A stretch of 64,000 bases of DNA. It comes from Mobula hypostoma. Its lineage: Eukaryota. The first letter of the stretch is position 1, and every line of letters begins with the position of its first letter. The notes under the pieces are model-generated. The model was not told where the DNA came from. It made no database searches and worked only from the letters and a program-made list of their open reading frames with translations. The translations under genes were made by a program, and so were the position numbers. This document shows positions 1 to 64,000 of the stretch, piece after piece. The DNA is taken from assembly GCF_963921235.1 (NCBI RefSeq), contig NC_086107.1, forward strand, positions 98,520,001 to 98,584,000. The letters are read 5' to 3'.

Positions 1-1689
1 GAGAAAATGTGATGTCAATGGTAAATGGATTTATATCGTTACACACTGTATACTGAGGTACAGTGAAACACTGCCTTTGCATGCCATCCATACAGATCAG
101 TTCATTGCATCAGCGTATTGAGGTGGTACAAGAGGAAAACAGTAGCAGGGTGCAGAATAAAGAGTTGCAGAGGAAGTGGGGGCAGACAGTAGGTTGCAAG
201 GCCACAGTGAGGTAGATTGTCAGGTTAAGAGTCCATCTCATCCAACTAGGTGCAAAGGCGATTCACCAGAACAGTGCCAGGACTGGGCGCTGACCAGATA
301 GGTTGGATTTGTTTTCCTTCCTTCAAATGGTGGAGGCTGATAGAGGTATACAAAATCATGACAGGCACAGAGAGCGTAGAAAGCAAGAAACGTTGAAGTT
401 GAAGTATAGGAGGTTTAGAGGGCACCCAAAGAATATTTGGATTTGATCAGCAGGGCTTGGTGAGTATGGGGGCTACGTAACATTTGTTTTGTGGGAGGTG
501 AGATGAAGACTTCATCCTATTGTCTTTATTTTTCAAAGTTGTTGAAATCTGAGTGATACCTTTCCTTCACACTGTTCCCTCTGAACCTCGTTGGAACCAG
601 GAGCCACACAGGTGCAGAAATGGCACCAGGCATGGATGATGACGGACATGAAAGTTGAAGAAGCTTCCTGCGGCCCGCTGTTGCCCACTGTGTACTTTTG
701 GTGATTCATAATTAAACAATTTAGTGATGACCTGCTGTTTCCAGCCCCGTCTTGGCAATAACTGACTGTGTGAGTATTTCTGTGATGGTATTGGGTTCCC
801 AGTCTGCAAAGTCCTAAACTCAAAAGCCCTGTCAGATTTATGGCATCTATGGATACCCTCACCATAGGGAGGTTATACTGTATCCACATACACTTAAAGA
901 ACTAGCTTACATCCCTGTCTCGTCTCTATGCAGAGATCTAGCTGCCAATACTCACTGCTTGTGTGGTTGGACTCCGTCCTTACCAAGAAGGAGATACTTC
1001 AGCTAATAAAGTAGTTTAAACACAGTTTATTTTATTTTTAATGATACATGTTTAAATTTTGACAACCAGCTCTTAACACATATGTAACACTCACAGAGGA
1101 TTAGATTTTTGAATTACATAAGATTTATAAACTACATGGGATTTCCAAACACAGGTACAAAGCTTACTAACGAAGAATATACAGTACCAACAAGTAGCAG
1201 ACAAATGAGTCATCCATCTCAGAAACTGAAGGTTGAGAAATGAATTCTAGTTTTTTTTTCTGTTACCCCATCTGTCATTTTCTTTGGCTTTTCTAACAAC
1301 CCCCAATGTTTCTGATACTTTTGCTATTTTCTAATAGATAACATCATTGCATGTGATATTTTCTGGATACTTTTGCTAGGACAAAGTTACTCACACAGAT
1401 GGTCTTAAAAGCATCTGGTGACAGAGATCCCAAGCACCCACAATTAATGCTGTGAGGGCTGACCCTCAGAGTACACAAACATCCCAACCTGCAACCATGT
1501 TCGATGTGCAAGGTGACATAACCCCCATTGTCTTGCATTTGAAGTCACTTCACATTGCAAACCAGACCCTTCTACAGGACTGGAGTAAAAAGTTAGGAAT
1601 CAAAAGGTTGAGCATGATGTGTCAAGTGGTCTGAGTTGCATATATCTCAATGCAAGAAGTATCGTAGGGAAGGTGGAAATATCCCGGAC

Positions 1690-2520
1690 CCTGGCACCTG
1701 GGTGACAACACACTCTCCGGGAATCTCATTCTTGCCTGTGAATCCCCTATCAACACTTCTGCCCCCTTTCCTTCTCAGAGATCCAACCACCGTGATTTTC
1801 CTCTGTTAGGTCATTCCCCCCCAACAGTATCCAAAATGATATACCTGTTGTCGAGGGGGATGGCCACAGGGGTACTCTGCACTGGCTCTTTAACCCCTTT
1901 CCCCTTCACGACTGTCACCCAGTTTCCTGTGTCCTGCACCTTGTGTGTAACCACCTCTCCCTATGTCCTATCACCCCCTCAGCCTCCCGAATGATCCAGA
2001 GTTCATCCAGTTCCAGCTCCAAATACTTAACGTGGTTTGTGAGAAGCTGCAGCTGGATGCACTTCTCACAGTTGTAGTTGTCGGGGTCACTGGAGGTCTC
2101 CCTGCCTTCCCACATTCTGCAAGAGGAGCATTCCACTATCCTGCCCGGTATCTCTGTTACCCTAGCTGAGCAGAAATAAAGAAGTGAAGGAAACAACAAA
2201 AACTTAATCTAGAGCTTTTTTTTTGCTTTCTCTGACTGAAGCCTCTTTTTGATGAAGCCTGGAAAAGCTAAAGCCTCAAGATCACCACTCTGAGTCTGTC
2301 CACTCAGACGACGGCCGCTTGCCCCTGCCTTCCTTTACTTTGCTCTTGCCGATCAATCCCAACTGCCGAATGATCAGTGATCAAAGCTCTTTTTCTGCTG
2401 TAGCAACCCGCTGCTGCCTTTCGTACTCAGGCAATGGAGCTGATTGAAGTCCCCTCCTCGCAAATCTTCTGATGTCTGGACTGGCCGCTGGTCAAAGCTC
2501 GTTTTCTTGGAGCAGCCCAG
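1690..2520 (-). mobile_element. CR1-type LINE 5' fragment (5' UTR plus ORF1 N-terminal zinc-finger/leucine-zipper remnant)
   Basis: ORF 1915-2199 reads VECSSCRMWE...CEKCIQLQLL...LELELDELWIIREAE, the CxxC...CxxC plus zipper start typical of CR1 ORF1. Decayed; boundaries approximate. Confidence 0.6.
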
Positions 2521-2624
2521 ACAAGTAACTGGATACAATTTCTAAGCCGTGCACATTGCAGTCATTTTGTCCAGTGGTGGTGGAATGAATATTTTTTTAT
2601 GGTTAATGAGTAAACACAATAGAT

Positions 2625-3480
2625 TCTCCAGATGCTAGAAATCCAAAGCAACAAACACAAAGTGCTGGAGGAACTCAGCAGGTCAGGCAGCATCTATGGA
2701 CAGGAATAAACAATCGGTGTTATGATGGTTGATGAGTCACCATTTAAGTGGAAGGCTTTGTCTTAGATGGTGCCAAGCTCCCAATGAGTTGTTGTGGCAC
2801 AGGTGAAGCTGCAGGAGTACACTCTGAGGGGCACACTGACAAATGCAAAGTCCTCCCCCTAAACCCTCCAGCAGCATTCATCTTTTATTTCCCCATCTTC
2901 CTCTCCGCCTGCCTCCATCTATCACTCACCTCACAGTCTCCCAACACCACCACCGCCCACCTCTTCTACCTGCCGTTACCTTCCTTCCATCTTGAAACCT
3001 TTCTCAGCCCACCAATCGTCTCATATTCCTGTCTCTCCACTCCCCTTCTCCTCTCTATACTGGCTACCTTTGCTTTTCCACTCTCAGTCCCAAAGCAGGG
3101 TCTCAACCTGAAATATCGACAGTTCCTTTCCCTCCTACATTTGCTGCTTGATTGGCCGAGTTCTTCCTGCAGATTGTTTGTAATTCTCCTCCTTAAGCTC
3201 ACACTGTCCTTGCGCCTCTATGCTTTCCACAATCCAGGGACCCAAACCATCCTTCCAAGTGACGTAGTAATTCACCTACACTTCTTTCACACTTAGTACA
3301 TTGCCATCCATCCTCATGATCTCCGCTTCAATGGAGGAACTAAGCATAGATTGGCGACTGCTTTACAAAGCTCCAAAGCTTAATTCTCCATCTCACTCCC
3401 ATTCTCACCTCTCTGCCTTCAGCCTATCTTGTTCCCACAATGCTCATAAACAAACTTGAGGATCAGCACCTCACCTGATT
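2625..3480. mobile_element. Penelope-like terminal-repeat fragments in inverted arrangement
   Basis: gatgctagaaatcc...tgctggaggaactcagcaggtcaggcagcatctatgga (-, 2630-2700) faces a decayed + copy (3085-3180). A degenerate GIY-YIG-region sequence follows (3230-3480). Confidence 0.6.
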
Positions 3481-3719
3481 TAATACCTCGGATAACCTCT
3501 TCTGGGCCCAGTGCACGGATGCAGTCATGAAGAAGGAGTGCCAGAGCTTATACTGTGATAAGCGGTCGGTGATGAAACATGTCAACACTTGCCTGATAAG
3601 CTACGGTATTTAGATCTGCTCAATTTGCCAACTGGAGCGACAGCTCCTCTCATTGGCTCTTCACTCAACCCTGGAACACTGAAACAGTGAAGCTGCATTC
3701 ATCAGGATGCTCTTTATTG

Positions 3720-4310
3720 ACTACATCTCCACGTTCACTACCATCCACCCCTCAAAACTAGTCAATAAGCTCCAAGACCTTGGCCTCAATACCCCCTTGT
3801 ACAACTGGATCTTTGATTTCCTCACTTGCAGATCCCAGTGAGTTTGGATTGGCAATGACATCTCCGCAATCTCCATCAGCACAGGTGCACCACGAGGCTG
3901 GTTGAGTGGGGCCACGACAACCTCTCACTCAATGTCAGTAAGACCGAAGAGCAGACTGTTAACTTCAGGAGGAGAAAACCGGAGGACCATGAGCCAGTCC
4001 TCATCCAGGGGATCAGAGGTGGTGAGGATCGGCAACACTTAATTTCCTTGGTGTCATCATATCAGAGGATCTGTCCCAAACCCAGTATATAAGTGCAATT
4101 ATGAAGAAAGCAGAACAGCACTTCTACTTCCTTAGAAGTTCATAAAGATTTGGCATGGCATCTAAAACTTTGACAAGTTTCTGTAGATGTGTGGTGGAGA
4201 GTATACTGACTGTTTGCATCACAGCCTGGTATGGAAACACCAATGCCCTTGAATGGAAAAGCAAGTGGATATGGCTCAGTCCATCACAGGCAAATCTCTC
4301 CCCATCATCA
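3720..4310 (+). mobile_element. Rex1/Babar LINE RT/3' fragment (decayed)
   Basis: Remnants such as LTSFCRCVVESILTVCITAWYG and LYNWIFDFLT; similar to the better-preserved copy at 31640-33282. Confidence 0.65.
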
Positions 4311-4329
4311 TCTTATTTCCTCTCCGGGT

Positions 4330-4975
4330 ACAAAATAGTTTTCCACAGTTAATCAAATCAGAAAGAACGTTAAGAGGCATGATGGTGGCTGTTATTGTTG
4401 AAGTACAAGTCTGTATGAGTTAGTAAGAAGATGATTACGCACGACATTCCTACAGAATGGCTACAAAAGGTGAAAGAAATCAATCGGGCCCCTAAAAGGG
4501 TCGATGAAAAAACCAGGAAACCTAACGAGGAGGAGGAACCTGTCGCTACCATCTGTCTTCCCTGTATTTCCACGGTTTCTGGAAGGGTCACCAGGATCCT
4601 GAAGAAATATTGGATTAATACCAACCACAAATCTGTAAGTCAGCTCAAATCACAGCTTATGTGAGTGAAAGATGACCTGGGACTCATGTCAGCTGGTGTT
4701 TACACGATCCCTGTGAATGTAGAGCAGCATTTATCGGCCAGGTAGGATGTACTGTGGAAACCCTCATCAAGCAGCACAGGAGGTGTATCTGTTTGGGTTA
4801 CCCTGCGAAATCGGCGGTAGCAGAACACTGCATTCGCAATGGCCATAAGATTGATTTCGACGGCACAAAACTATTGTGCTGCGCCAATGGCTTATTGAAA
4901 TAAAACTAGAGGAAAAGTATTTTAACAAAGACGAAGGTCTTGCTCAAAGCAGGAACTGGAATTCAATTGTAAACA
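4330..4975 (+). mobile_element. Penelope-like element (Poseidon-type) RT-thumb/GIY-YIG endonuclease fragment, pseudogenised
   Basis: ICLPCISTVSGRVTRILKKY, then GVYTIP..CRAAFIGQ...SAVAEHCIRNGHKIDF, with stops and frameshifts. Confidence 0.7.
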
Positions 4976-5500
4976 TTGAGTGAGAGGTTGGTGTTCTGAT
5001 AGCGCTCAGCCAAATTTTCAATCTCTCCCCCCCACCCATATGATAATTTATTATCACCTTTGACTCAGCCCACAACAGTGGTGTTATCAGCAGACTTAAA
5101 TATGATGTTGGAGGTGTGGTATGCCATGCAGTCATGGGTGTGAAATGAGTAGAGCGGGGCTACGCACACAGCCCTCTGCTGTTAAGAGATCGTGGAAGAG
5201 ACTTGGTCGCCGATCCGAACTGACTGGTGTCTGTAGGTGAAGAAATTCAGTAGATACTGAGGCCAAAGTCTTGAAGGTTGTTGATTAGTTTTGACAGGAT
5301 GATGGTATTGAATGCTGAGCTGTGATCGATAACGAGCATCCTGATGTATGAGACGTTCCAGGATTGAGTGAAGAGCCAGTGAGATGGCATGGCAGCTGCT
5401 CTGGTAGGCAAACTGGAGCGGATCCAAGTTGCCTCTGAGGCAGGAAATGATATGTCTCATTATTAATCTCTCAAAATACTTCATCACTCCGAATGTCAGT
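4975..5500 (-). mobile_element. Rex1/Babar LINE RT fragment
   Basis: YRPAALTFGVMKYFERLIMRHI...LDPLQFAY in ORF 5182-5682. Confidence 0.7.
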
Positions 5501-5859
5501 GCAGCTGGGCGATAGATGCTGCCTGGCCTGCTGCGTTCACCAGCAATTTTAATGTGTGTTGCCTGATAGTTATATGGAATGGGTGTGGAGGGCTGTGGTC
5601 TAGGGGCAGGACAGTGGGACGAGGAAGAATAACAGGACTGGATGGGCAAGAGAGTCTGTTTTTGACCTGTAGTCCATACCACTCGCCCTTCACCATCGTC
5701 CTAACTGCTGAACTCCACACCATCCTATGCCCAACCAGCACTGTGACATGTTCATCAGCAGGACGGCAGAAAGTCGAGGTTGTCCCACTCCCACCCTGAG
5801 GGACAGTGGTTGCTGAGCAGTAAATGGCGAGCTTAGTAAGATTAACTTCTCATCCTCTC

Positions 5860-6240
5860 CAGCGAGGACAGCTCGGCCCGCCTCCCTGACCCCGAATCCC
5901 GCCCGCAAACCCCGTGGTCCCCGAGCTCCGCACCCAGACACGCCGCTCGGAGCCCTGCCCCACTCCAGACCCCTCGGCCCAAACAACCGCCATCGCTCTT
6001 CTCGGATCCGTGGTCCCAGGCCACGCCCACTGGCCGGAAATTGTTTCCGTCGACGTATGACGGAGGACATACGTAATTCCGCTCAAATGGCGTCGCAGAG
6101 GAGACGGGGTCTTCAGAATGTGAGGAATTCGAGTGGATGGGAAACAGGGCAAGAGGCGTCGGCATGGCAGGGCATGCCAGGGGAGAGGGGAGGATGGAGG
6201 TGGGTGGGGAGAATCTGAGGGACAACGAGAGTAGCTGTTG
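5860..6240 (+). promoter_or_regulatory. CpG-island promoter of TAB1
   Basis: Local high CpG density around exon 1. Motifs: KLF/SP CCACGCCC (6021-6028), ETS-like CCGGAAAT (6034-6041) with inverted TTTCCG (6044-6049), and YY1-like AAATGGCG overlapping the start codon. Confidence 0.75.
6087..6119 (+). CDS. TAB1: TAB1 exon 1 (coding part) [11 protein letters not shown]
   Basis: ATG at 6087, donor GTGAGG at 6120; parallels human MAAQRRSLLQS. Missed by the ORF track. Confidence 0.9.
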
Positions 6241-9200
6241 ACATATCCCCCACCCTTCATCCTCCCCGAAACGTCAGCCCCTCCACCCACTTCCAACTCT
6301 CCCTTTCCTCCCTCACCCGTTACTCTTCTGCCTTTCATCGTCCCGTTCCCCTCTCCCCTCCCTCCCCCTCCCCCTACCCCTCCCCCTCCCCACCTCCCCC
6401 TCCCCCCTCCTCCCCCTCCTCCTCCCCTCCCCCTCCTCCTCCCCTCCCCCTCCTCCTCCTCCTCCCCCTCCTCCTCCTCCTCCCCTCACCCTCCCCCTCC
6501 TCCTCCTCCTCCCCTCCCCCTCCCCCTCCTCCCCCTCCCCCTCCTCCCCCTCCCCTCCTCCCCCTCCCCTCCTCCCCCTCCCCCCTCCCCTCCTCCCCCT
6601 CCCCCTCCCCCCTCCTCCCCCTCCCCCTCCCCCTCCTCCCCTCCCCCCTCCTCCTCCCCTCCCCTTCCTCCTCCCTCCCTTCCTCCCCTCCCCCCTCCCT
6701 CCCTTCCTCCCCTCCCCCCTCCCTCCCTTCCTCCCCTCCCCCCTCCCTCCCTTCCTCCCCCCTCCCTTCCTCCCCTCCCCCTCCCCCTTCCTCCCCTCCC
6801 CCATCCCCCTTCCTCCCCTCCCCCTCCCCCTCCCCTCCTCCCCCTCCCCCCTCCTCCCCCTCCCCCCTCCTCCCCCTCCCCCCTCCTCCCCCTCCTCCTC
6901 CTCCTCCCCCTCCTCCTCCTCCTCCCCCTCCTCCTCCTCCTCCCCCCCCTCCCCTCCTCCCCCTCCCCTCCTCCCCCTCCCCTCCTCCCCCTCCCTCCCT
7001 CCACTCCTCCCCCCCTCCCTCCCCTCCTCCCCCCTCCCCCCCTCCCCCCCTCCTCCCCCTCCCCCCCTCCTCCCCTCCCCCTCCCTCCCCTCCTCCTCCC
7101 CCTCCCTCCCCTCCTCCTCCCCCTCCCTCCCCTCCTCCTCCCCCCTCACTCCCCTCCTCCTCCCCCCTCACTCCCCTCCTCCTCCCCCCTCACTCCCCTC
7201 CTCCTCCCCCCTCCCCCTCCCCTCCTCCCCCCTCTCCCTCCCCTCCTCCCCCCTCTCCCTCCCCTCCTCCCCCCTTCCCCTCTCCTCCTCCCCCCTCCCC
7301 TCCTCCCCCTCCCCTTCCCCTCCTCCCCCTCCCCTTCCCCTCCTCCCCCTCCCCTTCCCCTCCTCCCCCTCCCCTTCCCCTCCTCCCCCTCCCCTTCTCC
7401 CCTCCTCCCCCCTTCTCCCCTCCCCTCCCCTTCCCCTCCCCTCCCCTCCTCCTACCCCCTCCCTCCCTCCCCTCCTCCTCCCCCCTCCCTCCCCTCCTCC
7501 TCCCCCCTCCCTCCCCTCCTCCTCCCCCCTCCCTCCCCTCCTCCTCCCCCCTCCCTCCCCTCCTCCTCCCCCTCCCTCCCCTCCTCCTCCCCCCTCCCTC
7601 CCCTCCTCCTCCCCCCTCCCTCCCCTCCTCCTCCCCCCTCCTCCCCCCTCCCTCCCCCCTCCTCCCCCCTCCCTCCCCTCCTCCTCCCCCTCCTCCCCCC
7701 TCCTCCCCCCTCCTCCCCCCTCCTCCCCCCTCCTCCCCCTCCCTCCCCTCCTCCTCCCCCCTCCCTCCCCTCCTCCTCCCCCCTCCCCCTTCCTCTCCTC
7801 CTCCCCTTCCTCTCCTCCTCCCCCTCCCCCTCCCCCTCCCCCTTCCCCTCCCCTCCCCCTCCCTCCCCCTTCCCCTCCCCTCCCCCTCCCTTCCCCTCCC
7901 CCTCCTCCTCCTCCCCCTCCCCCTCCTCCCCCCTCCCTCCCTCCCCTCCTCCCCCCTCCCTCCCTCCCTCCCCTCCTCCCCCTCTCCCTCCCTCCCCCCT
8001 CCCTCCCCTCCTCCTCCCCTCCCCCCTCCTCCCCCCCTCCTCAACCCCTCCTCCTCTCCTCCCCCTCCCCCTCCTCCCCCTCCCCCTCCTCCCCCTCCCC
8101 CCTCCTCCCCCTCCCCCCTCCTCCCCCCCTCCCCCTCCCCCTCCTCCCCCCTCCCCCTCCCCCTCCTCCCCCCTCCCTCCCCTCCTCCTCCCCCCTCCTC
8201 CCCCCTCCCTCCCCCCTCCCTCCCCTCCTCCTCCCTCCCTCCTCCCCCCTCCCTCCCCTCCCCCTTCCCCTCCCCTCCCCCTTCCCCTCCCCCTCCTCCT
8301 CCTCCCCCCTCCCCCTCCTCCCCCCTCCCTCCCTCCCTCCCTCCCCTCCTCCCCCTCTCCCTCCCTCCTCCCCTCCCCCCTCCTCCCCCCTCCTCAACCC
8401 CTCCTCCTCCCCCCTCCCTCCCCTCCTCCTCCCCCTCCCTCCCCTCCTCCTCCCCCCTCCTCTCCCCTCCTCCTCCCCCCTCCTCTCCCCTCCTCCTCCC
8501 CCCTCCTCTCCCCTCCTCCTCCCCCTCCCCCCTCCCCTCCTCCCCCCTCCCCTTCCCCTCCCCTCCTCCCCCCTCCCCTTCCCCTCCTCCCCCCTCCCCC
8601 TCCCCTCCTCCCCCCTCCCCCTCCCCTCCTCCCCCCTCCCCCTCCCCTCCTCCCCCCTCCCCTCCTCCCCCCTCCCCTTCCCCTCCTCCCCCCTCCCCTT
8701 CCCCTCCTCCCCCCTCCCCTTCCCCTCCTCCCCCCTCCCCTTCCCCTCCTCCTCCCTCCCCTCCCCTCCCCTCCCCTCCCCTCCCTCCTTCCTCCTTCCT
8801 CCTCCCTCCCCTCCCTCTCCCCGTCCCCGTTCCCCCTCTCCCCTTCCTCCTCTTCCTCCTCTTCCTGCTCTTCCTCCTCTTCCTCCCCTCTCCCCTTCCT
8901 CCCCTCTGCCCCCCATCTCCCCTTTCCCCCCCATCTTTCTGTCACTCTCGTCAATTCCTCCCCCCCCCCTTTGGTCGTGCGTGTGTTAGATTGCTGATCA
9001 CATTATGTTCAGACACTGAGGGTTAATTTCCCAAACTGCCCAGGAGCAGCTGAGTTGGACAGATGACCTCACAGTGTGCCACCTCTCGGGGATCGGTTAT
9101 GGCACAAATCGCATTTACCAGGCAGATGGAACCAGTATTGAGGCTCACAGCTTGGAGGATGGTTGGCTGAGGTTTCGGTGAGTTTTAACCCCGGGTCTAG

Positions 9201-12200
9201 TTCTAGCTTGTGAGAGATTTGTTTGGGATCGGATGTTGTGATGTGGATTAAAGATTTTGGCCTTTCAAATATTGAATTGTCGGAAATCATTGCTGACCCA
9301 GTCATGTGCACTCGATTAAAGGTGTGACTTGACCAGAGCCTGTAGTTTGGCTAAGGGAGATCATGGTGAAGTTATGTCAAGTTATGTCAAATGCAAGTTG
9401 CATTTGAATAAAACCGTGTTGGGACGGTGCTAATAAGTCATTACTCTTTGGATGAAAGAGTTCTTCCTTCTTTCCCTTGTTATTTCTGTGAAAATTGGCA
9501 GTGGCAGATGGATTCCAACCCTCAAAAGGGTTTGCAGCATTTCTCAATAATTGGAAAGAACAGTTTGGCATCTGTTCCTTTTGAGCATGGTGAGTGAGTG
9601 AACTGGGGTACTGTTGATGATGAGAACTGGTGGGTATTGGCCGCCAATGAGTCCAGGTTACAATCTTCCTTCCTATTTCTGTTGAAAATAAGAGGTCACC
9701 AGTGGAGACTATAAGCTTATTGGGGAATGCTTTTTTTGCATTTTTCCTCACCTACCTGTACATAGCATTACAACAAATTTTCAAAGTAAAATTTGACTGA
9801 AGCCAAACCAGCTGGACCGGATTGTTCACAAACTAAATGTCGTGTGAGATGAACTTCCAGTGCCGTACCCACAAAAGCAAATTACATTCGTGTTGCAATT
9901 TAACATCAGATAACACTTCCGAAGCGGTTACTGGAGTTAAACAAACATCGTTACCAAGCCACATTGTTTTGTTAAATGGTTAAAGACTTGGTCAGAGTGT
10001 AGGCTTTAAGGAATATCATAAATGAAAGCAAGAAGATGAAAAAATGAGAAAGAAGGGTTTGGAGACCAGAGATAGGGTAACCCAGAGTTGTCAAGTAAAA
10101 ATGTCATGAAATAGAGGATCCTCTGTATAATGCTGATGAGTTCATGTTGAATAAAATACTGGCTTGATCAGGAGGTACAGAAGTCTTATTTTATAAAGAT
10201 CTGGTGTAACCTATAATCCAGAACATCAATGGCAGACAGGATTAAGGTAAATCTGAGGGGAATAATCAAAATTACAGTAGGCCCATTTGGACAAAAGATC
10301 TTTTCATGGACACCGATATAGGTCCGGTCCTAAATAAATATTATTTTTCTCAGTATTTGCAAAAGAAGTAGATTTTGTAGTTGGAGAACTCAGCAAAGAG
10401 AAAGAACAAATAGCAAGTTTCCATAAATAAAGAGGCGGTACTCAGTGCCTCAGTAGGATTAAAGATGGATCAGTCCCCAGCGTGAATGGGATTTATCCCA
10501 GGCTATGATGGAATGCAAGGGAAGGGGTTGCTATGGTGCTGGCTGAGATGAGTAAATCTTAACATGCTACAAGTGAGGTACCAGGTGGCAGGAGGACGGC
10601 AAGTGTCCCATTTTTCAAGCAAGGCAGCAGTGGATACCATAGAGAGAGTGCAGAGGAGAGTTATAAGGATGTTGCCTGGATTGGAGGGCGTACCGTATGA
10701 GAATATGTGGAGTGAACTTGGCCTTTTCTCCTTGGAGCGACGGTGGATGAGAGGTGACCTGACAGAGGTGTACAAGATGATGAGAGGCATTGATCGTATG
10801 GATAGCCAGAGGCTTTTCCCCAGGGCTGAAATGGCTAACACAAGGGGGCATAGTTTTAAGGTGCTTGGAAATAGGTACAGAGGGGATGTCAGGAGTAAGT
10901 TTTTCACACAGAGAGTGGTGAGTATGTGGAATGTACTGCCAGCGGCAGTGGTGGAGACGGATACAATAGGGTCTTTTAAGAGCCTCTTAGATCGGTACAT
11001 GGATCTTAGAAAAATAGAGGGCTATGTGCTAGGGAAACTCCAGGCAGTTTCTAGAGTAGGTTACTTAGTTGGCACAACATTGTGGGTCGAAGGTCCTATA
11101 ATGTGCTGTAGATTTCTGTGTTCTATGTTCTAAAATCTTGTTAACAGATCTAAGGGCTTGACATCAGTTAGGATGTTATTGGAAAAATTTTAGGGGGGTA
11201 GGGTTAATATCATGTGGAAAGACACCAGTATGGCTTTCTCTAGGGCAGGACTTGTCTGACCAACCTGAATGAAATCTTTGAAGAATGATGGGAAACTGTT
11301 CCATCAGGTCAGGGCCCATAGGATCCAGGGCAAGTTGTTAAGCTGACTTGGTAATAGGAGGCGGATGGTGATAGTAGAGGAACATACACAAAATGCTGGA
11401 GGAGCCCAGCAGGCCAGGCAGCATCTATGGAAAAGAGTAAACAGTCAGTGTTTCAGGCCAAGACCCTGCATCAGAACTGGAAATGAAGATGAGAAGTCAC
11501 TGATGAAGAGTCCCAGCCCGAAACTCCAACTGTTTACTCTCTTCCATAGATGCTGCCTGACCTGCTGAGTTCCTTCAATATTTTGTGTGTGTGTGTTGCG
11601 TTGCATTGCTTTGGATTTCCAGCATCATGTTTGTGATAGTGGGGGGTTGTTTTTGCAATTGGATGCTACTGGTGTTCCACAGGGAACAGTGCCAGAACCT
11701 CTACTGTTTTAAATGCAAGTGCGGATGTCGGAGTTGAGATCAGTAAAAGTAAGCAGATGACACGAAGATTGGTGGAGCTGTTTGTAGTGTGGAGGGTAAC
11801 CTTAGGCTACAGGGTGATGTTGATGTGAAAATGAGCTCAGCAGTGGCAAATGGACCGATAAATGTAAGGTGATGCATTGTTAGGAGTATTAACAAGGCCG
11901 GAACATTCGCTTTCAATGGCAGGGTTCCAGGATCTGTTGAGGAGTCGAGGGATCTTGGTGTGCAAGTCCAAATGTTTTGAAGCTGGCAGCTCAGACAGAT
12001 AACGTGATTCAGCAGGTGTACGGGACAGTGAGTACAGTAGCTGGGAGGTTATACTCCTTGTGTATAAAACATTAGTAGGACCCGAGCTGGAACATGGTGT
12101 GCAGTCCTGCTCACCACTCCGTTGGAAAGATGTGAGAGTACTGGAGAGAATGCAGACTGGATTTCCCAGTATATTGCCTGAGATGGTGTTTCTGTTATGA

Positions 12201-15200
12201 GGAGAGTCAAGTGTATCTTCTGTGGAGTATAGGATGGTAAGAGGGAACATGATTGGTTTAAGGTGGCACTGGTGAAGCAGAGTGACGACTTGCTGGTAGC
12301 AAACACAACAATTAACTACCTCATTAACCACACTTCTTATTGGAAGCAATCACTACAATCAATAACCTGTAGCTTCCCTTCTGGTGTTGAGCTTTTGAAC
12401 CGCCTGAACAACCTGGCATTTTTGTGGTGTAAACTGGCGCCTTGAAGGTGCAGGATGGCTGTGGCATGGCAGGTACGGCTGAATCGAGCCAGCAGGGCGC
12501 AGGCCCGCGAGTGGGAACTGAGCACATGTTTGGCCATTGCTGGAGCGGATTTGGTGGTGAGTTGAAGCAGCGAGGCCCGGGCCCGAGATTGCAGGGCAAC
12601 CCATTGTTTGACGGATTTAAGCGCCAGGTCAGATTGGAAAGGCCGGGTACAGGCTGAGTTGAGCCAGCGGGGCACAGGCCTGAGAGTGTATCAAAGTGGG
12701 CCTGGTCAAAGTGCGAGGAACAACCTGCTACTTGGCCAGTTTAAGTGCTGAGTCAGATTGAAAAGGTCAGGTATAGATCATGTCGAGGCGGTGGGGCCCA
12801 GGCCCAAGACCACGTTGAAGTGGCAGGGCCTGCGTCTGAGAGCGGGCAGCGACTCGGTTTGACCAACTTTAGCACTAGGCCGGATTGAAAATATCAGGGT
12901 GGTAGGCCCGGAGGAGAGGGGTGGGCCAGTGCTCCACAAGGTTTACTTGTCCCTGCACTGAACGGAGACTATGTCCTGCAACTAAAGGGCTCCTGGATCG
13001 AATGCAGTTATGACTGGTTTTGTGGCTGTGGGCTCACTTTTGTGAACTTCAGTTCTGAATGTTATTAGCTTACTTTTATTGTTTGTGCAATATGTTTTTT
13101 CTGCACATTGGGTGTTCAACGGACTTTTTTTTAATGGGTTCTATTGGGTTTCTTTGTTTTGTGGCTGCCTGTAAGGAGACTAATCTCAAGGTTTTATATA
13201 GAATTTAGGTTTTATATAGTATACTAGAAAAAGTTTGTGAGAAGTTTAATAGAAAAACTTTGTAATTACCTGCTTTCTGCATTAATTATTCATAAAATGT
13301 GGCCTGATCTTCATCTAAGTCACAATAATAGACCAACACAATCTGCCTAAACTACTAACACAAACAATTAATTGTAGTTTTCATGTCTTTTTTAAACACA
13401 TTGTTTAATCATTCACAATTGGAATGAGGCTTTGGTGCTGGTGTGGAGTGCCCTTTTTCCTCCAAACATAGCACCTACAAAAAAGTTCAATTTTTGTCTC
13501 ATCTGTCCACAGAACATTGTCCCAGAAGCATTGTGGAACAACCAGGTGGTCTTTTGCAAACTTGAATTGCAACAATGTTCTTTTTTGGAGAACGGTGGGT
13601 TCCTCAGGAGCACCATTCTTGTTCAGTATTATCCTTATAGTGGACACATGGCAGAGACTTTAGCAAGTTCTAGTGATTTCTGCAGGTCTTTTGCTACTGC
13701 CCTTGGATTCTTTCTTACCTCCGTCAGCATTTCACATTGTGCTCTGGGTGTGATCTTTGCAGGACGCCCACTCTTAGGGAGAGTAGCAACAGCACTGAAT
13801 TTCCTCCATTTGGAGACAGTTTCTTTTACTGTAGACTGATGAACATTCAGGCCTTTAGAAATGCTTTTGTAGCCTTTAACAGCTCTATGCATCTCTACAA
13901 CTCTTCTTCTAAGGTCCTCTGAAAGTTGTTTTAATCGAGGTATGTTGCACATAAACAGATTTCTCTTGACAGGCTCTGACAGCAACCTGACTTTGTGTGT
14001 CTTTTTACAGGGCAGGGCACCTCTACAACCCATATCTCCAATCTCATCTCACTGGTTGGAACACTTGACTCCAAATAGCCTTTGTAGAAGACATTACCCC
14101 AGAGGTTCACATACTTTTTTGAACTTAGACTGTGATTGTTCAAAGGTGTACTCAGTATTGACAAGTACAATAGTTTGTGTGTTATTAGTTTAGGCAGATT
14201 GTGTTTGTCTATTATTGCAACTTAGCTGAAGATCAGACCACATTTGATTAACTAATGCAGCAAACCAGGTAATTGCAAAGGGTTCACAAACTTTTTTTGC
14301 AGCTGTACTTTGAATATAATGTACTCAGAACTTTTTTGTTTGTGATACATTGGGAAACCTCAGTGGGGCACTTGACTCTTAGCACAGATGACTCGAGTCT
14401 GCTTTCTCTCTCCTCCAGAGAAGATGAGTGCTTCCTTTATGGGGTCTTCAATGGATACGATGGGAGCCGAGTCTCAAAGTTTGTGACGCAGAGGCTGACA
14501 GCAGAGCTCTTGCTGGGGCAGCTGACCGAGAGTCACAATGACGCTAACGTACGCAAGGTGCTATTGCAGGTATTGTCGCCCAGATCTGAGTGTACTTCAC
14601 CGCATTGGGGCTTGCTGGAAGGTGCCAGACATTTGTGTTCACGTTACGTGGGGATAATGTCACAGAGGACTTCAGAAATATCCTGCTCAATGGGGAGACT
14701 AAAGATTTTGAAGAGCTTAGACTGATGAAGTAGGCACCCATGTGGCAAATGAAATTAAATGCTGAGACACATATGATGGTTCATTTGGGAAAAGCAGCAT
14801 TTTTAAAAGGTTGGAGGATCAGAGAAATATCAGTGAGCACATAAATTCTAGAGATTTTCAGGGCAAAATGAGACGTCTGTGGGATCCATTATTTTAAAGT
14901 AGAGGTATGAAGTACAAGCAGCATAGCTGTGCTGGACCTAAATAGGTCACTGATTAAGTCAACTTGATTTGGACATTACCCAGAAAGGATGTAAGTACCT
15001 TTGTTGAAGATGCAAAGGAAATCTCTGGCTATGGGTTACACTTCTATGGAAGCTGAGGGTCAGGGATTACTTAAAGCGAAGATGACGGACAGACAGCAAA
15101 TGTGGCTAGAGAGAGAGCTATCAACACAAGAAAATTTACTGCTGCTGGAAATCCAAAGCAACACACCCAAAGCGCTGGAGGAGCTCAGCAGGTCAGGCAG

Positions 15201-18200
15201 CATCTATGGAAAAGAGTAAACAGTTGGAGTTTCGGGCAGAGACCTTCTTTAGAGATAGTTGGTGTACTGGGGTTTAATTGTCCAAAATTCCCAAGACTCC
15301 TTAGCTTCCATTAGGTAGGAGAATTGTAAAAGCTTATTCAAAAAGGGAAGGAGATGAGAAATTAGAAGCAAAAGCTTAACATTCATTGTAGGATATACAT
15401 TAGAAGCTTATTAAAAAATTAAAAGCACTAAGAAAAATTCAAAGGTAGTCAGGGTTTTGTGAAAAAAAATCACATTTGACCAGCTTTTTAGTGGTCTTTG
15501 AGCACGTCATATGTGCTGTGCATAAAGGAGAATCAGTGGCTGTATGCTACTTGTCCAGACTTCATAACGCAAGCAAGACGTTACAGTGAGAGAGACACTG
15601 AACTGGCTCTGTCACCTCACCTTATTACTGGTGTTCCCTTTGTTCCACCCACTGTCCTCCCCTATCTTCTCTATTACTTAGACTAAGTAGCTTTATGCCT
15701 CAGTTCTGAGAAAGCGTCTTTGACTTGCAAAGTTTGCTGGCTTCTCTTTCCACATGCTGCTTGATTAGCTGAGTTCTTTAGTGTTTCTATTTTGTTTTCC
15801 AGCATCTGCAGTTTTACTTTATTTCCCTTTGTGTAACTGGGTCTTTTACAGCTTGGCAGTATGCAGCCAATAGTATGTCAGGGGTTGTTGGTGGGGCCAC
15901 ACCATTTTGCTGACTGTATAAATACCTTGCATGAAAGACAGTGAAGGTATGCTTCCTGAATTTGTTCATTTTACAGAAAGGTGGGTAGGATGGTGTGGGA
16001 GCAAGCTAAAAGGCCACACTAGAGTTGGTATTTGAAACAACAGGCAATTTCTTAAAAAGGACTGGATGCCAGGAGACCTGTCAAAGGCCACCCAAGCATG
16101 AATTTGATACAGCTTTTACATTCCCAGTTGACAAGGTCACCAGTAAAGCTATATTTTGATAACAGAATGGTGACTACCAGGAAGATTTGATTAAGTAACA
16201 GACTAGATCCCAATTACGAAATAAAATGATCATTCACAGGTCTAACCAAAAATCCAGTTTTCTGTTACAGCAATGGTTGCGTGCTGTAACACTGTTGAAG
16301 TTCCTGAAACTTTGGTGGTGTCAATGCAGCATTCCATGTCTCTGTTTCTGGGCTCTGTCTGTGGTTTGTCACCCAGTTGCACTCACTGACGTGCTTTGAG
16401 AGGTTGGCCATGGCCCCAGTCAACTTCTGCCTCAGCTGGGGCCTGGACCCGCTGCAACAGGTGGACAGCAGATGCAGTCTGAGTCCATTAAACTTTGGCT
16501 AATTGGGGCAGCCACTTAATTTAGCCAAAATGTACTGGTTCTAAAGTGTCCTAATTAACTGGAATTCACTGTCCATTTAATTCTAATTTACTGCTTTTAT
16601 TATGTATTACATTGTACTGCTGCTGCAAAACAAATTTCACAACTTTTGCCAGTGATTGATATTAAACCTGATTCTGATTCCCTGTCGCCACATTGGCACA
16701 ATCCACATTCCCACTTACTAGTTATTAGCCCTCGCTATTCTTTCCCCTACAACAGGTAGTAATAGACGGATTGTGAAGAGGAGGTTACGAAAGGTTAAGT
16801 GAATGGGCACAGATTTGATAATTGGAGCACAAGGTGAGAAATGTGAAATTATCCATGCTGGCGGGAGAAATGAAATAAAGGGTCTTATTATTTAAATGGT
16901 AAGAGACCGTGGAGCTCTATGATGCAGAGTGCAAGTGTTGGGAAAAGCTAACGAGATAGTGTAGGTAATTAGGAAAGCTGATAGCTTCTCATTTCTATTG
17001 CGAGAAAAGTTGAGCACAAAATTAGAGGTTTCGCTTCAGTGATGTCAGTGTATATTGCCGGTCTCCTTATGCGAAGGAGGATGTTAACGCATTGAAAGGG
17101 TTTCAAAGTACATTTATTATCTAAGTATGTATAGATTATACAACCTTGAGATTCGTCTGCGTACAGGCAGCTGAAAAGCAAGAAACCCAAAAGAACCCAG
17201 TTTAAAAAAAAGGAAGGCCAACACCTGATGTGCAAAGAAAGAGAAAAAAACACACATCATGCAAACAGTAAAAGGAAGCAACAACATTCCAAACTAAACT
17301 GAGTCCATAAGCCCGTATCCTGGAGCTGCCAGAGTAGGCCCAAAGCCTTGGTCTCAGTTTATCATATGGCGGTGCAAATCACCACAATGCTCGCAGGCAT
17401 GAAGCGTGTAGCAGCTGGAGCAGTCTTACAGCCTCAGCGCCATGGAGAGAGGAGTGAACGTCGCAGGAGAATGAATGGAATCGGCCGACCCTCACCTCCA
17501 TTCCCGCCGTCCTGCCTTTCCAGTGTATCTGGACTGGTGTTTAAATTATCTGAACACCAGATCGACCCCACATTGGAACCTGGGCCCCACTGCTGCGAAA
17601 CACTCTGGGCCTGGATCTTGTCACCCAGCCCAAAGCTGTTCTTGACCTTACCACGTCAGCTTGGCACTTGGATTGATCCAACCTTGCATCCGGTTCAGGT
17701 GGATGGATACCAAAGTTCCTTCGCCCTGACTTCTCTCCAAATTGCTCGCTCCAATTACATTGCTGGCTGCAAAACCATCTGGAACATGTTACGCTCTGAC
17801 TTTGCAATACCAGCGCAGCTCATCCTTCGAGTCAGCTTCACCTTCGCTCGCCTCTTCATTGTTTGCGGTGATGGTTTACCACAATTTACCTCAGAAAAGG
17901 TGTTTCTAGTCAATTTTTTTGCCTTTTGAACTACCTGTAAGCTGTCGCCCAATTTCAGCACTGCCATCTTAAACCAGAAGTTTCAGAACCTTCAGAGAAG
18001 GTTTGTTTAAATAAATGGATAAGTTTGGCTGAAATTTAGAAGAGTAAGAGGCAGCTTGGTTAAACCTAAGATCCGGAGGATGGAAGATGTGGTGAGAATG
18101 CCTCACCATTAAACAGGTCATTCATTTAAGAGCAGCGGGGGGGGGGTTGTCGAAGGTCACTGCAGGAAGACAGATTGTATAACTGAGGCTGCCATCAGGT

Positions 18201-21200
18201 CAACCATGATATAACGTAATGGCAGCACAGATTTGAGGAGCTGAGTCGCTTCCTCCTCGTCCACCAGGGGACACTGGTTTGAGGTGATCGACTGAGGATA
18301 CTGTCACTCTGGCAACAAAGATTTGCATAGTGAGTTTGTATAAACTGGAATGGATATCCTGAGGTGACAGTGGATGCAGTCGCTCATTTTCTTATGGAAT
18401 AGGGGAAAGAACAACTGTTCTACATAAATATAGAACAGTACAGCACAAGAGCAAGCCCTTTAATTCACGCTGTCTGTGTCAAACGCCATGCAAATTTAAA
18501 CCGAATCTCTTCTGCCTGATCCATATCCTTCCATCCCCTATATAGTCATGTGTCTAACAGCATCTTGCTGTCACATCTGCTTCCACGTCCACCCCTGGCA
18601 GTGCGTTCCAGGCTCACTCAGTGCGTTTAAAAAAAAGCGTGCCCCACACATTTCTAGTATTGGGCATATCTAGCATGGGTAAAAGATTTTGATCATGTAC
18701 TCTATCTGTGCTGCTTAATAATTTTATTAACTTCTACCAGGTCTCCCCTTAGCTTTTCTTCACGCCAAAGAAAGCATCCCAAGTTTGTCCAGACTTGTAG
18801 CTCATACCTCTATCCAGACAGCAGCCTAGTAAACCACATCTATACTCTCCAAAGTCTACGCCTCCTTCCTGTAACAGGGGGTGGAGGAGGGAGTAGAATT
18901 ACACACACGTAGGCAGCTCTTTCGTAGAACCAGGATGAATGAGTTGAGATAGATAACCTGTTCCAGCAACATCATTGTGGCTGTTCGGAGCTAATATATC
19001 CAATTTCAACGAGTGCTCCCAGGAAATGCGGGCCACTTTTACTGATATTAACCCATCCATTGATGAATTGGGCTGTATTTGTGTGTGGTATTTTCAGCCG
19101 ATTGGCGAACAGTTCACTTGGTTTCGATCAGCTGGAGGGTGTGAGCAGATGGCTGCACACATTGAGGGCTTTGTTCTCTTTTTCTCCACAGGCCTTCGAT
19201 GTGGTAGAACGCAGCTTCTTCGAATCAATAGATGATTCTCTGGCGGAAAAGGCCAACCTGCAGTCTCAGCTTCCTGAGGTAACAACCCACACCTGTAATT
19301 AATTATCCATGTATTCTCTAACAACTTCTATACTGGTGAGTCTTACTGCAAGTCCGTGTACATCATGTTTGTGTTTGTAGTTGAACCAGCACATTATGTG
19401 GTAGGTTTCCAGTGCTTGGCATTGAGGTGCCTTCCTGGCAAGTCCAACTCTTCAATCCAATCCAATAACTTTTTTATGAGCTACTGAGAGAGACCTAGAC
19501 TGTCATTGATTTTGTCTTTTGGAAGTAAAAGTGAGATCCTGTCTGCTTTCTCAAGTGGACAGTTGAGGTGAGGAGGGGGTGGACCTTTGGCACAGATGGA
19601 GGTGATGCAGTGGAACTGTCCAGGTATCCTGGAGATATGGATTTCTCCACCAGCATAGCTGGCGAGCAGATTATCTGCTTCTTGTTAGTGAGATCTTGCT
19701 GTGTATGAAAGGCTGCTGTGTTCCTTATAGAGGATTAGGAAGTGTTTCACTAGGGCAGTAAGTGACGTCCTGAGGCTGTGAAAGGAATTATTGATGCATT
19801 TCCTCATAGGAGAAGCACTGAACGGAGGACTTCCGGTAGCGCTCATGGAGTGAAGTCGCGTTCTTGACTCGCTCCATTACCTCTGAGTTTTTTTTCTCTA
19901 TGGTCAGCTATACTTTAATTAACCATTAAGGCATCAATTCTTACAATACTTTGAATTAAACTGAATTCTCCGACAATTGGATGGAACTTAGATCTGCTAT
20001 GTCTAAGAACGGGAAAAACGGCAAGGATGGTAAACCTCCGGTTAAACCGAAAGCTACGGATTTCCCCCCGACTGAATCACCGGTGACTTTGAAAGCGATA
20101 TCGGAGTTAATTCAGAGGGAAATTTCAACCTCTGTTAGGGAGATGATTCGTACGGAAATTGCAGGCTCTGTTAAAGACCTGATTCATACGGAAATCTCAA
20201 CTAATTTCCAGAAAATTGCCGATTCAATTGATAAGATGCAAACATGTATTGCGGAACATCAGTCGGCTATATCTGATCTTCAAAAATTCGTGCAACAAAG
20301 TGAGCTTAGGATGGGGAAAATCGAAGAAACAATTAATGTAATGAAGAAGAAACTTGACTTTTTGACTTTTAAAAACTCTGACTTGGAATCTAGAATGCGA
20401 CGGCAGAATTTACGAATGATCGGGGTGAGGGAAGCTGTGGAATCCAACAACCCCATGAAATATTTTTCTCAACTTTTAAAAGATGCATTCCCTACTGTAT
20501 TTCCTGACCAACCACCGCTTCTGGATCGTGTTCACAGAATCCCATCATACTCGTCTAGGTCAGATAGACCTAGGCATGTTATTTTACGTTTTCATTATTT
20601 TCAAGACAAGGAGAGACTGTTTCGATTCGCTCGATCTAAAGGTTTCATTGATTTTTCGGATCTTAAGTTCCGATTCGTGGAAGATTTCAGTAAACCAATC
20701 TGGGACCAACGGGTTCGTTACAGATCCGTGATGTCGGAATTCTATAAGATGGATTTAAGACCAGCGCTGCTGTACCCTGCACGTCTAAGGATTCGCATGT
20801 CAGATGGAGCCCTTCGTGTTTTTGATTCTCCATCGGATGCCCAGAGTTATCTGGATCAACTTTCATCTTCAACATCTTAATTGCCTTTTTTTAATTATCT
20901 CCGTTGATCGGAGGCTGTGAATTGGTTGGTTTTAACTTTTTCGTGCCCTATCTGGGCAGAAAAGTTTACTTTTGATTTCTTAATATGGTTGCTAAACTTT
21001 CTTTTTAACTGCGTCATTTCTTTCTTTTCCCAGGGGATTCTGGGTGGTTACTTCCCTTTTGTCATCTTACGTATTTCCTGTGTGGCCTTAAATTTTGTAG
21101 TTTTTTTAAATTTTATTCTGTTTTGCTTTTTATAACCACTTTATGTCAATAATCTTATTTTTTCTTGTTGCTGTGTCTATTCATGGGTTTGAGGTTTATT

Positions 21201-24200
21201 GTGGTTTTTTTTTAATATATATTTTCCGGCTTTTGTTCTGTTCTGTGTGTATTTTAATTGAGCTACCTTTTTTTTTACTTTTTTACTGTTTTACAATTAG
21301 CTGATCCTTTTCATATTTATACCTTTTTTTTTAGGGAGCGTATACCGGAAGTCATGGGGGTAGTTTTAGCGCTTGCTTCTTTCTGGCGGGTCTGCTTTAG
21401 ATTTTGCCTTGGGGTCTTGGGGTGGGGGGTGGTGGGAGGGGCTTCACGTTTTAGTTTGTTTCTCTTTGGGCTATATACATTATTGAAGTACTGGTTGCGT
21501 CCTTTTTCCCGTATCTTTTGTATGTTCTGTTTCCTCTCCGGGTTTGTGGGTCGCGCCTATCGTCAATCCTCCTTGTTGTGGGTTGACTTTAGGATTTATG
21601 GAGTCTATTATTAATTTTGTCTCCTGGAATACTAATGGTCTTAATCATCCTATTAAAAGGAAAAAAGTTTTTAAAGTGTTCCCGAGACTTAAAGCACAAA
21701 TTTTATTTTTACAAGAGACCCATGTACGGAGGGGGGACAGACTACGTTTTTTCAAATTCTGGAAGGGACAACAATTTCATTCGAACTCCAATGCTAAGAT
21801 TCGAGGCGTCTCTATTTTTATAGATTCCTCAGTTACTTTTATACAACAGGATATTATCTCTGATCCGAATGGTAGATTTTTATTGGTTAGTGGTTTACTA
21901 TTTAATAAAAAAGTAGTTTTGGTTAATGTTTATGCTCCTAATATGGATTGTCCGGAATTTTATAAATCATTGTTTGATCAGTTTCCGAATTTGAACGAGT
22001 TTTCATTGATCTGGGGCGGAGATCTTAATACCTGTTTGTCTCCAGCTTTGGACCGTTCGGCTCCTTTACGGACTTTACCTAATAAATCTGCAAATCTGAT
22101 TAATTTTTTCCTTTCTGATTCTGGGTCGACGGACATTTGGCGTTTTCTGCATCCTCAGGAAAAAGATTTTTCCTTCTTTTCACATGTTCATCATTCCTAT
22201 TCAAGAATTGATTATTTTTTCATTGATTCTCGTCTTATTCCTTCAGTGATTAAATGTGATTATGATTCTATAACCATTTCGGATCATGCTCCACTTAAGC
22301 TTTCTATTAAAATTATGGCCAATATACCAAATAATAGACAATGGCGTTTTAATTCGCTGTTGCTTCAGGACTCGGACTTTGTTAATTTTATGAATGAACA
22401 GATTGAGCTTTTTTTTACAATTAACCATACAGAAGATATTTCGGTTAACACTCTTTGGGACACTTTTAAAGCCTATATTTGGGGTCAGATTATTTCGTAT
22501 TCTGTTGCTTTGAGGAAGAAACAGAAGCAGGAGGAGATGGCAATTGTGGACAAGATTAAAGAAATTGATAAGAAATATGTTATGGCTCCTTCTGAGGAGT
22601 TATACAAACAAAGAACTGAACTTCAAATGGAACACAGTTTACTACTCTCGTCCTCGATTGTAAACCAATTAAAGAAAACAAGAAGTGACTTTTATGTTCA
22701 CAGTGACAAAATTGGCAAGCTGCTGGCTAATCAATTGAAATCTAATTATGTTAAATCTCAAATCAATCAGATTTATAACCAAAATGATCGATTGATACTG
22801 GATCATGTGGGGATTAATCAAACCTTTTGTGATTTTTATTCTTCTTTATATCAGTCAGAGTCTCCTCGAGATTCTAAATATATGAATGATTTTTTAGATA
22901 AGTTAGACTTCCCTCAGATTTCAAAGGATATGTCTTCTTTATTAGATACTTCCATTACAATGGATGAGATTAAGAATGTTATTTTTTCTATGAATCTGGG
23001 GAAAGCTCCTGGCCCTGATGGGTTTACCGTTGAATTTTATAAATGTTTTGCTTCTTTATTGATTCCTTGGCTCGGTAGGGTTTTTGAGGCTTCTTTGAAA
23101 CTTGGTAAACTTCCTGAATCTTTTAATAGAGCATCAATTTCTCTAATACTAAAGATGGATAAAGACCCTGCTCAATGTGCATCTTATAGACCAATATCTT
23201 TATTAAATGTTGATTCTAAAGTTTTTTTCTAAGTTATTAGCAAATAGACTAGAAAAAGTACTTCCTTCTATTATTTCGGAAGACCAAACGGGTTTTATTA
23301 AAGGTCGTTACTCTTTTTATAATATTCGTACATTGTTAAATATCGTTTATACTCCCTCACAAAATGTTCCTGAGTGTGTTATTTCTTTAGATGCCGAGAA
23401 AGCTTTTGATAGAGTAGAATGGCCTTATTTATTTAAGGTGCTTGAACTGTTCAATTTTAGCTTGAAATTTATATCCTGGATTAAACTGTTATATCACTCC
23501 CCTGTAGCCTCGGTTCGTACTAACTCTTTAAACTCACCTTTTTTTCCTCTCTTTCGTGGTACTCGACAAGGCTGTCCTCTTAGTCCCCTATTATTTGATA
23601 TTGCATTAGAACCTCTTGCAATTGCTATTCGAGAATCTTCAAATATTACTGGGATAACTCGGGGATTAAAGTCCCATAAATTATCACTCTATGCTGATGA
23701 TTTACTTTTATATATTTCTAATCCTGAGAGATCCATTCCTGCTGTTTTAGAGTTATTAGCACAATTTGGTCTTTTCTCAGGTTATAAATTAAATCTTAGT
23801 AAGAGTGAACTTTTTCCGATTAATAAACATCTTCCCTTATATTATAAATTTCCATTTAAATTGATTAATAATTACTTTTCATATCTTGGGATTAAAATTA
23901 CTTGTAAATACAAAGATTTATTTAAGACTAACTTTTTACCATTAATAGACCATATTACTCAACTTTCATCTAAATGGTTTCCCTTATATTTAACTTTGAT
24001 TGGTTGTATTAATGCGGTTAAGATGTTTTTTTTTGCCAAAATTTTTATATGTGTTTCAGGCATTACCAATTTTCGTTCCAAAATCTTTTTTTGATAAAGT
24101 TGACTCAATATTTTCTTCATTTATTTGGCAGAATAAGAATCCGAGACTGGGTAAAATACATTTACAGAAAGCTAAGAGAGATGGAGGTTTAGCATTACCT

Positions 24201-27200
24201 AACTTTAGATTCTATTATTGGGCTATTAATATTCGACATATGAAATTTTGGTTACTTGACCAGGACATACTATCTATTCCTAAATGGGTAGCATTGGAAT
24301 TACAATCTGTTCAGGGTTATACATTTGGTTCTATTTTAGGCTCCTCTCTCCCTTTTGATTCGAAACGTCTTAAGCAGGTCTCTAACCCGATAGTTAAATA
24401 TGCTTTGCGCATTTGGTTTCAATTCAGAAAATTTTTTGATCTTAATCAATTCGGGTTAGCGATTCCTATTTTAGGTAACATATTTTTTCCTCCCTCTTTT
24501 ACGGATCGCGCTTTTCAAACTTGGAAGACTAAGGGTATTTTACGGTTTTTGGATTTATTTTTAGATGGTTCCCTTATGTCTTTTGAACAATTATCTAATA
24601 AATATAACTTATCAAGAATACATTTTTTTAGATATTTACAAGTTAGAAATTTCCTAAGTACTATACTTTCTTCCTTTCCAATGCTTCCTCCTACATATAT
24701 TTTAGATTCGATAATTAACCTTAATCCATGTCAGAAAGGTGCATCGGCTATGATTTATAATATTATTATGAAACTTAGGAAAGCTCCATTTGATAAGATT
24801 AGGGTAGATTGGGAACAGGAATTGGGGCTTACCATTTCTGTGGATGATTGGGGGCAGATTTTACAATTAGTTAATACTTCCTCTATTTGTGCTAAACATT
24901 CCCTAATTCAATTTAAAGTGGTTCATAGAGCACATATGTCCAAAGATAAGTTAGCACGTTTTTACTCGCATATTAATCCTTTCTGTGATAGATGTTCGGG
25001 GCAGATAGCCTCTTTAACTCATATGTTTTGGTCTTGCCCTACTTTGGAAACTTTTTGGAGAGATATTTTCAATATTATTTCTAAGGTATTAAATATAGAT
25101 ATCTCTCCTCACCCTATTACTGCTATCTTTGGACTACCTAAAATTTCTAGTAATCTTTCCCCTTCAGCCCGTAGAATGATTGCATTTCTTACTTTAATGG
25201 CGAAAAGATGTATTTTACAACATTGGAAAGAGCTTAATGCTCCAACTACCTTTTTTTGGTTTTCTCAGACGATTTTATGTTTGAATTTGGAGAAAATTAG
25301 AAGTAACCTTTATGATTCTTCATTTAAATTTGAACAGATTTGGGGACCTTTTATTCGATATTTTCATTTAATGTAATATTTACCCTTCTTGTTTTTTTTC
25401 ACTGTTTTTAATGGAGGTCGGGATTGAGGACGTGATTTTAAGTTTAACTCTGTTTGGTTTCAAGTTAGCCCATTGCTTTGCCTTGCTTTTAGTTAGCCGC
25501 ACGGTGGGTTTTTTTTTGGGGGGTTTTTTTTTTCTTTTTTTTCCATTGATATATATAAAATTTAGTATACTATTATGTTATCTTGGTTTCTTATGTTTAA
25601 ATTACATTGTTTGTAGTATTTTCTTTTTGGTATTGATATCTTTTGGAATTTTATTATACTTTAACATTGTATTAATGTTTATATGGCTTACCTTTTTTGT
25701 ATACTTACTCAATAAAAAGATTTAAAAAGAAAAGAAAAGGAGAAGCACTGAACAAAATGGGCTGAGTTGACTCACTGCTTGACAGAAATAGCAGCCCTTG
25801 GGTATAGATTTCCCTTGTGTCGAATCAAGTGTAGGCTTTCACGGCGGGAGGGATCAGACTAATTTGCCTGTGTGCTTAGAGCATTTCTTTGTGTGGACTG
25901 GGGACTGCTGAAAGATCTGTGTGACTGAAAGAGAGAGAGAAAAAACTGTGAGAGAGTTTGCTACAGAGCTTTTCCCATGGAATTACATGCATTTTTCATT
26001 ATTTTCCTGCACTAACACCAACTGTCCAGATGACCAGGTGAGACCACCAAGACATTCCCATCCTCCAAACTTCTGTCCTTCTGTCTTCTTGCTTCATCTA
26101 CAGTCAGGCATTTAATAAAAAAGGGTGTATGGGGTGTCAGGGAGGGGTAGCACCTCTGGTGGGGGAACATGTCGCGTCCTTTTCAGGGTGGTTAGTCCAC
26201 CTTCGGTCCCCACCTGGCACTCAGCTCTCACCTGTGGCTCCCCGTAGCTGTTTGCATGCGACAGCGGCCACACCCCGGGCAACGGCTTCGACAAGCCGGC
26301 TAAACCAGGTGAGGGTAGCCGACGGGTCTCAAACCCTCAGTGAGATAGGGAGTTGTCTATCCCAGCATGTGAAGACAGACTCCGGGGGATTGAGCGGACG
26401 AGACCGATGGAAGGTCCAACGGTCAAGAAGGCGGTCTCTGCAAGCGTTGTGGAACATGTAGAGCACGACAAGACACAGAAGACGTCCTGGTCATCCACTG
26501 CGCCTAGTCCCATCTCCAGCCGTCTGGACTCTGTCTTGCCACTGGACCCAGATGGGAATTGAGAAGAGAAAGTGAGGCTGACGCTGCGCAACTCTCCCTC
26601 ACTTAAATCCAAATCAAGCGCTAGTCTTCACACCATCATTATGGTGTTGAGGTCCTCTTCGACGTCAACGATGGACGAACCAAAAAAAAAGGTTATCTCT
26701 AGCAAGGAATATATTTGGTTCACTCATGCCCCATATGAGCCACCACTTACAAACTCACTTTAGTACATTCAGAATATATTTGTATCCCTTTCTCGCTAAT
26801 GCAATTATATAGATTTTCCCTAAATGCACCGAATCCATATGCCTTGAGACCTACATTAAAGGCTGGATAATCTTGAGTTGTTTTTCTCTGGGATGGTGGA
26901 GGCAGATGAGAGATCTGATAGTTTTATAAGATTGAGAGGCGTAGGTAGAATAGACGGGGAGTATCTGTTTCCCAAGGTTGAATTGTCTCAAACCAGCGGG
27001 CGTGCATTGAAGGTGAGAGGAGGTAAGTTCAGGGGGAATGTGAGGTAAGTTTTTTACTCAGTCATGGATGCCTGGAATGTGCTGCCTGGTCTGATGGTAG
27101 AGGCAAATATATTAGAGGTTTTTAAGAGACATTTGAATAGACGCATAGATGTGAGGAAGATGGAGAGATATGGACATTGTGTAGGTGGAAAGGATTAGTG

Positions 27201-30200
27201 CTTGGGTGCTTTTTAATCTTTTTAGCTGGTTCAGCACAACATTGTGGGCCAAATGGCCTGCTCCTGTGCTGTACTTCTTTCTGATTTACATATGTAGAGT
27301 AACAGAGATTCTTTTAAATCTTGCATTTATTAGCTACTGCCGTATTTTGTTCCCACAGATTTTGGTTCATCACAAGTGAAACGCTCTTGTGATCCCGAAC
27401 ATCTTTATTGTCCCCTCTCAGCTTTCTTGTAGGAAAGAAAAGCAATAGTGTGATGCTGCCGGGTTATAGGCTGGTGTGGTGAGGGTGAGGATCTCATTTG
27501 TCACTCCCCTACTGATGTTAAGTTATTCAGCAGAGTCTTTGACATTTCCAAACTAATAATTCTAGATAGTGATGCTATATTTGGGACTTGACAATTAATG
27601 TGCTTAGTTCTAATAAAATTGTTTGCATTTCTGGCGACATTTTGACAACAGGCCCATTAGGTTTAACCAGTCTGTGTTAGTGATTGTGGAAGCACATCTA
27701 CACCTATCACTGGACATCCATCCATATTCACCCCTTCTCTTCTGTGCCTTGGTGATCCAAGTGCTCGTCTAGATGCTTGAATGTGGTCAGTGGCTCTCCC
27801 TGGCAATACAATCCAGGTACACACCCTGCCTTGGGTGGAACAAGGTTCCCCCTCAGATTCTCTCTGAACCTCTTCCCCCTCATCTGTGTTCTGCAGTTTT
27901 ATTTGCCTCTTATAAGGGGATAAGGATTCCTGCAGCTGGTCAAACCTGCTCTGCTACCATCAACTCCCCTTCATCCTGCTTCAGCAAAATGCTGGCTGTG
28001 TCGCAAACCTTCAACTCAATCCTCTCCCTGTTGCCTCACTCCTTCGACATTGCCCCTTTTTTTTTTCGTAATTTATTTTTTTATTGAATTTCATCATCAA
28101 ACAAACATTTCGATAAGATGTATTTCAGATACTGTACATTATATTATAGGCATCCGTTAGTCTCATGAGACCATGGATTTGTGCCTTGGAAGGTTTCCAG
28201 GGTGCAGGCCTGGGCAAGGTTGTATGGAAGACCGGCAGTTGCCCATGCTGCAAGTCTCCCCTCTCCACGCCACCGATGTTGTCCAAGGGAAGGGCATTAG
28301 GACCCATACAGCTTGGCACCGGTGTCGTCGCAGAGCAACGTGTGATTAAGTGCTTTGCTCAAGGACACAACACGCTGCCTCAGCCAAGGCTCAAACTAGT
28401 GACCTTCAAATCACTAGACGAACGCCTTAACCACTTGGCCACGTGCCAACACATTACTGTACATATATTTCATATAATCATATTTGTCACAAATCTCCAC
28501 ATAATATTTATCTGAGGTATACACTTATAGAAAGGAGAGGAAAGAAAGAACAACTGAAAGAAGAAAACTATACCATTGCTCCTTCTAATCTGTGTTTTGT
28601 GCTTGTCTCGCAGGGTATTCCTCACTCCCAGCTTCCACAACAGTACCAGAAGCTCCTGGAAAAACTCAATAAAATCGAGCAGGAGATTTCAGGAGGAACG
28701 ACTGCCATTGTTGCACTTATTCTCAACAGCAAACTCTACATCGCCAACATAGGTACTTCGCTGTGCTGTAGAATGGCTGTTGTACAGGCCCTCAGATACC
28801 TGCCTGTTGGTCCAACATCCTATCGGTTTATTCTAGTTTTAAACACAATCTCACTTTCCTGGAGTAATGATAAGGCAGCAGACAAGCATTGTCGTCTTTA
28901 GCCTGCAGATGTGGTCTTGACTAAAATGGGGTTTCAGCCAGGCTTGTTTGGCATCTCTAGATGAACCTGTGTTGAGCTTCAAGTATTTGTTTTGGCTTTG
29001 AGTACAACTGACATTTGTTGATGCTGCATTATGTTCACTAAGCCATTCTCCCCTGCCTTCCTCAAACACCAATGCACCCCTAGTGATGAGTTCTGCCCTG
29101 CTTCTCTCCATTGAGCTTGTTCCTTCTTTCCTCTAACCTCTTCTCCACCCATCTGCCAAACTGACTCAGATCTAGCCATAAGCGAAGCGAGGTTCAACAT
29201 TTTAACTGGGCTCTTGTTCCTGTTGGCAGGCACTAGCCGAGCCTTGCTGTGCAAATCCACTGCAGATGGACAGCTCCAGGTGACTCAAGTCAGCGTTGAT
29301 CACACGACAGACAACGAGGACGAGCTCTTCCGGCTGTCACAGCTCGGTGAGTGACCTTGACACAGAAGACGTTTCCAATCATGGCATCTGGAGAATGTCC
29401 AGATCTCAGATCTGTGCCACAAACAAGAGAAAATCTGCAGATGCTGGAGTTCCTCCAGCATCTTGTGTGTATTTCTCTAATTAATGCACTGGTTTGAAAT
29501 GGAGAGCTAGAGGTATGGGCACTCCCCAGACCTAACTCAGAGTCTCCTTTGTATCCCTAAATTTAGTTCCTGCAATAATTTAATGGCGGAATTCTTCTGA
29601 ATATGCAGTGTCTGGAACCCTCACACCTCTCCATTCTCTTTGCATTCTATTGAATCCAGGCTTGTTAAAGCCATGGTTGGAAACAAAACTGGCTGTATGC
29701 AGGCTTCCTGCACTGCTAGTTTTCCCCATATGAAGTTTCACAGCTCGCAGCTGTGTTACTGACTTTCCTGTCTGAACGCTGTGTAACCGTTAACAGTTTA
29801 ATGACTCTGAGAGGGAGGGGGAGATCTGACAACATCAGTCACTTAATATGGAAAGGGCAAGGAGGGGGTGGTGAAATTCACTGATCACACCCTCCAGATA
29901 TAACTTGCGAGGGTCGGAGTGGGGCAGATCTGATTGTGGTTGTTGTTTTAAAAAAACAGAATCCAATGCCAAATGTCGTGGTAGGTTTAAACTCTTCTGT
30001 GTACATCAGAAGATGTCAATGAAGGAATGAATTTCTTCTGTTAAGGAATGTTACCTCAGTGGAGCCTTTCTATCCTAACCATCCATAATGAAATCGACTT
30101 CTTTAGAGTTGCACACTCATTCACTGGGCCATGATACGTGTTAGTGTAAAGAAAAGGAAAGGTACATCACATCCAGAGTTTCTCCGGTTAGTAGACGATT

Positions 30201-33200
30201 TCCCTCCACGCCTCTCTGACGTAGTGCGAATTCGCATACGAGGCAAGTTACAGCAGTGGTTTGCCATTGCCTTCTGCTGGGTGAGTTTCCAAAGAGATCA
30301 CCTGCTCGTTAGCTGGCACGGATGGAAAGCGCGCAGGGGAGCTGGCTGGATTCGAACCCGGGACCTTTCGTCCTGAAGTCCGATGCTGAAGCCACTACGC
30401 CACCAGCCGGGTCCGACACTAAAGAAGCAATTCTAATTACCAGAAATGAAGCTCTTATCGCCAGTATCTTATCCCAAGACAGGTTTGGGCAGGTACAGAA
30501 TAGAGTCACAGACACTACAGCACATAACAGGCCCTTCAGCCCATCTAGTCCATGCTGGTTATTCTGCCTAGTCTCATTGACCTGCATCTGGACCAGAGCC
30601 CTTCATTCCCCTGCCATCCATGTATTTCCCCTTTTCTCCTGTTACCAGTAGGAGGTACAGAAGCCTGAAGCCACACACTCAGCAATTCGGGACCAGCTTC
30701 TTCCCCTCTGCCATCCGATTCCTAAATGGACATTGAACCCTTGGATACTACCTCACTTTTGTAAAATATATAGTATTTCTGTTTTTTGCATGATTTTTAA
30801 TCTATTCAATATACGTATACCGAATAAGATTTACTTTATTATTATTATTTTTTCTTGTATATCATGTATTGTATTGAACTGCTGCTAAGTTAACAAATTT
30901 CTGATTCTCTTAAACATTGAAGTCGAAGCCACATCCATTTCTGCTGCCATGAGAAAACTTGAGTAGGCATGAAATTCATATCCTGTGCACTTAGCAAACT
31001 TAAACAGCGTAGTCAGCAAAACGGTACCCTGACCTGCTAAAACATAAAGCTTCAAATGAACAACTTAAATCAGGTACCCATTAATTCACAAGCATCTACA
31101 AGCAGGGGAAAAAGCCTTTAAATGTTAATTGCTTTTAAATGCAAATTTGTCTTCCATTATACATCAATATTTAAAACAGGGGTCAGTTTTCTCAAGTCAG
31201 ATGCAGATGAATGCTCAATCATTTATCCTGCTGCTGGTTGGCATGTGGCCCCCATCTCGGTGCCAGGCACTCCCAGTCAGTGCGTGGACCCCGCTCCAGT
31301 GCCGGACACTCACGTTTAATTTTTCATGCTGTCTCTAGGTCTGGATGCTGCAAAAATTAAGCAATGTGGGTTGATTGGAGGCCAGGACAGCAGCCGCAGG
31401 ATTGGAGATTATCGCATGAAGTACTGCTACAGTGATGTGGAAATGCTGAGGTAAGGATGACATGTTCCACCAGCTGCGTAACGTCCCTTTGCACCTGCAT
31501 GCTTGCTTTCGTTGACCTGCACACAAGGATATCCCAGTCTTGGTGCACATCCCCCCACTTTCCCTAATCGCTTACCGTTCGTGTTATCATCTGCATTCCT
31601 GTTATTGCCGCCACAGTGGATAAGCTCCAGCCTTTGCACATTACTTTATTGTCGCCAGACAATTTATACTAGAGCGTACAATCATCACAGCGATATTTGA
31701 TTCTGCGCTTCCCGCTCCCTGGAGTACAAATTAAGAATAAATAGTAAAAATTTAAATTATAAATCATAAATAGAAAATAGAAAAGGGAAAGTAAGGTAGT
31801 GCAAAAAAAAACGGAGAGGCAGGTCCTGATATTTGGAGGGTATGGCCCAGATCCAGGTCAGGATCTGTTCAGCAGTCTTATCACAGTTGGAAAGAAGCTG
31901 TTCCCAAATCTGGCCGTATGAGTCTTCAAGCTCCTGAGCCTTCTCCCGGAGGGAAGAGGGACAAAAAGTGTGTTGGCTGGGTGGGTCGTGTCCTTGATTA
32001 TCCTGGCAGCACTGCTCCGACAGCGTTCGGTGTAAAGTGAGCCCAAGGACGGAAGATTGGTTTGTGCGATGTGCTGGGCTGTGTTCACAATCTTCTGCAG
32101 CTTCTTCTAGTCTTGGACAGGACAACTTCTATACCAGGTTGTGATGCACCCTAGAAGAATGCTTTCTACGGTGCATCTATAAAAATTAGTGAAGGTTTTA
32201 GGGGACAGGCCAAATTTCTTTAGTTTTCTCATGAAGTAAAGGCGCTGGTGGGCTTCTTGGCAGTGGACTCTGCTTGGTTGGACCAAATCAGGTCATTTGT
32301 GATATTGACCCCGAGGAACTTAAAGCTTTTGACCTATTCCACTTGCACCCCACCGATGTAAATGGGGTCGTGCAATCTGCTACTCCTTCTGAAGTCAACA
32401 ACCAATTCCTTCATCTTGCTGACGTTGAGGGATAGGTTATTGTCTTCGCACCATGCCACCAGGTTCTTAATTTTCTCTCTGTACTCAAACTCATCATTAC
32501 CGGAGATACAGCCTACAATTATGCAAGATTCGAACAGAAGAGGAGCGTCTTGCTCCCTCCGGATGGCATCAAGATTCATCGTCACCGAGGAGGACGTTAG
32601 AAGGGCCTTCCTGAAGATAAATCCAAGGAAGGCGACGGGCCCAGATGGCTTCCCAGGACGGGCTCTCCGGTCCTGTGCAAGCGAGCTAGCTGGAGTGTTT
32701 GCTGACATCTTCAACTGCTCCTTGCTTCAATTTAAGATCCCCCCCGTGTTTTAAGAAGGCAACAATAATCCCAGTGCCAAAGAAGAGCAAGGTGACATGC
32801 CTGAATGACTATCGACCTGTGGCTCTGACATCAATTGCTATGAAGTGCTTCGAGCGATTGGTTATGGCACACATCAACCACAGCCTACCGGTCAACCTCA
32901 ACACTTTGCAATTCGCCTACCGGAGCAACAGGTCAACGGCAGATGCCATCTCTCTGGCCGTACATTCCTCCTTAGAACACCTGGAGAATAAAAACACATA
33001 TGTAAGGCCCTTTTTCATTGACTACAGCTCTGCCTTTAATACCATCATTCCAAATAAACTGATTCCTAAGCTCCAGAACCTGGGCCTTAGCACTCAGATC
33101 TGCAGCTGGATCTTCAACTTCCTCACAGACAGGACCCAGGCTGTAAAAATAGGGGGCAAGCTCTCCTCTACAATCACTCTGAGCAGAAGGCTGTGTACTC

Positions 33201-36200
33201 AGCCCCCTGCTGCACTCACTGTACACCCATGATTGTGTCGCCAAGTTTCCATCAAACTCAACATATAAGTTTGCTGATGACATTATATTGTCGTAGCCAT
33301 GCACTTATTCACCCAGACAACCTGCCTGAATCGCACTGCAGCCTCTGTGTGTGTCATCCTCACAGCTCACATACCCGCCCCATTTTGTGTTGTCCATAAA
33401 TCATTAATAAATACACACAAACAGAGGATTACGTTCCTTGGATCTCGATTATCCAGGATATATAGCCACAATATTTGCATCCATCAAAAAAATAAGTTAG
33501 AGTGATTTGTTTAATTAATTGATCTGGATGACAAATTGATAATTGCATAATTGATATACAAGACAAGCTTTTCACTGTATCTTGGTGCATGTGACAATAA
33601 TAAACCAATGCCAATAGAAAATAACCTTTTAAGTTATTCATTTACTTATCCCCACCCATGTCAATTCAATTGAGGTGACTTGGTTCCATACCTCAAATTT
33701 TTGGGACTGTTCCTTTGAATTCTGTTGGGGTGAATTTCTGATGCCTGAACGGATGTAAAGCTCGGGTTGCCTGTATATCTGTGTGAATAGTACCCACTGG
33801 TCACAGCTTGCCACTCAGGAAACGGGTGTAGGATTTGCAAATAAAATGATGCAAGGTGTTTTATGTTGAAGAAAAACCGAAACAACTCCTTTATTGTAAT
33901 CCAGAAACTGGTATCTGAACTTCACGTAATTACGTCATAAGTCAGACCAGCCTCTGAAAGTGGAACCCCAACTCAATGTCAGTGGTTGTAAATTATGTAC
34001 ATTTCCACCAATTACATTACCCTACAGGGCACCTTTATTTGTTTCGCGTCTGCTAACACATACTCTATATACACCGATACTGCTCTCAGTTACATGTGAT
34101 TTAATTTAGCCCCGAGTAAGAGTGGTAACATCTAAGGGGAGAATAAAAATGAGTTTAAATCAAGATGTAACTGGGTGGTTGATGGCCAGCACAGACTTAG
34201 TGGGCCAACGAACCTGTTTCTCTGCTATACCTCTCTAACTCTGACCCGACCGTGACCCCTGGTGTCCAGGCACTGACCCGATGGTGACCCCTGGTGTCCG
34301 GGTGCTGACCCGGCTGTGACCCCTGGTGTCCAGGCACTGACCCGGCCGTGACCTCTGGTGTTGATCTGCCTGTTTGTGTCTTTTTTCCTACGGGGAGGAG
34401 GGATTTGGGGGTTAATGTGCTTGTTCCATTTCTTTGTGGGGAGGGTGTATTTGAGGGATTGCTGATCGTACTGCCTTTCTTTTCTTTCTTGGTTACATGG
34501 CTACCCAGAGAAGAAAAATTTCAGAGTTATATAATTTGATGATAAATGAGCTTTGGACCTTTGAAACTTTGTCCGGGGCACTGACCCAGTTGTGGCCTGT
34601 GCTGACCAGAGCACTGACCCAGCTGTCTGCTTGCATTTGCCTCATGCTGGCATTGATGATATACCTTGACAATAATTGGATTTTTCACCTTGGTTAGTCC
34701 TGCCAAGACGAAGCCGGTGATCGCAGAGCCAGAAATCCACGGAGGTCAGTCACTGGATGGGGTGACAGGGTTTTTGGTGCTGATGACCGATGGACTGTAC
34801 AAAGCCCTGGAGGCAGCTCATGGTCCTGGACAGGCCAATCAGGTGAGGCGTGCTCTCTCTCAGAGCACCGTGTGCTTCAGCTGCCCTGGGTACTGAGGTG
34901 CTGATGTAGTCCAAGCCCTGAGTCTGAGGAGTTTGAGTGGAAGTCATGGGTGCTGCTGGCTGGGACACTATGGGTGCCCTTGACCTGGGGTGTATGGGCT
35001 GGGCCCAGCATCTCTCCAATGAGTGCCGTTGGGCTGGGTTGTGTTTGGGGTTCGGGTTGGTATGCGCTATGGGTCTGAATGTATGCTGCAGATCGGTCTG
35101 CTCTGGCGTGTGTGCACTTTGTAGAAGTGGGGGCTCCATGCATGGTTTCCATCTGTATTGGGTTGAGCTTCAAGCTAGCAACTTGGCCTCAAAAAATAAC
35201 AGAGAAAAATGCTAAAAGAAACGGTAAGGCTGCCCCACAATGCGCTACAAGGTGTGGAAAGGAACAACAAGTAGAAGGAGTGGGTGTGTGTTTGGTCCAG
35301 TGCATGGTGCAGTGTGAAAGTTCGAGTGTTGCAGCTGAGTACGTGTTCAGTAGGCTGTGCTCTGGAGTGGCTGCAGTGTGTGATCAGGGTCAGTGGATGC
35401 GTGTCTGGTTCAGTAAGTGCGCTGTGTGAGGGAGCCAGTGTTGGGGTTTGCTACTTGTTCAGAGAAGTGTGCTCTGGGGTGGTATAGTTTTGAGGGAGAA
35501 CAGCTGGAGTGTGCTCTGAACTGAGGTACGAGCTTAGCGGTGGCTGTTGGACTGTGTTCCCGAGCGTTGCCAGAACCCGTTCAGACTCCGGGGGAGAGCG
35601 CGGGTTCTGCTTGTCACTGCCTGACTCCCATCACCTCCCCTTGCAGGAAATCGCTGCCATGGTGGCTACGGAGTTTGCACTGCAGACGAGGCTGGATGCT
35701 GTGGCCCAGGCAGTGGTTGACCGCGTCCGAAGGATACATCGCGACACCTTCATCAGTGGAGGCGAAAGGTCAAAGTTTTGTGACAGACACGAGGACATGA
35801 CCCTCCTCATTCGAAACTTCAACTACCCTCTGGGGGAGATGAGCCAAACGTCCACAAGCCCGACCCAAGGTAAATGAGACCACCATGTGTTGTTTGGGTA
35901 TTGTCTGCATCGTCACAGCCGATCACTGAGCCAACTCCTGGCATTTGGCCCGGCTGAGTTCTTGGTGCTTGTGGTTTAGCTCTGTTGCTTTGGACATCAG
36001 GTGAAGTTGAAGGACTGGCACTTTGACCGTTGTAGTGTAGCTTCGATGATGTCACGTGTGGCCAAACTTTGCCTGTTTCTTACACTGTTGGTTGCATGGC
36101 CTCAACCAGCACAGAAACCAAAGGGTTAACTGTTGCGGCAGATGGCACACTAACCACACAAGTTCTGAAGGAAGGATGACATCTAAAAGCAAAAGCACCT

Positions 36201-39200
36201 GTTTGCATTCCATTATACCCTTCCTCTGAGCAACTGTTGCTGATGACGGTAAGGCTGAGTGTACGTACAGACTGCTCAGCTGCAGAAGCCGTAAGAACAG
36301 AGCCTGATTTATCTTTGCCAGGGGGTCCCATGAACAGATTTCTGCCTCACAGTCTATAATCTGCTGCTTCACTGAGTTTTTCCATGCCACGCACTCTTCG
36401 CCCCTTATCTAGCAATAGGAGACATGGTGCAGTGTTAGGGGAGATTAATTCTCCATGCTGGTAGCATGTAAGACAAGGGCCAGGAACACGGGAGTACCTG
36501 ACCTGACACAGTATGTACGTCGTATTTCTGTGCCCATTGGAATCCAGTTTGACTGCCAAATACCACATGAGACCATGAAGGGTCTCGGCCTGAAACATCG
36601 CTAGTTTGTTCATTTCCATGGATGCTGCCTGACCTGCTGAGTTCTTCCAGCATTTTGTGTGTGTTCCTACAAACTAAAGGCAACTGATTATTAAGCAGAG
36701 TAACAACAGGGAGCTGCCTAGAAAGATAATGAGAAAGAAGATTGTAGACAAATGTGGAAGATATGGAGAAAGCTTTAGTAACACACACGAAATGCTGGAG
36801 GAACTCAGCAGGTCAGGCAGCATCCATGGAAATGCATAAACTTTTCTTTGGCTTCCAGCAGGGTACAAATATCAATTTTAACCGACATTTCGATGATCAA
36901 CTGCCATCTTCAGGGACGTTTCAGGCCAGGACCATTCATCGGGACTGGAAAGGAAGGGGATAGATGCCAGAATAAAAAGGTGAAGGGGAGGGGAAGGAGG
37001 CTTGCTAGAAGGTGAGAGGTGAAGCCAGGTGGGTAGTAAAGGTAAAGGGCTGGAGAGGAAAGAATCTGATAGGAGAGGAGAGTGGACCATGAGAGAAAGG
37101 GAAGGGGGAGGGAGCCCAGGTGGAAGTGATAGGCAGGTGACAAGAGTTAAGAGGCCAGAGTGTGGGATAGAAGAGGAGTGCAGGGGGGAGGGACTTTTTT
37201 TTAAACCAGAAGTAGAAATCGATATTCATGCCTTCATCTCTACCCAGGCAGAATATAAGGTGTTGCTTTTCCACCCTGAGAGTGGCCTCATTGTGACACA
37301 AGAGGAGGCCAAGGACCTTATCATTTGCATAATGACCAAGGGGCATGTGGCACTGTAGTGTAGCAGCTAGCATAACACTGCAACACCAGCGGCGGGGTTC
37401 AATTCCCAGTAATGTTTGTACGTTATCCCTGTGACTATGTGGGTTCCCCCTTGTGCTCCAGTTTCCTCCCACATTCTAAAGGCATACGGGGTAGGATTAG
37501 TAAGTTATGGGCACACTATGTTGGCGCCGGAAGCATTGGCAACATTCGCGGGCTGCTCCCAGCGCAGTCCTGGACAGCGTTGGTTGTTGATACAAATGAT
37601 GCTTTTCACTGTCCATGTCCATTTCGATGTTCATGTGACAAGCAAAGCTAATCTTTAGAATTGGAAAACCATTAAAGAGCAGGCTTTAAAGGATGTTCAG
37701 GAATGATTTATAAAGAGCTCGTTGAATCTTTGAACACAGTAAAATCTATGATAAAGCGGCCTTGCTGTTTATGAGGGAGTTGAGGGTTTCGGGAAAAGGG
37801 TTGGGAAGTGAAGCTGATCAAGCAATGATCTTACTGAATGGTTCAAGATTAAAGTTCCAAGTCCATTTATTATTAAAGAATGCATAAATTATACAACCTT
37901 GAGAGGTAGCCATAAAGCAAGAAACCCAAGATAACCCAATTAAAAAATAAATAAAAGACCAACTCCTGATTTGCAAGAGAAAGAAAAAAAAAACAAAACG
38001 TGCAAACATCTGAAGCAAACAACAACGTCCTGAGCCAAAACTGAGTCCTTAGATCTGACCCTGGTACAGCCCAGAGAAGGTCGAAAGCCTCGCTTATCAG
38101 TTGATTATATTAGCAGACACCTAATGCTGACATATCCCGAAGGAGTTGGGACATTTGGTTGCCATTGCTTTTCTCTTATTATTGGAATTAATGGTTAATC
38201 ACTCTTGAAGGTTATGCTTACTGGCTAGAATTCAGTGATAAAGCTAATAATGCCACAGAGCACATTTTTTAAGGATGAATTAAGAGCTTGAAAATGGATC
38301 AGGGTGACATCTGAAAGGTAGGACATGAGGTTGTGCAAGCTTCCAGCTCATGCTCTTAATAGCAGAATGCATTCTGGAATGGTTCCAGTACATCAGAGGA
38401 GGATAATGCAGTCCTTTGGATTGGAAGGTGACATGAAGGATTCAGTGAAATACGGGTCTATTAGTTTAATAACAATTATTAGTCTTGCGGTTGATACCTC
38501 AGGTAGAGGAGGGCCTATTGCAGACAGGATAGAAAGGATGTAGCTTGTCTCCCAAAGAGCATTTGGGGAGCTGCCATCCAAGATTGCTGCCTCTTGTAGT
38601 ATCAGTAATGGAATCAGTTGGATTGAGAGCTAGCTGGCAGGTCCTGGGATCTGCTTGGAGGTCGGTACTCCGCAAGCATTCGGCTGAAACTGTTGCTTTT
38701 CACTGTTTTAATAATGAACTTGTTTTCAGTATTGGGAAAGGCTGCGGATAAAGTGGGACTTAGGGCTGTGGGCTTCAGGCCAGTTCTGATGACTGGCAAA
38801 AGTATGTAAACTGGCACGGTAGGGAAATGGAACATTGAACCTGCTCGCACTCTTCAGGGGAAAAGATTTTAAAGCAGGTGGGTGGAGTTGTACAGTGGAA
38901 AGAAAAATGGAGTACAAGGACAGAAGTATGAGTGGGCCTTCTGGCTCTGAACCTGTACTGCCTTTCATCAAGATCACAGTTTGTGACCGACCTGTGCACC
39001 ATTTCTGCTGCACTCTTACCATATACGTTGATTCTTTTAATGTCCGGAAATACAACTATCCCTCTTTTGAATGTTTTAGTGACTGAGCCTTGACCTCCAT
39101 CAAGGGTAGAGAATTGCAAGGATTCACTGCACTCTCCACGTCTCCGTTCTGAACAGCCACCTGCTATTCTAAGATTGAGAGTCCTCGTTTTGGACTTCCC

Positions 39201-42200
39201 AACTTGGAGAAACAACTTTCTCTGTATCCAGCTATCAAGCCCTGTTAGAATTTTGTAAGTTTCAATTACATTCTCTAAACTAGAGAAGAGAAACCCAACC
39301 TTCTCAAATCTGTCCTAGCAAATGTCTAGTGAATTTTCACTGCATTCCTTCCATACCAAGCATATCTATCTTTTAGATGGAGATAACAGAGCTGTAGATT
39401 CATTATTATTAGTGCCCTCTAGTAATAAGAGACAGCATATTTTTTCTTCACTGATTGCTTCTTGTTGTCGTTCTGCGAGAGGTGTACAAGGACTCCCAGA
39501 TCCCTTAGAACATCAACATTGTGCATTCTTTCAAAGTTCAAGGTAACATTTATTGTCAGAGTACATCCTTGTCACCACTTGCAACCCTGAGGTTCTTTTT
39601 CCTGTGGGCATACTCAGCAAATACATAGAACAGTAACTGTAAACAGGATCAATGAACAACCAGTCCTGCCAAAGGATCTCGGCCCGAAACACCGACTGTA
39701 CTCTTTTCCATAGATGCTGCCTGGCCTGCTGAGTTCTTCCAGCATTGTGTTTGTGTTGTGTGGTCTCCCAGCATCTGCAGATTTTCTCTTGTTTGAAACT
39801 GTGCATATATGTCGCCATATACAACCCTGAGATTCATTTTCTTGTGGGCATACTTAACAAGTCTATGCTATGATTATTATTCTAGAGTAAATGAAAGACT
39901 GCCCCAACTAGGGTGTTCAATCAGAGTGCCCTTTCAGAAGTTATTCCCTTTGGTTCAAGAGCCTGATGGTTGAGGGGTAATAACTATTCCTGAACCTGGT
40001 GGTGTGAGTCCTGAGCCTCTTGTACCTTCTTCCTGGTGGCAGCAGCAAGAAGCTGGGTGGTGGGAGTCCCTGATGATGGATGCTGCTTTCCTGCGACAGT
40101 GTGTCATGTAGATGTGCTCAATGACTGGGAGGCCTTTACCGAGCCATATCTACTACTTTTTGTAGGGTTTTCTGTTCAAGGGCATTGGTCTTTCTATACT
40201 GGACTGTGATGCAACCGTCAATGTACTCTCCACTGCACGTCTGTAGAAGTTTGTCAAAGCCTTGCTGAATCTCCGCAAACTCTTAAGGATGTAGAGGTGC
40301 TACTTTTTTTCATAACTGAACTTGTATGCTGGGCCCAGGACAGGTCCTCTGTAATAATGACACCTAGGAATTTAACATTGCTGACTCTCTTCATCTCTGA
40401 TCCTCTGAAGAGGTCTGGTTCATGGACCTCTGGTTTCCTTCTCCTGAAATCTATAATCCATTCCTTGGTCTTGCTGACATTGAGCTGAGAGGTTGTTGTT
40501 ACGACACCACTCAGCTAGGTATTCATTCTTTTCCCCCAGGTGCTGATTCATCACCACCTTTGATTCGCCCTACCACAGTGGTGTCATCAGCAGGCTTGAA
40601 TATGGCATTGGAGCTGTGTTTAGCCGCACAGTATGAAATAAAATACTGCCTACGTTTCAATGGCCAAATTATCGCTAGATTCTCTACTGGGTCTTAAACC
40701 AATTTTAACTTGGTCAAAGTTTAACTGTTCCATCGTTGTCACTGGGCAGGAACACCACCACACAGACTTCAATTTCACCAAACCATGCTACAGAAAAAGG
40801 CAGCCGAGACCATCAAGTCCACATCAACCATGATGTTACCCCAGGCTGCTGTGGGAGGCGAGGGAGGAGATTGCTGAGCCTCTGGCGATGATCTTTGCAT
40901 CATCAATGGGGGCGGGAGAGGTTCCAGAGGATTGGAGGGTTGCGGATGTTGTTCCCTTATTCAAGAAAGGGAGTAGAGATAGCCCAGGAAATTATAGACC
41001 AAAGATCCTGAGAGGCAGGACTTATGAACATTTGGAGAGGTATAATATGATTAGGAATAGTCAGCATGGCTTTGTCAAGGGCGGGTCATGCCTTATGAGC
41101 CTGATTGAACTTTTTGAGGATGTGACTAAACACATTGATGAAGGTAGAGCAGTAGATGTATATGGATTTCAGCAAGGTATTTGATAAGGTACCCCATGCA
41201 AGGCTTATTGAGAAAGTAAGGGAGCATGGGATCCAAGGGGACCTTGCTTTGTGGATCCAGAACTGGTTTGCCCACAGAAGGCAAAGAGTAGTTGTAGATG
41301 GGTCATATTCTGCATGGAGGTCAGTGACCAGTGGTGTGCCTCAGGGATCTGTTCTGGGATCCTTACTCTTCATGATGTTTATAAATGATCTGGATGAGGA
41401 AGTGGAGGGATGGGTTAGTAAATTTGCTGATGACACAAAGGTTAGGGGTGTTATGGATAGTGTGGAGGGCTGTCAGAGGTCACGGTGGGACATTGATGGG
41501 ATGCAAAACTGGGCTGAGAAGTGGCAGATGGAGTTCAACCCAGATAAATGTGAAGTGGTTCATTTTGGTAGGTCAAATATGATGGCAGAATATAGTATTA
41601 ATGGTAAGACTCTTGGCAGTGTGGAGGATCAGAGGGATCTTGGGGTCAGAGTCCATAGGACACTCAAAGCTGCTGCGCAGGTTAACTCTGGTTAATAAGG
41701 CATACGGTGTATTGGCCTTCATCAATCGTGGAATTGAATTTAGGAGCGGAGACGTAATGTTGCAGCTATATAGGACCCTGGTCAGACCCCACTTGGAGTA
41801 CAGTGCTCAGTTCTGGTCGCCTCACTACAGGAAGGATGTGGAAACCATAGAAAGGGTGCAGAGGAGATTTACAAGGATGTTGTCTGAATTGGGGAGCATG
41901 CCTTATGAAAACAGGTTGAGTGAACACCACCTCTTCTCCTTGGAGCGACGGAGAATGAGAGGTGACCTGACAGAGGTGTATAAGATGATGAGAGGCATTG
42001 ATCGTGTGGATAGTCAGAGGCTTTTTCCCAGGGCTGAAATGGCTGCCACAAGAGGGCACAAGTTTAAGGTGCTTGGGAGTAGGTACAGAGGAGATGTCAG
42101 GGGTGAGTTTTTTACGCAGAGAGTGGTGAGTGCATGGAATGAGCTGCCGGCAATGGTGCTAGAGGTGGATACGATAGGGTCGTTTAAGAGACTTTTGGAT

Positions 42201-45200
42201 AGGTACATGGAGCTTAGAAAAATAGAGGGCAATGGGTAACCCTGTTAATTTCTAAGGTAGGGACATGTTCGGCACAGCTTTGTGGGCCGAAGGGCCTGTA
42301 TTGTGCTGTAGGCTTTCTGTTTCTAACCACCTATTTACACTAGTCCTACATTAATCCCAGTTTTCCATCTCCCCTCATTCTCATCAGTTCTTCCTGAATT
42401 CTACTGCTCACATACACGCAAGATGAAATTTAAACAAAGAATGTGCAGACTCTACTCAGATGGAACCGGACATTCGACCTACATGCAGGTTGCTGGAACT
42501 TAGAAGCTGCTGCGGTACACCACTACGACATTAAGCACCTTGTGATATTTCTTTTGTGCTGGCAGGAACTCCTATGGAGAAGCGGCACGGTAGTATGGTT
42601 AGCACTACGGTTTACAGTACAGGCGACCCAGGTTCAAATCCCGCTGCTGCCTGCAAGGAGTTTGTACATTCTCCCCGTGACTGCGTGGGTTTCCTCCGGC
42701 TGCCCTGGTTTCCTCCCACAGTCCCACCATTTAGTAGGTTAATTGGCCATTATAAATTTTCCCTGGAATGGCCTATTCTACGTCATATCTCAGGAAATCA
42801 ATAAATAAATAGAACAGTGGAAACAGATACAGTAGTGATTTTCAAAATAGAACTGGGTTATTAAAAATTAGAGGTATTTGCAGAATGACAAGGGCTGGTA
42901 GAACCAGTTGGTTTGTTCAGAGTCAGTACAGGCAAGGCAGTCACCTTTTTTTCGTCAGTTCATCTCCAGTTGATCACTGGCATCTATTGTCCATCATTGT
43001 GTTTCTGGCCTTTCAGAACATTCAGAGTCAGCCACCTTGGAGGGTACAGACTCAGACATTGGCCATTTGGGGCAAGGACACAGATCTCATTCCCTGTACC
43101 AACAAGGGAAAATCTGCAGGTGCTGGAAATCCAAGCAACACACACAAAATGCAAGAGGAACTCAGCAGGCCAGGCAGCATCTATGGAAAAGAGTAAACGT
43201 TTGAAGTCTCGGGCCAAGACCCTTCATCAGAACTGGACAAAAAAGATGAGGAGTCAGAGTAAGAAGATGAGGGGAGGGGAAGAAGAAACACAAGGTGAAA
43301 TGTGAAACTGGGAGGGGTGAAGTAAAGAGCTGGGAAGTTGATTAGTGAAGGAGATACAGGGCTGGAGAAGGGGGAGTTTGATAGCAGAGGACAGAAGGCC
43401 CTGGAAGAAAGAAAGGGGGGAGGAGCACCAGAGCAAGGTGATGGGCAGGTAAGGAGATAAGGTGAGAGAGGGAAATGGGAATGGGGAAGGTGGGGTGGGG
43501 GGGAGCCTTCACCAGAAGTTTGAGAACTCAATGTTCATGCCATCAGGTTGGAGGCTACTCAGAAGGAATATAAAGTGTTATTCCTCCAACCTGAGTGTGG
43601 CCTCATTGCGACAGTAGAGGAGGCAATAGAATGACATGTCGGAATGGGAATGGGAAGTGGAATTAATATGGATGACCTCTGGGAGATCCTGTTTTTTCTG
43701 GCAGATGGAGCATTGGTGCTCGGTGAAGTGGTCTCCCAATCTGTGTGGAGTCTCCCCGATATGCAGGAGACCACACAGCTACACCGAGAGCACCGGACAC
43801 AGTAGGTAACCCCCAACAGACTCATAGGTGAAGTGTCCCTCACCTGGAAGGACTGTTTGGGGCCCTGAATGGTAGTGAGGGAGGAGGTGTAAGGGCAGGT
43901 GTAGCAGTTGTTCCACTTGCAAGGGTAAGTGCCAAGAGGGAGATCAGTAGGGAAGGGCAAATGGACAAGGGAGTTATGTAGGGAGCAATCCTTGCAGAAA
44001 GTGGGAGAAAAAGATGTGTTTGGTGGTGGGATCACAATGAGGCCACATTTCGGTTGGAGAAGCAACACCTTGTATTCCATCTGGGTATCCTCTAACTTGA
44101 TGGCATGAACATCGATTTCTTGAACTTCCAGTAAACCCCACCTCCCCCCCCCTTCACCATTCCCTATTCCCATTTCCCCCCTCGCCGTATCTCCTTACCC
44201 ACCCATCACCTCCCTCTGGTGCTCCTCCCCTTCTCTTTCTTCCATGGCCTTCTGTACTCTCCTATCAGATTCTCCCTTCTCCAGCCCTGTATCTCTTTCA
44301 CCAGTCGACTTCTCAGCTCTTTACTTCACCCCTCCCCCCCCCAGTTTCACCTATGACCTCGTGGTTCTTGCTCCTCTCTCCCGCTCGTCCCACCTTCCTC
44401 ATCTTTATTTCCAGTCCTGACGAAGGGTCTCGGCCCAAAACAGCGACGGTACTCTTTCCCATAGATGCTGCCCAGCCTGCTGAGTTCCTCCCGCATTTTG
44501 TGTGTGTTGCTTTCATTCTTCGGCGGTTATTTGTGAACCAAGTGAGTCTTACAACAAACTAAAGGTTAACTGTGCAGGCTCTTTGAATTTGAGATTTATT
44601 TAATTACTGAAATTTCCCCAGCTGCTATTGTGGAATTTGAACTCTGAATAGTCCAGTCATTGGAAGATAGTCCTTTCATTTAGCTGTACATTACTACACC
44701 GTTTTGAGCTGCATGAAGCTTGGCAAACAGTGCACCTGTTGACAATTTTTGTTACTAGTTTAACCAGCATCTGCAGAATTACTAGTCCTTCATTTTAAGA
44801 GTCAAGTGAAACAGATATCTTCCCTTATCAGTTCACACAGGTTTGTAAAGCAAGGTAAAGAAACACTGGGAATCCGAAAGTATCAATATCAGCTTCTGCT
44901 CGCGATTGCTAAAGTAAACGTACTTGAAGTGTGAAGACGTTCAAAAGAAAAGAAAGAATGTTGCTATGTGAATCTTGCATTTGTCCATATTTTCCTAACT
45001 GCAGTAAAGTGCTGTGACATATACATTGGCATTTAATGATAAATTAAGGTTTCCAATTTTGTATATCAGTGAACACGAGAAAACCTGCAGATGCTTGAAC
45101 ACCAAAGCAACACGCACAAAATGCTGGAGGAACTCAGCAGGCCGGGCAGCATCAACGGAAAGGGCAGTCGACGTTTCAGGTGGAGACCCTTCATCAGGGC

Positions 45201-48200
45201 CGGAAGGGAAGGGGAGAAGTCAGAGTAAGAAGGTGGGGGAGGGTGGAAGAAGTACAAGGGGGCAGGTGGCTCTCATGGTCAAAGAGGCGGAGGGCAACGG
45301 GGGGGTGGGGGGAGCAGTGAGAGAATGTTTCACTGAAGGGCAGACATCCCTCAGAAGAGACTTCACAGTCATTGTAGAATCACAAACACAAGAAAATCTG
45401 CTACTGCTGAAAATCCAAAGCAACATGCACCTTGCCACCTTGTACTACTTCCTCCCAGTCCCACCACCACCTTCCTGCACTGACTTCTCCCCTTCCTTTC
45501 CAGTCGCGATGAAGGGTCTCAACCCAGAAGATCACCTGTTTACTCTTCTCCAAAGATGCTGCCTGACCTGCTGAGTTCCTCCAGCAATTTGTGCACGTTG
45601 CTTTGTATATCTTTGAGCTTTCTTTAAATAAAGGCATCCGTTAGTCTTGCGAGACCATGGATCTGCGCCTGGAAAGTCTTCCCTCTCCATGACACCGATG
45701 TTGTCCAAGGGAAGGGCATTAGGACCCATACAGCTTGGCACCAGTGTCGTCGCAGAGCAATATGTGATTAAGTGCCTTGCTCAGGGACACAACACGTTCC
45801 CCCGGCTGGGGCTCGAACTCACGACCTTCAGGTAGCTAGTCCAATGCCTTAACCACTTGGCCACATGCCCACTGTCTTTAAATAATCTTCAGTTTCAATC
45901 TTCTGATGTACAAAATAGAAACAGGCATTGGTTCTAGGAGCTCTTGAGCCTGCTACATTAGGTAGTGGATAAAGGTCTTGGCTTCACTTTCCAGTCCAAA
46001 CTTAAAGTCGCTTACTTTGTTTGGAGTTAGAAAAAAGAGTTTCATAAGCATACGCATTAAAGGATCATTAAGAATTTCTTTCTTTTTAAATCTTTTTATT
46101 GAGTAAGTATACAAAAAAGGTAAGCCATATAAACATTAATACAATGTTAAAGTATAATAAAATTCCAAAAGATATCAATACCAAAAAGAAAATACTACAA
46201 ACAATGTAATTTAAGCATAAGAAACCAAGATAACATAATAGTATACTAAATTTTATATATATCAATGGAAAAAAAAGAAAAAAAAAAACCCCAAAAAAAA
46301 ACCCACCGTGCAGCTAACTAAAAGCAAGGCAAAGCAATGGGCTAACTTGAAACCAAACAGAGTTAAACTTAAAATCACGTCCTCAATCCCGACCTCCATT
46401 AAAAACAGTGAAAAAAAAACAAGAAGGGTAAATATTACATTAAATGAAAATATCGAATAAAAGGTCCCCAAATCTGTTCAAATTTAAATGAAGAATCATA
46501 AAGGTTACTTCTAATTTTCTCCAAATTCAAACATAAAATCGTCTGAGAAAACCAAAAAAAGGTAGTTGGAGCATTAAGCTCTTTCCAATGTTGTAAAATA
46601 CATCTTTTCGCCATTAAAGTAAGAAATGCAATCATTCTACGGGCTGAAGGGGAAAGATTACTAGAAATTTTAGGTAGTCCAAAGATAGCAGTAATAGGGT
46701 GAGGAGAGATATCTATATTTAGTACCTTAGAAATAATATTGAAAATATCTCTCCAAAAAGTTTCCAAAGTAGGGCAAGACCAAAACATATGAGTTAAAGA
46801 GGCTATCTGCCCCGAACATCTATCACAGAAAGGATTAATATGCGAGTAAAAACGCGCTAACTTATCTTTGGACATATGTGCTCTATGAACCACTTTAAAT
46901 TGAATTAGGGAATGTTTAGCACAAATAGAGGAAGTATTAACTAATTGTAAAATCTGCCCCCAATCATCCACAGAAATGGTAAGCCCCAATTCCTGTTCCC
47001 AATCTACCCTAATCTTATCAAATGAAGCTTTCCTAAGTTTCATAATAATATTATAAATCATAGCCGATGCACCTTTCTGACATGGATTAAGGTTAATTAT
47101 CGAATCTAAAATATATGTAGGAGGAAGCATTGGAAAGGAAGAAAGTATAGTACTTAGGAAATTTCTAACTTGTAAATATCTAAAAAAATGTATTCTTGAT
47201 AAGTTATATTTATTAGATAATTGTTCAAAAGACATAAGGGAACCATCTAAAAATAAATCCAAAAACCGTAAAATACCCTTAGTCTTCCAAGTTTGAAAAG
47301 CGCGATCCGTAAAAGAGGGAGGAAAAAATATGTTACCTAAAATAGGAATCGCTAACCCGAATTGATTAAGATCAAAAAGTTTTCTGAATTGAAACCAAAT
47401 GCGCAAAGCATATTTAACTATCGGGTTAGAGACCTGCTTAAGACGTTTCGAATCAAAAGGGAGAGAGGAGCCTAAAATAGAACCAAGTGTATAACCCTGA
47501 ACAGATTGTAATTCCAATGCTACCCATTTAGGAATAGATAGTATGTCCTGGTCAAGTAACCAAAATTTCATATGTCGAATATTAATAGCCCAATAATAGA
47601 ATCTAAAGTTAGGTAATGCTAAACCTCCATCTCTCTTAGCTTTCTGTAAATGTATTTTACCCAGTCTCGGATTCTTATTCTGCCAAATAAATGAAGAAAT
47701 TTTAGAGTCAACTTTATCAAAAAAAGATTTAGGAACGAAAATTGGTAATGCCTGAAACACATATAAAAATTTTGGCAAAAAAAACATCTTAACTGCATTA
47801 ATACGACCAATCAAAGTTAAATATAAGGGAAACCATTTAGATGAAAGTTGAGTAATATGGTCTATTAATGGTAAAAAGTTAGTCTTAAATAAATCTTTGT
47901 ATTTACAAGTAATTTTAATCCCAAGATATGAAAAGTAATTATTAATCAATTTAAATGGAAATTTATAATATAAGGGAAGATGTTTATTAATCGGAAAAAG
48001 TTCACTCTTACTAAGATTTAATTTATAACCTGAGAAAAGACCAAATTGTGCTAATAACTCTAAAACAGCAGGAATGGATCTCTCAGGATTAGAAATATAT
48101 AAAAGTAAATCATCAGCATAGAGTGATAATTTATGGGACTTTAATCCCCGAGTTATCCCAGTAATATTTGAAGATTCTCGAATAGCAATTGCAAGAGGTT

Positions 48201-51200
48201 CTAATGCAATATCAAATAATAGGGGACTAAGAGGACAGCCTTGTCGAGTACCACGAAAGAGAGGAAAAAAAGGTGAGTTTAAAGAGTTAGTACGAACCGA
48301 GGCTACAGGGGAGTGATATAACAGTTTAATCCAGGATATAAATTTCAAGCTAAAATTAAACATTTCAAGCACCTTAAATAAATAAGGCCATTCTACTCTA
48401 TCAAAAGCTTTCTCGGCATCTAAAGAAATAACACACTCAGGAACATTTTGTGAGGAAGTATAAACGATATTTAACAATGTACGAATATTATAAAAAGAGT
48501 AACGACCTTTAATAAAACCCGTTTGGTCTTCCGAAATAATAGAAGGAAGTACTTTTTCTAGTCTATTTGCTAATAACTTAGAAAAAACTTTAGAATCAAC
48601 ATTTAATAAAGATATTGGTCTATAAGATGCACATTGAGCAGGGTCTTTATCCTTCTTTAGTATTAGAGAAATTGATGCTCTATTAAAAGATTCAGGAAGT
48701 TTACCAAGTTTCAAAGAAGCCTCAAAAACCCTACAGAGCCAAGGAATCAATAAAGAAGCAAAACATTTATAAAATTCAACGGTAAACCCATCAGGGCCAG
48801 GAGCTTTCCCCAGATTCATAGAAAAAATAACATTCTTAATCTCATCCATTGTAATGGAAGTATCTAATAAAGAAGACATATCCTGTGAAATCTGAGGGAA
48901 GTCTAACTTATCTAAAAAATCATTCATATATTTAGAATCCCGAGGAGACTCTGATTGATATAAAGAAGAATAAAAATCACAAAAGGTTTGATTAATCCCC
49001 ACATGATCCAGTATCAATCGATCATTTTGGTTATAAATCTGATTGATTTGAGATTTAACATAATTAGATTTCAATTGATTAGCCAGCAGCTTGCCAATTT
49101 TGTCACTGTGAACATAAAAGTCACTTCTTGTTTTCTTTAATTGGTTTACAATCGAGGACGAGAGTAGTAAACTGTGTTCCATTTGAAGTTCAGTTCTTTG
49201 TTTGTATAACTCCTCAGAAGGAGCCATAACATATTTCTTATCAATTTCTTTAATCTTGTCCACGATTGCCATCTCCTCCTGCTTCTGTTTCTTCCTCAAA
49301 GCAACAGAATACGAAATAATCTGACCCCGAATATAGGCTTTAAAAGTGTCCCAAAGAGTGTTAACCGAAATATCTTCTGTATGGTTAATTGTAAAAAAAA
49401 GCTCAATCTGTTCATTCATAAAATTAACAAAGTCCGAGTCCTGAAGCAACAGCGAATTAAAACGCCATTGTCTATTATTTGGTATATTGGCCATAATTTT
49501 AATAGAAAGCTTAAGTGGAGCATGATCCGAAATGGTTATAGAATCATAATCACATTTAATCACTGAAGGAATAAGACGAGAATCAATGAAAAAATAATCA
49601 ATTCTTGAATAGGAATGATGAACATGTGAAAAGAAGGAAAAATCTTTTTCCTGAGGATGCAGAAAACGCCAAATGTCCGTCGACCCAGAATCAGAAAGGA
49701 AAAAATTAATCAGATTTGCAGATTTATTAGGTAAAGTCCGTAAAGGAGCCGAATGGTCCAAAGCTGGAGACAAACAGGTATTAAGATCTCCGCCCCAAAT
49801 CAATGAAAACTCGTTCAAATTCGGAAACTGATCAAACAATGATTTATAAAATTCCGGACAATCCATATTAGGAGCATAAACATTAACCAAAACTACTTTT
49901 TTATTAAATAGTAAACCACTAACCAATAAAAATCTACCATTCGGATCAGAGATAATATCCTGTTGTATAAAAGTAACTGAGGAATTTATAAAAATAGAGA
50001 CGCCTCGAATCTTAGCATTGGAGTTCGAATGAAATTGTTGTCCCTTCCAGAATTTGAAAAAACGTAGTCTGTCCCCCCTCCGTACATGGGTCTCTTGTAA
50101 AAATAAAATTTGTGCTTTAAGTCTCCGGAACACTTTAAAAACTTTTTTCCTTTTAATAGGATGATTAAGACCATTAGTATTCCAGGAGACAAAATTAATA
50201 ATAGACTCCATAAATCCTAAAGTCAACCCACAACAAGGAGGATTGACGATAGGCGCGACCCACAAACCCGGAGAGGAAACAGAACATACAAAAGATACCG
50301 GGAAAAAGGACGCAACCAATACTTCAATAATGTATATAGCCCAAAGAGAAACAAACTAAAACGTGAAGCCCCTCCCACCACCCCCCCGCCCCAAGACCCC
50401 AAGGCAAAATCTAAAGCAGACCCGCCAGAGAGAAGCAAGCGCTAAAACTACCCCCATGACTTCCGGTATACGCTCCCTAAAAAAAAAGGTATAAATATGA
50501 AAAGGATCAGCTAATTGTAAAACAGTAAAAAAGTAAATAAAAAAAAGTTAGCTCAATTAAAATACACACAGAACAGAACAAAAGCCGGAAAATATATATT
50601 TTAAAAAACCACAATAAACCTCAAACCCATGAATAGACACAGCAACTAGAAAAAATATGATTATTGACATAAAGTGGTTATAAAAAGCAAAACAGAATAA
50701 AATTTTAAAAAAACTACAAAATTTAAGGCCACACAGGAAATACGTAAGATGACAAAAGGGAAGTAACCACCCAGAATCCCCTGGGAAAAGAAAGAAATGA
50801 CGCAGTTAAAAAGAAAGTTTAGCAACCATATTAAGAAATCAAAAATAAATTTTTCTGCCCAGATAGGACACGAAAAAGTTAAAACCAACCAATTCACAGC
50901 CTCCGATCAACGGAGATAATTAAAAAAAGGCAATTAAGATGTTGAACATGAAAGTTGATCCAGATAACTCTGGGCATCCGATGGAGAATCAAAAAAACGA
51001 AGGGCTCCATCTAACATGCGAATCCTTAGACGTGCAGGGTACAGCAGCGCTGGTCTTAAATCCATCTTATAGAATTCCGACATCACGGATCTGTAATGAA
51101 CGCGTTGGTCCCAGATTGGTTTACTGAAATCTTCCACGAATCGGAACTTAAGATCCGAAAAATCAATGAAACCTTTAGATCGAGCGAATCGAAACAGTCT

Positions 51201-54200
51201 CTCCTTGTCTTGAAAATAATGAAAACGTAAAATAACATGCCTAGGTCTATCTGACCTAGACGAGTATGATGGGATTCTGTGAACACGATCCAGTAGCGGT
51301 GGTTGGTCAGGAAATACAGTAGGGAATGCATCTTTTAAAAGTTGAGAGAAATATTTCATGGGGTTGTTGGATTCCACAGCTTCCCTCACCCCGATCATTC
51401 GTAAATTCTGCTGTCGCATTCTAGATTCCAAGTCAGAGTTTTTAAAAGTCAAAAAGTCAAGTTTCTTCTTCATTACATTAATTGTTTCTTCGATTTTCCC
51501 CATCCTAAGCTCACTTTGTTGCACGAATTTTTGAAGATCAGATATAGCCGACTGATGTTCCGCAATACATGTTTGCATCTTATCAATTGAATCGGCAATT
51601 TTCTGGAAATTAGTTGAGATTTCCGTATGAATCAGGTCTTTAACAGAGCCTGCAATTTCCGTACGAATCATCTCCCTAACAGAGGTTGAAATTTCCCTCT
51701 GAATTAACTCCGATATCGCTTTCAAAGTCACCGGTGATTCAGTCGGGGGGAAATCCGTAGCTTTCGGTTTAACCGGAGGTTTACCATCCTTGCCGTTTTT
51801 CCCGTTCTTAGACATAGCAGATCTAAGTATCATCCAATTGTCGGAGAATTCAGTTTAATTCAAAGTATTGTAAGAATTGATGCCTTAATGGTTAATTAAA
51901 GTATAGCTGACCATAGAGAAAAAAAAAACTCAGAGGTAATGGAGCGAGTCAAGAACGCGACTTCACTCCATGGGCGCTACCGGAAGTCTGGATCATTAAG
52001 AATTTAAAGGATAGAAATGCACATTCACGGCACTCTTGAGTGGAGAGGATTTTGTCCATCTCAGTTTAGAGACCTGCTGTGTAATTCATCATTGTTAATT
52101 TGAACAAAAATGTTTCAGCATTTCCTTTAGCTGGCCCCAATTTTAGAATCTTATCATCTACCGTCACGCTTCTTCAGCCATTTCCAGGATCCAGTAAGGG
52201 CACTTACTCTTCTGCGGTCGAGTGAGAGTAGGTTAAATTAGCCCACTCTGAGTTCCTAACATCAGTGGAAAATAAGTCAGCCTTATCCCAAAATTCAATC
52301 TGATGCGTCCTCATTTCACCACCTCGAAAGCAAGCTTTGTCCTCCTCAACAAGGAGAGGATGGTCAACATGCTTCAGGTGTGACCTCATTGAAGCACAAA
52401 TACAGTAAGACTTCCTTTCACCTTGCTGCAAAGACCTTTACAATTGTTATTAGAATTGCCCTCTTTACCTATATGTTTCACCTAATCTATCTGAACAACT
52501 TCTAATTGTTTCCCACTAATTTAAAACAAAACATCAGAATCAGGTTTAATATCATAGTCCTTTGTTATGAAATTGGTTAACTTTGTGGCAACAGTACAAT
52601 GAATAATATTTTAAAAAGCTGTAAATTGCAGTAAATGTATATTAAATAGTTAAATTAAATAAGTAGTGCAAGAACAGAAATAAAAAGCATTGAGTTAGTG
52701 TTCATGGGTTCAATGTCCATTCAGAGATCAGTTGGCAGAAGGTAAGAAACTGTTCCTGAATCGTTTTGTGCACTTTTAGTTTTCTGCACCTCCTTCCTGA
52801 TGGTAACAGTAACAAGAGGCATGCCCTGGGTGTTGGGGGCCCTTACTGATGGATGCCGCCTTATTTGAGGCACTGCTCCTTGAAGATGTCTTGGATACTA
52901 CAGGGGCTAGTATCCATGATGGAGATGACTAATTTTACAACTCTCTGTAGCTTTTATCGATCCTGTGCAGTCTCCTCCCCCCACTCCCATAGCAGATGGT
53001 GATGCAGCCAGTCAGAATTCTCTCCACAGTACACCTGTAGAAATTTTGGAGAGCATAGGTGATAATTCAAGTGTCCTCAAATTCCTAATGAAATATAGCT
53101 GCTCTCTTGCCTTCTTTATAGTTGCATCGATATGTCGGGTGCGGATTATGTCCTCAGAGATATTCTCCTGCCAGGAACTTGAAATTGCTCGCTCTCTCCA
53201 CTTCTGACCCCTCTATGAGGATTGGTTTGTGTTCCCTCATCTTACCCTTTCTGAAGCCACAATCAGCTCTTTGGTCTTACTGACATTGAGTGGGAGGTTG
53301 TTGCTGTGACACCACTCAATTAGCTGGTACATCTCACTCCCGTACAGCCTCTCATCACCATCTGAGATCGTGCCAACAATAGTTGTATCATCAGCAAATT
53401 TATAGATAGCATTAAAAACATAGGTCATATGGAAATAACTAACCTCAATTACCCATGTTCTCAGCCCACACTACTTTGACCTTTCAGTTAAAGAGCTTTT
53501 AGATTAATTTTTCAAAAATTTGGCATTGCAAGTTGGGTATATTTTACCCTCTCTGTCGTCCTTGAGAAGACGGTGGTGAACTGCCTTCTTAAATCTGGTG
53601 AGGTTTCTACTGGGCTGGGAGTCCCATTGTTCACACTGAACTGTAAAGAAATAGAAAGAAAAAATTAGGGATTTGTATGAATGAAGAGAATTCTGCATGT
53701 GCCTGAAGAGAACACGGGTGTGAGAATAAACTGGGCTGGTCGTCACTTTTTCTGTTGTGCATGTCGCACAATGCAGTGGGGAGAGTGAAGTTGAAACATA
53801 CCCTTCTCCTGTTTGCTGTTTAATTGCGCTCCACCATGCATGACTGCAGGATTGCAGAGTCCCATCTGATCTGGTTACCTCTGTCCATTACCTGTAGTTT
53901 CATTACTTTAGCCTATTGTGGTTCTGAGCTGCGCTGGACCAGGTTGTTACCTCATTTTTAGATATTCTTGTACTGCTCCCAGAGGACCTCACAGGCAGTC
54001 ACAAAACAAAGACTCTTCTCAGAGCTGCCAAAAGCCTATATTAAGGAAATACCTGTACCTAACACAGTTTGTATGGACTGGGTTGTTTGTGTTTAACTTG
54101 ATTCTAGTTTTGAACCACCAGAACTGCTTTGAGTCTGTCCCATTTAGTGTGGTAAGTGTCATTGGGGTGGAGACTGGATTTTTGTCTCCACGAGGACTGT

Positions 54201-57200
54201 GCAGTGCTAGTTTATATCATTGCTCTCATGAACAGATTCATCAAGACGCAAATAGATTGAAAGGCCTAGAGTAAACATGGAGAGTGGGAGAGACTAGGAC
54301 CAGAGGGCACAACCTTAGGTTAGAAGGTCATCCTTTCAGAACAGAGATAAGGAGAAATTTCTTTAGCCAAAGGATTGTGAATCTGTGGAATTTATTGCCA
54401 CGGCTGTATAGGCCAAGTCATTGGGTCTGTTTAAAGTGGAGCTTGATAGGTATTCTTCTGCCTTTTCCCCACACACTTTTGGTGACCTTACTAATTCTTG
54501 ATTAATCAGGGCGTCAGAGATTATGGGGAGAAGGCAGGAGAATGTGATTGAGAGGGAAAGCACTGTAAATCAGCCCCGATGGAATGCAGAGCAGACTTGA
54601 TGGGCTAAATAGCCTAGTTCTGCTGCTCTGGCTTATGGTCTCTAGGCCGGCTAGGATAAGGTATAATTGGAAGGGACAAAGTAAATCTGACCAGCTCGAA
54701 GGAAGCTAATGATCATGATGACATTTTACCACAAACTGATGTGATGACTTTTAAAAATTACAGATTATTAAAGCAGCTGCTGTGTTTTGTGAACTGGTTC
54801 AGGAATTGAATCACTGTCACACCTCCAGGCTCTGCAAATTCCTTGCATTGACTCGATCTGCTCTCCCACCCAACTTGGTATCACCAGAAAACTTGGGCCA
54901 GTTCCACCGAGCCCAACCATTAGAGATAAATAAAGCCTCTATGCTTGAGGCATTTGAAGAGGCATCTTGAAGGAAGCAAAACCAGTTCCCACTTTGAAGC
55001 CACCATGTTATTGTGTGAATTGGGAGGTCTGGCACTCTGCATTCCAGTGAGATACAGACTTGTGGGTCTGACTGCAGTTCATCATCTGATAGGGAGGGTC
55101 AGTTAGTTTTCCAGTTAAATGTATCAGTTAGAACCCACAATTGTGAATTTAATCCCTGCAAGGCTGGATGCAGGGCTGGTTCTTGGTGATACCTCTGGGA
55201 TGGTTGTCACTTGTAGATTGGCTGTTTACTAAAGCCTGGATTGAGTTGTGCAGAGATCACTGCATATAACCCACCTGGGCTTCGATTAAGATGACTTGAA
55301 TTAATTTTAATGACTAAGAAGGGGACTTTAGATTAAATTTGCAGAATTTGTTTGGATGTTCAGCTACTTTGTCTGTGCAGGAGATGATGTGGGGGGGTGG
55401 GGTGGTGTTGGTGAAGAGAACAGTGTGTATTGTAATACACAAAGGTTAGAGCAGAGGGGAACCTCTACACATGTGTATGTTTGCCTTAATTGTTCATCTG
55501 TCTTTCCAGGGGGTCGAATCTACCCAGTCTCCGTCCCTTACACCAGCACACAAGGAACTCTGGGGAAAACCAGTGTCACACTCTCCCTGGTGATGCCATC
55601 CCAGAATCAGATGATGAACGGTAATCACAGCAACTCGACAGGGGACGAGACCACACCCACACTCACAAACAGGTATGTGTCCTGAGTACAGGCACACTGA
55701 GTGCAGGTGAAGGCGGCTATGGGATTACCTGCTGTAAGTGTTTGCTACTACAGCAACAGCAACTGCTATAAACTTCACTATCACAGGATGTCTTTTGTGT
55801 TCTGTAGCAGAAGGTGTATTTGGAGTGGTGGGGTAAAGGACAGAGTAATGTCCGACACTTCCTACACTTGACGGGCAGATGCCTGACATACTTGTGCCTC
55901 GGCCAAGCTGTATATCATGCCAAGTGCCCTGGGTGCATGGGACCCTAAGCTGCTGTCCCACAGGGGAGAGAATCCATGTCTGGCATGTCTGGGGCCGTGT
56001 CGTTTGAGGTGGGAAGTTGGCAGCTTGCGGGAGGGGGGAGAGGGAGTAAGGTAGGGGCTACCGGTGTCAATCGGGTTGGAAGGTCAGAGCTGGGTGTTGC
56101 TCAGGGAGGGAGAGAGAGCAGGCTCTGGCCAGAGGCCAGATGACCACCTTTTGACTCGTCTCAGTGCCAGGTTGAAATATCCAGAGATGCAGAAATGCTT
56201 TTACTGGGTGTTGAAGTGATGCTGTATTGTTAGTCTGTACTGAGGCTCCGCAGTGGGAGCTCTGGATGTCATCCTCTGCTTTTGACCACCTCTCCCCAGC
56301 TCCAGCACACACCACCACTGCCAAATCATTACCATGCTTCTCATCCACTTTGACGTCCCCACCCTGCCAGTAGCTTGACTGTCTTCACCTCACAGCATTA
56401 GCTCCATTTGTACACTTTTTCCCCACCTCTCTCTCTCCAACTCCCGCCCAACACCAGCTGGACTGCGACAGACTTCGTGGTGGGTGCTATGTTATGTCAC
56501 CTTCTGCTCAGTCAGCAGAGTTCCTTCCCTGAGTCACGTTAATTAATCAAACAATTCTTCTGTTGATTCCACACAGGTTATTCCAGATTTACTTATTTAG
56601 GTTTGTTAGTCTCTGCATCTGCTGTGATAGCTTTTTAATGTATGTCCCGATCACAAGTGTTCCTCTGTGGATTGCTAGCTCCAGATCATCATTGCAGACT
56701 GCTGCAGGTGCAGTGTCTGCCAGGGAGGTGTCAGCACATGGCAGCTTCAGCCGTATGCTCACGGTTTGGGAACAAGGGACCTCAGTGGCCTCTGATATGA
56801 AACAGCCGTGCTTCCTTTCAGAGCAGAGGGGGCTTGGAAAGGATTTAATCGAGAGTTTAAAGTCATGAGGAGTTTAGATAACTAAAAGGACAGTTAATCC
56901 ACTGGCTAATGGTTTAAGTTGTACTATGCACCCTCTTGTTTGACGGCATAATGCGGACATAACGACTGTCTTTCTGATTTCTTTCCAGCCAAAGTCCAAC
57001 AGCCACGTTGCAGTCTACCAACACGCACACACATAGCAGTAGCTCCAGCTCGGGTGATGGGCAGGGCCACCTGTTCCACCGGCACCGGCTCCCTCACACC
57101 CTTCAGCCTGACCAAGACGGCCGCGTCGAGCCCTACGTCGACTTCTTGGAATTCTACAGACTCTGGACTGTGGACCACAATGAGCAGACCCTTGCTGGAG

Positions 57201-57208
57201 TCCAGTAG
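6087..57208 (+). CDS. TAB1: TAB1 (TGF-beta-activated kinase 1/MAP3K7-binding protein 1), 11 coding exons, 507 aa; overall span
   Basis: join(6087-6119,9044-9177,14419-14569,19192-19278,28614-28752,29230-29346,31339-31450,34698-34842,35647-35869,55510-55672,56989-57208) = 1524 nt, open frame. All introns are GT-AG with matching phases, and the peptides match vertebrate TAB1 throughout. Confidence 0.97.
6300..8935. repeat. ~2.6 kb C/T low-complexity homopyrimidine tract (CCT/CCCT/CCCCT units) filling TAB1 intron 1
   Basis: Almost no purines on the + strand over the interval. Confidence 0.95.
9044..9177 (+). CDS. TAB1: TAB1 exon 2 [44 protein letters not shown]
   Basis: cag|GAG acceptor, CG|gtgagt donor; SWTDDL motif of TAB1. 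Confidence 0.95.
10625..11132 (+). mobile_element. CR1 LINE 3' fragment nested in older CR1 debris
   Basis: [15 protein letters not shown]...LGLFSLERR...RGHSFKV...FFTQRVV, ending in a ttctatgttcta tail; same family as 40831-42324. Confidence 0.85.
11380..11630. mobile_element. Penelope terminal-repeat inverted pair (palindrome)
   Basis: acacaaaatgctggagga...tatggaaaagagtaaacagt followed by its reverse complement actgtttactctcttccatag...attttgtgt. Confidence 0.8.
11640..12260 (+). mobile_element. Old CR1 RT remnant
   Basis: ggtgttccacagggaacagtg (GVPQG), gcagatgacacgaagattggtgg (ADDTKIG) and agggatcttggtgtgc (RDLGV) remnants. Confidence 0.7.
12400..13200 (+). mobile_element. Non-autonomous LINE-derived element with internal ~125-bp degenerate tandem repeat
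   Basis: Motif tttaagcgccaggtcagattggaaagg recurs near 12616, 12740 and 12868. The 3' tail gggtttctttgttttgtggctgcctgta...tctcaaggtt is shared with elements at 17100, 34470, 37855 and 39530. Confidence 0.55.
13220..14305 (-). mobile_element. Tc1/mariner DNA transposon, internally deleted
   Basis: Long TIRs (aaaagtttgtga...cacaatctgcctaaact / aggcagattgtg...ttcacaaacttttt..cagctg|TA). Transposase remnants [15 protein letters not shown]...GYKSISK and [12 protein letters not shown]; same family as 58907-60466. Confidence 0.85.
14419..14569 (+). CDS. TAB1: TAB1 exon 3 (R)[50 protein letters not shown]
   Basis: ctccag|A acceptor, CAG|gtattg donor; [10 protein letters not shown] pseudophosphatase motif. 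Confidence 0.96.
17100..17980 (-). mobile_element. Non-autonomous Rex1/L2-like retroposon (~880 bp) nested in CR1 debris
   Basis: On the - strand it starts cttctggtttaagatggc (YY1-like) and ends with the shared tail ...tcaaggttgtata...gataataaatgtactttgaa. Confidence 0.55.
19192..19278 (+). CDS. TAB1: TAB1 exon 4 [29 protein letters not shown]
   Basis: ttctccacag|GCC acceptor, GAG|gtaaca donor, 87 nt. Confidence 0.96.
19981..20880 (+). CDS. L1 ORF1p (coiled coil + RRM + CTD), 299 aa
   Basis: L1 ORF1 motifs [33 protein letters not shown] and LYPARLRI. Confidence 0.9.
   Translation: MELRSAMSKNGKNGKDGKPPVKPKATDFPPTESPVTLKAISELIQREISTSVREMIRTEIAGSVKDLIHTEISTNFQKIADSIDKMQTCIAEHQSAISDLQKFVQQSELRMGKIEETINVMKKKLDFLTFKNSDLESRMRRQNLRMIGVREAVESNNPMKYFSQLLKDAFPTVFPDQPPLLDRVHRIPSYSSRSDRPRHVILRFHYFQDKERLFRFARSKGFIDFSDLKFRFVEDFSKPIWDQRVRYRSVMSEFYKMDLRPALLYPARLRIRMSDGALRVFDSPSDAQSYLDQLSSSTS
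21598..25376 (+). pseudogene. L1 ORF2p (APE endonuclease-RT-CCHC) broken by two +1 frameshifts in T homopolymers
   Basis: Three ORF pieces (21544-23232, 23207-24094, 24000-25376) together match the intact ORF2 of copy 2. There is one extra T at ~23222-23228 and another at ~24026-24034. Confidence 0.85.
26131..26315 (+). ncRNA. HDV-like (nested double pseudoknot) self-cleaving ribozyme
   Basis: P1 GGGGTGT 26131-37/ACACCCC 26270-76; P2 CTCTCACCTG 26225-34/CAGGTGAGGG 26306-15; P3 GGC 26236-38/GCC 26267-69; L3 TCCCCGT; P1.1 via GGG 26277-79; CAA; P4 CGGCTT-CGAC-AAGCCG 26283-98; J4/2 GCTAA with C26300. Confidence 0.8.
26131..26690 (+). mobile_element. ~560-bp non-autonomous, ribozyme-headed retroposon (probably RTE-derived)
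   Basis: GC/CpG-rich island in AT-rich intron with no credible ORF. It has a 3' hairpin (cacaccat catt atggtgttg), ends atggacgaacc+A9, and has a probable TSD aaaaaagg (26117-26124 and 26685-26692). Confidence 0.7.
26860..27280 (+). mobile_element. CR1 3' end fragment
   Basis: ggatgcctggaatgtgctgcc...tttaagagacatt...gtgggccaaatggcctgctcctgtgctgtac tail. Confidence 0.7.
28059..28573 (-). mobile_element. 5'-truncated L1-like 3' UTR fragment (different family) interrupted by a SINE
   Basis: poly-T and tttatt at the left end; near-perfect TSD cattgcccctt (28048-28058) / cattgctcctt (28574-28584). Confidence 0.6.
28140..28454 (-). mobile_element. tRNA-derived SINE with RTE-like 3' tail
   Basis: - strand: A box tggccaagtgg, B-box-like agtttgagcc, central gtgtccttgagcaa motif, tail gagactaacggatgcct. 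TSD tactgtacat (28130-39 / 28455-64). Confidence 0.8.
28614..28752 (+). CDS. TAB1: TAB1 exon 5 [46 protein letters not shown](G)
   Basis: tcgcag|GGT acceptor, G|gtactt donor; PP2C-type SGGTTA and LYIANIG motifs. Confidence 0.96.
29230..29346 (+). CDS. TAB1: TAB1 exon 6 [38 protein letters not shown](G)
   Basis: ggcag|GC acceptor, G|gtgagt donor; [13 protein letters not shown] motif. Confidence 0.96.
30155..30410 (-). mobile_element. tRNA-derived SINE with RTE/BovB-like tail motif
   Basis: - strand head ggctggtggcgtagtgg...gggttcgaatcc (A/B boxes); contains cagtggtttgccattgccttc on +. Confidence 0.75.
31339..31450 (+). CDS. TAB1: TAB1 exon 7 [36 protein letters not shown](S)
   Basis: ctctag|GT acceptor, AG|gtaagg donor; RRIGDY motif. 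Confidence 0.95.
31640..33282. mobile_element. Rex1/Babar LINE, 5'-truncated with 5' inversion
   Basis: The 3' part is on - (31640-32520, starting [10 protein letters not shown] and ending in tail gacaataaag). The upstream RT part is on + (32521-33282, KATGPDG...YRPVALTS...FADD). Confidence 0.85.
34241..34361 (+). repeat. 32-bp minisatellite (~3.8 units), resuming degenerate at 34571-34626 after a retroposon-tail insertion
   Basis: Unit ctgacccgaccgtgacccctggtgtccaggca at 34241, 34273, 34305 and 34337. Confidence 0.85.
34698..34842 (+). CDS. TAB1: TAB1 exon 8 [48 protein letters not shown]
   Basis: ggttag|T acceptor, CAG|gtgagg donor, 145 nt. Confidence 0.96.
35647..35869 (+). CDS. TAB1: TAB1 exon 9 [13 protein letters not shown]...[28 protein letters not shown]
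   Basis: ttgcag|GAA acceptor, G|gtaaat donor, 223 nt. Confidence 0.96.
36780..37310 (-). mobile_element. Penelope-like 3' end/terminal repeat fragment
   Basis: [15 protein letters not shown] remnant and shared terminal repeat; another + fragment lies at 36570-36665. Confidence 0.7.
37343..37655 (+). mobile_element. V-domain tRNA SINE (HE1-like); related copies at ~42580-42770 and ~61280-61500
   Basis: ggggttcaattccc B box followed by gtgggtt...gctccagtttcctcccaca V-domain motif. Confidence 0.7.
39830..40630 (-). mobile_element. Rex1/Babar 3' fragment
   Basis: Reverse-strand ADDTTVVG and FLGVIIT remnants, as in other Rex1 copies. Confidence 0.7.
40831..42324 (+). mobile_element. CR1 LINE, 5'-truncated (~1.5 kb RT region, frameshifted)
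   Basis: [36 protein letters not shown]; tail ttctgtttcta; possible TSD aacca (40826-30 / 42325-29). Confidence 0.92.
43105..44515. mobile_element. Penelope-like (Neptune-type) element: GIY-YIG fragment on - with inverted terminal repeats
   Basis: [24 protein letters not shown]...YCVRCS on -; terminal repeat on - at 43105-43240 and on + at 44040-44515. Confidence 0.8.
45075..45605. mobile_element. Penelope terminal-repeat inverted pair
   Basis: - copy at 45075-45260 (near-intact hammerhead core at 45165-45203) and + copy at 45440-45605. Confidence 0.75.
45632..45874 (-). mobile_element. tRNA SINE, same family as 28140-28454, internally deleted
   Basis: TSD tctttaaataa (45621-31 / 45875-85); lacks roughly 70 nt present in the other copy. 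Confidence 0.85.
46435..50211 (-). CDS. L1 ORF2p, 1258 aa from MESIINF: APE endonuclease, reverse transcriptase, CCHC knuckle
   Basis: SWNTNGL, LQETH, GDLN, SRIDY, SDH (EN); [37 protein letters not shown] (RT); CDRC...H...C. Confidence 0.96.
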   Translation of the reverse strand: MESIINFVSWNTNGLNHPIKRKKVFKVFRRLKAQILFLQETHVRRGDRLRFFKFWKGQQFHSNSNAKIRGVSIFINSSVTFIQQDIISDPNGRFLLVSGLLFNKKVVLVNVYAPNMDCPEFYKSLFDQFPNLNEFSLIWGGDLNTCLSPALDHSAPLRTLPNKSANLINFFLSDSGSTDIWRFLHPQEKDFSFFSHVHHSYSRIDYFFIDSRLIPSVIKCDYDSITISDHAPLKLSIKIMANIPNNRQWRFNSLLLQDSDFVNFMNEQIELFFTINHTEDISVNTLWDTFKAYIRGQIISYSVALRKKQKQEEMAIVDKIKEIDKKYVMAPSEELYKQRTELQMEHSLLLSSSIVNQLKKTRSDFYVHSDKIGKLLANQLKSNYVKSQINQIYNQNDRLILDHVGINQTFCDFYSSLYQSESPRDSKYMNDFLDKLDFPQISQDMSSLLDTSITMDEIKNVIFSMNLGKAPGPDGFTVEFYKCFASLLIPWLCRVFEASLKLGKLPESFNRASISLILKKDKDPAQCASYRPISLLNVDSKVFSKLLANRLEKVLPSIISEDQTGFIKGRYSFYNIRTLLNIVYTSSQNVPECVISLDAEKAFDRVEWPYLFKVLEMFNFSLKFISWIKLLYHSPVASVRTNSLNSPFFPLFRGTRQGCPLSPLLFDIALEPLAIAIRESSNITGITRGLKSHKLSLYADDLLLYISNPERSIPAVLELLAQFGLFSGYKLNLSKSELFPINKHLPLYYKFPFKLINNYFSYLGIKITCKYKDLFKTNFLPLIDHITQLSSKWFPLYLTLIGRINAVKMFFLPKFLYVFQALPIFVPKSFFDKVDSKISSFIWQNKNPRLGKIHLQKAKRDGGLALPNFRFYYWAINIRHMKFWLLDQDILSIPKWVALELQSVQGYTLGSILGSSLPFDSKRLKQVSNPIVKYALRIWFQFRKLFDLNQFGLAIPILGNIFFPPSFTDRAFQTWKTKGILRFLDLFLDGSLMSFEQLSNKYNLSRIHFFRYLQVRNFLSTILSSFPMLPPTYILDSIINLNPCQKGASAMIYNIIMKLRKASFDKIRVDWEQELGLTISVDDWGQILQLVNTSSICAKHSLIQFKVVHRAHMSKDKLARFYSHINPFCDRCSGQIASLTHMFWSCPTLETFWRDIFNIISKVLNIDISPHPITAIFGLPKISSNLSPSARRMIAFLTLMAKRCILQHWKELNAPTTFFWFSQTILCLNLEKIRSNLYDSSFKFEQIWGPFIRYFHLM
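50934..51833 (-). CDS. L1 ORF1p, 299 aa
   Basis: Nearly identical to 19981-20880, with only a handful of substitutions. Confidence 0.92.
   Translation of the reverse strand: MILRSAMSKNGKNGKDGKPPVKPKATDFPPTESPVTLKAISELIQREISTSVREMIRTEIAGSVKDLIHTEISTNFQKIADSIDKMQTCIAEHQSAISDLQKFVQQSELRMGKIEETINVMKKKLDFLTFKNSDLESRMRQQNLRMIGVREAVESNNPMKYFSQLLKDAFPTVFPDQPPLLDRVHRIPSYSSRSDRPRHVILRFHYFQDKERLFRFARSKGFIDFSDLKFRFVEDFSKPIWDQRVHYRSVMSEFYKMDLRPALLYPARLRIRMLDGALRFFDSPSDAQSYLDQLSCSTS
52530..53420 (-). mobile_element. Rex1/Babar 3' fragment
   Basis: [19 protein letters not shown]...[11 protein letters not shown]; tail aaacctgattctga. Confidence 0.75.
55510..55672 (+). CDS. TAB1: TAB1 exon 10 [31 protein letters not shown]... 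(p38-alpha binding region)
   Basis: tttccag|GG acceptor, AG|gtatgt donor, 163 nt. Confidence 0.96.
56989..57208 (+). CDS. TAB1: TAB1 exon 11 (TAK1-binding C-terminus [17 protein letters not shown]), stop TAG
   Basis: tttccag|C acceptor; [14 protein letters not shown] and PYVDFxEFYRLW motifs. Confidence 0.96.
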
Positions 57209-57734
57209 GTGACTGGTCAACACTGCCTCTGGCCACAGTTCAGCTGCTGGGAGCCTCTGGGTTGTGACATAAAGCGAACCCTGCCTGCGTCACTGATTTC
57301 ATCAGCTTTCCACGAGTGACTGGAGCTGAACGTCAGCCAAGTCTTCAGGACTGCCCATTCTCCCAAACGACAGCAGCTAACCACAGCTGTGGTCAGGACA
57401 CCAGAGCCCTGCAGATGGAGAGGAATATCTGAATGTGTGCGCGTGCTGGGATTGGGCCAGCTTCATCTGTGGTGACCTTCACAACCAAATAGTTTGCCTG
57501 CTGTATAAGCTGTGACGTGATGATTGGCCCATGAGATGCAAAGCAGCTCCCAGGGAACAGATGGCTGAGGTTGCTTAACTTGGGAAATCTTCTGACGAAC
57601 TCTTAAGTTCTGGGTGTATGTTCAGGAGGTGATACAAATTCCTGTTGTTAGATCGAGCATCCTAACAAGTGTTTTTAAACTGCTGGTCTATGCTATCAGT
57701 GGCTGCAGTCAGCATCCCAGGCAATGACGCTGCA

Positions 57735-57740
57735 AATAAA
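57735..57740 (+). terminator. Candidate TAB1 polyadenylation signal (alternative at 57901-57906)
   Basis: AATAAA ~530 nt after the stop codon. Confidence 0.45.
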
Positions 57741-58398
57741 AGACGTTCTCCTGCCACTCAGCCAGCCTTTCCTTGTGATCTTTATCTGAAGGGGACGAGG
57801 CACATGTCCGCGAGCATGTGAATGACTGGGAGATGTAAACAGAATGTTACAGTAAATGAAAATTTTTTTAAAAACACAACTGCAGGTACTGGAAACCTAA
57901 AATAAAGAGTTAAAATGCTGGAAAGGCTCATCTGGTCAGGCAGCCTCTGTGGAATGAGAAACGGTTAAGCCTCAGAGTTCTCCCATTAGTCATTTAACCA
58001 GTGAACTGCAACTTATCTCCACAGTATTCCTGGCGCCTCCCTATCGCAAGTATTTACTTTGTCCTACCCATCCCTTCTCCAATGTAAAACTTTCGTTTTT
58101 ACCCAGTTCTGACAAAGGATTTTTGACCTGAGTCTTTATCCTTGTTTCTCCTGCACAGTTGCTGCTGAGCTGTTTTCAGCATTTTCTGCTTTCATTTCTA
58201 ACATCATCGTGTTTGTTTTCAGTTTCAAGGTCGTGTATCTTTTCCAGTTATCGTCTGTTTGTCTCCTGTCTACTAAGATAGGATTTTCTTCTACTGTTGT
58301 GCTTCGTCACAATGATGCAGTGTTTGCTGGCTAGGATTAGGAATTGTTATCAGAATTTTTTGGAGGGTAACTCTGGGTTGTGGTGCAGTGTTTGAGGA

Positions 58399-58900
58399 TG
58401 TTGTGACTGTGAACAAAGTCACCGGGAGGCACTGGTGATATCGAAGTCTTTACTTAGCACACAGCAGACATCATACTGGAGAAACTCTTGGGAGAAAAGG
58501 CTTCCTAAGCTCAAAGTACATTACATTTTTATACCGTTAAGATCAATGGTAACTCGATACAGCTTCAATAGTTACAATGATATCATTTACTTCAATACTT
58601 TGGGTTGACAATGCTTCACTTAAGTTATGTACAAGTTTCAAACACCTAAGTCTTCACACCAACACTCCAGATGCCCTAGATTGAATATTAATTGCATTGC
58701 CTCTCATTCTTGCATGTGAAGACATCTCAAGTCAGCAGATGTTTCCTGGTTTGCAATTGACCCCAGTCTGCAGCTTCAGGAAGTCCATTGCTGTGAGTGG
58801 CATTTGAAGGTCAACCTGCAACCCACATTCAAATCTGAAGACTGGTTGCTTTTGAAATTAATATTTTCTATGTGCTATAACTGCAGAATACACCCTAACA
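58399..58900 (-). mobile_element. Possible solo LTR (~500 bp)
   Basis: TGTT...AACA termini, AGTAAA near the - strand 3' end, imperfect flanks agga/aggg. Confidence 0.35.
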
Positions 58901-58906
58901 AGGGTA

Positions 58907-60466
58907 CAGTTGCGGGAAAAAGTTTGTGAACGCTTTGCAATTACCTGGTTTTCTGCATTAGTTACTCGAAATGTGGTTTGATCTTCAGCTAAATCACAAT
59001 AATTGACAAACACAATCTGCCTGAACTAATAACAGCACAAACAATTGTACTTTTCGTCAATACAGAGCACACCATTTAAACAATCACAGTCTAGGTTCAA
59101 AAGGGTATGTGAACCTCTGTGGTAATGCCTTCTACAAAAGCTATTTGAAGTCAGGTGTTCCAATCAATGAGATGAGACTGGATGTGTGGGTTGTAGAGGT
59201 CCCCTGCCCTATAAAAAAGACACGCAAAGTCAGGTTACTGTCAAAGCCTGCTCTTCTCAAGAAAGATCTGTTTATGTGCACCATGCCTTGATCAAAACAA
59301 CTTTCAGAGGACCTTAGAAGAAGAGTGGTAGAGATGCATGAAGCTGGAAGAGGCTACAAAAGAATTTCTAAAGACCTGAGTGTTCATCAGTCCACAGTAA
59401 GAGAAATTGTCTACAAATGGAGGAAATTCAGTACTTTTGCTGCTGTCCCTAGGAGTGGACATCTTACAAAGATCACACCAAGAACACAACATGCAGTGCT
59501 GAAGGAGGTGAAAAAGAACCCAACGTAACAGCAAAAGACCTGAAGAAATCTCTAGAACTTGCTGAAGTCTCTGTTCACTTGTCCACTATAAGGAAAGCAC
59601 TGAACAAGAATAGTGTTCATGGAGGGACACCACAGAGGAAACCACTGATCTCCAAAAAAAAAAAATTGCTGCACGTCTCAAGTTTGCAGAAGACCACCTG
59701 GATGTTTCACAACATGTCTGGGATAATGTTCTGTGGACAGATGAGACAAAAGTTGAACTTTTTGGCAGAAATGTACACCGCTATGTTTGGCGGTGAAAGG
59801 GCACTGCACACCAACACCAAAACCTCATCCCAACTGAAGTATGGTGGAAGGACATACGGTTTGGGGCTGTTTTGATGAATCAGGGCCTAGAAAGCTTGCA
59901 ATTGTTGAGGGATCAATGAATTCAAAATTGTGTCAAGACATTTTACAGGAGAATGTCAGGGTAACAGTCCCTCATCTGAAGCTTAATAGAATGATGCAAC
60001 AAGACGATGATATGAAACACAAGAGTAAATCAACAACAGAGTGGTTTAAAAAGAAAACTCATGTTTTGGAATGGCTGAGTCAGAGTCCAGACCTTAACCC
60101 AATTGAGATGCTGTGGCATGAAGAGGGCTGTTCGTGCAAGCTATCCCAGAAATATTGATGGACTGAAACCATCTTGTATGGATGAATGGTCTTAAAATTC
60201 CTCCTTGCCATTGTGCAAGTGTGATCAACAGCTACAGGAAACATTTGGAGGAGGTAATTGCTGCTAAAGGAGGTTCTACCAGTTATTAAAAACACACAAT
60301 TTCTAGCCTAATGATTAAACAATGTGTTCAGCAAAGACATGAAAAGTACAATTGTCAGTGTGTTATTAGTTTAGGCAGATTGTGTTTATGATTGTGAATT
60401 AGATGAAGATCAGACCACATTTTATGAATAATTAATGCAGAAATTGCAAACTTTTTCTTGCAAATG
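58907..60466 (+). mobile_element. Tc1/mariner transposon, near full length, transposase pseudogene (59283-60289)
   Basis: TA|cagttgc...aaaaagtttgtgaa left end and ...ctttttcttgcaaatg|TA right end. Catalytic-motif remnants WTDETK, QQDDDMKH and SPDLNPIEMLW carry stops and frameshifts. Confidence 0.92.
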
Positions 60467-62125
60467 TATATGTGCTTAAGGGGCGGTTGCTATATGTGAC
60501 TGGTCAATGCAGTGGCATTTACACTGTTAGCAACGTGATTTTTTTTTTATTTAGTACTTGCTAAATGTGGTTGTTGCAGGAAGTATCTGCATGTGGCTGC
60601 TCTGCCCCAGTGTGCGTTTGGAGTGAAGTTAATTCACACTGGTACAGCGTGGTGAAACCTCGCCTTGTTCCTCAGCTGAGTGAAGGTCTAAAAATGGACT
60701 TGTGCACACTTGTCCTATTAGTGGGCTTGTGCAGGTTGGACTGGAGTAGGCTGATGCAACTGTTGGGTCTGGGTCAAGGTCAAGAAGACCAGGCCATTCA
60801 AGACATAGACTAGTTCTTGTCAAGAAATGAAATTGCATGGTCTGCAATGTTTACTGGTCTGGTGTGGATCAGTAACAAGAGACGTACAGATTAAAGCAAG
60901 GCAGTGCAGCCAAAGAATTAGCTGCAGCTAATTGGAAGAACACGTGGATAGCAATAGCCAACACTTAAACAAAAAGCTAGATTAAAAAAATTCTTCGAGA
61001 CACACAAATGTGTTGTTAGGTTATTGATTAACTTATTCCTGAGAGTGGTTAAGTGGGCAATGAACCAGAGGGGAGCTGATGGATATATGGGGCAGGCTAC
61101 AGAGGGAAAAGAGAACGGGATTGCTCTGCTGCGAGACCTGATGGGCTGAATAGCTGCCTCCTACACCAAATGCAAAAATCCAGCAAGAAATTGGACCATA
61201 TATCCATGGTTTATAGGGAAATTCACAAAAAAGGCTTAAAAATAGCTTGAAATGATAGGCCTGAGAATTGAAAGAACTTGAGACAGCACGATAGCATAAA
61301 ATTAGAGTAACACTCTTACAGCGCTGATGACCCTAGTTCAATTCCAACACTGTCTGCCAGGAGTTGGTACATTCTTACCAAGCCCACGTGCTTCCTCCTA
61401 CGTTCCAGAGAAGTACAGGGTAGTAGGTTAATTTGCCGCATGGGTGTAATTGAGCCAGAAGGACCTATTACCAAGCTGTATCTCCAAATAAAAATAAATA
61501 CAATTCAGCAAAGGAGGAACAAAAGAAATCTGAAAAGGCAAGCTAGGGAATGAGAGTAAGTTCACAATAAACGTAAAGGTGAACAGTTAGGGCTTCTTCA
61601 GTGAAGAGAAACGTAGCCCCTTGCAGACAACACTTATTTAAAATGGGGAATGAAGGATGGCAGAAGAATTCAGCAACTGCTTTGTGTTTGTCTTCACAGA
61701 GGAAGTCAAGTTCACCCAGCAATACCAGAGATCCAAGGGTTTAGCAAGTATGTGGAACTAAGAAATAAGCATTTATACAAAAATTATGAAAGCACTAGTG
61801 AGACTGAAAACTGATGATTCCAAGGACCCAGACATGCCAAAGGTTTGAAGTAAGCAGTTACACAGATAGTCCTCTAATTCTCACCTTACAAAACTACCGA
61901 TTCTGGAATTATTCCTGCAGGTTGGAGGATGGCCAGTGTGACTCCAGTGTTTAAGGAAAGAGACAGAAAGCAGGGAACTTTAAACTAGCGGACTTTAAGA
62001 TCAGTTGCAGGAACGATGCTGGAATCTCTATTAAAGTATTTGAGCAGAAATAACATGGAATTAAAAGGAAAATCACATTTGTCTGCTCAGCTGGAGTTAT
62101 GGAGTAGATAAAGGGAAAACAGTTG

Positions 62126-63013
62126 TCCATTCCATTCGTCCCCCCCATCCCTCCCCACTGATCTCCCTCCTGGCACTTACCCGTGTAAGCGGAACAAGTG
62201 CTACACATGCCCTTACACTTCCTCCCTTACCACCATTCAGGGCCCCAGACAGTCCTTCCAGGTGAGGCGACACTTCACCTGTGAGTCGGCTGGGGTGATA
62301 TACTGCGTCCGGTGCTCCTGATGTGGCCTTCTATATATTGGCGAGACCCGACGCAGACTGGGAGACTGCTTTGCTGAACACCTACGCTCTGTCCACCAGA
62401 GAAAGCAGGATCTCCCAGTGGCCACACATTTTAATTCCACATCCCATTCCCATTCTGACATGTCCTCTACTGTAAAGATGAAGCCACACTCAGGTTGGAG
62501 GAACAACACTTTATATTCCGTCTGGGTAGCCTCCAACCTGATGGCATGAACATTGACTTCTCTAACTTCCGCTAATGCCCCACCTCCCCCTCGTACCCCA
62601 TCCGTTATTTATTTTTATGCACACATTCTTTCTCTCACTCTCCTTTTTCTCTCTCTGTCCCTCTGAATATACCCCTTGCCCATCCTCTGGTTCCCCCCCC
62701 CCACCTCCTTGTCTTTCTTCCCGGACCTCCTGTCCCATGATCCTCTCGTATCCCCTTTTGCCAATCACCTGTCCAGCTCTTGGCTCCATCCCTCCCCCTC
62801 CTGTCTTCTCCTATCATTTTGGATCTCCTCCTCCCCCTCCCACTTTCAAATCTCTTACTAACTCTTCCTTCAGTTAGTCCTGACGAAGGGTCTCGGCCTG
62901 AAACGTCGACTGTACCTCTTCCTAGAAATGCTGCCTGGCCTGCTGCGTTCACCAGCAACTTTGATGTGTGTTGCTTGAATTTCCAGCATCTGCAGAGTTC
63001 CTGTTGTTTGTGT
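62126..63013 (+). mobile_element. Young 5'-truncated Penelope-like (Neptune-type) insertion: GIY-YIG end plus terminal repeat
   Basis: PGTYPCKRNKCYTC...GVIYCVRCS*CGLLYIGETRRRLGDCFAEHLRS; 8-bp TSD aacagttg (62118-25 / 63014-21). Confidence 0.88.
62875..62912 (+). ncRNA. Minimal type I hammerhead ribozyme of the Penelope terminal repeat
   Basis: Stem I TAGTC/GACTG, core CTGACGA, stem II GGG-tctcgg-CCT, GAAA, palindromic ACGT stem III, GTC cleavage triplet (after 62907). Confidence 0.8.
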
Positions 63014-63222
63014 AACAGTTGACACAGTGTGTTAGATTTTCAGAAAGTTTTCAATAAGATGTCACAAGGGGATGGTTAGCAAATTTAGATCACTTGTGGA
63101 GACCTGGATTGGCAATTGGTTGTGGACAGAAAACAGAGTAGGAATAAACAGATGCTGCTCAGGCCGTGGGATCGTCACTGGTGGGATACTACAGTGGTCA
63201 GCGCTGGGGCCCCAGTTACTCT

Positions 63223-64000
63223 CTTTCTTTCTTTTTAAATCTTTTTATTGAGTAAGTATACAAAAAAGGTAAGCCATATAAACATTAATACAATGTTAAA
63301 GTATAATAAAATTCCAAAAGATAACAATACCAAAAAGAAAATACTACAAACAATGTAATTTAAGCATAAGAAACCAAGATAACATAATAGTATACTAAAT
63401 TTTATATATATCAATGGAAAAAAAAAGAAAAAAAAACCCCAAAAAAAAAACCCACCGTGCAACTAACTAAAAGCAAAGCAAAGCAATGGGCTAACTTGAA
63501 ACCAAACAGAGTTAAACTTAAAATCACGTCCTCAATCCCGACCTCCATTAAAACAGTGAAGAAAAAACAAGAAGGGTAAATATTACATTAAATGAAAATA
63601 TCGAATAAAAGGTCCCCAAATCTGTTCAAATTTAAATGAAGAATCATAAAGGTTACTTCTAATTTTCTCCAGATTCAAACATAAAATCGTCTGAGAAAAC
63701 CAAAAAAAGGTAGTTGGAGCATTAAGCTCTTTCCAATGTTGTAAAATACATCTTTTCGCCATTAAAGTAAGAAATGCAATCATTCTACGGGCTGAAGGGG
63801 AAAGATTACTAGAAATTTTAGGTAGTCCAAAGATAGCAGTAATAGGGTGAGGAGAGATATCTATATTTAATACCTTAGAAATAATATTGAAAATATCTCT
63901 CCAAAAAGTTTCCAAAGTAGGGCAAGACCAAAACATATGAGTTAAAGAGGCTATCTGCCCCGAACATCTATCACAGAAAGGATTAATATGCGAGTAAAAA
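63223..64000 (-). mobile_element. L1 copy 3 (3' end; runs off the window)
   Basis: ORF2 C-terminus 63583-63936 is identical in protein to copies 1 and 2; same 3' UTR and (AAAG)n tail. Confidence 0.96.

What the first reader, a model, noticed from the sequence alone, without database searches (positions are those of the whole stretch)
26131..26315. Complete HDV-like ribozyme in sense orientation inside TAB1 intron 4
Seen in sequence: every element of the HDV fold is present in the correct order. These are P1 (7 bp), a long J1/2, P2 (10 bp with one G-U), P3 (3 bp), L3 UCCCCGU (HDV has UCCUCGC), the P1 3' strand followed by GGGCAAC as in HDV, a perfect 6-bp P4, and J4/2 GCUAA placing the catalytic C at 26300. 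Established: HDV-like ribozymes head R2, RTE and other non-LTR retrotransposons, and the mammalian CPEB3 intron carries one. Inference: because it lies on the TAB1 coding strand, it could cut TAB1 pre-mRNA before G26131. That would release the retroposon RNA and compete with exon 4-5 splicing, a CPEB3-like situation in a signalling gene.
Basis: partly seen in the sequence, partly recalled or inferred. Interest (0 to 1): 0.9.

Follow-up and report, generated by a model that had tools for sequence, protein, structure and literature searches.

The report
HDV-like ribozyme heading abundant retroposon
The flagged stretch is the head of one copy of a very abundant short retroposon, and that head looks like a real HDV-type self-cutting RNA of an unusual build, but it most likely cuts at the element's first base (about 26122/26123) rather than at 26131 and is not a TAB1-specific device.

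Summary
A relaxed HDV descriptor, written after seeing the candidate, hits once in the window and in 5 of 290 window shuffles. Rfam gives only a 13-bit partial hit.

The stretch is the 5' head of a roughly 558-nt, A-tailed, high-copy retroposon (26123-26680). Hundreds of contigs with different flanks in three related organisms start at 26123.

Two distant copies (72-76% identity) show three things:
- The element begins with a tandem (G)GGGUGU-AU-GGGGUGU. The first copy is the likelier P1.
- P3 is better read as GGC/GCC directly before P1'. L3 (UCCNNGNA) then carries an extra hairpin.
- P4 has two compensatory pairs.

Core positions are invariant at 38 of 44 columns, against 44 of 105 in the periphery. 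P1, P2 and P3 never vary, so the pseudoknot itself is not proven, and no cleavage data exist.

Best reading (about 0.6): a new architectural variant of the known retrotransposon-head HDV-like ribozymes. It frees the element's 5' end from read-through transcripts. Any cutting of TAB1 pre-mRNA is a by-product.

The parts
26122..26128 (+). P1 5' strand, first copy ((G)GGGUGU; this copy has A at 26122). It is the family's 5' terminus. The predicted cleavage site is 5' of 26122/26123.
   Evidence: Loose ends 'before 26123' occur in 180, 133 and 181 contigs with unlike flanks. L041 and L086 both start GGGGTGTAT at the point where similarity begins. It is complementary to 26270-26276.
26131..26222 (+). 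J1/2 peripheral hairpin domain.
   Evidence: RNAalifold on alignment A1 finds pairs with both sides changed at alignment columns 26-114, 27-113, 30-109, 32-107, 45-98 and 47-96. The domain folds at -39.5 kcal/mol.
26225..26234 (+). P2 5' strand, CUCUCACCUG.
   Evidence: It forms 10 bp with 26306-26315. One C-to-U change in L041 keeps the pair as a G.U.
26236..26238 (+). P3 5' strand, GGC. U26239 can add a U.G pair with G26266.
   Evidence: It pairs with GCC at 26267-26269, directly before P1'. It is invariant in 3 of 3 sequences, and RNAalifold predicts it.
26239..26246 (+). L3 strand, UCCCCGUA. C26240 and C26241 pair with G26278 and G26277 to form P1.1. U26239 and G26244 sit at the positions of the conserved L3 U and G.
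   Evidence: The three sequences read UCCCCGUA, UCCAAGUA and UCCACGAA, so U, C, C, G and A are invariant and the other positions vary. The conserved L3 G and U are described in PMC3774820.
26247..26265 (+). Extra hairpin inserted between L3 and the P3 3' strand (GCUGU/ACAGC, loop 26252-26260).
   Evidence: The stem is kept in 3 of 3 sequences, with one C-to-U change giving U.G. The top pair is absent on both sides in L041 and L086. The loop differs in sequence and length.
26266..26269 (+). G followed by the P3 3' strand, GCC.
   Evidence: Invariant at 4 of 4 columns.
26270..26276 (+). P1 3' strand (P1'), ACACCCC.
   Evidence: Invariant at 7 of 7 columns. It directly follows P3.
26277..26282 (+). 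GG of P1.1 plus the joiner GCAA.
   Evidence: GG is invariant in 3 of 3 sequences, and the joiner reads GCAA, CAAA and UAAA. A subfamily consensus has A at 26277.
26283..26298 (+). P4 hairpin, CGGCUU-CGAC-AAGCCG.
   Evidence: Two pairs change on both sides: G-C to C-G, and U-A to C-G or U.G. The same changes appear in a subfamily consensus of 107 and 89 contigs.
26299..26305 (+). J4/2, GCUAAAC. C26300 sits at the position of the catalytic cytosine.
   Evidence: Read from the sequence. It aligns to GGCUAA of RF02682. Its conservation in L041 and L086 follows from the search pattern used. The subfamily consensus also keeps GGGCTAAACC.
26306..26315 (+). P2 3' strand, CAGGUGAGGG.
   Evidence: It was part of the search pattern, so its conservation in the two loci is not independent evidence.
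26316..26690 (+). Body of the retroposon (to 26680) and its A-tail (26681-26690).
   Evidence: There is a GC-rich island in an AT-rich intron. Summed word depth rises 10^4 to 10^5-fold between 26123 and 26680. Loose ends 'behind 26680' are A-rich. Homology to L041 runs to the tail point.
19189..19293 (+). TAB1 coding segment upstream of the intron (aa 107-141 of relative P0069).
   Evidence: tblastn.
28611..28772 (+). TAB1 coding segment downstream of the intron (aa 136-191).
   Evidence: tblastn, a PP2C Pfam hit and a PDB TAB1 match at E = 3.6e-16.

Best explanation
Positions 26122-26315 are the 5' head of one copy of a high-copy, roughly 558-nt, A-tailed, SINE-like retroposon without a pol III head. 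The head folds as an HDV-like nested double pseudoknot.

Proposed fold:
- P1 is the first (G)GGGUGU at the very start of the element, paired with ACACCCC.
- A two-base linker follows.
- A 92-nt J1/2 hairpin comes next. Its base uses the tandem second GGGGUGU.
- P2 has 10 bp.
- P3 is GGC/GCC, directly before P1'.
- L3 is UCCNNGNA. Its CC pairs with the GG after P1' to form P1.1, and it carries an extra hairpin before the P3 3' strand.
- P4 is a 6-bp hairpin.
- J4/2 is GCUAAAC, with C26300 in the place of the general acid.

Inferred mechanism: master copies have no promoter of their own and are transcribed by read-through. The ribozyme cuts at the element's first nucleotide and sets its 5' end. 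The A-tailed RNA is then copied back into the genome in trans by a LINE such as the L1 lying next to it.

In this copy the first G is A or missing, which leaves a 6-bp P1. If it still cuts, the site is 5' of 26122/26123. Cutting TAB1 pre-mRNA would be a side effect.

Shown: the sequence elements, the family boundaries, the conservation pattern, and covariation in P4 and J1/2. Inferred: the pseudoknot pairings, catalysis, and the way the element is transcribed and mobilised.
For: 1. All helices are present. In A1, 99% of pair cells are standard pairs, against 35-50% when the partners are slid by 1-3 columns.
2. The family 5' end coincides with the P1 start. Loose ends at 26123 occur in 180, 133 and 181 contigs with unlike flanks, and the last loose letter is G. 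L041 and L086 begin GGGGTGTAT exactly where similarity to the window begins. Cleavage at the element's 5' end is the rule for R4, Dong, baggins and L1Tc (PMC3774820, passage).
3. In copies only 72-76% identical overall, core columns outside the search pattern are invariant at 38 of 44. Peripheral columns are invariant at 44 of 105 (Fisher p = 5.5e-7).
4. L3 keeps U, CC and G while the positions between them vary. That G and U are the conserved L3 pair of HDV-like ribozymes.
5. P4 has 2 pairs changed on both sides, and the same P4 variant appears in a subfamily consensus from the runs. The J1/2 hairpin has 6 such pairs.
6. RNAalifold independently predicts P2, P3 (GGC(U)/(G)GCC), the inserted hairpin and P4. 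It leaves the first GGGGUGU and most of ACACCCC free.
7. The descriptor hits once in the window, in 5 of 290 window shuffles and in 2 of 20,000 local shuffles.
8. Helix energies favour first-copy P1 plus an intact J1/2 domain (-9.3 and -39.5 kcal/mol) over second-copy P1 plus the opened domain (-11.8 and -29.7).
9. A 6-7 bp P1, a P2 of at least 5 bp and a variable P4 are within the R2 ribozyme range (section 16 of PMC3774820).
10. There is no tRNA, 7SL or 5S head. A T4 run lies at 26180-26183.
11. A nearly full-length L1 lies in the same intron.
Against: - No Rfam HDV-type model reaches its threshold in the window, L041 or L086. The best hit is 13.2 bits against a gathering score of 44.
- P1, P2 (apart from one wobble change), P3 and P1.1 never vary in the three sequences. 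The pseudoknot pairings therefore rest on complementarity and conservation, not covariation.
- The shuffle control is not significant (113 of 500 shuffles reach the observed values).
- Only three sequences were available. Two of them were found through the 17-mer covering J4/2 and the P2 3' strand, so conservation there is by design.
- A hairpin inside L3 was not found in what I read (search, papers). It makes the fold non-canonical.
- The base pair of P1 is G-C. In HDV itself it is G.U (recalled, not checked in a call).
- J4/2 is two bases longer than in HDV (recalled).
- A subfamily consensus has A in place of G26277, which would break one of the two P1.1 pairs.
- The descriptor was written after seeing the candidate.
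- The MFE z-score is ordinary.
- There are no RNA-end or cleavage data.
Confidence: 0.6

Rival explanations
1. The ribozyme uses the second GGGGUGU (26131-26137) as P1 and cuts 5' of G26131. P3 is GCU/AGC and a 20-21-nt J3/1 follows.
For: In this copy the second repeat gives the only perfect 7-bp P1 (-11.8 against -9.3 kcal/mol). The descriptor, which demands 7 bp starting with G, picks it.
Against: Family copies extend 8-9 nt upstream of 26131, so 26131 is not the end of the retroposed RNA. The second repeat is the base of a covarying hairpin. The summed helix energy favours the other conformer by about 7 kcal/mol. P1' would not follow P3 directly.
Confidence: 0.1
2. Look-alike. The conserved 5' head is some other functional RNA or DNA element of the retroposon, such as an internal promoter, a protein-binding site or a translation structure, made of ordinary hairpins. 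The HDV resemblance is then coincidental and nothing is cleaved.
For: There is no significant Rfam match. Covariation is seen only in plain hairpins (P4 and J1/2), not in the pseudoknot helices. L3/P3 is non-canonical. The scan covers very many windows, and the descriptor is expected to hit about 0.02 times per window by chance. In L041 the head sits before a protein-coding ORF, so a leader or translation role is conceivable.
Against: This reading does not explain several things. The element's first 7 nt are exactly complementary to the 7 nt that follow P3. L3 keeps U-CC-G with variable letters between. GG follows P1'. A GCUAA joiner follows P4 and is followed by a 10-bp partner of the strand before P3. 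All of these are invariant in copies that are 72-76% identical overall.
Confidence: 0.22
3. A CPEB3-like host function. This copy has been kept because its cutting of TAB1 pre-mRNA tunes exon joining.
For: It lies in sense orientation in a TAB1 intron. Contigs of a second organism (X2) run from the near-identical flanks into the element. They carry only 26 and 22 letters inside it, which is under the tool's 31-letter rule.
Against: It is one of a very large number of copies (11,189-13,055 contig pieces laid per run). It differs from the family majority at many body positions. It lacks the first G of P1. No conservation beyond close relatives was shown.
Confidence: 0.04

Closest known systems
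HDV-like ribozymes at the 5' ends of non-LTR retrotransposons (R2, R4, Dong, baggins, RTE, L1Tc) and their non-autonomous derivatives (NARTc, R2 SIDEs)
   Same: There is a double-pseudoknot head of about 190 nt with a large J1/2 insert (R2: the first ~184 nt; PMC6765202 passage). P1 starts at the element's first nucleotide. The element has no evident promoter and sits in introns. A non-autonomous short form carries the ribozyme (abstract starts of PMC3414825 and PMC3383444, seen in the listing).
   Different: Here no reverse transcriptase is linked to the head. The tail is a plain A-run, which fits L1-type trans mobilisation. A hairpin is inserted in L3. The P1 5' strand is tandemly duplicated. 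The host is a jawed vertebrate with a very high copy number. In the distant copy L041 the head precedes a USP/UCH-domain ORF rather than a retrotransposon ORF.
CPEB3 ribozyme (mammalian intronic HDV-like ribozyme)
   Same: It is intronic, lies on the sense strand and has an HDV-like fold.
   Different: CPEB3 is a single-copy sequence conserved across mammals (PMC13635239 introduction). It is compact, with no J1/2 domain. The present sequence is a repeat copy.
Rfam RF02682, the HDV ribozyme from F. prausnitzii
   Same: The 3' half aligns: GGCAAC, P4 and GGCUAA.
   Different: The score is 13.2 bits against a gathering score of 44. The 5' half is not matched.

Membership tests
HDV-like self-cleaving ribozymes | Five helices in nested double-pseudoknot order: P1, P2, P3, P1.1, P4 (PMC13635239). 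| tested here: met
   All are present by complementarity in 3 of 3 sequences. The pseudoknot pairings are not supported by covariation.
HDV-like self-cleaving ribozymes | The roughly 7-nt P1' lies immediately downstream of L3/P3 (PMC3774820). | tested here: met
This is met with P3 read as GGC 26236-38 / GCC 26267-69.
HDV-like self-cleaving ribozymes | A cytosine in J4/2 at the catalytic position. | tested here: met
   C26300 lies in GCUAA. A subfamily consensus keeps it. Its presence in L041 and L086 follows from the search design.
HDV-like self-cleaving ribozymes | L3 with a conserved U and G and two bases that pair with the bases after P1' (P1.1). | tested here: met
   U26239, C26240, C26241 and G26244 are invariant, as are G26277 and G26278, in 3 of 3 sequences. 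One subfamily consensus has A at 26277.
HDV-like self-cleaving ribozymes | L3 is a short closed loop on P3. | tested here: not met
   Either a 19-nt hairpin sits inside the loop, or there is a 20-nt J3/1. I found no precedent (search; papers read in part).
HDV-like self-cleaving ribozymes | A score at or above the curated threshold of an Rfam HDV-type model. | tested here: not met
   The best score is 13.2 bits against 44.
HDV-like self-cleaving ribozymes | Mg2+-dependent self-cleavage 5' of P1 that leaves a 5'-OH. | not testable with these tools
   Reads were laid on DNA contigs. No RNA ends were seen.
Retrotransposon-head ribozymes | [quoted passage not shown] | tested here: met
   The family starts at the first base of the first P1 copy.
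Pol III SINE | A head derived from tRNA, 7SL or 5S with an internal promoter. | tested here: not met
   There are no tRNA or Rfam hits. A T4 run lies at 26180-83.
L1-mobilised retroposon | An A-tail, target-site duplication, and L1 in the genome. | tested here: inconclusive
   The A-tail is at 26681-90 and an L1 lies at 19960-25745. The duplication cannot be told apart from the A-runs on both sides.

The most novel reading that the evidence does not exclude
This would be a new architectural class of HDV-like ribozyme, with two unusual features. A helix is inserted into L3 between P1.1 and the P3 3' strand. The P1 strand is tandemly duplicated, so that its second copy can either close the J1/2 domain or compete for P1'. 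This ribozyme would drive a very high-copy retroposon in a jawed vertebrate. The retroposon would have arisen from the leader of an intronless USP17/36/42-like gene. Thousands of intronic sense copies could then cut host pre-mRNAs.
Probability: 0.3. Interest if true: 0.75.

Novelty: new variant of a known kind. Interest (0 to 1): 0.6.

Why it matters
HDV-like ribozymes at retrotransposon heads are established, but mostly in invertebrates, trypanosomes and rDNA-specific R2. If this family cleaves, three things would follow.
- It would add a high-copy, A-tailed, apparently L1-dependent vertebrate family.
- It would show that L3 tolerates an inserted helix. Current descriptors and Rfam models do not allow this, and all of them missed the sequence.
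- It would provide many natural intronic sense copies for asking whether such ribozymes interfere with splicing.

It would also explain how a promoter-less short retroposon gets a defined 5' end.

Tried and rejected
- Whole genome: none is held for this window.
- Search of the records behind L041 and L086: not held.
- Second copy in the window: none (BLAST).
- Collection scans: two patterns from the P2/P3 region found nothing in metagenome, genome or viral contigs. The 17-mer found 120 loci in metagenome contigs, of which 2 are true relatives. It found 120 loci in genome contigs, with 0 true relatives. It found 0 in viral contigs.
- Raw-read run X21: 0 reads laid, so it is no test.
- Earlier findings of this scan: nothing.
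- Rfam on L041 and L086: only miRNA-like hits on an unrelated inverted repeat.
- A tRNA-like or pol III head: rejected.
- A protein-coding meaning of the element: the ORFs are short and have no family.
- The apparent duplication AAAAAAGGGTGTAT / AAAAAAGGTTAT that would fit a start at 26131: rejected, because GGGTGTAT is shared by other copies.
- Host lineage: named TAB1 proteins reach at most 86% identity in one exon, spread across shark, birds, a marsupial and a turtle. The lineage is left unresolved.
- Literature: searches found no description of this family or of an L3 insertion. Subscription papers and preprint supplements were not visible.
Full report
**The observation**

- GGGGUGU at 26131-26137 is complementary to ACACCCC at 26270-26276.
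- GGGCAAC follows.
- CGGCUU/AAGCCG forms a 6-bp hairpin at 26283-26298.
- GCUAA at 26299-26303 puts a C at 26300.
- CUCUCACCUG at 26225-26234 pairs with CAGGUGAGGG at 26306-26315, with one G.U.

The weak point is P3. In HDV-like ribozymes P1' lies immediately downstream of L3/P3 (PMC3774820, passage seen).

Rfam does not recognise the stretch.
- Nothing reaches gathering score in the window.
- Nothing HDV-like appears at E up to 10 in 24000-29000.
- In a 261-nt search there is only a 13.2-bit partial match to RF02682 (gathering 44, E = 4.3). It covers GGGCAAC, P4 and GGCUAA.
- The MFE fold is not unusually stable (z = -0.72).

I wrote a relaxed descriptor after seeing the candidate. It requires:
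- a 7-bp P1 starting with G;
- J1/2 up to 120 nt;
- P2 of at least 6 bp;
- a 3-bp Watson-Crick P3 directly before P1';
- L3 of 6-30 nt with CC at positions 2-3;
- GG after P1';
- P4 of at least 5 bp;
- a C-N-A-A joiner.

It hits one place on both strands of the window. It hits 0 of 40 and 5 of 250 dinucleotide shuffles of the window, and 2 of 20,000 shuffles of the 216-nt stretch. That is better than chance for one window. It is not enough on its own for a scan of very many windows.

**Context**

TAB1 is confirmed on the + strand.
- Three ORF fragments hit PP2C.
- Two of them match solved human TAB1 structures (E = 3.6e-16 and 5.3e-24).
- A 508-aa relative (P0069) maps in ten segments from 9041 to 57205.

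The finding lies between the segments at 19189-19293 and 28611-28772. These are the third and fourth mapped, so the intron is number 3 or 4.

The same intron holds a nearly full-length L1 on the + strand. It has an ORF1 RBD-like domain at 19960-20877, an endonuclease at 21487-23229, a reverse transcriptase at 23207-24091 and zf-RVT at 24000-25373.

The finding sits in a GC-rich island (0.55-0.59) within an intron of about 0.30-0.36 GC. The island ends in an A-run at 26681-26690.

**It is a repeat, and where the repeat starts**

I laid Logan contigs of three organisms on 25900-26900. This gave 11,189-13,055 laid pieces per run. The summed word depth between about 26123 and 26680 is 10^4 to 10^5 times that of the flanks. 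The tool warns that this is not a copy number.

The flanks of run X1 are identical to the window. The flanks of X2 differ by a few letters.

The best-supported loose ends lie 'before 26123': 180, 133 and 181 contigs, with median loose length 255 and agreement 0.38-0.39, which means different flanks. Others lie 'behind 26680' and are A-rich. The last loose letter before 26123 is G in all three runs.

There is no second copy in the window. No whole genome is held.

**Distant copies**

A 17-mer from J4/2 plus the P2 3' strand found 120 loci in metagenome contigs. BLAST shows that two of them are true relatives, both from one assembly.
- L041 covers element positions 1-504 at 72% identity.
- L086 covers positions 94-379 at 76% by BLAST. 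Reading it directly shows the 5' end as well.

Both begin GGGGTGTATGGGGTGT exactly where similarity to the window starts, and their upstream flanks are unrelated. The element therefore starts with a tandem repeat of the P1 5' strand, and the first copy sits at the terminus. In the window the first G is an A (26122) or was lost.

**Structure from the three-sequence alignment A1**

RNAalifold cannot draw pseudoknots. It predicts the following.
- A long hairpin whose base pairs the second GGGUGU (26132-37) with GCACUC (26217-22). Above the base, six pairs are changed on both sides.
- P2.
- P3 as GGC(U)/(G)GCC, directly before ACACCCC.
- A hairpin, GCUGU/ACAGC (26247-51 with 26261-65), between L3 and the P3 3' strand.
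- P4.

The first GGGGUGU and most of ACACCCC remain free and are complementary to each other.

I then counted my full pseudoknotted structure.
- 99% of 97 cells are standard pairs, against 35-50% when partners are slid by 1-3 columns.
- Two pairs, both in P4, change on both sides (G-C to C-G; U-A to C-G or U.G).
- P2 and the inserted hairpin each have one change to a wobble pair.
- P1, P3 and P1.1 never vary.
- With three sequences the shuffle control is not significant (113 of 500).

L3 reads UCCCCGUA, UCCAAGUA and UCCACGAA. The U, the CC and the G are fixed and the letters between them vary. That G and U are the conserved L3 pair of HDV-like ribozymes.

Outside the ascertained 17-mer, core columns are invariant at 38 of 44. 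Peripheral columns are invariant at 44 of 105 (Fisher p = 5.5e-7; the classes were defined after the fact).

A subfamily consensus from the runs (107 and 89 contigs, agreement 0.68-0.72) carries the same P4 variant and keeps GGGCTAAACC. It has A at 26277, which would cost one P1.1 pair.

**Which P1**

In the window copy, first-copy P1 (6 bp, -9.3 kcal/mol) plus the intact J1/2 domain (-39.5) beats second-copy P1 (7 bp, -11.8) plus the opened domain (-29.7) by about 7 kcal/mol. This uses nearest-neighbour helix sums only. A 6-7 bp P1 is normal for R2 ribozymes. Together with the family boundary, this puts the likely cut 5' of 26122/26123.

**What kind of element**

There is no tRNA, 7SL or 5S head. 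A T4 run at 26180-83 argues against a pol III SINE. The element has an A-tail, and L1 is present. Target-site duplication cannot be read because of A-runs on both sides.

In L041 the homology continues past the window's tail point into an ORF. The window element ends 36 nt after the position of L041's ATG. That ORF is a UCH/USP-domain protein (Pfam E = 3e-7; 336-aa P0001). Its closest named relatives are bird USP36/42-like proteins at 46-48% identity and mammalian USP17-like proteins at 36-38%. Whether that is the source gene or a neighbour is open.

**Comparison with what is known**

HDV-like ribozymes head R2, R4, Dong, baggins, RTE and L1Tc, and some non-autonomous elements. They free the element from co-transcripts and may aid translation (PMC6765202 passages; PMC3774820). 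The present case works like these.

It differs in four ways: the inserted L3 hairpin, the tandem P1 strand, the A-tail, and the vertebrate high-copy setting. It fails the curated Rfam thresholds.

The CPEB3 analogy fits only the intronic sense position.

**Verdict**

Most likely (about 0.6) this is a genuine HDV-like ribozyme family of a new architectural variant. There is no evidence of a TAB1-specific role. The main rival (about 0.2) is a coincidental look-alike within a conserved structured leader.

Noticed in passing
window 6348-8902: A pure C/T (polypyrimidine) tract of about 2.5 kb with unit CCCCTC. GC skew is -1.0, and all three + frames are open from 6219 to 9023. It ends about 140 nt upstream of the first mapped TAB1 coding segment at 9041-9178.
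   Followed up: partly
window 19960-25745: A nearly full-length L1 on the + strand in the same TAB1 intron. ORF1 and ORF2 domains are present, ORF2 is split over three frames, and an AATAAA and an A-rich tail lie near 25711-25745.
   Followed up: partly
window 32690-33229: A second reverse-transcriptase (RVT_1) fragment on the + strand, in a later TAB1 intron.
   Followed up: no
L041 1210-1617 and beyond (protein P0001): The distant copy of the element runs straight into a 336-aa UCH/USP-domain ORF related to USP36/42/17-like proteins. The window's element stops with its A-tail 36 nt into the corresponding ORF.
   Followed up: partly
L041 457-594: A long, nearly perfect inverted repeat lies about 35 nt upstream of the element's start. 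It drew many sub-threshold miRNA-precursor hits.
   Followed up: no
window 26626-26651: If the family-majority letters reported at 26628, 26629, 26640 and 26648 are read in, the two arms here become an 11-bp perfect inverted repeat about 30 nt before the A-tail. This could be a 3' recognition hairpin of the family.
   Followed up: no
window 26198 and 26218 (loose ends): At least one subfamily in organisms A-C has a different sequence in the apical part of the J1/2 domain (133-190 contigs, agreement 0.71-0.74). This fits a variable peripheral domain.
   Followed up: no

What the first reader, a model, noticed from the sequence alone, without database searches (positions are those of the whole stretch)
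26117..26692. Ribozyme-headed non-coding retroposon (SIDE-like) that may need no promoter of its own
Seen: the ~560-bp element starts at the ribozyme G1, preceded only by a short gtgtat and the probable TSD aaaaaagg. It has a multi-hairpin J1/2 (ggtgggg/ccccacc, agggtgg/ccacctt), no obvious Pol III A/B boxes, no ORF, and a 3' hairpin plus A-tail. Established: R2 SIDEs consist of a ribozyme plus a LINE 3' end and are cut out of host transcripts. Inference: this may be an analogous vertebrate family that parasitises intronic Pol II transcription and is mobilised by an RTE-type LINE.
Basis: partly seen in the sequence, partly recalled or inferred. Interest (0 to 1): 0.75.

Follow-up and report, generated by a model that had tools for sequence, protein, structure and literature searches.

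The report
Ribozyme-headed non-autonomous RTE retroposon
This is one copy of a young, highly repeated 560-base jumping element of a probable cartilaginous fish; it starts with a hepatitis-delta-type self-cutting RNA fold and ends with the tail of an RTE-type LINE, a known kind of element with an unusual ribozyme layout.

Summary
The element is real. It spans window 26123-26680, is flanked by the duplication AAAAAAGG, and belongs to a family with at least 1380 exact-head copies in this 3.48-Gb genome. Copies are 95-96% alike, have 7-15-bp target duplications, are often 5'-truncated, and end in (AAC)n or (AACC)n, not in poly-A. The first ~195 bases fit an HDV-like double pseudoknot. Older sister families conserve its core and show a compensatory change in P4. 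Copies begin at GGGGTRTAT, and those first seven bases can form P1 with ACACCCC. Two features are atypical: a conserved 19-nt hairpin inserted in L3, and the duplicated P1. About 380 bases of the 5' part are homologous to the head and 5' UTR of a ~4.1-kb RTE-like LINE that carries the same ribozyme at its exact 5' end. The 3' hairpin and GGACGAAC(AAC)n end match a young, intact RTE-like LINE. It is therefore a bipartite, SIDE-like, non-autonomous RTE derivative, a kind already described. Self-cleavage and promoter independence remain untested.

The parts
26117..26124 (+). 5' target-site duplication AAAAAAGG. Its last GG overlaps the element's 5' G-run (microhomology).
   Evidence: same word at 26685-26692. 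Among 44 full-length copies, 39 show a shared flank word of 6-15 nt.
26123..26130 (+). Unit 1 (GGGTGTAT; family form GGGGTRTAT). It is the true 5' end of the element and the proposed 5' strand of P1. This copy lacks the first G.
   Evidence: 68 of 100 listed heads have exactly GGGG before TRTAT. In one search the TSD abuts the G-run directly in 26 of 39 junctions.
26131..26224 (+). J1/2 peripheral domain. It is closed by a 10-bp helix (P1.2-like): GGGTGTCAGG 26132-26141 with CCTGGCACTC 26213-26222.
   Evidence: helix present in both MFE and centroid folds, -40.9 kcal/mol, z = -1.74; helix kept with changed sequence in the I and O families.
26225..26234 (+). P2 5' strand CTCTCACCTG
   Evidence: 95.8% of cells paired with 26306-26315, although the 3' strand was fixed by the search anchor; 11/11 identical between family majorities.
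26236..26246 (+). P3 5' strand GGC (26236-26238) and L3 TCCCCGTA (26239-26246). The CC can pair with GG 26277-26278 to form P1.1.
   Evidence: L3 reads TCC(CC/TC/AA)GTA across the three families. P3 90.9% paired, P1.1 80.8% paired.
26247..26265 (+). Extra hairpin inserted in L3 (GCTGT TTGCATGCG ACAGC). It is not part of the canonical HDV-like fold.
   Evidence: hairpin folds at -5.2 kcal/mol; 18-20 of 20 positions identical between family majorities; 90.8% paired.
26267..26276 (+). P3 3' strand GCC (26267-26269) and P1 3' strand ACACCCC (26270-26276)
   Evidence: 10/10 identical between family majorities.
26277..26305 (+). J1/4 GGGCAA, then P4 hairpin CGGCTT-CGAC-AAGCCG (26283-26298), then J4/2 GCTAAAC (26299-26305). 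The candidate catalytic C is at 26300.
   Evidence: P4 -6.6 kcal/mol, z = -3.7. P4 pair at columns 175-188 is CG in 8 rows and GC in 8 rows.
26306..26315 (+). P2 3' strand CAGGTGAGGG. This is the end of the ribozyme.
26316..26625 (+). Body, homologous to the 5' UTR of RTE-like LINEs
   Evidence: positions 8-385 of the 576-nt query match the head and 5' UTR of the I-type LINE copy at 76%; positions 237-510 match LINE-A (L108) 602-878 at 76%.
26626..26680 (+). 3' recognition module: a long hairpin (26626-26651), a short bulged hairpin (26657-26673) and the terminal GGACGAAC (26673-26680).
   Evidence: same architecture and identical end in LINE-A (GGTCATCTTCGACTACGAAGGACGAAC(AAC)3), with one flipped inner stem pair; one copy carries a double compensatory change in the long hairpin.
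26681..26692 (+). Short tail remnant (CAAA) and 3' target-site duplication AAAAAAGG (26685-26692)
   Evidence: Family tails are (AAC)n or (AACC)n.

Best explanation
The element is a bipartite, ORF-less, non-autonomous derivative of an RTE-type LINE. Roughly its first 500 bases are homologous to LINE 5' UTR and its last ~55 bases to a LINE 3' end. It is copied by target-primed reverse transcription using the protein of a co-resident, intact RTE-like LINE, which recognises the 3' bulged hairpin plus GGACGAAC(AAC)n. Its first ~195 nt encode an HDV-like self-cleaving ribozyme. Once transcribed (from any upstream promoter, or from one of its own, which is not known), the RNA is proposed to cut itself immediately 5' of the first G of GGGGURUAU. 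P1 forms between those first 7 nt and ACACCCC. Cleavage gives every transcript the same 5' end, and that end is what the copies carry. Shown here: family structure, TSDs, 5' truncation, position of 5' ends, homology to LINE heads and tails, and conservation and covariation of the fold. Inferred: catalytic activity, which P1 is used, the polymerase, and which LINE is the helper.
For: The family is young and large. One search found 4615 first-look candidates, and the 39 scored copies were 95-96% identical. One search found 1380 exact heads. TPRT marks are present. Of 44 full-length copies, 39 have a shared flank word, 37 of them 7-15 nt long. Of 30 copies picked by their 3' end, 14 are 5'-truncated. 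Tails are (AAC)n or (AACC)n. The 5' end is sharp. In one search, 68 of 100 listed heads have exactly four G before TRTAT (manual tally). In one search, 26 of 39 junctions are direct, and 13 carry 1-11 extra bases. Eickbush et al. 2013 describe variable junctions of this sort for R2s that cleave at the element's own 5' end (PMC3774820 abstract). All HDV-like helices and the motifs L3 UCCNNG, J1/4 GG and J4/2 GCUAAAC are present. The descriptor matched 0 of 3000 shuffles (post hoc). In an alignment of 26 copies from three families, 83.8% of cells pair, against 32.8-48.8% when partners are slid. One P4 pair is CG in 8 rows and GC in 8 rows. The J1/2 closing helix is kept with different sequences. 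Between family majorities the J1/2 interior is 46-55 of 71 identical. By contrast P2 5' is 11/11, P3'+P1' is 10/10 and the L3 hairpin is 18-20/20. A ~4.1-kb LINE copy has this ribozyme at its exact 5' end, with APE and RT remnants, an (AACC)3 tail and TSD ACCTAAA. A second head lies at the same spacing from an RT remnant: 2023 nt against 2017 nt. The intact LINE-A has a 1129-aa ORF with APE and RT domains. It shares the 3' module and part of the 5' UTR with the element. Its copies are of similar age, 96-97% identical. Literature: P1.2 'pinch' domains activate large HDV-like ribozymes (PMC4908430, passages). Duplicated P1 at the 5' end, with cleavage at the upstream copy, is an R2 model (PMC3774820, section 18). 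About a quarter of R2 ribozymes have mismatches at the top of P1 (section 16).
Against: No Rfam HDV-like model matches, even at E = 10. L3 carries a 19-nt hairpin insert that I did not find in the consensus descriptions I read. About 14-18% of heads read GGGGTAT, which puts an A.C mismatch into P1, and no compensating change is seen in P1'. In the alignment of decayed copies P1 is paired in only 64.6% of cells. The 3' strand of P2 and J4/2 were fixed by my search anchor, so their invariance across families is no evidence. The whole-head MFE is not unusual, z = -0.08. No RNA data show a cleaved end. The young candidate helper LINE-A shows no HDV-like motif in its GC-rich 5' region. No LINE carrying both the Y-type body and another continuation was found. 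A sharp 5' end could equally come from a precise transcription start.
Confidence: 0.6

Rival explanations
1. Same bipartite RTE derivative, but the 5' end is set by a transcription start. An internal Pol II promoter lies in the inherited LINE 5' UTR. The HDV-like fold is then a relic, or serves another role such as protein binding or IRES-like translation in the parent LINE.
For: The 5' end is sharp. An extra G at full-length junctions would also fit reverse transcription of a cap (recalled from L1 biology, not tested here). 6 of 100 heads have five G. L1Tc combines an internal promoter and an HDV-like ribozyme in the same first 77 nt (PMC3383444, abstract start in the search listing). The L3 insert may disable catalysis. 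LINE-A seems to do without the fold.
Against: The core is conserved well above the neighbouring J1/2 interior. Pairing is kept through changed sequence in P4 and P1.2. The first 7 nt of the element are exactly the complement of the P1 3' strand, a coincidence a plain start site would not need.
Confidence: 0.25
2. One reading: cleavage occurs at 26131 (the second GGGGTGT), and the 8-9 bases in front are junction filler.
For: GGGGTGT at 26131-26137 is a perfect 7-bp partner of ACACCCC. In this particular copy it is a better partner than unit 1, which lacks its first G. 5 of 1395 heads have unrelated sequence directly in front of it.
Against: 1380 heads carry the same TRTAT leader. The leader has its own heritable G/A polymorphism. 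It is present in the older O and I families too. Contig ends in other organisms' runs break at 26123, not at 26131 (table 7). The heptamer is paired in the J1/2 closing helix in both MFE and centroid folds.
Confidence: 0.05
3. An ordinary Pol III SINE with an unrecognised small-RNA head. The HDV-like resemblance is chance.
For: Weak A-box-like (TAGCACCTCTGG) and B-box-like (GGTTAGTCC) words lie ~40 nt apart inside J1/2 (the box consensus is recalled).
Against: ARAGORN and Rfam find no tRNA, 5S, 7SL or snRNA likeness. A TTTT run sits at 26180-26183 in the sense strand. The head is the 5' end of a LINE. The descriptor matched 0 of 3000 shuffles.
Confidence: 0.05

Closest known systems
Bipartite ORF-less non-autonomous LINEs of the RTE clade, e.g. 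RTESINE2 and WALLSI3 (Kojima 2018, PMC5786205; abstract and section 23 read)
   Same: Made only of the 5' and 3' parts of an RTE LINE and keeps the LINE's true 5' end. Kojima links this to the self-cleaving ribozyme predicted at the 5' end of several RTE families.
   Different: The host is a probable cartilaginous fish. The ribozyme fold is laid out here explicitly and has an L3 hairpin insert and a duplicated P1. The present-day candidate helper (LINE-A) seems to have lost the head. I could not compare with Repbase or Dfam, so identity with a named family is not excluded.
R2 SIDEs (Eickbush & Eickbush 2012, PMC3414825; only the abstract start in a search listing seen)
   Same: Internal-deletion derivatives that keep a 5' HDV-like ribozyme and the 3' end needed for TPRT.
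   Different: R2 and its SIDEs insert in 28S rDNA and use a restriction-like endonuclease. This family is dispersed, has 7-15-bp TSDs, and has an APE-type helper.
HDV-like ribozymes of RTE and Baggins elements, and drz-Agam-2-1. Ruminski et al. 2011 is not held and is known only through passages of PMC6765202 and PMC4908430.
   Same: A ribozyme at the LINE 5' end. The review states that these elements carry no promoter and are transcribed from introns or from upstream LTR elements. A structured J1/2 (P1.2) domain brings P1 and P2 together.
   Different: Those examples are from insects. No L3 insert is described in the passages I read. No Rfam model of those ribozymes matches here.
R2 ribozyme evolution model (Eickbush, Burke & Eickbush 2013, PMC3774820; abstract and sections 12, 16, 18, 19 read)
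   Same: Duplicated P1 at the 5' end with cleavage at the upstream copy. This extends the element and enlarges J1/2. Mismatches at the top of P1 are tolerated. 5' junctions are variable when cleavage is at the element's own end.
   Different: In R2 the duplicated segment is 28S target sequence. Here it is the element's own first 9 nt (GGGGTGCAT twice in the I family).
L1Tc/NARTc of Trypanosoma cruzi (PMC6765202 passages; PMC3383444 listing)
   Same: An autonomous LINE and its non-autonomous truncated partner share a 5' HDV-like ribozyme, and insertions are dispersed.
   Different: Ingi clade, a 77-nt minimal ribozyme that doubles as a promoter, and polycistronic host transcription.

Membership tests
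HDV-like self-cleaving ribozyme | Nested double pseudoknot with P1, P2, P3, P1.1 and P4 in the canonical order | tested here: met
   All five helices can be drawn. 83.8% of 1052 cells pair in 26 copies, against 32.8-48.8% for slid partners.
HDV-like self-cleaving ribozyme | A ~7-bp P1 that starts at the cleavage-site nucleotide, with its 3' strand directly after P3 | tested here: met
   GGGGTGT (family first 7 nt) pairs with ACACCCC, which abuts GCC of P3. In the window copy the first G is missing, leaving 6 bp.
HDV-like self-cleaving ribozyme | Conserved active-site letters: L3 U..CC..G, GG after P1' for P1.1, and C in J4/2 | tested here: met
   L3 reads TCC(NN)GTA in all three families and GG follows P1'. 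J4/2 is GCTAAAC, but it was fixed by my anchor. Which letters are conserved is taken from PMC3774820 sections 12 and 16, and partly from recall.
HDV-like self-cleaving ribozyme | L3 is a short closed loop | tested here: not met
   A 19-nt hairpin plus one G lies between L3 and the 3' strand of P3. It is conserved in all three families.
HDV-like self-cleaving ribozyme | Match to a curated covariance model (Rfam HDV, CPEB3 or drz families) | tested here: not met
   No match at gathering score nor at E up to 10. The long J1/2 and the L3 insert would be expected to hinder such a match.
HDV-like self-cleaving ribozyme | Site-specific self-scission | not testable with these tools
   No raw RNA reads were available. 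The only indirect sign is that genomic 5' ends coincide with the predicted site.
Bipartite (ORF-less) non-autonomous LINE / SIDE-like element | The 5' part is homologous to the 5' end of an autonomous LINE | tested here: met
   76% identity over 381 aligned positions to the head and UTR of a ~4.1-kb LINE copy. 76% over 282 aligned positions to the LINE-A 5' UTR.
Bipartite (ORF-less) non-autonomous LINE / SIDE-like element | The 3' part is homologous to the LINE 3' end | tested here: met
   The last ~36 nt align with LINE-A, the terminal GGACGAAC(AAC)n is identical, and the hairpin architecture is the same.
Bipartite (ORF-less) non-autonomous LINE / SIDE-like element | One LINE family that owns both the same head and the same tail | tested here: inconclusive
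   The I-type LINE has the head but a different 3' end, though with an (AACC)n tail. LINE-A has the tail and part of the UTR but no HDV motif. A pattern for a Y-type LINE junction found nothing.
Bipartite (ORF-less) non-autonomous LINE / SIDE-like element | No RT or EN coding capacity, and spread by TPRT | tested here: met
   The two tested frames overlapping the element gave no Pfam domain. TSDs and 5' truncations are present.
R2 SIDE in the strict sense | Insertion at the R2 site of 28S rDNA with an R2 helper | tested here: not met
   Copies lie on many contigs with unrelated flanks and variable TSDs. The candidate helper has an APE endonuclease.
Small-RNA-headed Pol III SINE | Head derived from tRNA, 5S, 7SL or snRNA | tested here: not met
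   ARAGORN found 0 genes. Rfam gave no such match at E up to 10.
RTE clade (for the helper LINE) | Single ~1000-aa APE+RT ORF, no ORF1, and a very short 3' UTR ending in short tandem repeats | tested here: met
   L108 has one ORF of 1129 aa with Exo_endo_phos and RVT_1. About 50 nt separate the stop codon from (AAC)3. The features that define the clade are recalled (Malik & Eickbush 1998, not read).
RTE clade (for the helper LINE) | Phylogenetic placement of the RT among RTE references | not tested
   The only evidence is by name. 11 of 120 listed endonuclease hits are called 'craniofacial development protein 2(-like)'. A reference title links a bovine Bcnt protein to the RTE-1 endonuclease domain. 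That this protein is CFDP2 is recalled.

The most novel reading that the evidence does not exclude
The head is an active HDV-like ribozyme of a new structural variant, with a conserved hairpin inserted in L3 and a duplicated P1 of which the upstream copy is used. It lets a promoter-less, thousand-copy vertebrate retroposon lineage be cut out of host transcripts. The parasite has kept this ancestral processing device over several family turnovers (O, then Y). Its current autonomous helper, meanwhile, has replaced the ribozyme head by a GC-rich 5' region that in some copies includes a piece of a host gene.
Probability: 0.3. Interest if true: 0.6.

Novelty: new member of a known kind. Interest (0 to 1): 0.4.

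Why it matters
If the fold cleaves, this would be a high-copy, recently active vertebrate family in which a ribozyme rather than a promoter defines the retroposon's 5' end. The idea that RTE-type elements ride on host transcription could then be tested in a vertebrate with thousands of datable insertions. The L3 insert would also show that structure-descriptor and Rfam searches miss a class of HDV-like ribozymes. If it does not cleave, the element is still a clean example of the bipartite RTE derivatives that Kojima (2018) proposed as the source of SINE bodies.

Tried and rejected
Rfam at gathering and at E up to 10 gave no HDV-like or small-RNA family. ARAGORN found no tRNA.

The MFE of the head is not better than shuffles.

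No RNA holder was listed. All runs are kept as contigs, so no RNA start, end or strand could be read. The four runs laid are only guessed to be RNA.

The most abundant RT family (1264-aa ORF2, zinc-knuckle C-terminus, A-rich end) is L1-like and shares nothing with the element.

The window and the flanks of 60 loci hold no partial match to the element and no other element with an (AAC)n end resembling it.

A pattern for 'same last 16 nt, different sequence 78-80 nt upstream' gave 41 hits. All were indel-bearing or 5'-truncated copies of the element, and none showed a recurrent LINE continuation.

A recurrent non-element continuation after position ~229 turned out to be another transposon nested in the element.

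A pattern for a LINE continuing beyond the Y-type body found nothing.

The 115-codon frame has no homologue among longer proteins. A search of 1.84 billion representatives returned 15 unnamed hits, 14 of them 72-282 aa long and one a 1095-aa protein at E = 3.5e-4. I treat the frame as UTR-derived, not as a gene.

My relaxed HDV descriptor gives many spurious combinations, so only its consistent hits were used.

Earlier scan notes held nothing on this element.

Only small samples of the O, I and LINE-A families could therefore be read. 5 of 31 head copies with large deletions, and the 5'-broken copies among L063-L102, were left out of alignment A1.
Full report
**What is at the coordinates.**
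Window 26123-26680 (+) is one copy of a dispersed repeat. A search of the window's own 3.48-Gb assembly gave 4615 first-look candidates. The 39 scored copies other than the window are 95-96% identical. Earlier notes of this scan call the genome a cartilaginous fish (unchecked AI notes). The best named protein hits of its LINEs come from a stingray and a sawshark, which agrees.

**It is a retroposon spread by target-primed reverse transcription.**
- Among 58 distinct copies read with flanks, 44 are full-length and 14 are 5'-truncated at scattered positions from 21 to 414.
- In 39 of the 44 full-length copies the two flanks share a word of 6-15 nt; 37 of these words are 7 nt or longer.
- Tails are (AAC)n or (AACC)n, not poly-A. 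The A-run of the window copy is mostly its target duplication.
- The duplication usually starts right after GT and begins with A, which suggests a weak target preference.

**Where the element starts.**
- Genome-wide, 1380 sites carry TRTAT directly before GGGGTGTCAGGGAGGGGTAGCACC.
- Only 15 sites lack it. Ten of those are one-base variants of the same leader, and 5 have unrelated sequence.
- In 100 listed heads (of 1227 matches) I counted the G-run before TRTAT by hand. It is exactly four G in 68, five in 6, three in 10, two in 8 and one in 8.
- The base before GGGG is T in 52 of those 68. Where both flanks are known, that T belongs to the target duplication.
- The duplication abuts the G-run in 26 of 39 junctions, and 13 carry 1-11 extra bases.
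- The leader has its own heritable G/A polymorphism: the A form is in 14-18 of 100 heads.
- Contigs of runs from other organisms break at 26123 in 7, 10 and 1 records for X1, X3 and X13 respectively, each with unlike upstream letters (table 7).

**The ribozyme fold.**
Starting from the element's first base, the sequence can be drawn as an HDV-like double pseudoknot.
- P1: GGGGUGU, the family's first 7 nt. The window copy lacks the first G and has 26123-26128. It pairs with ACACCCC 26270-26276.
- J1/2: a ~95-nt domain closed by a 10-bp helix, 26132-26141 with 26213-26222. This helix appears in both the MFE and the centroid fold.
- P2: 26225-26234 with 26306-26315.
- P3: GGC 26236-26238 with GCC 26267-26269.
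- L3: UCCCCGUA.
- P1.1: the CC of L3 with GG 26277-26278.
- P4: 26283-26298.
- J4/2: GCUAAAC, with a candidate catalytic C at 26300.

A descriptor written after seeing the fold matched 0 of 3000 dinucleotide shuffles. Because it is post hoc, this is a rough figure only.

Against membership:
- Rfam has no match at all.
- L3 carries a 19-nt hairpin (26247-26265) before the 3' strand of P3. None of the descriptions I read mentions such an insert.

**Comparative support.**
A pattern that keeps the 18-nt end of the ribozyme but forbids the young family's letters 121-123 nt downstream found 548 sites. Many of them belong to older relatives. I read 40 of these heads. I then aligned 26 complete heads (5 young 'Y', 6 intermediate 'I' and 15 old 'O'), leaving out 5 copies with large deletions and the 5'-broken ones.
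- On this alignment 83.8% of 1052 cells pair in the proposed structure, against 32.8-48.8% when partners are slid by 1-3 columns. None of 500 shuffles reached the observed covariation score. The tool warns that related sequences can do this without any structure.
- The clearest event is in P4: one pair is C-G in 8 rows and G-C in 8 rows, with G-U and U-G intermediates in neighbouring pairs.
- The J1/2 closing helix is kept with different letters in the three families.
- Between family majorities the J1/2 interior is only 46-55 of 71 identical. By contrast, the P2 5' strand is 11/11, P3'+P1' is 10/10 and the L3 hairpin is 18-20/20. L3 varies only at its two middle positions.
- P2's 3' strand and J4/2 were fixed by my anchor and say nothing.
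- P1 pairs in only 64.6% of cells in these decayed copies.

**Fit with published ribozyme biology.**
- Eickbush, Burke and Eickbush (PMC3774820; abstract and sections 12, 16, 18, 19 read) report P1 of 6-7 bp with mismatches at its top in about a quarter of R2s, and P1 and P1' separated by 23 to over 700 nt.
- They report variable 5' junctions when cleavage is at the element's own end.
- They also propose a model in which a duplicated P1 at the 5' end, cleaved at the upstream copy, extends the element and enlarges J1/2. That is the layout seen here. In the I family the first 9 nt are an exact tandem repeat.
- Webb et al. [quoted passage not shown]

**Origin and helper.**
- The I-type heads are LINE 5' ends. 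One copy runs ~4.1 kb from the ribozyme through decayed APE and RT frames to an (AACC)3 tail, flanked by ACCTAAA.
- A second I-type head lies 2023 nt upstream of an RT remnant, against 2017 nt in the first copy.
- The element matches this LINE's first ~380 nt at 76%.
- A second, young LINE family ('LINE-A', copy L108) has an intact 1129-aa ORF with Exo_endo_phos and RVT_1 domains and a weak C2H2 match.
- LINE-A's 5'-UTR copies are 96-97% alike, with 909 first-look candidates.
- Its UTR matches element positions 237-510 at 76%.
- Its 3' end is GGTCATCTTCGACTACGAAGGACGAAC(AAC)3. It aligns with the element's last ~36 nt, has the same bulged-hairpin architecture with one flipped inner stem pair, and has an identical terminus.
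- LINE-A is therefore the likeliest helper (inference).
- Its endonuclease hits include 11 of 120 listed proteins named 'craniofacial development protein 2(-like)'. Together with the ORF layout and the short tandem-repeat tail, this points to the RTE clade. The link between that name and RTE-1 rests on a reference title and on recall. No tree was built.
- LINE-A's own 5' region is GC-rich and shows no consistent HDV-like motif.
- One O-type copy read in full ends about 330 nt after the ribozyme in ...GATGAAC(AAC). This suggests the O family is an older short element of the same design.

**Comparison with what is known.**
- Kojima (PMC5786205; abstract and section 23 read) lists RTE, Ingi, Vingi and R2 as the clades that produce bipartite ORF-less non-autonomous LINEs.
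- He notes that these derivatives usually keep the LINE's 5' end, and he ties this to the self-cleaving ribozyme predicted for several RTE families by Ruminski et al. 2011. That paper is not held.
- The review PMC6765202 (passages) states that ribozyme-bearing RTE and Baggins elements lack promoters and are transcribed from introns or from upstream LTR elements.
- The element is therefore a new member of a known kind. It is not an R2 SIDE in the strict sense, because its insertions are dispersed and its helper is of the APE type.
- A full-text search combining the HDV-like ribozyme term with shark, elasmobranch, cartilaginous, RTE and SINE returned papers that hold none of the first term among the 15 listed. 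I therefore found no report for cartilaginous fish in that library.
- Repbase and Dfam could not be consulted.

**What remains open.**
- Catalysis, the choice between the two P1 copies, and the polymerase that makes the RNA are all inferred.
- The TTTT at 26180-26183 argues against Pol III for the young family, but it is absent from the older ones.
- No raw RNA reads exist in the runs offered, and there is no gene annotation.
- A precise transcription start remains a live rival, which I put at about 0.25.

Noticed in passing
L108:3-446; also L112 and L117: Three copies of the young RTE-like LINE on different contigs carry, upstream of the shared GC-rich 5' region, the same piece resembling a methylmalonyl-CoA-epimerase-type exon (Pfam Glyoxalase_4, E = 2.3e-10). 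The LINE subfamily seems to have captured or transduced host sequence at its 5' end, possibly together with a CpG-rich promoter.
   Followed up: partly
L108:1185-2114: The endonuclease domain of the shark LINE is 75-76% identical to proteins of penaeid shrimps and 59-60% identical to tapeworm proteins. Its RT relative is ~70% identical to opossum proteins. Such likeness across phyla is what horizontal transfer of RTE elements would give.
   Followed up: no
window 6348-8902: A 2.5-kb polypyrimidine array of (CCCCTC)n type, open in all six frames.
   Followed up: partly
window 19960-25737 (+) and 46075-51854 (-): Two L1-like LINE copies that are 99% identical over their last 739 nt. The minus-strand copy has an open ORF1 (306 aa, Transposase_22) and an open ORF2 (1306 aa, APE + RT + zf-RVT). 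The plus-strand copy is frame-broken and ends about 385 nt before the element. This L1-like family also gave all of the top 150 RVT_1 hits in the genome.
   Followed up: partly
G000:C1:92979850 (L062) and G000:C1:183629098: Two copies of the element are interrupted at the same position (after ...GAGATAGGGA) by the same ~1.1-kb foreign sequence. In L062 it is flanked by a 10-nt duplication. This is either a duplicated locus or an insertion hot spot.
   Followed up: partly
G000:C5:123956832-124174817: Ten heads lie within 220 kb on one contig: eight near-identical old-type heads and two of another type, spaced ~3-39 kb apart in both orientations. This looks like a segmentally duplicated block.
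   Followed up: no
G000:C9:23084628: One copy carries a double change in the long 3' hairpin (ACC/GGT to AGC/GCT) that keeps the stem. It may descend from a source copy with a compensated hairpin. The loop also varies (CATT, CAA, CATAA) among copies.
   Followed up: no
rows, e.g. G000:C1:242990076, C1:245257417, C2:3662334: Some copies carry a third partial unit (..GTATGGGG) in front of GGGGTRTAT. TAT precedes GGGG in 8 of 68 four-G heads. This hints at ongoing 5' duplication of the 9-nt unit or at heterogeneous cleavage.
   Followed up: no

What the first reader, a model, noticed from the sequence alone, without database searches (positions are those of the whole stretch)
26246..26266. Extra hairpin inserted between L3 and P3 of the ribozyme: possible new HDV-like structural variant
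Seen: after the canonical 7-nt L3 there is a 21-nt insert, A-GCUGU-(UUGCAUGCG)-ACAGC-G, before the P3 3' strand. Established: genomic HDV has a single extruded nucleotide (U27) here, and large natural insertions are best known in J1/2 and P4. Inference: a helix grafted at this position would be an uncommon architecture and would be missed by descriptors that limit L3 to 7-8 nt. Competing pairings are also visible (UGUGGC 26233-38/GCCACA 26267-72; UGAGGGU 26310-16/ACCCUCA 26333-39) and could slow or switch cleavage.
Basis: partly seen in the sequence, partly recalled or inferred. Interest (0 to 1): 0.75.

Follow-up and report, generated by a model that had tools for sequence, protein, structure and literature searches.

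The report
HDV-like ribozyme with extra L3 hairpin
The 21-base hairpin is real and sits inside the catalytic loop of a hepatitis-delta-type self-cutting RNA at the head of a short jumping element copied thousands of times in a cartilaginous-fish genome; every relative found keeps it, an unusual build for this ribozyme class whose cutting is still untested.

Summary
Window 26246-26266 reads A-GCUGU-UUGCAUGCG-ACAGC-G and lies between a canonical 7-nt L3 (UCCCCGU) and the P3 3' strand of a complete HDV-like fold (26122/3-26315).

The fold heads a 558-nt non-autonomous retroposon (26123-26680) that has target-site duplications and (AAC)n-type tails.

The insert is not private to this copy:
- 1061 genomic copies match an exact core pattern, and all 100 listed carry the insert.
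- Two older sister families (B and C) and a diverged RNA contig from another organism also keep a hairpin there.
- Family C has a 19-nt version with the same 4-bp stem and a different loop.
- No relative without the insert was found.

Evidence that the ribozyme is real:
- P4 shows compensatory changes at three pairs between families.
- The L3 U, CC and G and the J4/2 C are conserved.
- Genomic copies, and one RNA contig that abuts sequencing adapter, start exactly at the predicted cleavage site.

Weak points:
- The hairpin stem never covaries.
- Self-cleavage is untested.
- No autonomous partner was found, so the RTE attribution is unsupported.
- The key HDV-like survey papers could not be read.

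Verdict: probably a new structural variant of a known ribozyme class.

The parts
26123..26680 (+). 558-nt non-autonomous (SINE-like) retroposon copy. It sits directly after the A-rich 3' end of an L1/Tx1-like LINE and is flanked by A-runs.
   Evidence: All of the 30 best genomic matches share these ends at 93-96% identity over the element. Exact TSDs of 7 nt or more were found in 30 of 47 copies examined, with (AAC)n or (AACC)n tails.
26123..26128 (+). P1 5' strand, upstream copy. The family consensus is GGGGUGU starting one base earlier. This copy has A at 26122, so only 6 bp are possible here. The predicted cleavage site is 5' of the first G.
   Evidence: At 26122, 43 of 57 aligned copies have G. 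An extra G beyond the TSD occurs in 10 of 30 copies with a TSD. The X18 RNA contig has adapter plus G abutting 26123.
26131..26137 (+). Second, identical copy of the P1 5' strand (GGGGUGU). It is an alternative partner for 26270-76. The tandem duplication is conserved in families main, B and C.
   Evidence: One of the 30 unselected loci (L051) starts exactly here.
26138..26224 (+). Long J1/2 domain (87 nt). It is the most variable part between families.
   Evidence: 19 of the 36 fixed main-versus-B differences fall at 26162-26217. The GGUGGGG/CCCCACC helix visible in the main family is not kept in B.
26225..26234 (+). P2 5' strand; pairs with 26306-26315.
   Evidence: 10 bp including one G.U. 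95.3% of cells are paired in 62 distinct copies. Sequence is invariant between families.
26236..26238 (+). P3 5' strand (GGC); pairs with 26267-26269.
   Evidence: 98.9% of cells are paired.
26239..26245 (+). L3, UCCCCGU. C26240 and C26241 form P1.1 with G26278 and G26277.
   Evidence: Families B and C have UCCAAGU. The U, CC and G are kept and only positions 4-5 change.
26246..26266 (+). The finding: a 21-nt insert, A-GCUGU-UUGCAUGCG-ACAGC-G. The stem is 26247-51 with 26261-65.
26267..26276 (+). P3 3' strand (GCC, 26267-69) followed by the P1 3' strand (ACACCCC, 26270-76).
   Evidence: Invariant in all three families.
26277..26282 (+). P1.1 3' strand (GG, 26277-78) and J1.1/4 (GCAA).
   Evidence: The stretch from P1.1 up to and including the first P4 base (26277-26283) reads GGGCAAC in main, (A/G)GUACAC in B and GGUAAAC in C.
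26283..26298 (+). P4 hairpin, CGGCUU-CGAC-AAGCCG.
   Evidence: Family B has CCGCUU...AGGUGG and family C has CCGUCU-CGGC-AGACGG. Both sides change at pairs 84-97, 86-95 and 87-94. In alignment A1 the 84-97 pair is GC in 43 rows and CG in 13.
26299..26305 (+). J4/2, GCUAAAC, with the presumed catalytic C at 26300.
   Evidence: GGCUAA in main and B, GGCCAA in C; the C is kept. This is the part that matched RF02682 weakly.
26306..26315 (+). P2 3' strand.

Best explanation
Window 26122/3-26315 encodes an HDV-like (nested double-pseudoknot) self-cleaving ribozyme of about 194 nt. It forms the head of a roughly 550-nt non-autonomous retroposon.

Inferred mechanism. The element has no evident Pol III promoter and carries a T4 run at 26180-83, so it is probably transcribed as part of longer transcripts. 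The ribozyme then folds: P1 forms between the element's first 7 nt and ACACCCC 26270-76, together with P1.1, P2, P3 and P4, with C26300 in J4/2 as the catalytic base. It cuts immediately 5' of the first G. The released RNA is copied into new sites by an unidentified LINE that recognises its 3' end, which leaves TSDs and (AAC)n-type tails.

The 21-nt hairpin branches from the junction between L3 and the P3 3' strand. From memory, this is where genomic HDV has one extruded base. The hairpin is an ancestral, retained peripheral helix of this ribozyme lineage and not damage to this copy. Its most likely role is structural: it is tolerated, or it stabilises P3/L3.

Shown here: the sequence anatomy, the family-wide presence of the insert, the 5' ends, and P4 covariation.
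Inferred: cleavage itself, its site, and any role of the hairpin.
For: 1. The full HDV-like descriptor is met only here in the window. It is met in 1 of 50,000 region shuffles and in none of 40 whole-window shuffles.

2. Three families share the head. Between them, P4 changes on both sides at three pairs while staying paired. L3 keeps its U, CC and G and varies only at positions 4-5. The J4/2 C is kept.

3. The 5' ends match the predicted cleavage site.
- 26 of the 30 loci taken in genome order start within 2 nt of 26123.
- 43 of 57 aligned copies have G at 26122, giving GGGGUGU.
- 10 of 30 copies with a TSD show that G lying beyond the TSD.

4. An RNA-seq contig of another organism (X18, depth 11.5, 25 other letters and 3 gaps over 228 nt) has a loose 5' end of sequencing-adapter sequence plus G, joined directly to 26123. 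That points to many fragments ending exactly at the predicted G1.

5. The insert is retained everywhere I could look.
- All 100 listed of 1061 exact-core matches carry it.
- Family B has the same 21 nt. Only 26259 differs, in 7 of 14 copies, and that is a CpG site.
- Family C has a 19-nt version with stem GCUG/CAGC kept and the loop changed.
- No family with a longer insert exists under the same anchors: 24 sporadic hits.
- No family lacking the insert exists under two sets of anchors.

6. With L3 held unpaired, the proposed hairpin is the minimum-energy fold of the P3-to-P3' segment in main, B and C copies. In the B and C copies it is also the unconstrained minimum.

7. There are precedents in print. 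R2 ribozymes span about 184 nt, and part of the extended R2 ribozyme sequence binds the R2 protein (PMC6765202, passages).
Against: - No cleavage assay exists and none can be run here.
- The hairpin stem shows no covariation. It is invariant between families. Subfamily changes are C-to-U only: 26248 and 26265, which keep G.U pairs. A double U-A to C-G change occurs in only 4 copies genome-wide.
- Its conservation is not clearly above background. Main and B differ at 36 of 216 columns, so 0-1 changes in 21 nt has roughly a 3-13% chance by my own estimate.
- P1, P2 and P3 also never vary, so only P4 gives covariation support for the fold.
- In the main family an alternative hairpin, CGUAGC/GCAUGCG, uses the L3 bases and is more stable in isolation: -9.3 against -4.9 kcal/mol.
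- G1 pairs with C, not with U as in HDV (recalled).
- Most family B copies have A instead of the first P1.1 G (10 of 14).
- A defined 5' end could also come from an internal Pol II promoter.
- The X18 RNA evidence is one contig from one study.
- The descriptor was written after seeing the site.
Confidence: 0.65

Rival explanations
1. The fold resembles HDV but is catalytically dead or irrelevant, for example because 21 nt inserted into the active-site loop is not tolerated. On this reading the sharp 5' end comes from transcription initiation at an internal Pol II promoter, as in several LINEs, and the conserved block 26218-26276 is conserved as promoter DNA.
For: - No activity data exist.
- P1, P2, P3 and the hairpin stem are invariant rather than covarying. 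That is equally compatible with constraint at the DNA level.
- Rfam models do not recognise the site.
- The loop contains TTTGCAT, which resembles an octamer motif (my recollection).
Against: - P4 keeps pairing through changes on both sides at three pairs. That is hard to explain at the DNA level.
- The positions conserved in L3 and J4/2 are the ones I recall as conserved in HDV-like ribozymes.
- P1 starts exactly at the element's first base.
- Family C has lost TTTGCAT and GCATGC but kept the stem.
- The descriptor statistics argue against chance.
Confidence: 0.15
2. The ribozyme is active and the hairpin, together with nearby alternative pairings, forms a conformational switch that delays or gates cleavage. 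The alternatives are extended P3 UGUGGC/GCCACA, the main-family CGUAGC/GCAUGCG hairpin, and 26310-16 with 26333-39.
For: - All the pairings exist in the sequence.
- The non-pseudoknot minimum-energy folds prefer alternatives that use L3 or extend P3.
- The two identical P1 5' strands offer two registers.
Against: - The CGUAGC/GCAUGCG alternative is lost in families B and C, where L3 is UCCAAGU.
- The 26310-16 with 26333-39 helix loses a pair in B.
- The extended P3 uses only invariant bases, so it is untested.
- Nothing in the data measures kinetics.
Confidence: 0.1
3. The hairpin is a neutral passenger. It was a one-off insertion in the common ancestor of these families at a solvent-exposed position, and it persists only because too little time has passed for it to change.
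For: - There is no covariation.
- The stem's conservation is statistically marginal (and my estimate).
- The hairpin alone is not better than shuffles.
Against: - Over the same divergence P4, J1/2, J1.1/4 and two L3 positions were remodelled.
- In family C the loop changed and shrank by 2 nt while the 4-bp stem stayed.
- No master lineage lost the insert.
Confidence: 0.25

Closest known systems
HDV-like ribozymes at the 5' end of non-LTR retrotransposons: R2, R4, Baggins, RTE and L1Tc. Sources: Eickbush 2013, PMC3774820, sections and passages read; the review PMC6765202, passages read; Ruminski 2011, abstract recalled only because the paper is not held.
   Same: - Nested double-pseudoknot fold at the very 5' end of the element, with the cut at the element's first base.
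- A long J1/2, giving a ribozyme close to 190 nt as in R2.
- Presumed release from co-transcripts.
- Conserved L3 and J4/2 bases, and a variable P4.
   Different: - A hairpin of 19-21 nt lies between L3 and the P3 3' strand. In the R2 survey the variation described is in P1, P2, P4 and J1/4 and in the spacing of L3 bases in one wasp (PMC3774820, section 16); no helix is reported there.
- The P1 5' strand is tandemly duplicated.
- The host element is a short non-coding retroposon of a cartilaginous fish, not an autonomous LINE.
Non-autonomous, ribozyme-headed derivatives: R2 SIDEs (PMC3414825, search listing and abstract only) and NARTc with L1TcRz (PMC3383444, search listing and abstract only).
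   Same: A short element without coding capacity that carries an HDV-like ribozyme at its 5' end and depends on a LINE for copying.
   Different: Those elements are clear deletion derivatives of a known parent LINE. Here I found no parent sharing either the 5' or the 3' module. Families main and B share positions 1-379 but have different 3' modules, which looks more like SINE-style tail swapping.
Genomic HDV ribozyme (numbering and structure recalled; not tested here).
   Same: - L3 UCCNCGN, a P1.1 of two C-G pairs, GGGCAAC after P1, and the catalytic C in J4/2.
- The insert occupies the place of the single extra, extruded L3 base of the genomic form.
   Different: - 21 nt instead of 1 nt at that place.
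- G1 pairs with C rather than forming a G.U wobble.
- J1/2 is 87-96 nt.

Membership tests
HDV-like self-cleaving ribozymes | Nested double pseudoknot: P1, P1.1, P2, P3 and P4 in the canonical order. | tested here: met
   All helices can be drawn. A descriptor search finds only this site, with 1 of 50,000 shuffles. 95.1% of cells are paired over 62 distinct copies, against 37-47% when partners are slid. Covariation is present only in P4.
HDV-like self-cleaving ribozymes | Conserved core bases: the L3 U, the two C of P1.1, the L3 G, and the catalytic C in J4/2. The list is recalled. PMC4870747 states only that five non-contiguous nucleotides are conserved. | tested here: met
   U26239, C26240, C26241, G26244 and C26300 are kept in the consensus of all three families, while L3 positions 4-5 vary.
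HDV-like self-cleaving ribozymes | A short L3 (7-8 nt) running directly into the P3 3' strand. | tested here: not met
   A 21-nt insert (19 nt in family C) separates L3 from the P3 3' strand in every copy seen. This is the variant feature.
HDV-like self-cleaving ribozymes | Site-specific self-cleavage 5' of G1, giving a 5'-OH. | not testable with these tools
   Only indirect evidence is available: genomic 5' ends at G1 and one RNA contig ending at G1 against adapter sequence.
HDV-like self-cleaving ribozymes | Match to a curated Rfam model of the class. | tested here: not met
   There was no hit at gathering score. The best match was RF02682 at 13.2 bits against a cut-off of 44. That is expected if the models cannot span the long J1/2 and the L3 insert.
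   The element is 558 nt with no ORF. The one copy followed by an EN-RT ORF (L033/L061) is a retroposon copy interrupted by an unrelated 5'-truncated LINE with CR1/L2-like motifs. Short repeat tails fit what I recall of RTE 3' ends, but no partner was found.
LINE-dependent non-autonomous retroposon (SINE-like) | Defined ends, target-site duplications, a 3' tail, high copy number and no coding capacity. | tested here: met
   It differs from classical SINEs in having no tRNA, 7SL or 5S head. The T4 run at 26180-83 would stop Pol III (recalled rule).

The most novel reading that the evidence does not exclude
The L3-P3 hairpin is a functional module grafted onto the active-site loop of an HDV-like ribozyme. 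It could be a docking site for the partner LINE's protein, by analogy with the R2 protein binding part of the extended R2 ribozyme. It could instead be a fold-gating element acting together with the conserved tandem pair of identical P1 strands. On this reading a vertebrate retroposon lineage uses a self-cleaving ribozyme, rather than a Pol III promoter, as its head. The HDV active-site loop would also tolerate a whole helix at a position that standard search descriptors forbid, so similar ribozymes would be systematically missed.
Probability: 0.2. Interest if true: 0.8.

Novelty: new variant of a known kind. Interest (0 to 1): 0.6.

Why it matters
HDV-like ribozymes are mostly found with structure descriptors that fix L3 at 7-8 nt. 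A lineage with thousands of copies that carries a helix inside L3 would show that this limit hides real members, and that the active-site loop is more tolerant than assumed.

It would also add a vertebrate case of a short retroposon whose 5' end is made by a ribozyme rather than by a Pol III promoter.

The system is easy to test. Natural variants exist with 21-nt and 19-nt hairpins, different L3 and P4 sequences, and two candidate P1 strands.

Tried and rejected
- **Parent LINE idea, rejected.** I first took L033/L061 for the autonomous parent (ribozyme head followed by an EN-RT ORF). One search shows the LINE's own 3' end followed by the rest of the retroposon. One search shows that the junction is unique in the genome (1 of 25 hits; the others are retroposon variants). 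Searches show that intact copies of that LINE have an ORF1 upstream and no ribozyme head at that point.
- **Partner LINE search.** A pattern asking for the 3' module behind a different upstream sequence gave 14 sporadic hits. No partner was found.
- **Rfam RF02682 over the whole genome.** 137,875 candidates, 62 scored, no match. This is uninformative.
- **Relatives without the insert.** A strict pattern gave 1 hit, a decayed main-family copy. A wider pattern gave family C plus sporadic deletions.
- **Relatives with longer inserts.** 24 sporadic hits.
- **A compensatory hairpin subfamily.** Only 4 copies.
- **J1/2 helix GGUGGGG/CCCCACC.** It is not kept in family B, which has two uncompensated G-to-A changes, so I do not claim it.
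- **Kissing-loop idea.** The palindromic GCAUGC loop is lost in family C.
- **Metagenome scans.** The first gave 0 hits. The second gave one contig, L103, with the head but without the ribozyme core.
- **X19 and X20 RNA contigs.** X19 covers only internal parts of the element (26220-26370 and 26438-26588). The X20 contigs run into unrelated flanks at 26123 and 26125. Neither says anything about processing.
- **Earlier notes of this scan.** None touch this element.
- **Papers not held.** Webb 2009, Ruminski 2011, and Webb and Luptak 2011.
Full report
**What is in the window**

Around it a full HDV-like fold can be drawn:
- P1: GGGGUGU with ACACCCC 26270-76.
- P1.1: C26240 and C26241 with G26278 and G26277.
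- P2: 26225-34 with 26306-15.
- P3: GGC with GCC.
- P4: CGGCUU-CGAC-AAGCCG, 26283-98.
- J4/2: GCUAAAC, with C26300 as the presumed catalytic base.

Rfam does not call the site. In E-value mode there is only a 13.2-bit partial match to the F. prausnitzii HDV model over GGGCAACGG..CCGGCUAA.

I wrote a descriptor after seeing the site, allowing a J1/2 of up to 120 nt and an L3 insert of 0-30 nt. It hits only this place in the 64 kb on both strands. It hits 1 of 50,000 dinucleotide shuffles of the region and nothing in 40 shuffles of the whole window.

The 21-mer alone is not a better hairpin than shuffles: z = -1.39, with 21 of 200 shuffles folding at least as well.

**What the ribozyme belongs to**

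The window lies in a 3.48-Gb genome. Earlier notes of this scan call it a cartilaginous fish, which I did not test.

The stretch 26123-26680 is one copy of a 558-nt repeat. All of the 30 best genomic matches share both ends at 93-96% identity over the element. An exact-core pattern has 1061 matches against 0 for the reversed control. Copies end in ...GAUGGACGAAC followed by (AAC)n or (AACC)n. Exact target-site duplications of 7 nt or more were found in 30 of 47 copies examined.

There is no ORF. A T4 run at 26180-83 argues against Pol III transcription (recalled rule).

The window copy sits between A-runs, directly behind the A-rich end of an L1/Tx1-like LINE whose ORF runs 23207-25376.

I first mistook locus L033/L061 for the autonomous parent. 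It is in fact a retroposon copy interrupted by an unrelated 5'-truncated LINE, and the junction is unique in the genome. No element shares the 3' module behind a different 5' part.

**Where the RNA starts**

In the 30 loci taken in genome order by the pattern search, which are not selected for their 5' ends:
- 26 start within 2 nt of 26123.
- 1 starts 4 nt in.
- 1 (L051) starts exactly at the second GGGGUGU.
- 2 are truncated further.

In 57 aligned copies, position 26122 is G in 43, giving GGGGUGUAUGGGGUGU. In 10 of 30 copies with a TSD that G lies beyond the TSD, so it belongs to the element.

The predicted cleavage site of the upstream P1 register therefore coincides with the element's first base. 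The window copy itself has A at 26122, so its upstream P1 has 6 pairs and its second P1 copy (26131-37) has 7.

An RNA-seq contig of another organism (run X18, depth 11.5, 25 other letters and 3 gaps over 228 nt) carries a loose 5' end of sequencing-adapter sequence plus G, joined directly to 26123. Adapter next to a fixed position means that many short fragments ended there. This fits a natural RNA 5' end at G1. It is one contig from one study, and it cannot distinguish cleavage from initiation.

**Is the insert private to this copy?**

No.
- All 100 listed rows carry it. Variation in 57 copies is mostly CpG decay.
- Contigs of organism E (run X11) revealed a second family, which I then found in the genome: family B, 189 hits within 2 mismatches. 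It is 70-78% identical to the main family over positions 1-379 and has a different 3' module.
- A wider pattern revealed family C. By my count it accounts for about 80 of the 100 listed rows out of 180 hits. I fetched eight copies, chosen because they showed the commonest insert form.
- The stretch is held by sequencing runs of at least six coded organisms.

Comparison of the three families:

| Part | Main | B | C |
|---|---|---|---|
| Both P1 5' copies, P2, P3, P1 3' strand | same | same | same |
| L3 | UCCCCGU | UCCAAGU | UCCAAGU |
| 26277-26283 (P1.1 GG, J1.1/4, first P4 base) | GGGCAAC | (A/G)GUACAC | GGUAAAC |
| P4 | CGGCUU/AAGCCG | CCGCUU/AGGUGG | CCGUCU/AGACGG |
| J4/2 | GCUAAA | GCUAAA | GCCAAA |
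| Insert | 21 nt | the same 21 nt | 19 nt |

- P4 changes on both sides at pairs 84-97, 86-95 and 87-94. In alignment A1 the 84-97 pair is GC in 43 rows and CG in 13.
- The family B insert differs from main only at 26259, in 7 of 14 copies, at a CpG site.
- The family C insert is A-GCUG-UAGCACGCG-CAGC-G. The stem is kept, the loop is changed and 2 nt shorter, and the GCAUGC palindrome is gone.
- The X18 contig keeps the 21-nt form with 26265 C to U, which keeps a G.U pair.
- No family lacks the insert or has a longer one under the anchors I could use.

**How strong is the evidence for the hairpin itself?**

It is moderate.

For it:
- It is kept in every lineage while P4, J1/2, J1.1/4 and two L3 positions were rebuilt.
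- In family C the loop changed while the stem stayed.
- With L3 held unpaired, it is the minimum-energy fold of the P3-to-P3' segment in main, B and C copies. It is also the unconstrained minimum in the B and C copies tested.

Against it:
- There are no compensatory changes. One cell out of 62 rows has a double change, and only 4 copies genome-wide carry the U-A to C-G double change.
- Main and B differ at 36 of 216 columns. By my estimate, 0-1 changes in 21 nt is only marginally unusual, at about 3-13%.
- In the main family an alternative hairpin that uses L3 bases is more stable in isolation. It is not conserved in B or C.
- Dead copies cannot show selection, so the per-copy pair counts (96.7% paired in the hairpin) say little.

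**Mechanism**

The most likely reading, at about 0.65, is an active HDV-like ribozyme in the source copies. It frees the retroposon RNA from longer transcripts by cutting 5' of G1. The hairpin is an ancestral peripheral helix branching from the spot where, as I recall, genomic HDV has one extruded base.

The first P1.1 base is A in most family B copies. This need not kill activity: the C. briggsae HDV ribozyme has a non-Watson-Crick P1.1 pair and is fast (PMC13635239, passage).

The conserved tandem pair of identical P1 strands is unexplained. The genomic 5' ends favour the upstream register.

The rival readings are a dead fold with a promoter-defined 5' end, a conformational switch, and a neutral passenger. 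They are set out in their own section.

**Comparison with what is known, and novelty**

HDV-like ribozymes at the 5' ends of R2, R4, Baggins, RTE and L1Tc, and of their short derivatives, are established (PMC6765202 and PMC3774820, passages; PMC3414825 and PMC3383444, listings). What differs here is the helix inside L3, the duplicated P1 strand, and the host element.

In the R2 survey the described variation is in P1, P2, P4 and J1/4 and in L3 spacing in one wasp (PMC3774820, section 16). No hairpin in L3 is mentioned there.

My full-text searches found nothing on such an insert or on cartilaginous-fish HDV-like ribozymes. However, the primary surveys are not held, and Repbase and Dfam are not available here.

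I rate this as a new variant of a known kind, with interest 0.6.

Noticed in passing
window 26122-26137; same in loci of families B and C (e.g. L081, L096): The P1 5' strand is tandemly duplicated (GGGGUGU-AU-GGGGUGU), and the duplication is conserved in all three families. One of the 30 unselected copies (L051) starts at the second unit. The function is unknown. It could provide two cleavage registers.
   Followed up: partly
L024, L042, L050, L053 (retroposon position ~515-517 onward): Four of the 60 loci switch, at the same point near the retroposon's 3' end, into a tRNA-like SINE head that has a box-A-like TGGCGTAGTGG. This is either a composite subfamily or an insertion hotspot.
   Followed up: no
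L061 (G000:C1:2863000-2870720, minus strand); L093; L094: An abundant, young LINE with CR1/L2-like motifs. Its ORF1 has a GTND (esterase-like) motif. The best 68 other matches to its EN-RT ORF are 93-95% identical to the query, and several copies have open frames of about 984 aa. One 5'-truncated copy interrupts a retroposon copy.
   Followed up: partly
window 23207-25376 (+), with an A-rich end at ~26113-26122: An L1/Tx1-like LINE remnant (RT plus a C-terminal Cys motif). Its A-rich 3' end is the insertion site of the ribozyme-headed retroposon.
   Followed up: no
L103 (metagenome contig, minus strand 427-150): A relative of the element's head, with the same duplicated 5' end and a similar J1/2. 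Its stretch between L3 and P2' is replaced by about 32 unrelated bases, so it has no P1 3' strand, no P4 and no J4/2. Its P2 shows U-A changed to C-G. It is a single copy of unknown origin.
   Followed up: partly
window 26501/26502 (retroposon position 379/380): This is a module boundary. Families main and B share positions 1-379 and then differ. Many contigs of organism E diverge at the same point (67 contigs). It looks like SINE-style exchange of 3' modules.
   Followed up: partly
window 6234-9000 approx.: A large array of short tandem repeats. The repeat finder reported 230 overlapping 300-nt copies spaced 8-15 nt apart.
   Followed up: no

What the first reader, a model, noticed from the sequence alone, without database searches (positions are those of the whole stretch)
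26131..26315. Complete HDV-like ribozyme in sense orientation inside TAB1 intron 4
Seen in sequence: every element of the HDV fold is present in the correct order. These are P1 (7 bp), a long J1/2, P2 (10 bp with one G-U), P3 (3 bp), L3 UCCCCGU (HDV has UCCUCGC), the P1 3' strand followed by GGGCAAC as in HDV, a perfect 6-bp P4, and J4/2 GCUAA placing the catalytic C at 26300. Established: HDV-like ribozymes head R2, RTE and other non-LTR retrotransposons, and the mammalian CPEB3 intron carries one. Inference: because it lies on the TAB1 coding strand, it could cut TAB1 pre-mRNA before G26131. That would release the retroposon RNA and compete with exon 4-5 splicing, a CPEB3-like situation in a signalling gene.
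Basis: partly seen in the sequence, partly recalled or inferred. Interest (0 to 1): 0.9.

Follow-up and report, generated by a model that had tools for sequence, protein, structure and literature searches.

The report
Ribozyme-like head of a retroposon
The stretch is the front end of a short jumping element present in thousands of copies, and it probably folds into a hepatitis-delta-type self-cutting RNA that trims the element's own start, rather than being a special regulator of the TAB1 gene.

Summary
The fold is not canonical. Twenty-two bases holding a conserved hairpin separate L3 from the P3/P1 3' strands. The cleavage-site pair is G-C, not G.U. No Rfam model reaches threshold; the best is HDV-F-prausnitzii at 13.2 bits against 44.

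The stretch is the head of a ~559-bp non-LTR retroposon copy (26122-26680, +). At least 1737 young copies exist, plus older and foreign relatives sharing the same ~195-nt head. Any cut would therefore fall at element nt 1 (26122), not 26131.

Across four families the catalytic-type positions are invariant and the positions that R2 studies report as variable (J1/4, P4) vary. P4 and the large J1/2 domain covary. P1, P2 and P3 never vary.

Best reading (0.6): an HDV-like ribozyme variant that sets the retroposon's 5' end. A CPEB3-like role in TAB1 is unsupported. Activity is untested.

The parts
26122..26680 (+). One copy of a ~559-bp non-autonomous non-LTR retroposon (SINE-like). The window copy has A at 26122 where 21 of 30 aligned copies have the element's first G.
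   Evidence: All 40 scored matches (the window itself among them) are 97-100% identical. Of the 29 other loci, 25 span 26119-26126 to 26679-26683. Target-site duplications of about 9-13 bp and (AAC)n/(AACC)n tails are visible.
26122..26128 (+). Proposed P1 5' strand, element nt 1-7 (family GGGGTGT; AGGGTGT here). The predicted cut is 5' of this position.
   Evidence: Complementary to 26270-26276. It coincides with the family's 5' end.
26131..26137 (+). In the consensus fold it is the base of the J1/2 (P1.2) helix.
   Evidence: alignment columns 11-21 paired with 102-111.
26132..26222 (+). Structured J1/2 peripheral domain (P1.2). Basal helix 26132-41 / 26213-22, then GGGG 26144-47 / CCCC 26208-11, then a variable apical part.
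   Evidence: Recovered by RNAfold and RNAalifold. Ten pairs have changes on both sides. The apical part is only 70-77% conserved between families.
26180..26183 (+). TTTT run inside the element, in the young family.
   Evidence: and invariant in all 30 copies. A T4 run is a pol III terminator (general knowledge), which argues against pol III transcription of the whole element.
26225..26234 (+). P2 5' strand.
   Evidence: Ten bp with 26306-26315 including one G.U. One wobble change among families.
26236..26238 (+). P3 5' strand, GGC.
   Evidence: Pairs with GCC 26267-69. Invariant in the 7 sequences.
26239..26246 (+). L3 5' part, UCCCCGUA. U26239 and G26244 occupy the places of the U20/G25 pair. 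C26240 and C26241 would pair with G26278 and G26277 (P1.1).
   Evidence: U, C, C and G are invariant across four families, while positions 26242-43 vary (CC, AA, AC).
26247..26265 (+). Inserted hairpin 'P3.1' (GCUGU / ACAGC, 9-nt loop), followed by G26266.
   Evidence: The stem is kept with 4-5 bp and different loops in the older family and in loci L081, L085, L090. Only wobble changes occur. No such insertion was found in print.
26267..26269 (+). P3 3' strand, GCC, directly abutting the P1 3' strand.
26270..26276 (+). P1 3' strand, ACACCCC.
   Evidence: Invariant in 30 of 30 young copies apart from one C>T in L007. No variant at a share of 10% or more is listed there in four runs (table truncated).
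26277..26282 (+). GG of P1.1 (26277-78) and the variable J1.1/4 (26279-82).
   Evidence: GG is kept in the family majority states. J1.1/4 reads GCAA, UACA, CAAA or UAAA in four families.
26283..26298 (+). P4 hairpin, 6 bp with loop CGAC.
   Evidence: Pair 26284-26297 is G-C in the young family and C-G in the others. Pair 26287-26294 is U-A, U.G or C-G.
26299..26305 (+). J4/2, GCUAAAC, with the candidate catalytic C at 26300.
   Evidence: The only common variant listed is A26302>G, which keeps a purine there. Part of its conservation in the fetched loci comes from how they were found.
26306..26315 (+). P2 3' strand.
26681..26689 (+). A-run after ...GGACGAAC-C: the tail and/or an A-rich target duplication of this copy.
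   Evidence: Other copies carry (AAC)n or (AACC)n at this place.
28605..28781 (+). Part of a TAB1 coding exon (PP2C-like domain). Exon borders were not mapped.
   Evidence: human TAB1 residues 135-195, E 3.6e-16. (PP2C, E 5.6e-07).

Best explanation
The stretch 26131-26315 is the core of the ~195-nt head of a SINE-like non-LTR retroposon copy (26122-26680, + strand) that landed in a TAB1 intron.

The head is a conserved, structured RNA module. It is most likely an HDV-like self-cleaving ribozyme of unusual build, with these parts:
- P1: element nt 1-7 (26122-28) with 26270-76.
- A large folded J1/2 (P1.2) domain, 26132-26222, whose basal helix uses the second GGGGUGU.
- P2: 26225-34 / 26306-15.
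- P3: GGC / GCC.
- An L3 that keeps U, CC and G but carries an extra hairpin (26247-65).
- P1.1: G26277-78 with C26241-40.
- P4: 26283-98.
- J4/2 with C26300 as the general acid.

Inferred mechanism: the element has no promoter of its own and is read through from host pol II transcripts. The ribozyme cuts exactly at the element's first nucleotide and frees an RNA with a defined 5' end, which a LINE's reverse transcriptase then copies.

Shown here: the repeat nature of the stretch, its sharp 5' end, the conservation pattern, and covariation in P4 and J1/2. Inferred: catalysis, the P1 choice, and read-through transcription.

For this copy the cut, if any, would fall next to 26122/26123. It would be an incidental by-product in TAB1 pre-mRNA.
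For: (1) All HDV-type elements can be drawn in the right order. My descriptor hits only here in the window's two strands, against 1-6 hits per 20 Mb of random sequence.

(2) The 5' end of the family coincides with a P1 5' strand. In one search, 21 of 30 aligned copies start GGGGTGTAT. In some searches, about 144 of 200 listed copies (of 1737 exact hits) carry the full 9-mer, about 46-48 are 1-7 nt shorter, and 8-10 show none (my tally by eye). The older family and loci L081, L085, L090 start the same way.

(3) The head is the conserved part. Identity between young and older family majority states is 97% at 26122-51 and 90-93% at 26212-71, and falls to 13-40% at the 3' end (25 against 22 copies).

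(4) The conservation pattern fits a catalytic core. U, CC and G of L3, the GG, P3, P1 3' and GCUAAAC are constant. L3 positions 4-5, J1.1/4 and the loops vary.

(5) RNA-level constraint is visible. RNAalifold recovers P1.2, P2, P3, the inserted hairpin and P4 without guidance. On 7 sequences, 96.5% of cells pair, against 37-48% when the partner is slid. Eleven pairs have changes on both sides, against 5.4 +/- 1.4 in shuffles (0 of 500). P4 pair 26284-97 switches between G-C and C-G.

(6) Of 4227 Rfam families, the only ribozyme hit on the narrowed stretch is an HDV family, aligned on GGCAAC-P4-CGGCUAA.

(7) There is precedent in print:
- HDV-like ribozymes at 5' ends of R2, R4, Dong, Baggins and L1Tc, with P1 to P1' spacing of 23 to over 700 nt.
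- P1 mismatches at the top of the stem in a quarter of R2 elements.
- A model in which a duplicated P1 strand moves the cut upstream (PMC3774820; passages and sections 15-16 read).
- A J1/2 helix (P1.2) that activates large HDV-like ribozymes (PMC4908430; abstract and passages).
- A ribozyme shared by non-autonomous NARTc (PMC3383444; abstract start in the listing).

(8) A TTTT run, no tRNA and no small-RNA hit argue against a pol III head.
Against: - No Rfam model reaches its threshold.
- L3 carries a 22-nt insertion for which I found no precedent (2 papers, neither on an HDV P3.1).
- The cleavage-site pair is G-C. For HDV itself a G1:U37 wobble is described as a specific requirement, with A1:C37 the best substitute (PMC1874588, introduction passage).
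- P1, P2, P3, P1.1 and the inserted hairpin show no change on both sides, so the pseudoknot itself is unproven. Ten of the 11 covarying pairs lie in the peripheral domain, whose structure was derived from the same alignment.
- On the larger, decayed alignment A2 covariation is weak: 4 pairs against 5.2 in shuffles.
- A subfamily (8 of 30; roughly 12% of the 200) has GGGGTAT. That gives an uncompensated A.C in P1 pair 6.
- A nested alternative exists in which GUGGCU pairs with GGCCAC.
- The older and metagenome loci were found with patterns lying in P4-J4/2-P2, so conservation there is partly by ascertainment.
- There are no RNA data.
Confidence: 0.6

Rival explanations
1. The ribozyme uses the second GGGGUGU (26131-37) as P1, cuts TAB1 pre-mRNA 5' of G26131, and thereby competes with splicing in a CPEB3-like way.
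For: In this copy the second GGGGTGT gives an intact 7-bp P1, whereas the first lacks its G. Both copies are identical in the family, so either can pair with ACACCCC. By my eye tally, 8-10 of 200 sampled copies show no upstream 9-mer and could start at or near nt 10. The element lies in sense orientation upstream of a TAB1 exon.
Against: About 144 of 200 copies carry the 9 nt upstream of 26131, as do the older family and the metagenome relatives. RNA cut at 26131 could not pass those 9 nt on. In all consensus folds the second GGGGUGU is the base of the J1/2 helix. The copy is one of at least 1737 and is young (97% identical to its nearest relatives), not a conserved feature of TAB1. There is no RNA evidence.
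Confidence: 0.1
2. The head is a conserved structured RNA or DNA module without catalysis. It could be an internal pol II promoter together with a 5' structure that the partner LINE's proteins recognise or that stabilises the RNA. The HDV likeness would then be partial and coincidental, or a dead relic.
For: The core helices are invariant, so the pseudoknot is unproven. L3 is interrupted and the wobble pair is absent. No Rfam model reaches threshold. The element is G+C- and CpG-rich (57% G+C, 30 CpG against 31 GpC), as 5' promoters of LINEs can be. A fully nested alternative fold exists.
Against: A 7-nt complement of the strand that precedes GG lies exactly at element nt 1. The unpaired positions that stay constant are the ones an HDV core needs, and the variable ones are those known to vary (PMC3774820 section 16). 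Covariation shows selection on RNA pairing, not only on DNA.
Confidence: 0.25
3. An ordinary pol III SINE whose head derives from a tRNA, 5S, 7SL or snRNA gene. The sharp 5' end would be the pol III start.
For: The 5' end is sharp, the size and copy number are SINE-like, and TAGCACCTCTGG and GGTTAGTCC loosely resemble A and B boxes (my reading).
Against: No tRNA was found by ARAGORN. No small-RNA family hit at E<=10. The B-box-like stretch is not kept in the older or metagenome families. A TTTT run lies at 26180-83 in all 30 young copies.
Confidence: 0.04
4. Chance resemblance inside a G+C-rich repeat.
For: The descriptor was relaxed after seeing the sequence. It would still give hundreds to thousands of chance hits in a 3.5-Gb genome at 1-6 per 20 Mb. 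The MFE is not exceptional (z -0.72).
Against: The real match far exceeds the descriptor's minima (10-bp P2, 6-bp P4). It sits at the exact 5' end of a retroposon. It is conserved with covariation across four families.
Confidence: 0.02

Closest known systems
[quoted passage not shown]
   Same: The position at the element's first nucleotide. P1 pairs the 5' end with the strand just after P3. J1/2 is long. P4 and J1/4 are variable. A catalytic C sits in J4/2, and U, CC and G are conserved in L3. The role is to free the element RNA from a co-transcript (PMC3774820, PMC3185411; passages read).
   Different: L3 is interrupted by a 19-nt hairpin. The cut-site pair is G-C instead of a wobble. No Rfam model reaches threshold. 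The carrier is a high-copy, dispersed, non-autonomous element of a vertebrate-sized genome. Activity is untested.
Non-autonomous carriers of such ribozymes: NARTc of Trypanosoma cruzi and R2-derived SIDEs
   Same: A short element without an ORF keeps the ribozyme head of a LINE lineage (PMC3383444 and PMC3414825; abstract starts seen in the listing).
   Different: Those share their head with a known autonomous partner. No partner LINE was found here.
Large HDV-like ribozymes with a P1.2 helix in J1/2 (drz-Agam-2 type)
   Same: A helix that starts 3 nt after P1 and ends 1-2 nt before P2 would bring P1 and P2 together, as described for P1.2 (PMC4908430; abstract and passages).
   Different: The domain here is about 90 nt with several helices. 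Its effect on rate is unknown.
CPEB3 intronic ribozyme
   Same: An HDV-type motif in sense orientation inside an intron.
   Different: By recalled knowledge and by PMC13635239's introduction, CPEB3 is a single conserved locus in mammals. This is a young transposon copy among thousands, with no sign of conservation at the TAB1 locus.
Rfam RF02682, the HDV ribozyme of F. prausnitzii
   Same: The 3' half aligns: GGCAAC, a short P4, then CGGCUAA.
   Different: The score is 13.2 bits against a gathering score of 44. The 5' half (P1 to P3) does not align.

Membership tests
HDV-like self-cleaving ribozyme | Nested double pseudoknot in the order P1, J1/2, P2, P3, L3, P3', P1', P1.1, P4, J4/2, P2' | tested here: met
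   It can be drawn with 26122-28, 26225-34, 26236-38, 26267-69, 26270-76, 26277-78, 26283-98, 26299-305 and 26306-15. The pseudoknot pairs themselves have no covariation support.
HDV-like self-cleaving ribozyme | P1 of about 6-7 bp whose first base is the first base of the released RNA | tested here: met
   The family's nt 1-7, GGGGTGT, pair with ACACCCC. The 5' end is shared by 21 of 30 copies and about 144 of 200. The window copy has only 6 bp, with A at 26122.
HDV-like self-cleaving ribozyme | Wobble pair (G.U, or A.C) at the cleavage site | tested here: not met
   The family has G opposite C26276. The requirement is stated for HDV in PMC1874588 (introduction). Whether all HDV-like ribozymes keep it was not checked. 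In the window copy A26122 faces C26276, but that A is probably flank.
HDV-like self-cleaving ribozyme | 3-bp P3 closed by a short L3 (7-8 nt by recalled knowledge) and abutting P1' | tested here: not met
   P3 GGC/GCC abuts P1', but L3 is 28 nt with an internal hairpin. No precedent was found.
HDV-like self-cleaving ribozyme | L3 with U...G (reverse wobble) and two C that pair with GG after P1' (P1.1) | tested here: met
   U26239, C26240, C26241, G26244, G26277 and G26278 are constant in four families. The role of G25 is described in PMC13635239 and PMC3774820 (passages).
HDV-like self-cleaving ribozyme | Catalytic C in J4/2 followed by N-purine-A (form recalled) | tested here: met
   C26300-U-A-A. 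The common variant A26302>G keeps a purine.
HDV-like self-cleaving ribozyme | Match to a curated covariance model | tested here: not met
   No hit at gathering. The best is RF02682 at 13.2 bits against 44. No HDV-family hit among the 11 matches at E<=5 on relatives.
HDV-like self-cleaving ribozyme | Covariation in the core helices | tested here: inconclusive
   One pair in P4 changes on both sides, and P2, P4 and P3.1 show wobble changes. P1, P2, P3 and P1.1 show none.
HDV-like self-cleaving ribozyme | Mg2+-dependent self-scission giving 5'-OH and 2',3'-cyclic phosphate ends | not testable with these tools
   No raw RNA reads were on offer; only contigs.
Non-autonomous non-LTR retroposon (SINE-like) | Dispersed copies with target-site duplications, a 3' simple-repeat tail, no ORF and 5' truncations | tested here: met
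Pol III SINE | Head derived from tRNA, 5S, 7SL or snRNA with an internal promoter, and no T4 run | tested here: not met
CPEB3-type conserved intronic ribozyme | A single locus conserved with its host gene | tested here: not met
   At least 1737 copies. The copy is 97% identical to its nearest relatives.

The most novel reading that the evidence does not exclude
A whole lineage of high-copy SINE-like elements uses an HDV-like ribozyme as its 'head' in place of a promoter. The lineage has at least 1737 young and over 1000 older copies here, and relatives in other assemblies and in runs from 14 coded organisms. The ribozyme would be a new structural variant, with a hairpin inserted in L3, a Watson-Crick pair at the cut site, and a duplicated P1 strand absorbed into a P1.2 domain. 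Thousands of sense-oriented intronic copies, the one in TAB1 among them, would then be self-cutting sites in host pre-mRNAs.
Probability: 0.5. Interest if true: 0.7.

Novelty: new variant of a known kind. Interest (0 to 1): 0.5.

Why it matters
If the head cleaves, three things follow.
- The HDV fold tolerates a helix in L3 and a Watson-Crick pair at the scissile site.
- It adds an abundant vertebrate-type retroposon lineage that depends on read-through transcription plus self-cleavage rather than on a pol III promoter.
- It implies many self-cutting sites inside host introns.

It also gives a concrete example of the duplicated-P1 route for moving a cleavage site that was proposed for R2.

If the head does not cleave, it is an ordinary conserved 5' module of a repeat. 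In either case it says nothing special about TAB1.

Tried and rejected
1. Parent LINE.
- Four copies diverge at 26595-26617 (L002, L020, L021, L022). I extended them and found mosaics of other repeats, not a LINE with this head.
- Two loose-end patterns led to an older SINE-like family of about 520 bp, not a LINE.
- A pattern asking for a different base after P2 gave mostly mutated copies.
- The neighbouring L1 at 19888-25739 shares nothing with the element.

2. RNA evidence.
- No RNA holder is listed.
- All four laid runs are contigs and show no starts or ends (table 6: none).

3. Rfam.
- Searched on the whole window, on 701 nt, on 205 nt, on 101 nt and on five relatives.
- Only the sub-threshold RF02682 hit emerged.

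4. A canonical short L3 directly upstream of ACACCCC.
- The bases there (GACAGCG between TGC and GCC) give neither a P3 nor the CC needed for P1.1. Rejected by inspection.

5. P3 as GCU/AGC (26237-39 / 26246-48).
- Rejected, because it leaves 21 nt between P3 and P1'.

6. Upstream TAB1 exons.
- No PP2C hit in 136 + strand ORFs of 35 aa or more before 19900.
- Three ORFs inside the 6.2-9.0 kb tandem repeat were left out.

7. Earlier scan notes.
- Nothing for this sequence or genome.

8. Literature.
- No paper holds the four typed motifs.
- No paper found describes an HDV-like ribozyme in this kind of vertebrate SINE.
- These searches cover only the held open-access library.
- PMC145785 (Perrotta and Been 1996) is not held.

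9. Composite copies.
- L049, L053, L057 and L067/68 carry a shared 260-nt A+T-rich unit fused at element nt ~4.
- Their origin was not resolved.
Full report
**What is at the coordinates.**
- GGGGTGT at 26131-37 is complementary to ACACCCC at 26270-76.
- CTCTCACCTG (26225-34) pairs with CAGGTGAGGG (26306-15) over 10 bp with one G.U.
- TCCCCGT lies at 26239-45 and GGGCAAC at 26277-83.
- CGGCTT/AAGCCG forms a perfect 6-bp hairpin with loop CGAC.
- GCTAA places a C at 26300.

- The only 3-bp P3 that abuts the P1 3' strand is GGC 26236-38 with GCC 26267-69. That leaves 22 extra bases (26245-66) inside L3, folding as hairpin GCUGU/ACAGC.
- The pair at the would-be cut site is G-C.
- Two extra bases follow GCUAA before P2.

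**It is a repeat.** The stretch lies in a ~559-bp interspersed element, 26122-26680 on the + strand.
- A 401-nt query gave 3274 first-look candidates in the window's own 3.48-Gb genome. All 40 scored matches (the window itself among them) were 97-100% identical.
- Of the 29 other loci, 25 match from 26119-26126 to 26679-26683. The other 4 stop at 26595-26617.
- Flanks differ from copy to copy.
- Target-site duplications of about 9-13 bp are visible.
- The 3' end is ...GATGGACGAAC followed by (AAC)n or (AACC)n.
- There is no ORF.

This is a non-autonomous non-LTR retroposon. The exact 23-mer at 26131-53 occurs 1737 times.

**The 5' end.** In 21 of 30 aligned copies the element starts G-GGGTGTAT-GGGGTGT. 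There are thus two tandem GGGGTGT, 9 nt apart, and the window copy lacks the first G (A at 26122).

I tallied by eye the 200 copies listed.
- About 144 carry the full upstream 9-mer (at most 1 mismatch).
- About 46-48 are shortened by 1-7 nt or are ambiguous.
- Between 8 and 10 show no trace of it.

The template RNA therefore begins at nt 1 (26122), not at 26131. RNA cut at 26131 could not pass on the 9 nt. The first GGGGTGT pairs with ACACCCC as well as the second does. The second is the base of a long hairpin (26132-41 with 26213-22), both in the single-sequence fold and in the RNAalifold consensus.

For R2, a duplicated P1 strand at the 5' junction has been proposed to move the cleavage site upstream and to lengthen J1/2 (PMC3774820, Figure 8 legend and text; passages read). 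The arrangement here fits that model.

**Revised anatomy.**
- P1: 26122-28 / 26270-76.
- A 3-nt linker.
- P1.2 domain: 26132-26222.
- P2: 26225-34 / 26306-15.
- P3: 26236-38 / 26267-69.
- L3: U26239, C40, C41, two variable bases, G44, U45, A46, then hairpin 26247-65, then G66.
- P1.1: G26277-78 with C26241-40.
- J1.1/4: 26279-82.
- P4: 26283-98.
- J4/2: 26299-305 with C26300.

A helix in J1/2 placed close to P1 and P2 is known to activate large HDV-like ribozymes (PMC4908430; abstract and passages). P1 to P1' distances of 23 to over 700 nt occur in R2 (PMC3774820).

**Chance.** I wrote a descriptor after seeing the sequence, so it is post hoc. It requires:
- a 7-bp P1 within 150 nt upstream of P2;
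- a P2 of at least 6 bp;
- a 3-bp Watson-Crick P3 abutting P1';
- an L3 of 6-30 nt starting YCCNNG;
- GG after P1';
- a P4 of at least 4 bp;
- C-N-R-A in J4/2.

It hits only this place on both strands of the window. It hits 1 and 6 times per 20 Mb of first-order random sequence of window and element composition. With L3 limited to 6-9 nt it hits 0 and 1 times. The motif alone would thus occur by chance hundreds of times in a genome of this size. What makes this case stand out is its position at a retroposon's first base and its conservation.

**Rfam.**
- No family reaches its gathering score anywhere in the window.
- Nothing HDV-like appears at E<=10 in 25900-26600.
- On 26118-26322 and on 26220-26320 the only ribozyme hit is RF02682 (HDV ribozyme of F. 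prausnitzii), at 13.2 bits against 44 and E 3.4 and 1.7. It aligns on GGCAAC, P4 and CGGCUAA.
- No HDV-family hit among the 11 matches at E<=5 on five relatives.

**Relatives.** Contigs of four coded runs from four coded organisms cover the element with the same borders, 26123 and 26680. Their loose ends revealed variant families.

In the window's genome an older family of about 520 bp shares the head. Its copies are 66-79% identical to the query copies in most pairs, and its 29-mer gives 1072 matches at up to 3 mismatches.

An 18-mer scan of metagenome contigs gave 13 loci. Four of them (L081, L085, L089, L090) are further relatives, and nine are unrelated.

All start GGGGTGTATGGGGTGT next to unrelated flanks.

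Identity between the majority states of 25 young and 22 older copies:

| Region | Identity |
|---|---|
| 26122-51 | 97% |
| 26152-211 | 70-77% |
| 26212-71 | 90-93% |
| 26272-331 | 80-83% |
| 3' end | 13-40% |

The head is therefore the shared module, and the tails differ.

**Pattern of change.**
- Constant in all four families: nt 1-16, P2 (one C>U wobble), P3, U-C-C and G of L3, ACACCCC, GG and GCUAAAC.
- Variable: L3 positions 4-5 (CC, AA, AC), J1.1/4 (GCAA, UACA, CAAA, UAAA), the loop and length of the inserted hairpin, and the apical J1/2, including a 12-nt insertion in L085.
- Compensated: P4 pair 26284-97 (G-C against C-G); P4 pair 26287-94 (U-A, U.G, C-G); the P1.2 base (CAGG/CCUG, CC(A)GG/CCGG, UCAG/CUGG).

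I aligned 7 sequences: 2 young, the 2 least decayed older copies, and 3 metagenome loci. L054 and L066, located, were left out because of deletions.
- RNAalifold predicted 59 pairs, 10 of them with changes on both sides. It recovered P1.2, P2, P3, the inserted hairpin and P4 without guidance.
- For my full pseudoknotted structure, 96.5% of cells pair, against 37-48% when the partner is slid. Eleven pairs have changes on both sides, against 5.4 +/- 1.4 in shuffles (0 of 500).
- Ten of those 11 pairs are in P1.2, whose structure came from the same alignment. One is in P4, and none is in P1, P2, P3, P1.1 or the inserted hairpin.

On a larger alignment (8 of the 30 young copies and 17 older copies that keep the 5' part) the signal is weak: 87.9% of cells paired, and 4 pairs against 5.2 in shuffles.

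Two ascertainment caveats apply.
- The older loci L044-L063 and the metagenome loci were found with patterns inside P4-J4/2-P2, so conservation there is partly by selection.
- The variant table is not biased in that way, but it is truncated (41 rows not shown).

**Points against a working ribozyme.**
- The L3 insertion has no precedent that I could find.
- For HDV itself the G1:U37 wobble is called a specific requirement, with A1:C37 the best substitute (PMC1874588, introduction passage).
- A subfamily with GGGGTAT has an uncompensated A.C at P1 pair 6 (8 of 30; roughly 12% of the 200). About a quarter of R2 ribozymes do have 1-2 mismatches at the top of P1 (PMC3774820, section 16).
- The pseudoknot is unproven by covariation.

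**Other readings of the head.**
- A pol III head is unlikely. No tRNA was found, and no small-RNA family hit. The B-box-like stretch is not conserved. A TTTT run lies at 26180-83 in all 30 young copies.
- An internal pol II promoter, or a protein-recognition structure, cannot be excluded. The element is G+C- and CpG-rich. Promoter and ribozyme can also coexist, as in L1Tc (PMC3383444; abstract start in the listing).

**TAB1 context.** An exon matching human TAB1 residues 135-195 lies at about 28605-28781 on the + strand. The element is therefore in sense orientation, in the intron before that exon. This is an inference, since I did not find the upstream exons. Nothing singles out this copy. 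Its head differs from the family majority only at 26122, 26189 and 26204. Whether it cuts TAB1 pre-mRNA, and whether that matters for splicing, is open.

**Verdict.** The best explanation, at 0.6, is a non-canonical HDV-like ribozyme that defines the 5' end of a SINE-like retroposon, with the cut at 26122 rather than 26131. That makes it a new variant of a known kind if it is active. It is an ordinary transposon copy as far as TAB1 is concerned.

Noticed in passing
window 19888-25739 (+); inverted copy 46079-51926; partial copy 63221-64000: A full-length L1-type LINE lies about 380 bp upstream of the retroposon. It has the ORF1 RBD-like domain, an AP endonuclease, a reverse transcriptase and zf-RVT. 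A 99%-identical inverted copy lies 20 kb downstream, and a third partial copy sits at the window's end. It shares no sequence with the retroposon.
   Followed up: partly
window about 6234-9023: A long array of short tandem units (start spacing 8-15 nt, 230 overlapping 300-nt copies reported). It keeps all three + frames open for about 2.8 kb.
   Followed up: no
window 34241-34361: Three to four tandem copies of a 32-bp G+C-rich unit (CTGACCCG...GGTGTCC...).
   Followed up: no
window 11503-11592, 36568-36666, 39660-39758, 44411-44509, 45502-45600, 62874-62972, 5516-5566: Several copies of another short interspersed repeat with the core ...GATGCTGCCTG(A/G)CCTGCTGAGTT.... It is unrelated to the element studied.
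   Followed up: no
window 32690-33232 (+): A reverse-transcriptase fragment (RVT_1, E 1.9e-13) of another LINE, in the intron downstream of the TAB1 exon.
   Followed up: no
5' junctions listed; loci L004-L030: The base just before the element's first G is T in most full-length copies, and it often belongs to the target duplication. U at -1 is also the base that HDV cleaves fastest behind (PMC1874588, abstract). Whether this reflects target preference or something else was not examined.
   Followed up: no
L049 ~1110-1370, L053, L057, L067/L068 (own genome): A composite repeat. A shared ~260-nt A+T-rich unit is fused to the older family's head at element nt ~4, which destroys the first GGGGTGT but keeps the second. 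It occurs in at least four dispersed places.
   Followed up: partly
L081 7-86 (metagenome locus): A near-perfect 80-nt palindromic hairpin just upstream of the retroposon relative. It matches several microRNA-precursor models below their thresholds (best 53 bits against 90).
   Followed up: no
G000 C5, about 110-121 Mb (L002, L021; three hits): Copies of the element with identical flanks and identical truncations recur within about 10 Mb of one contig. This suggests local segmental duplications.
   Followed up: no
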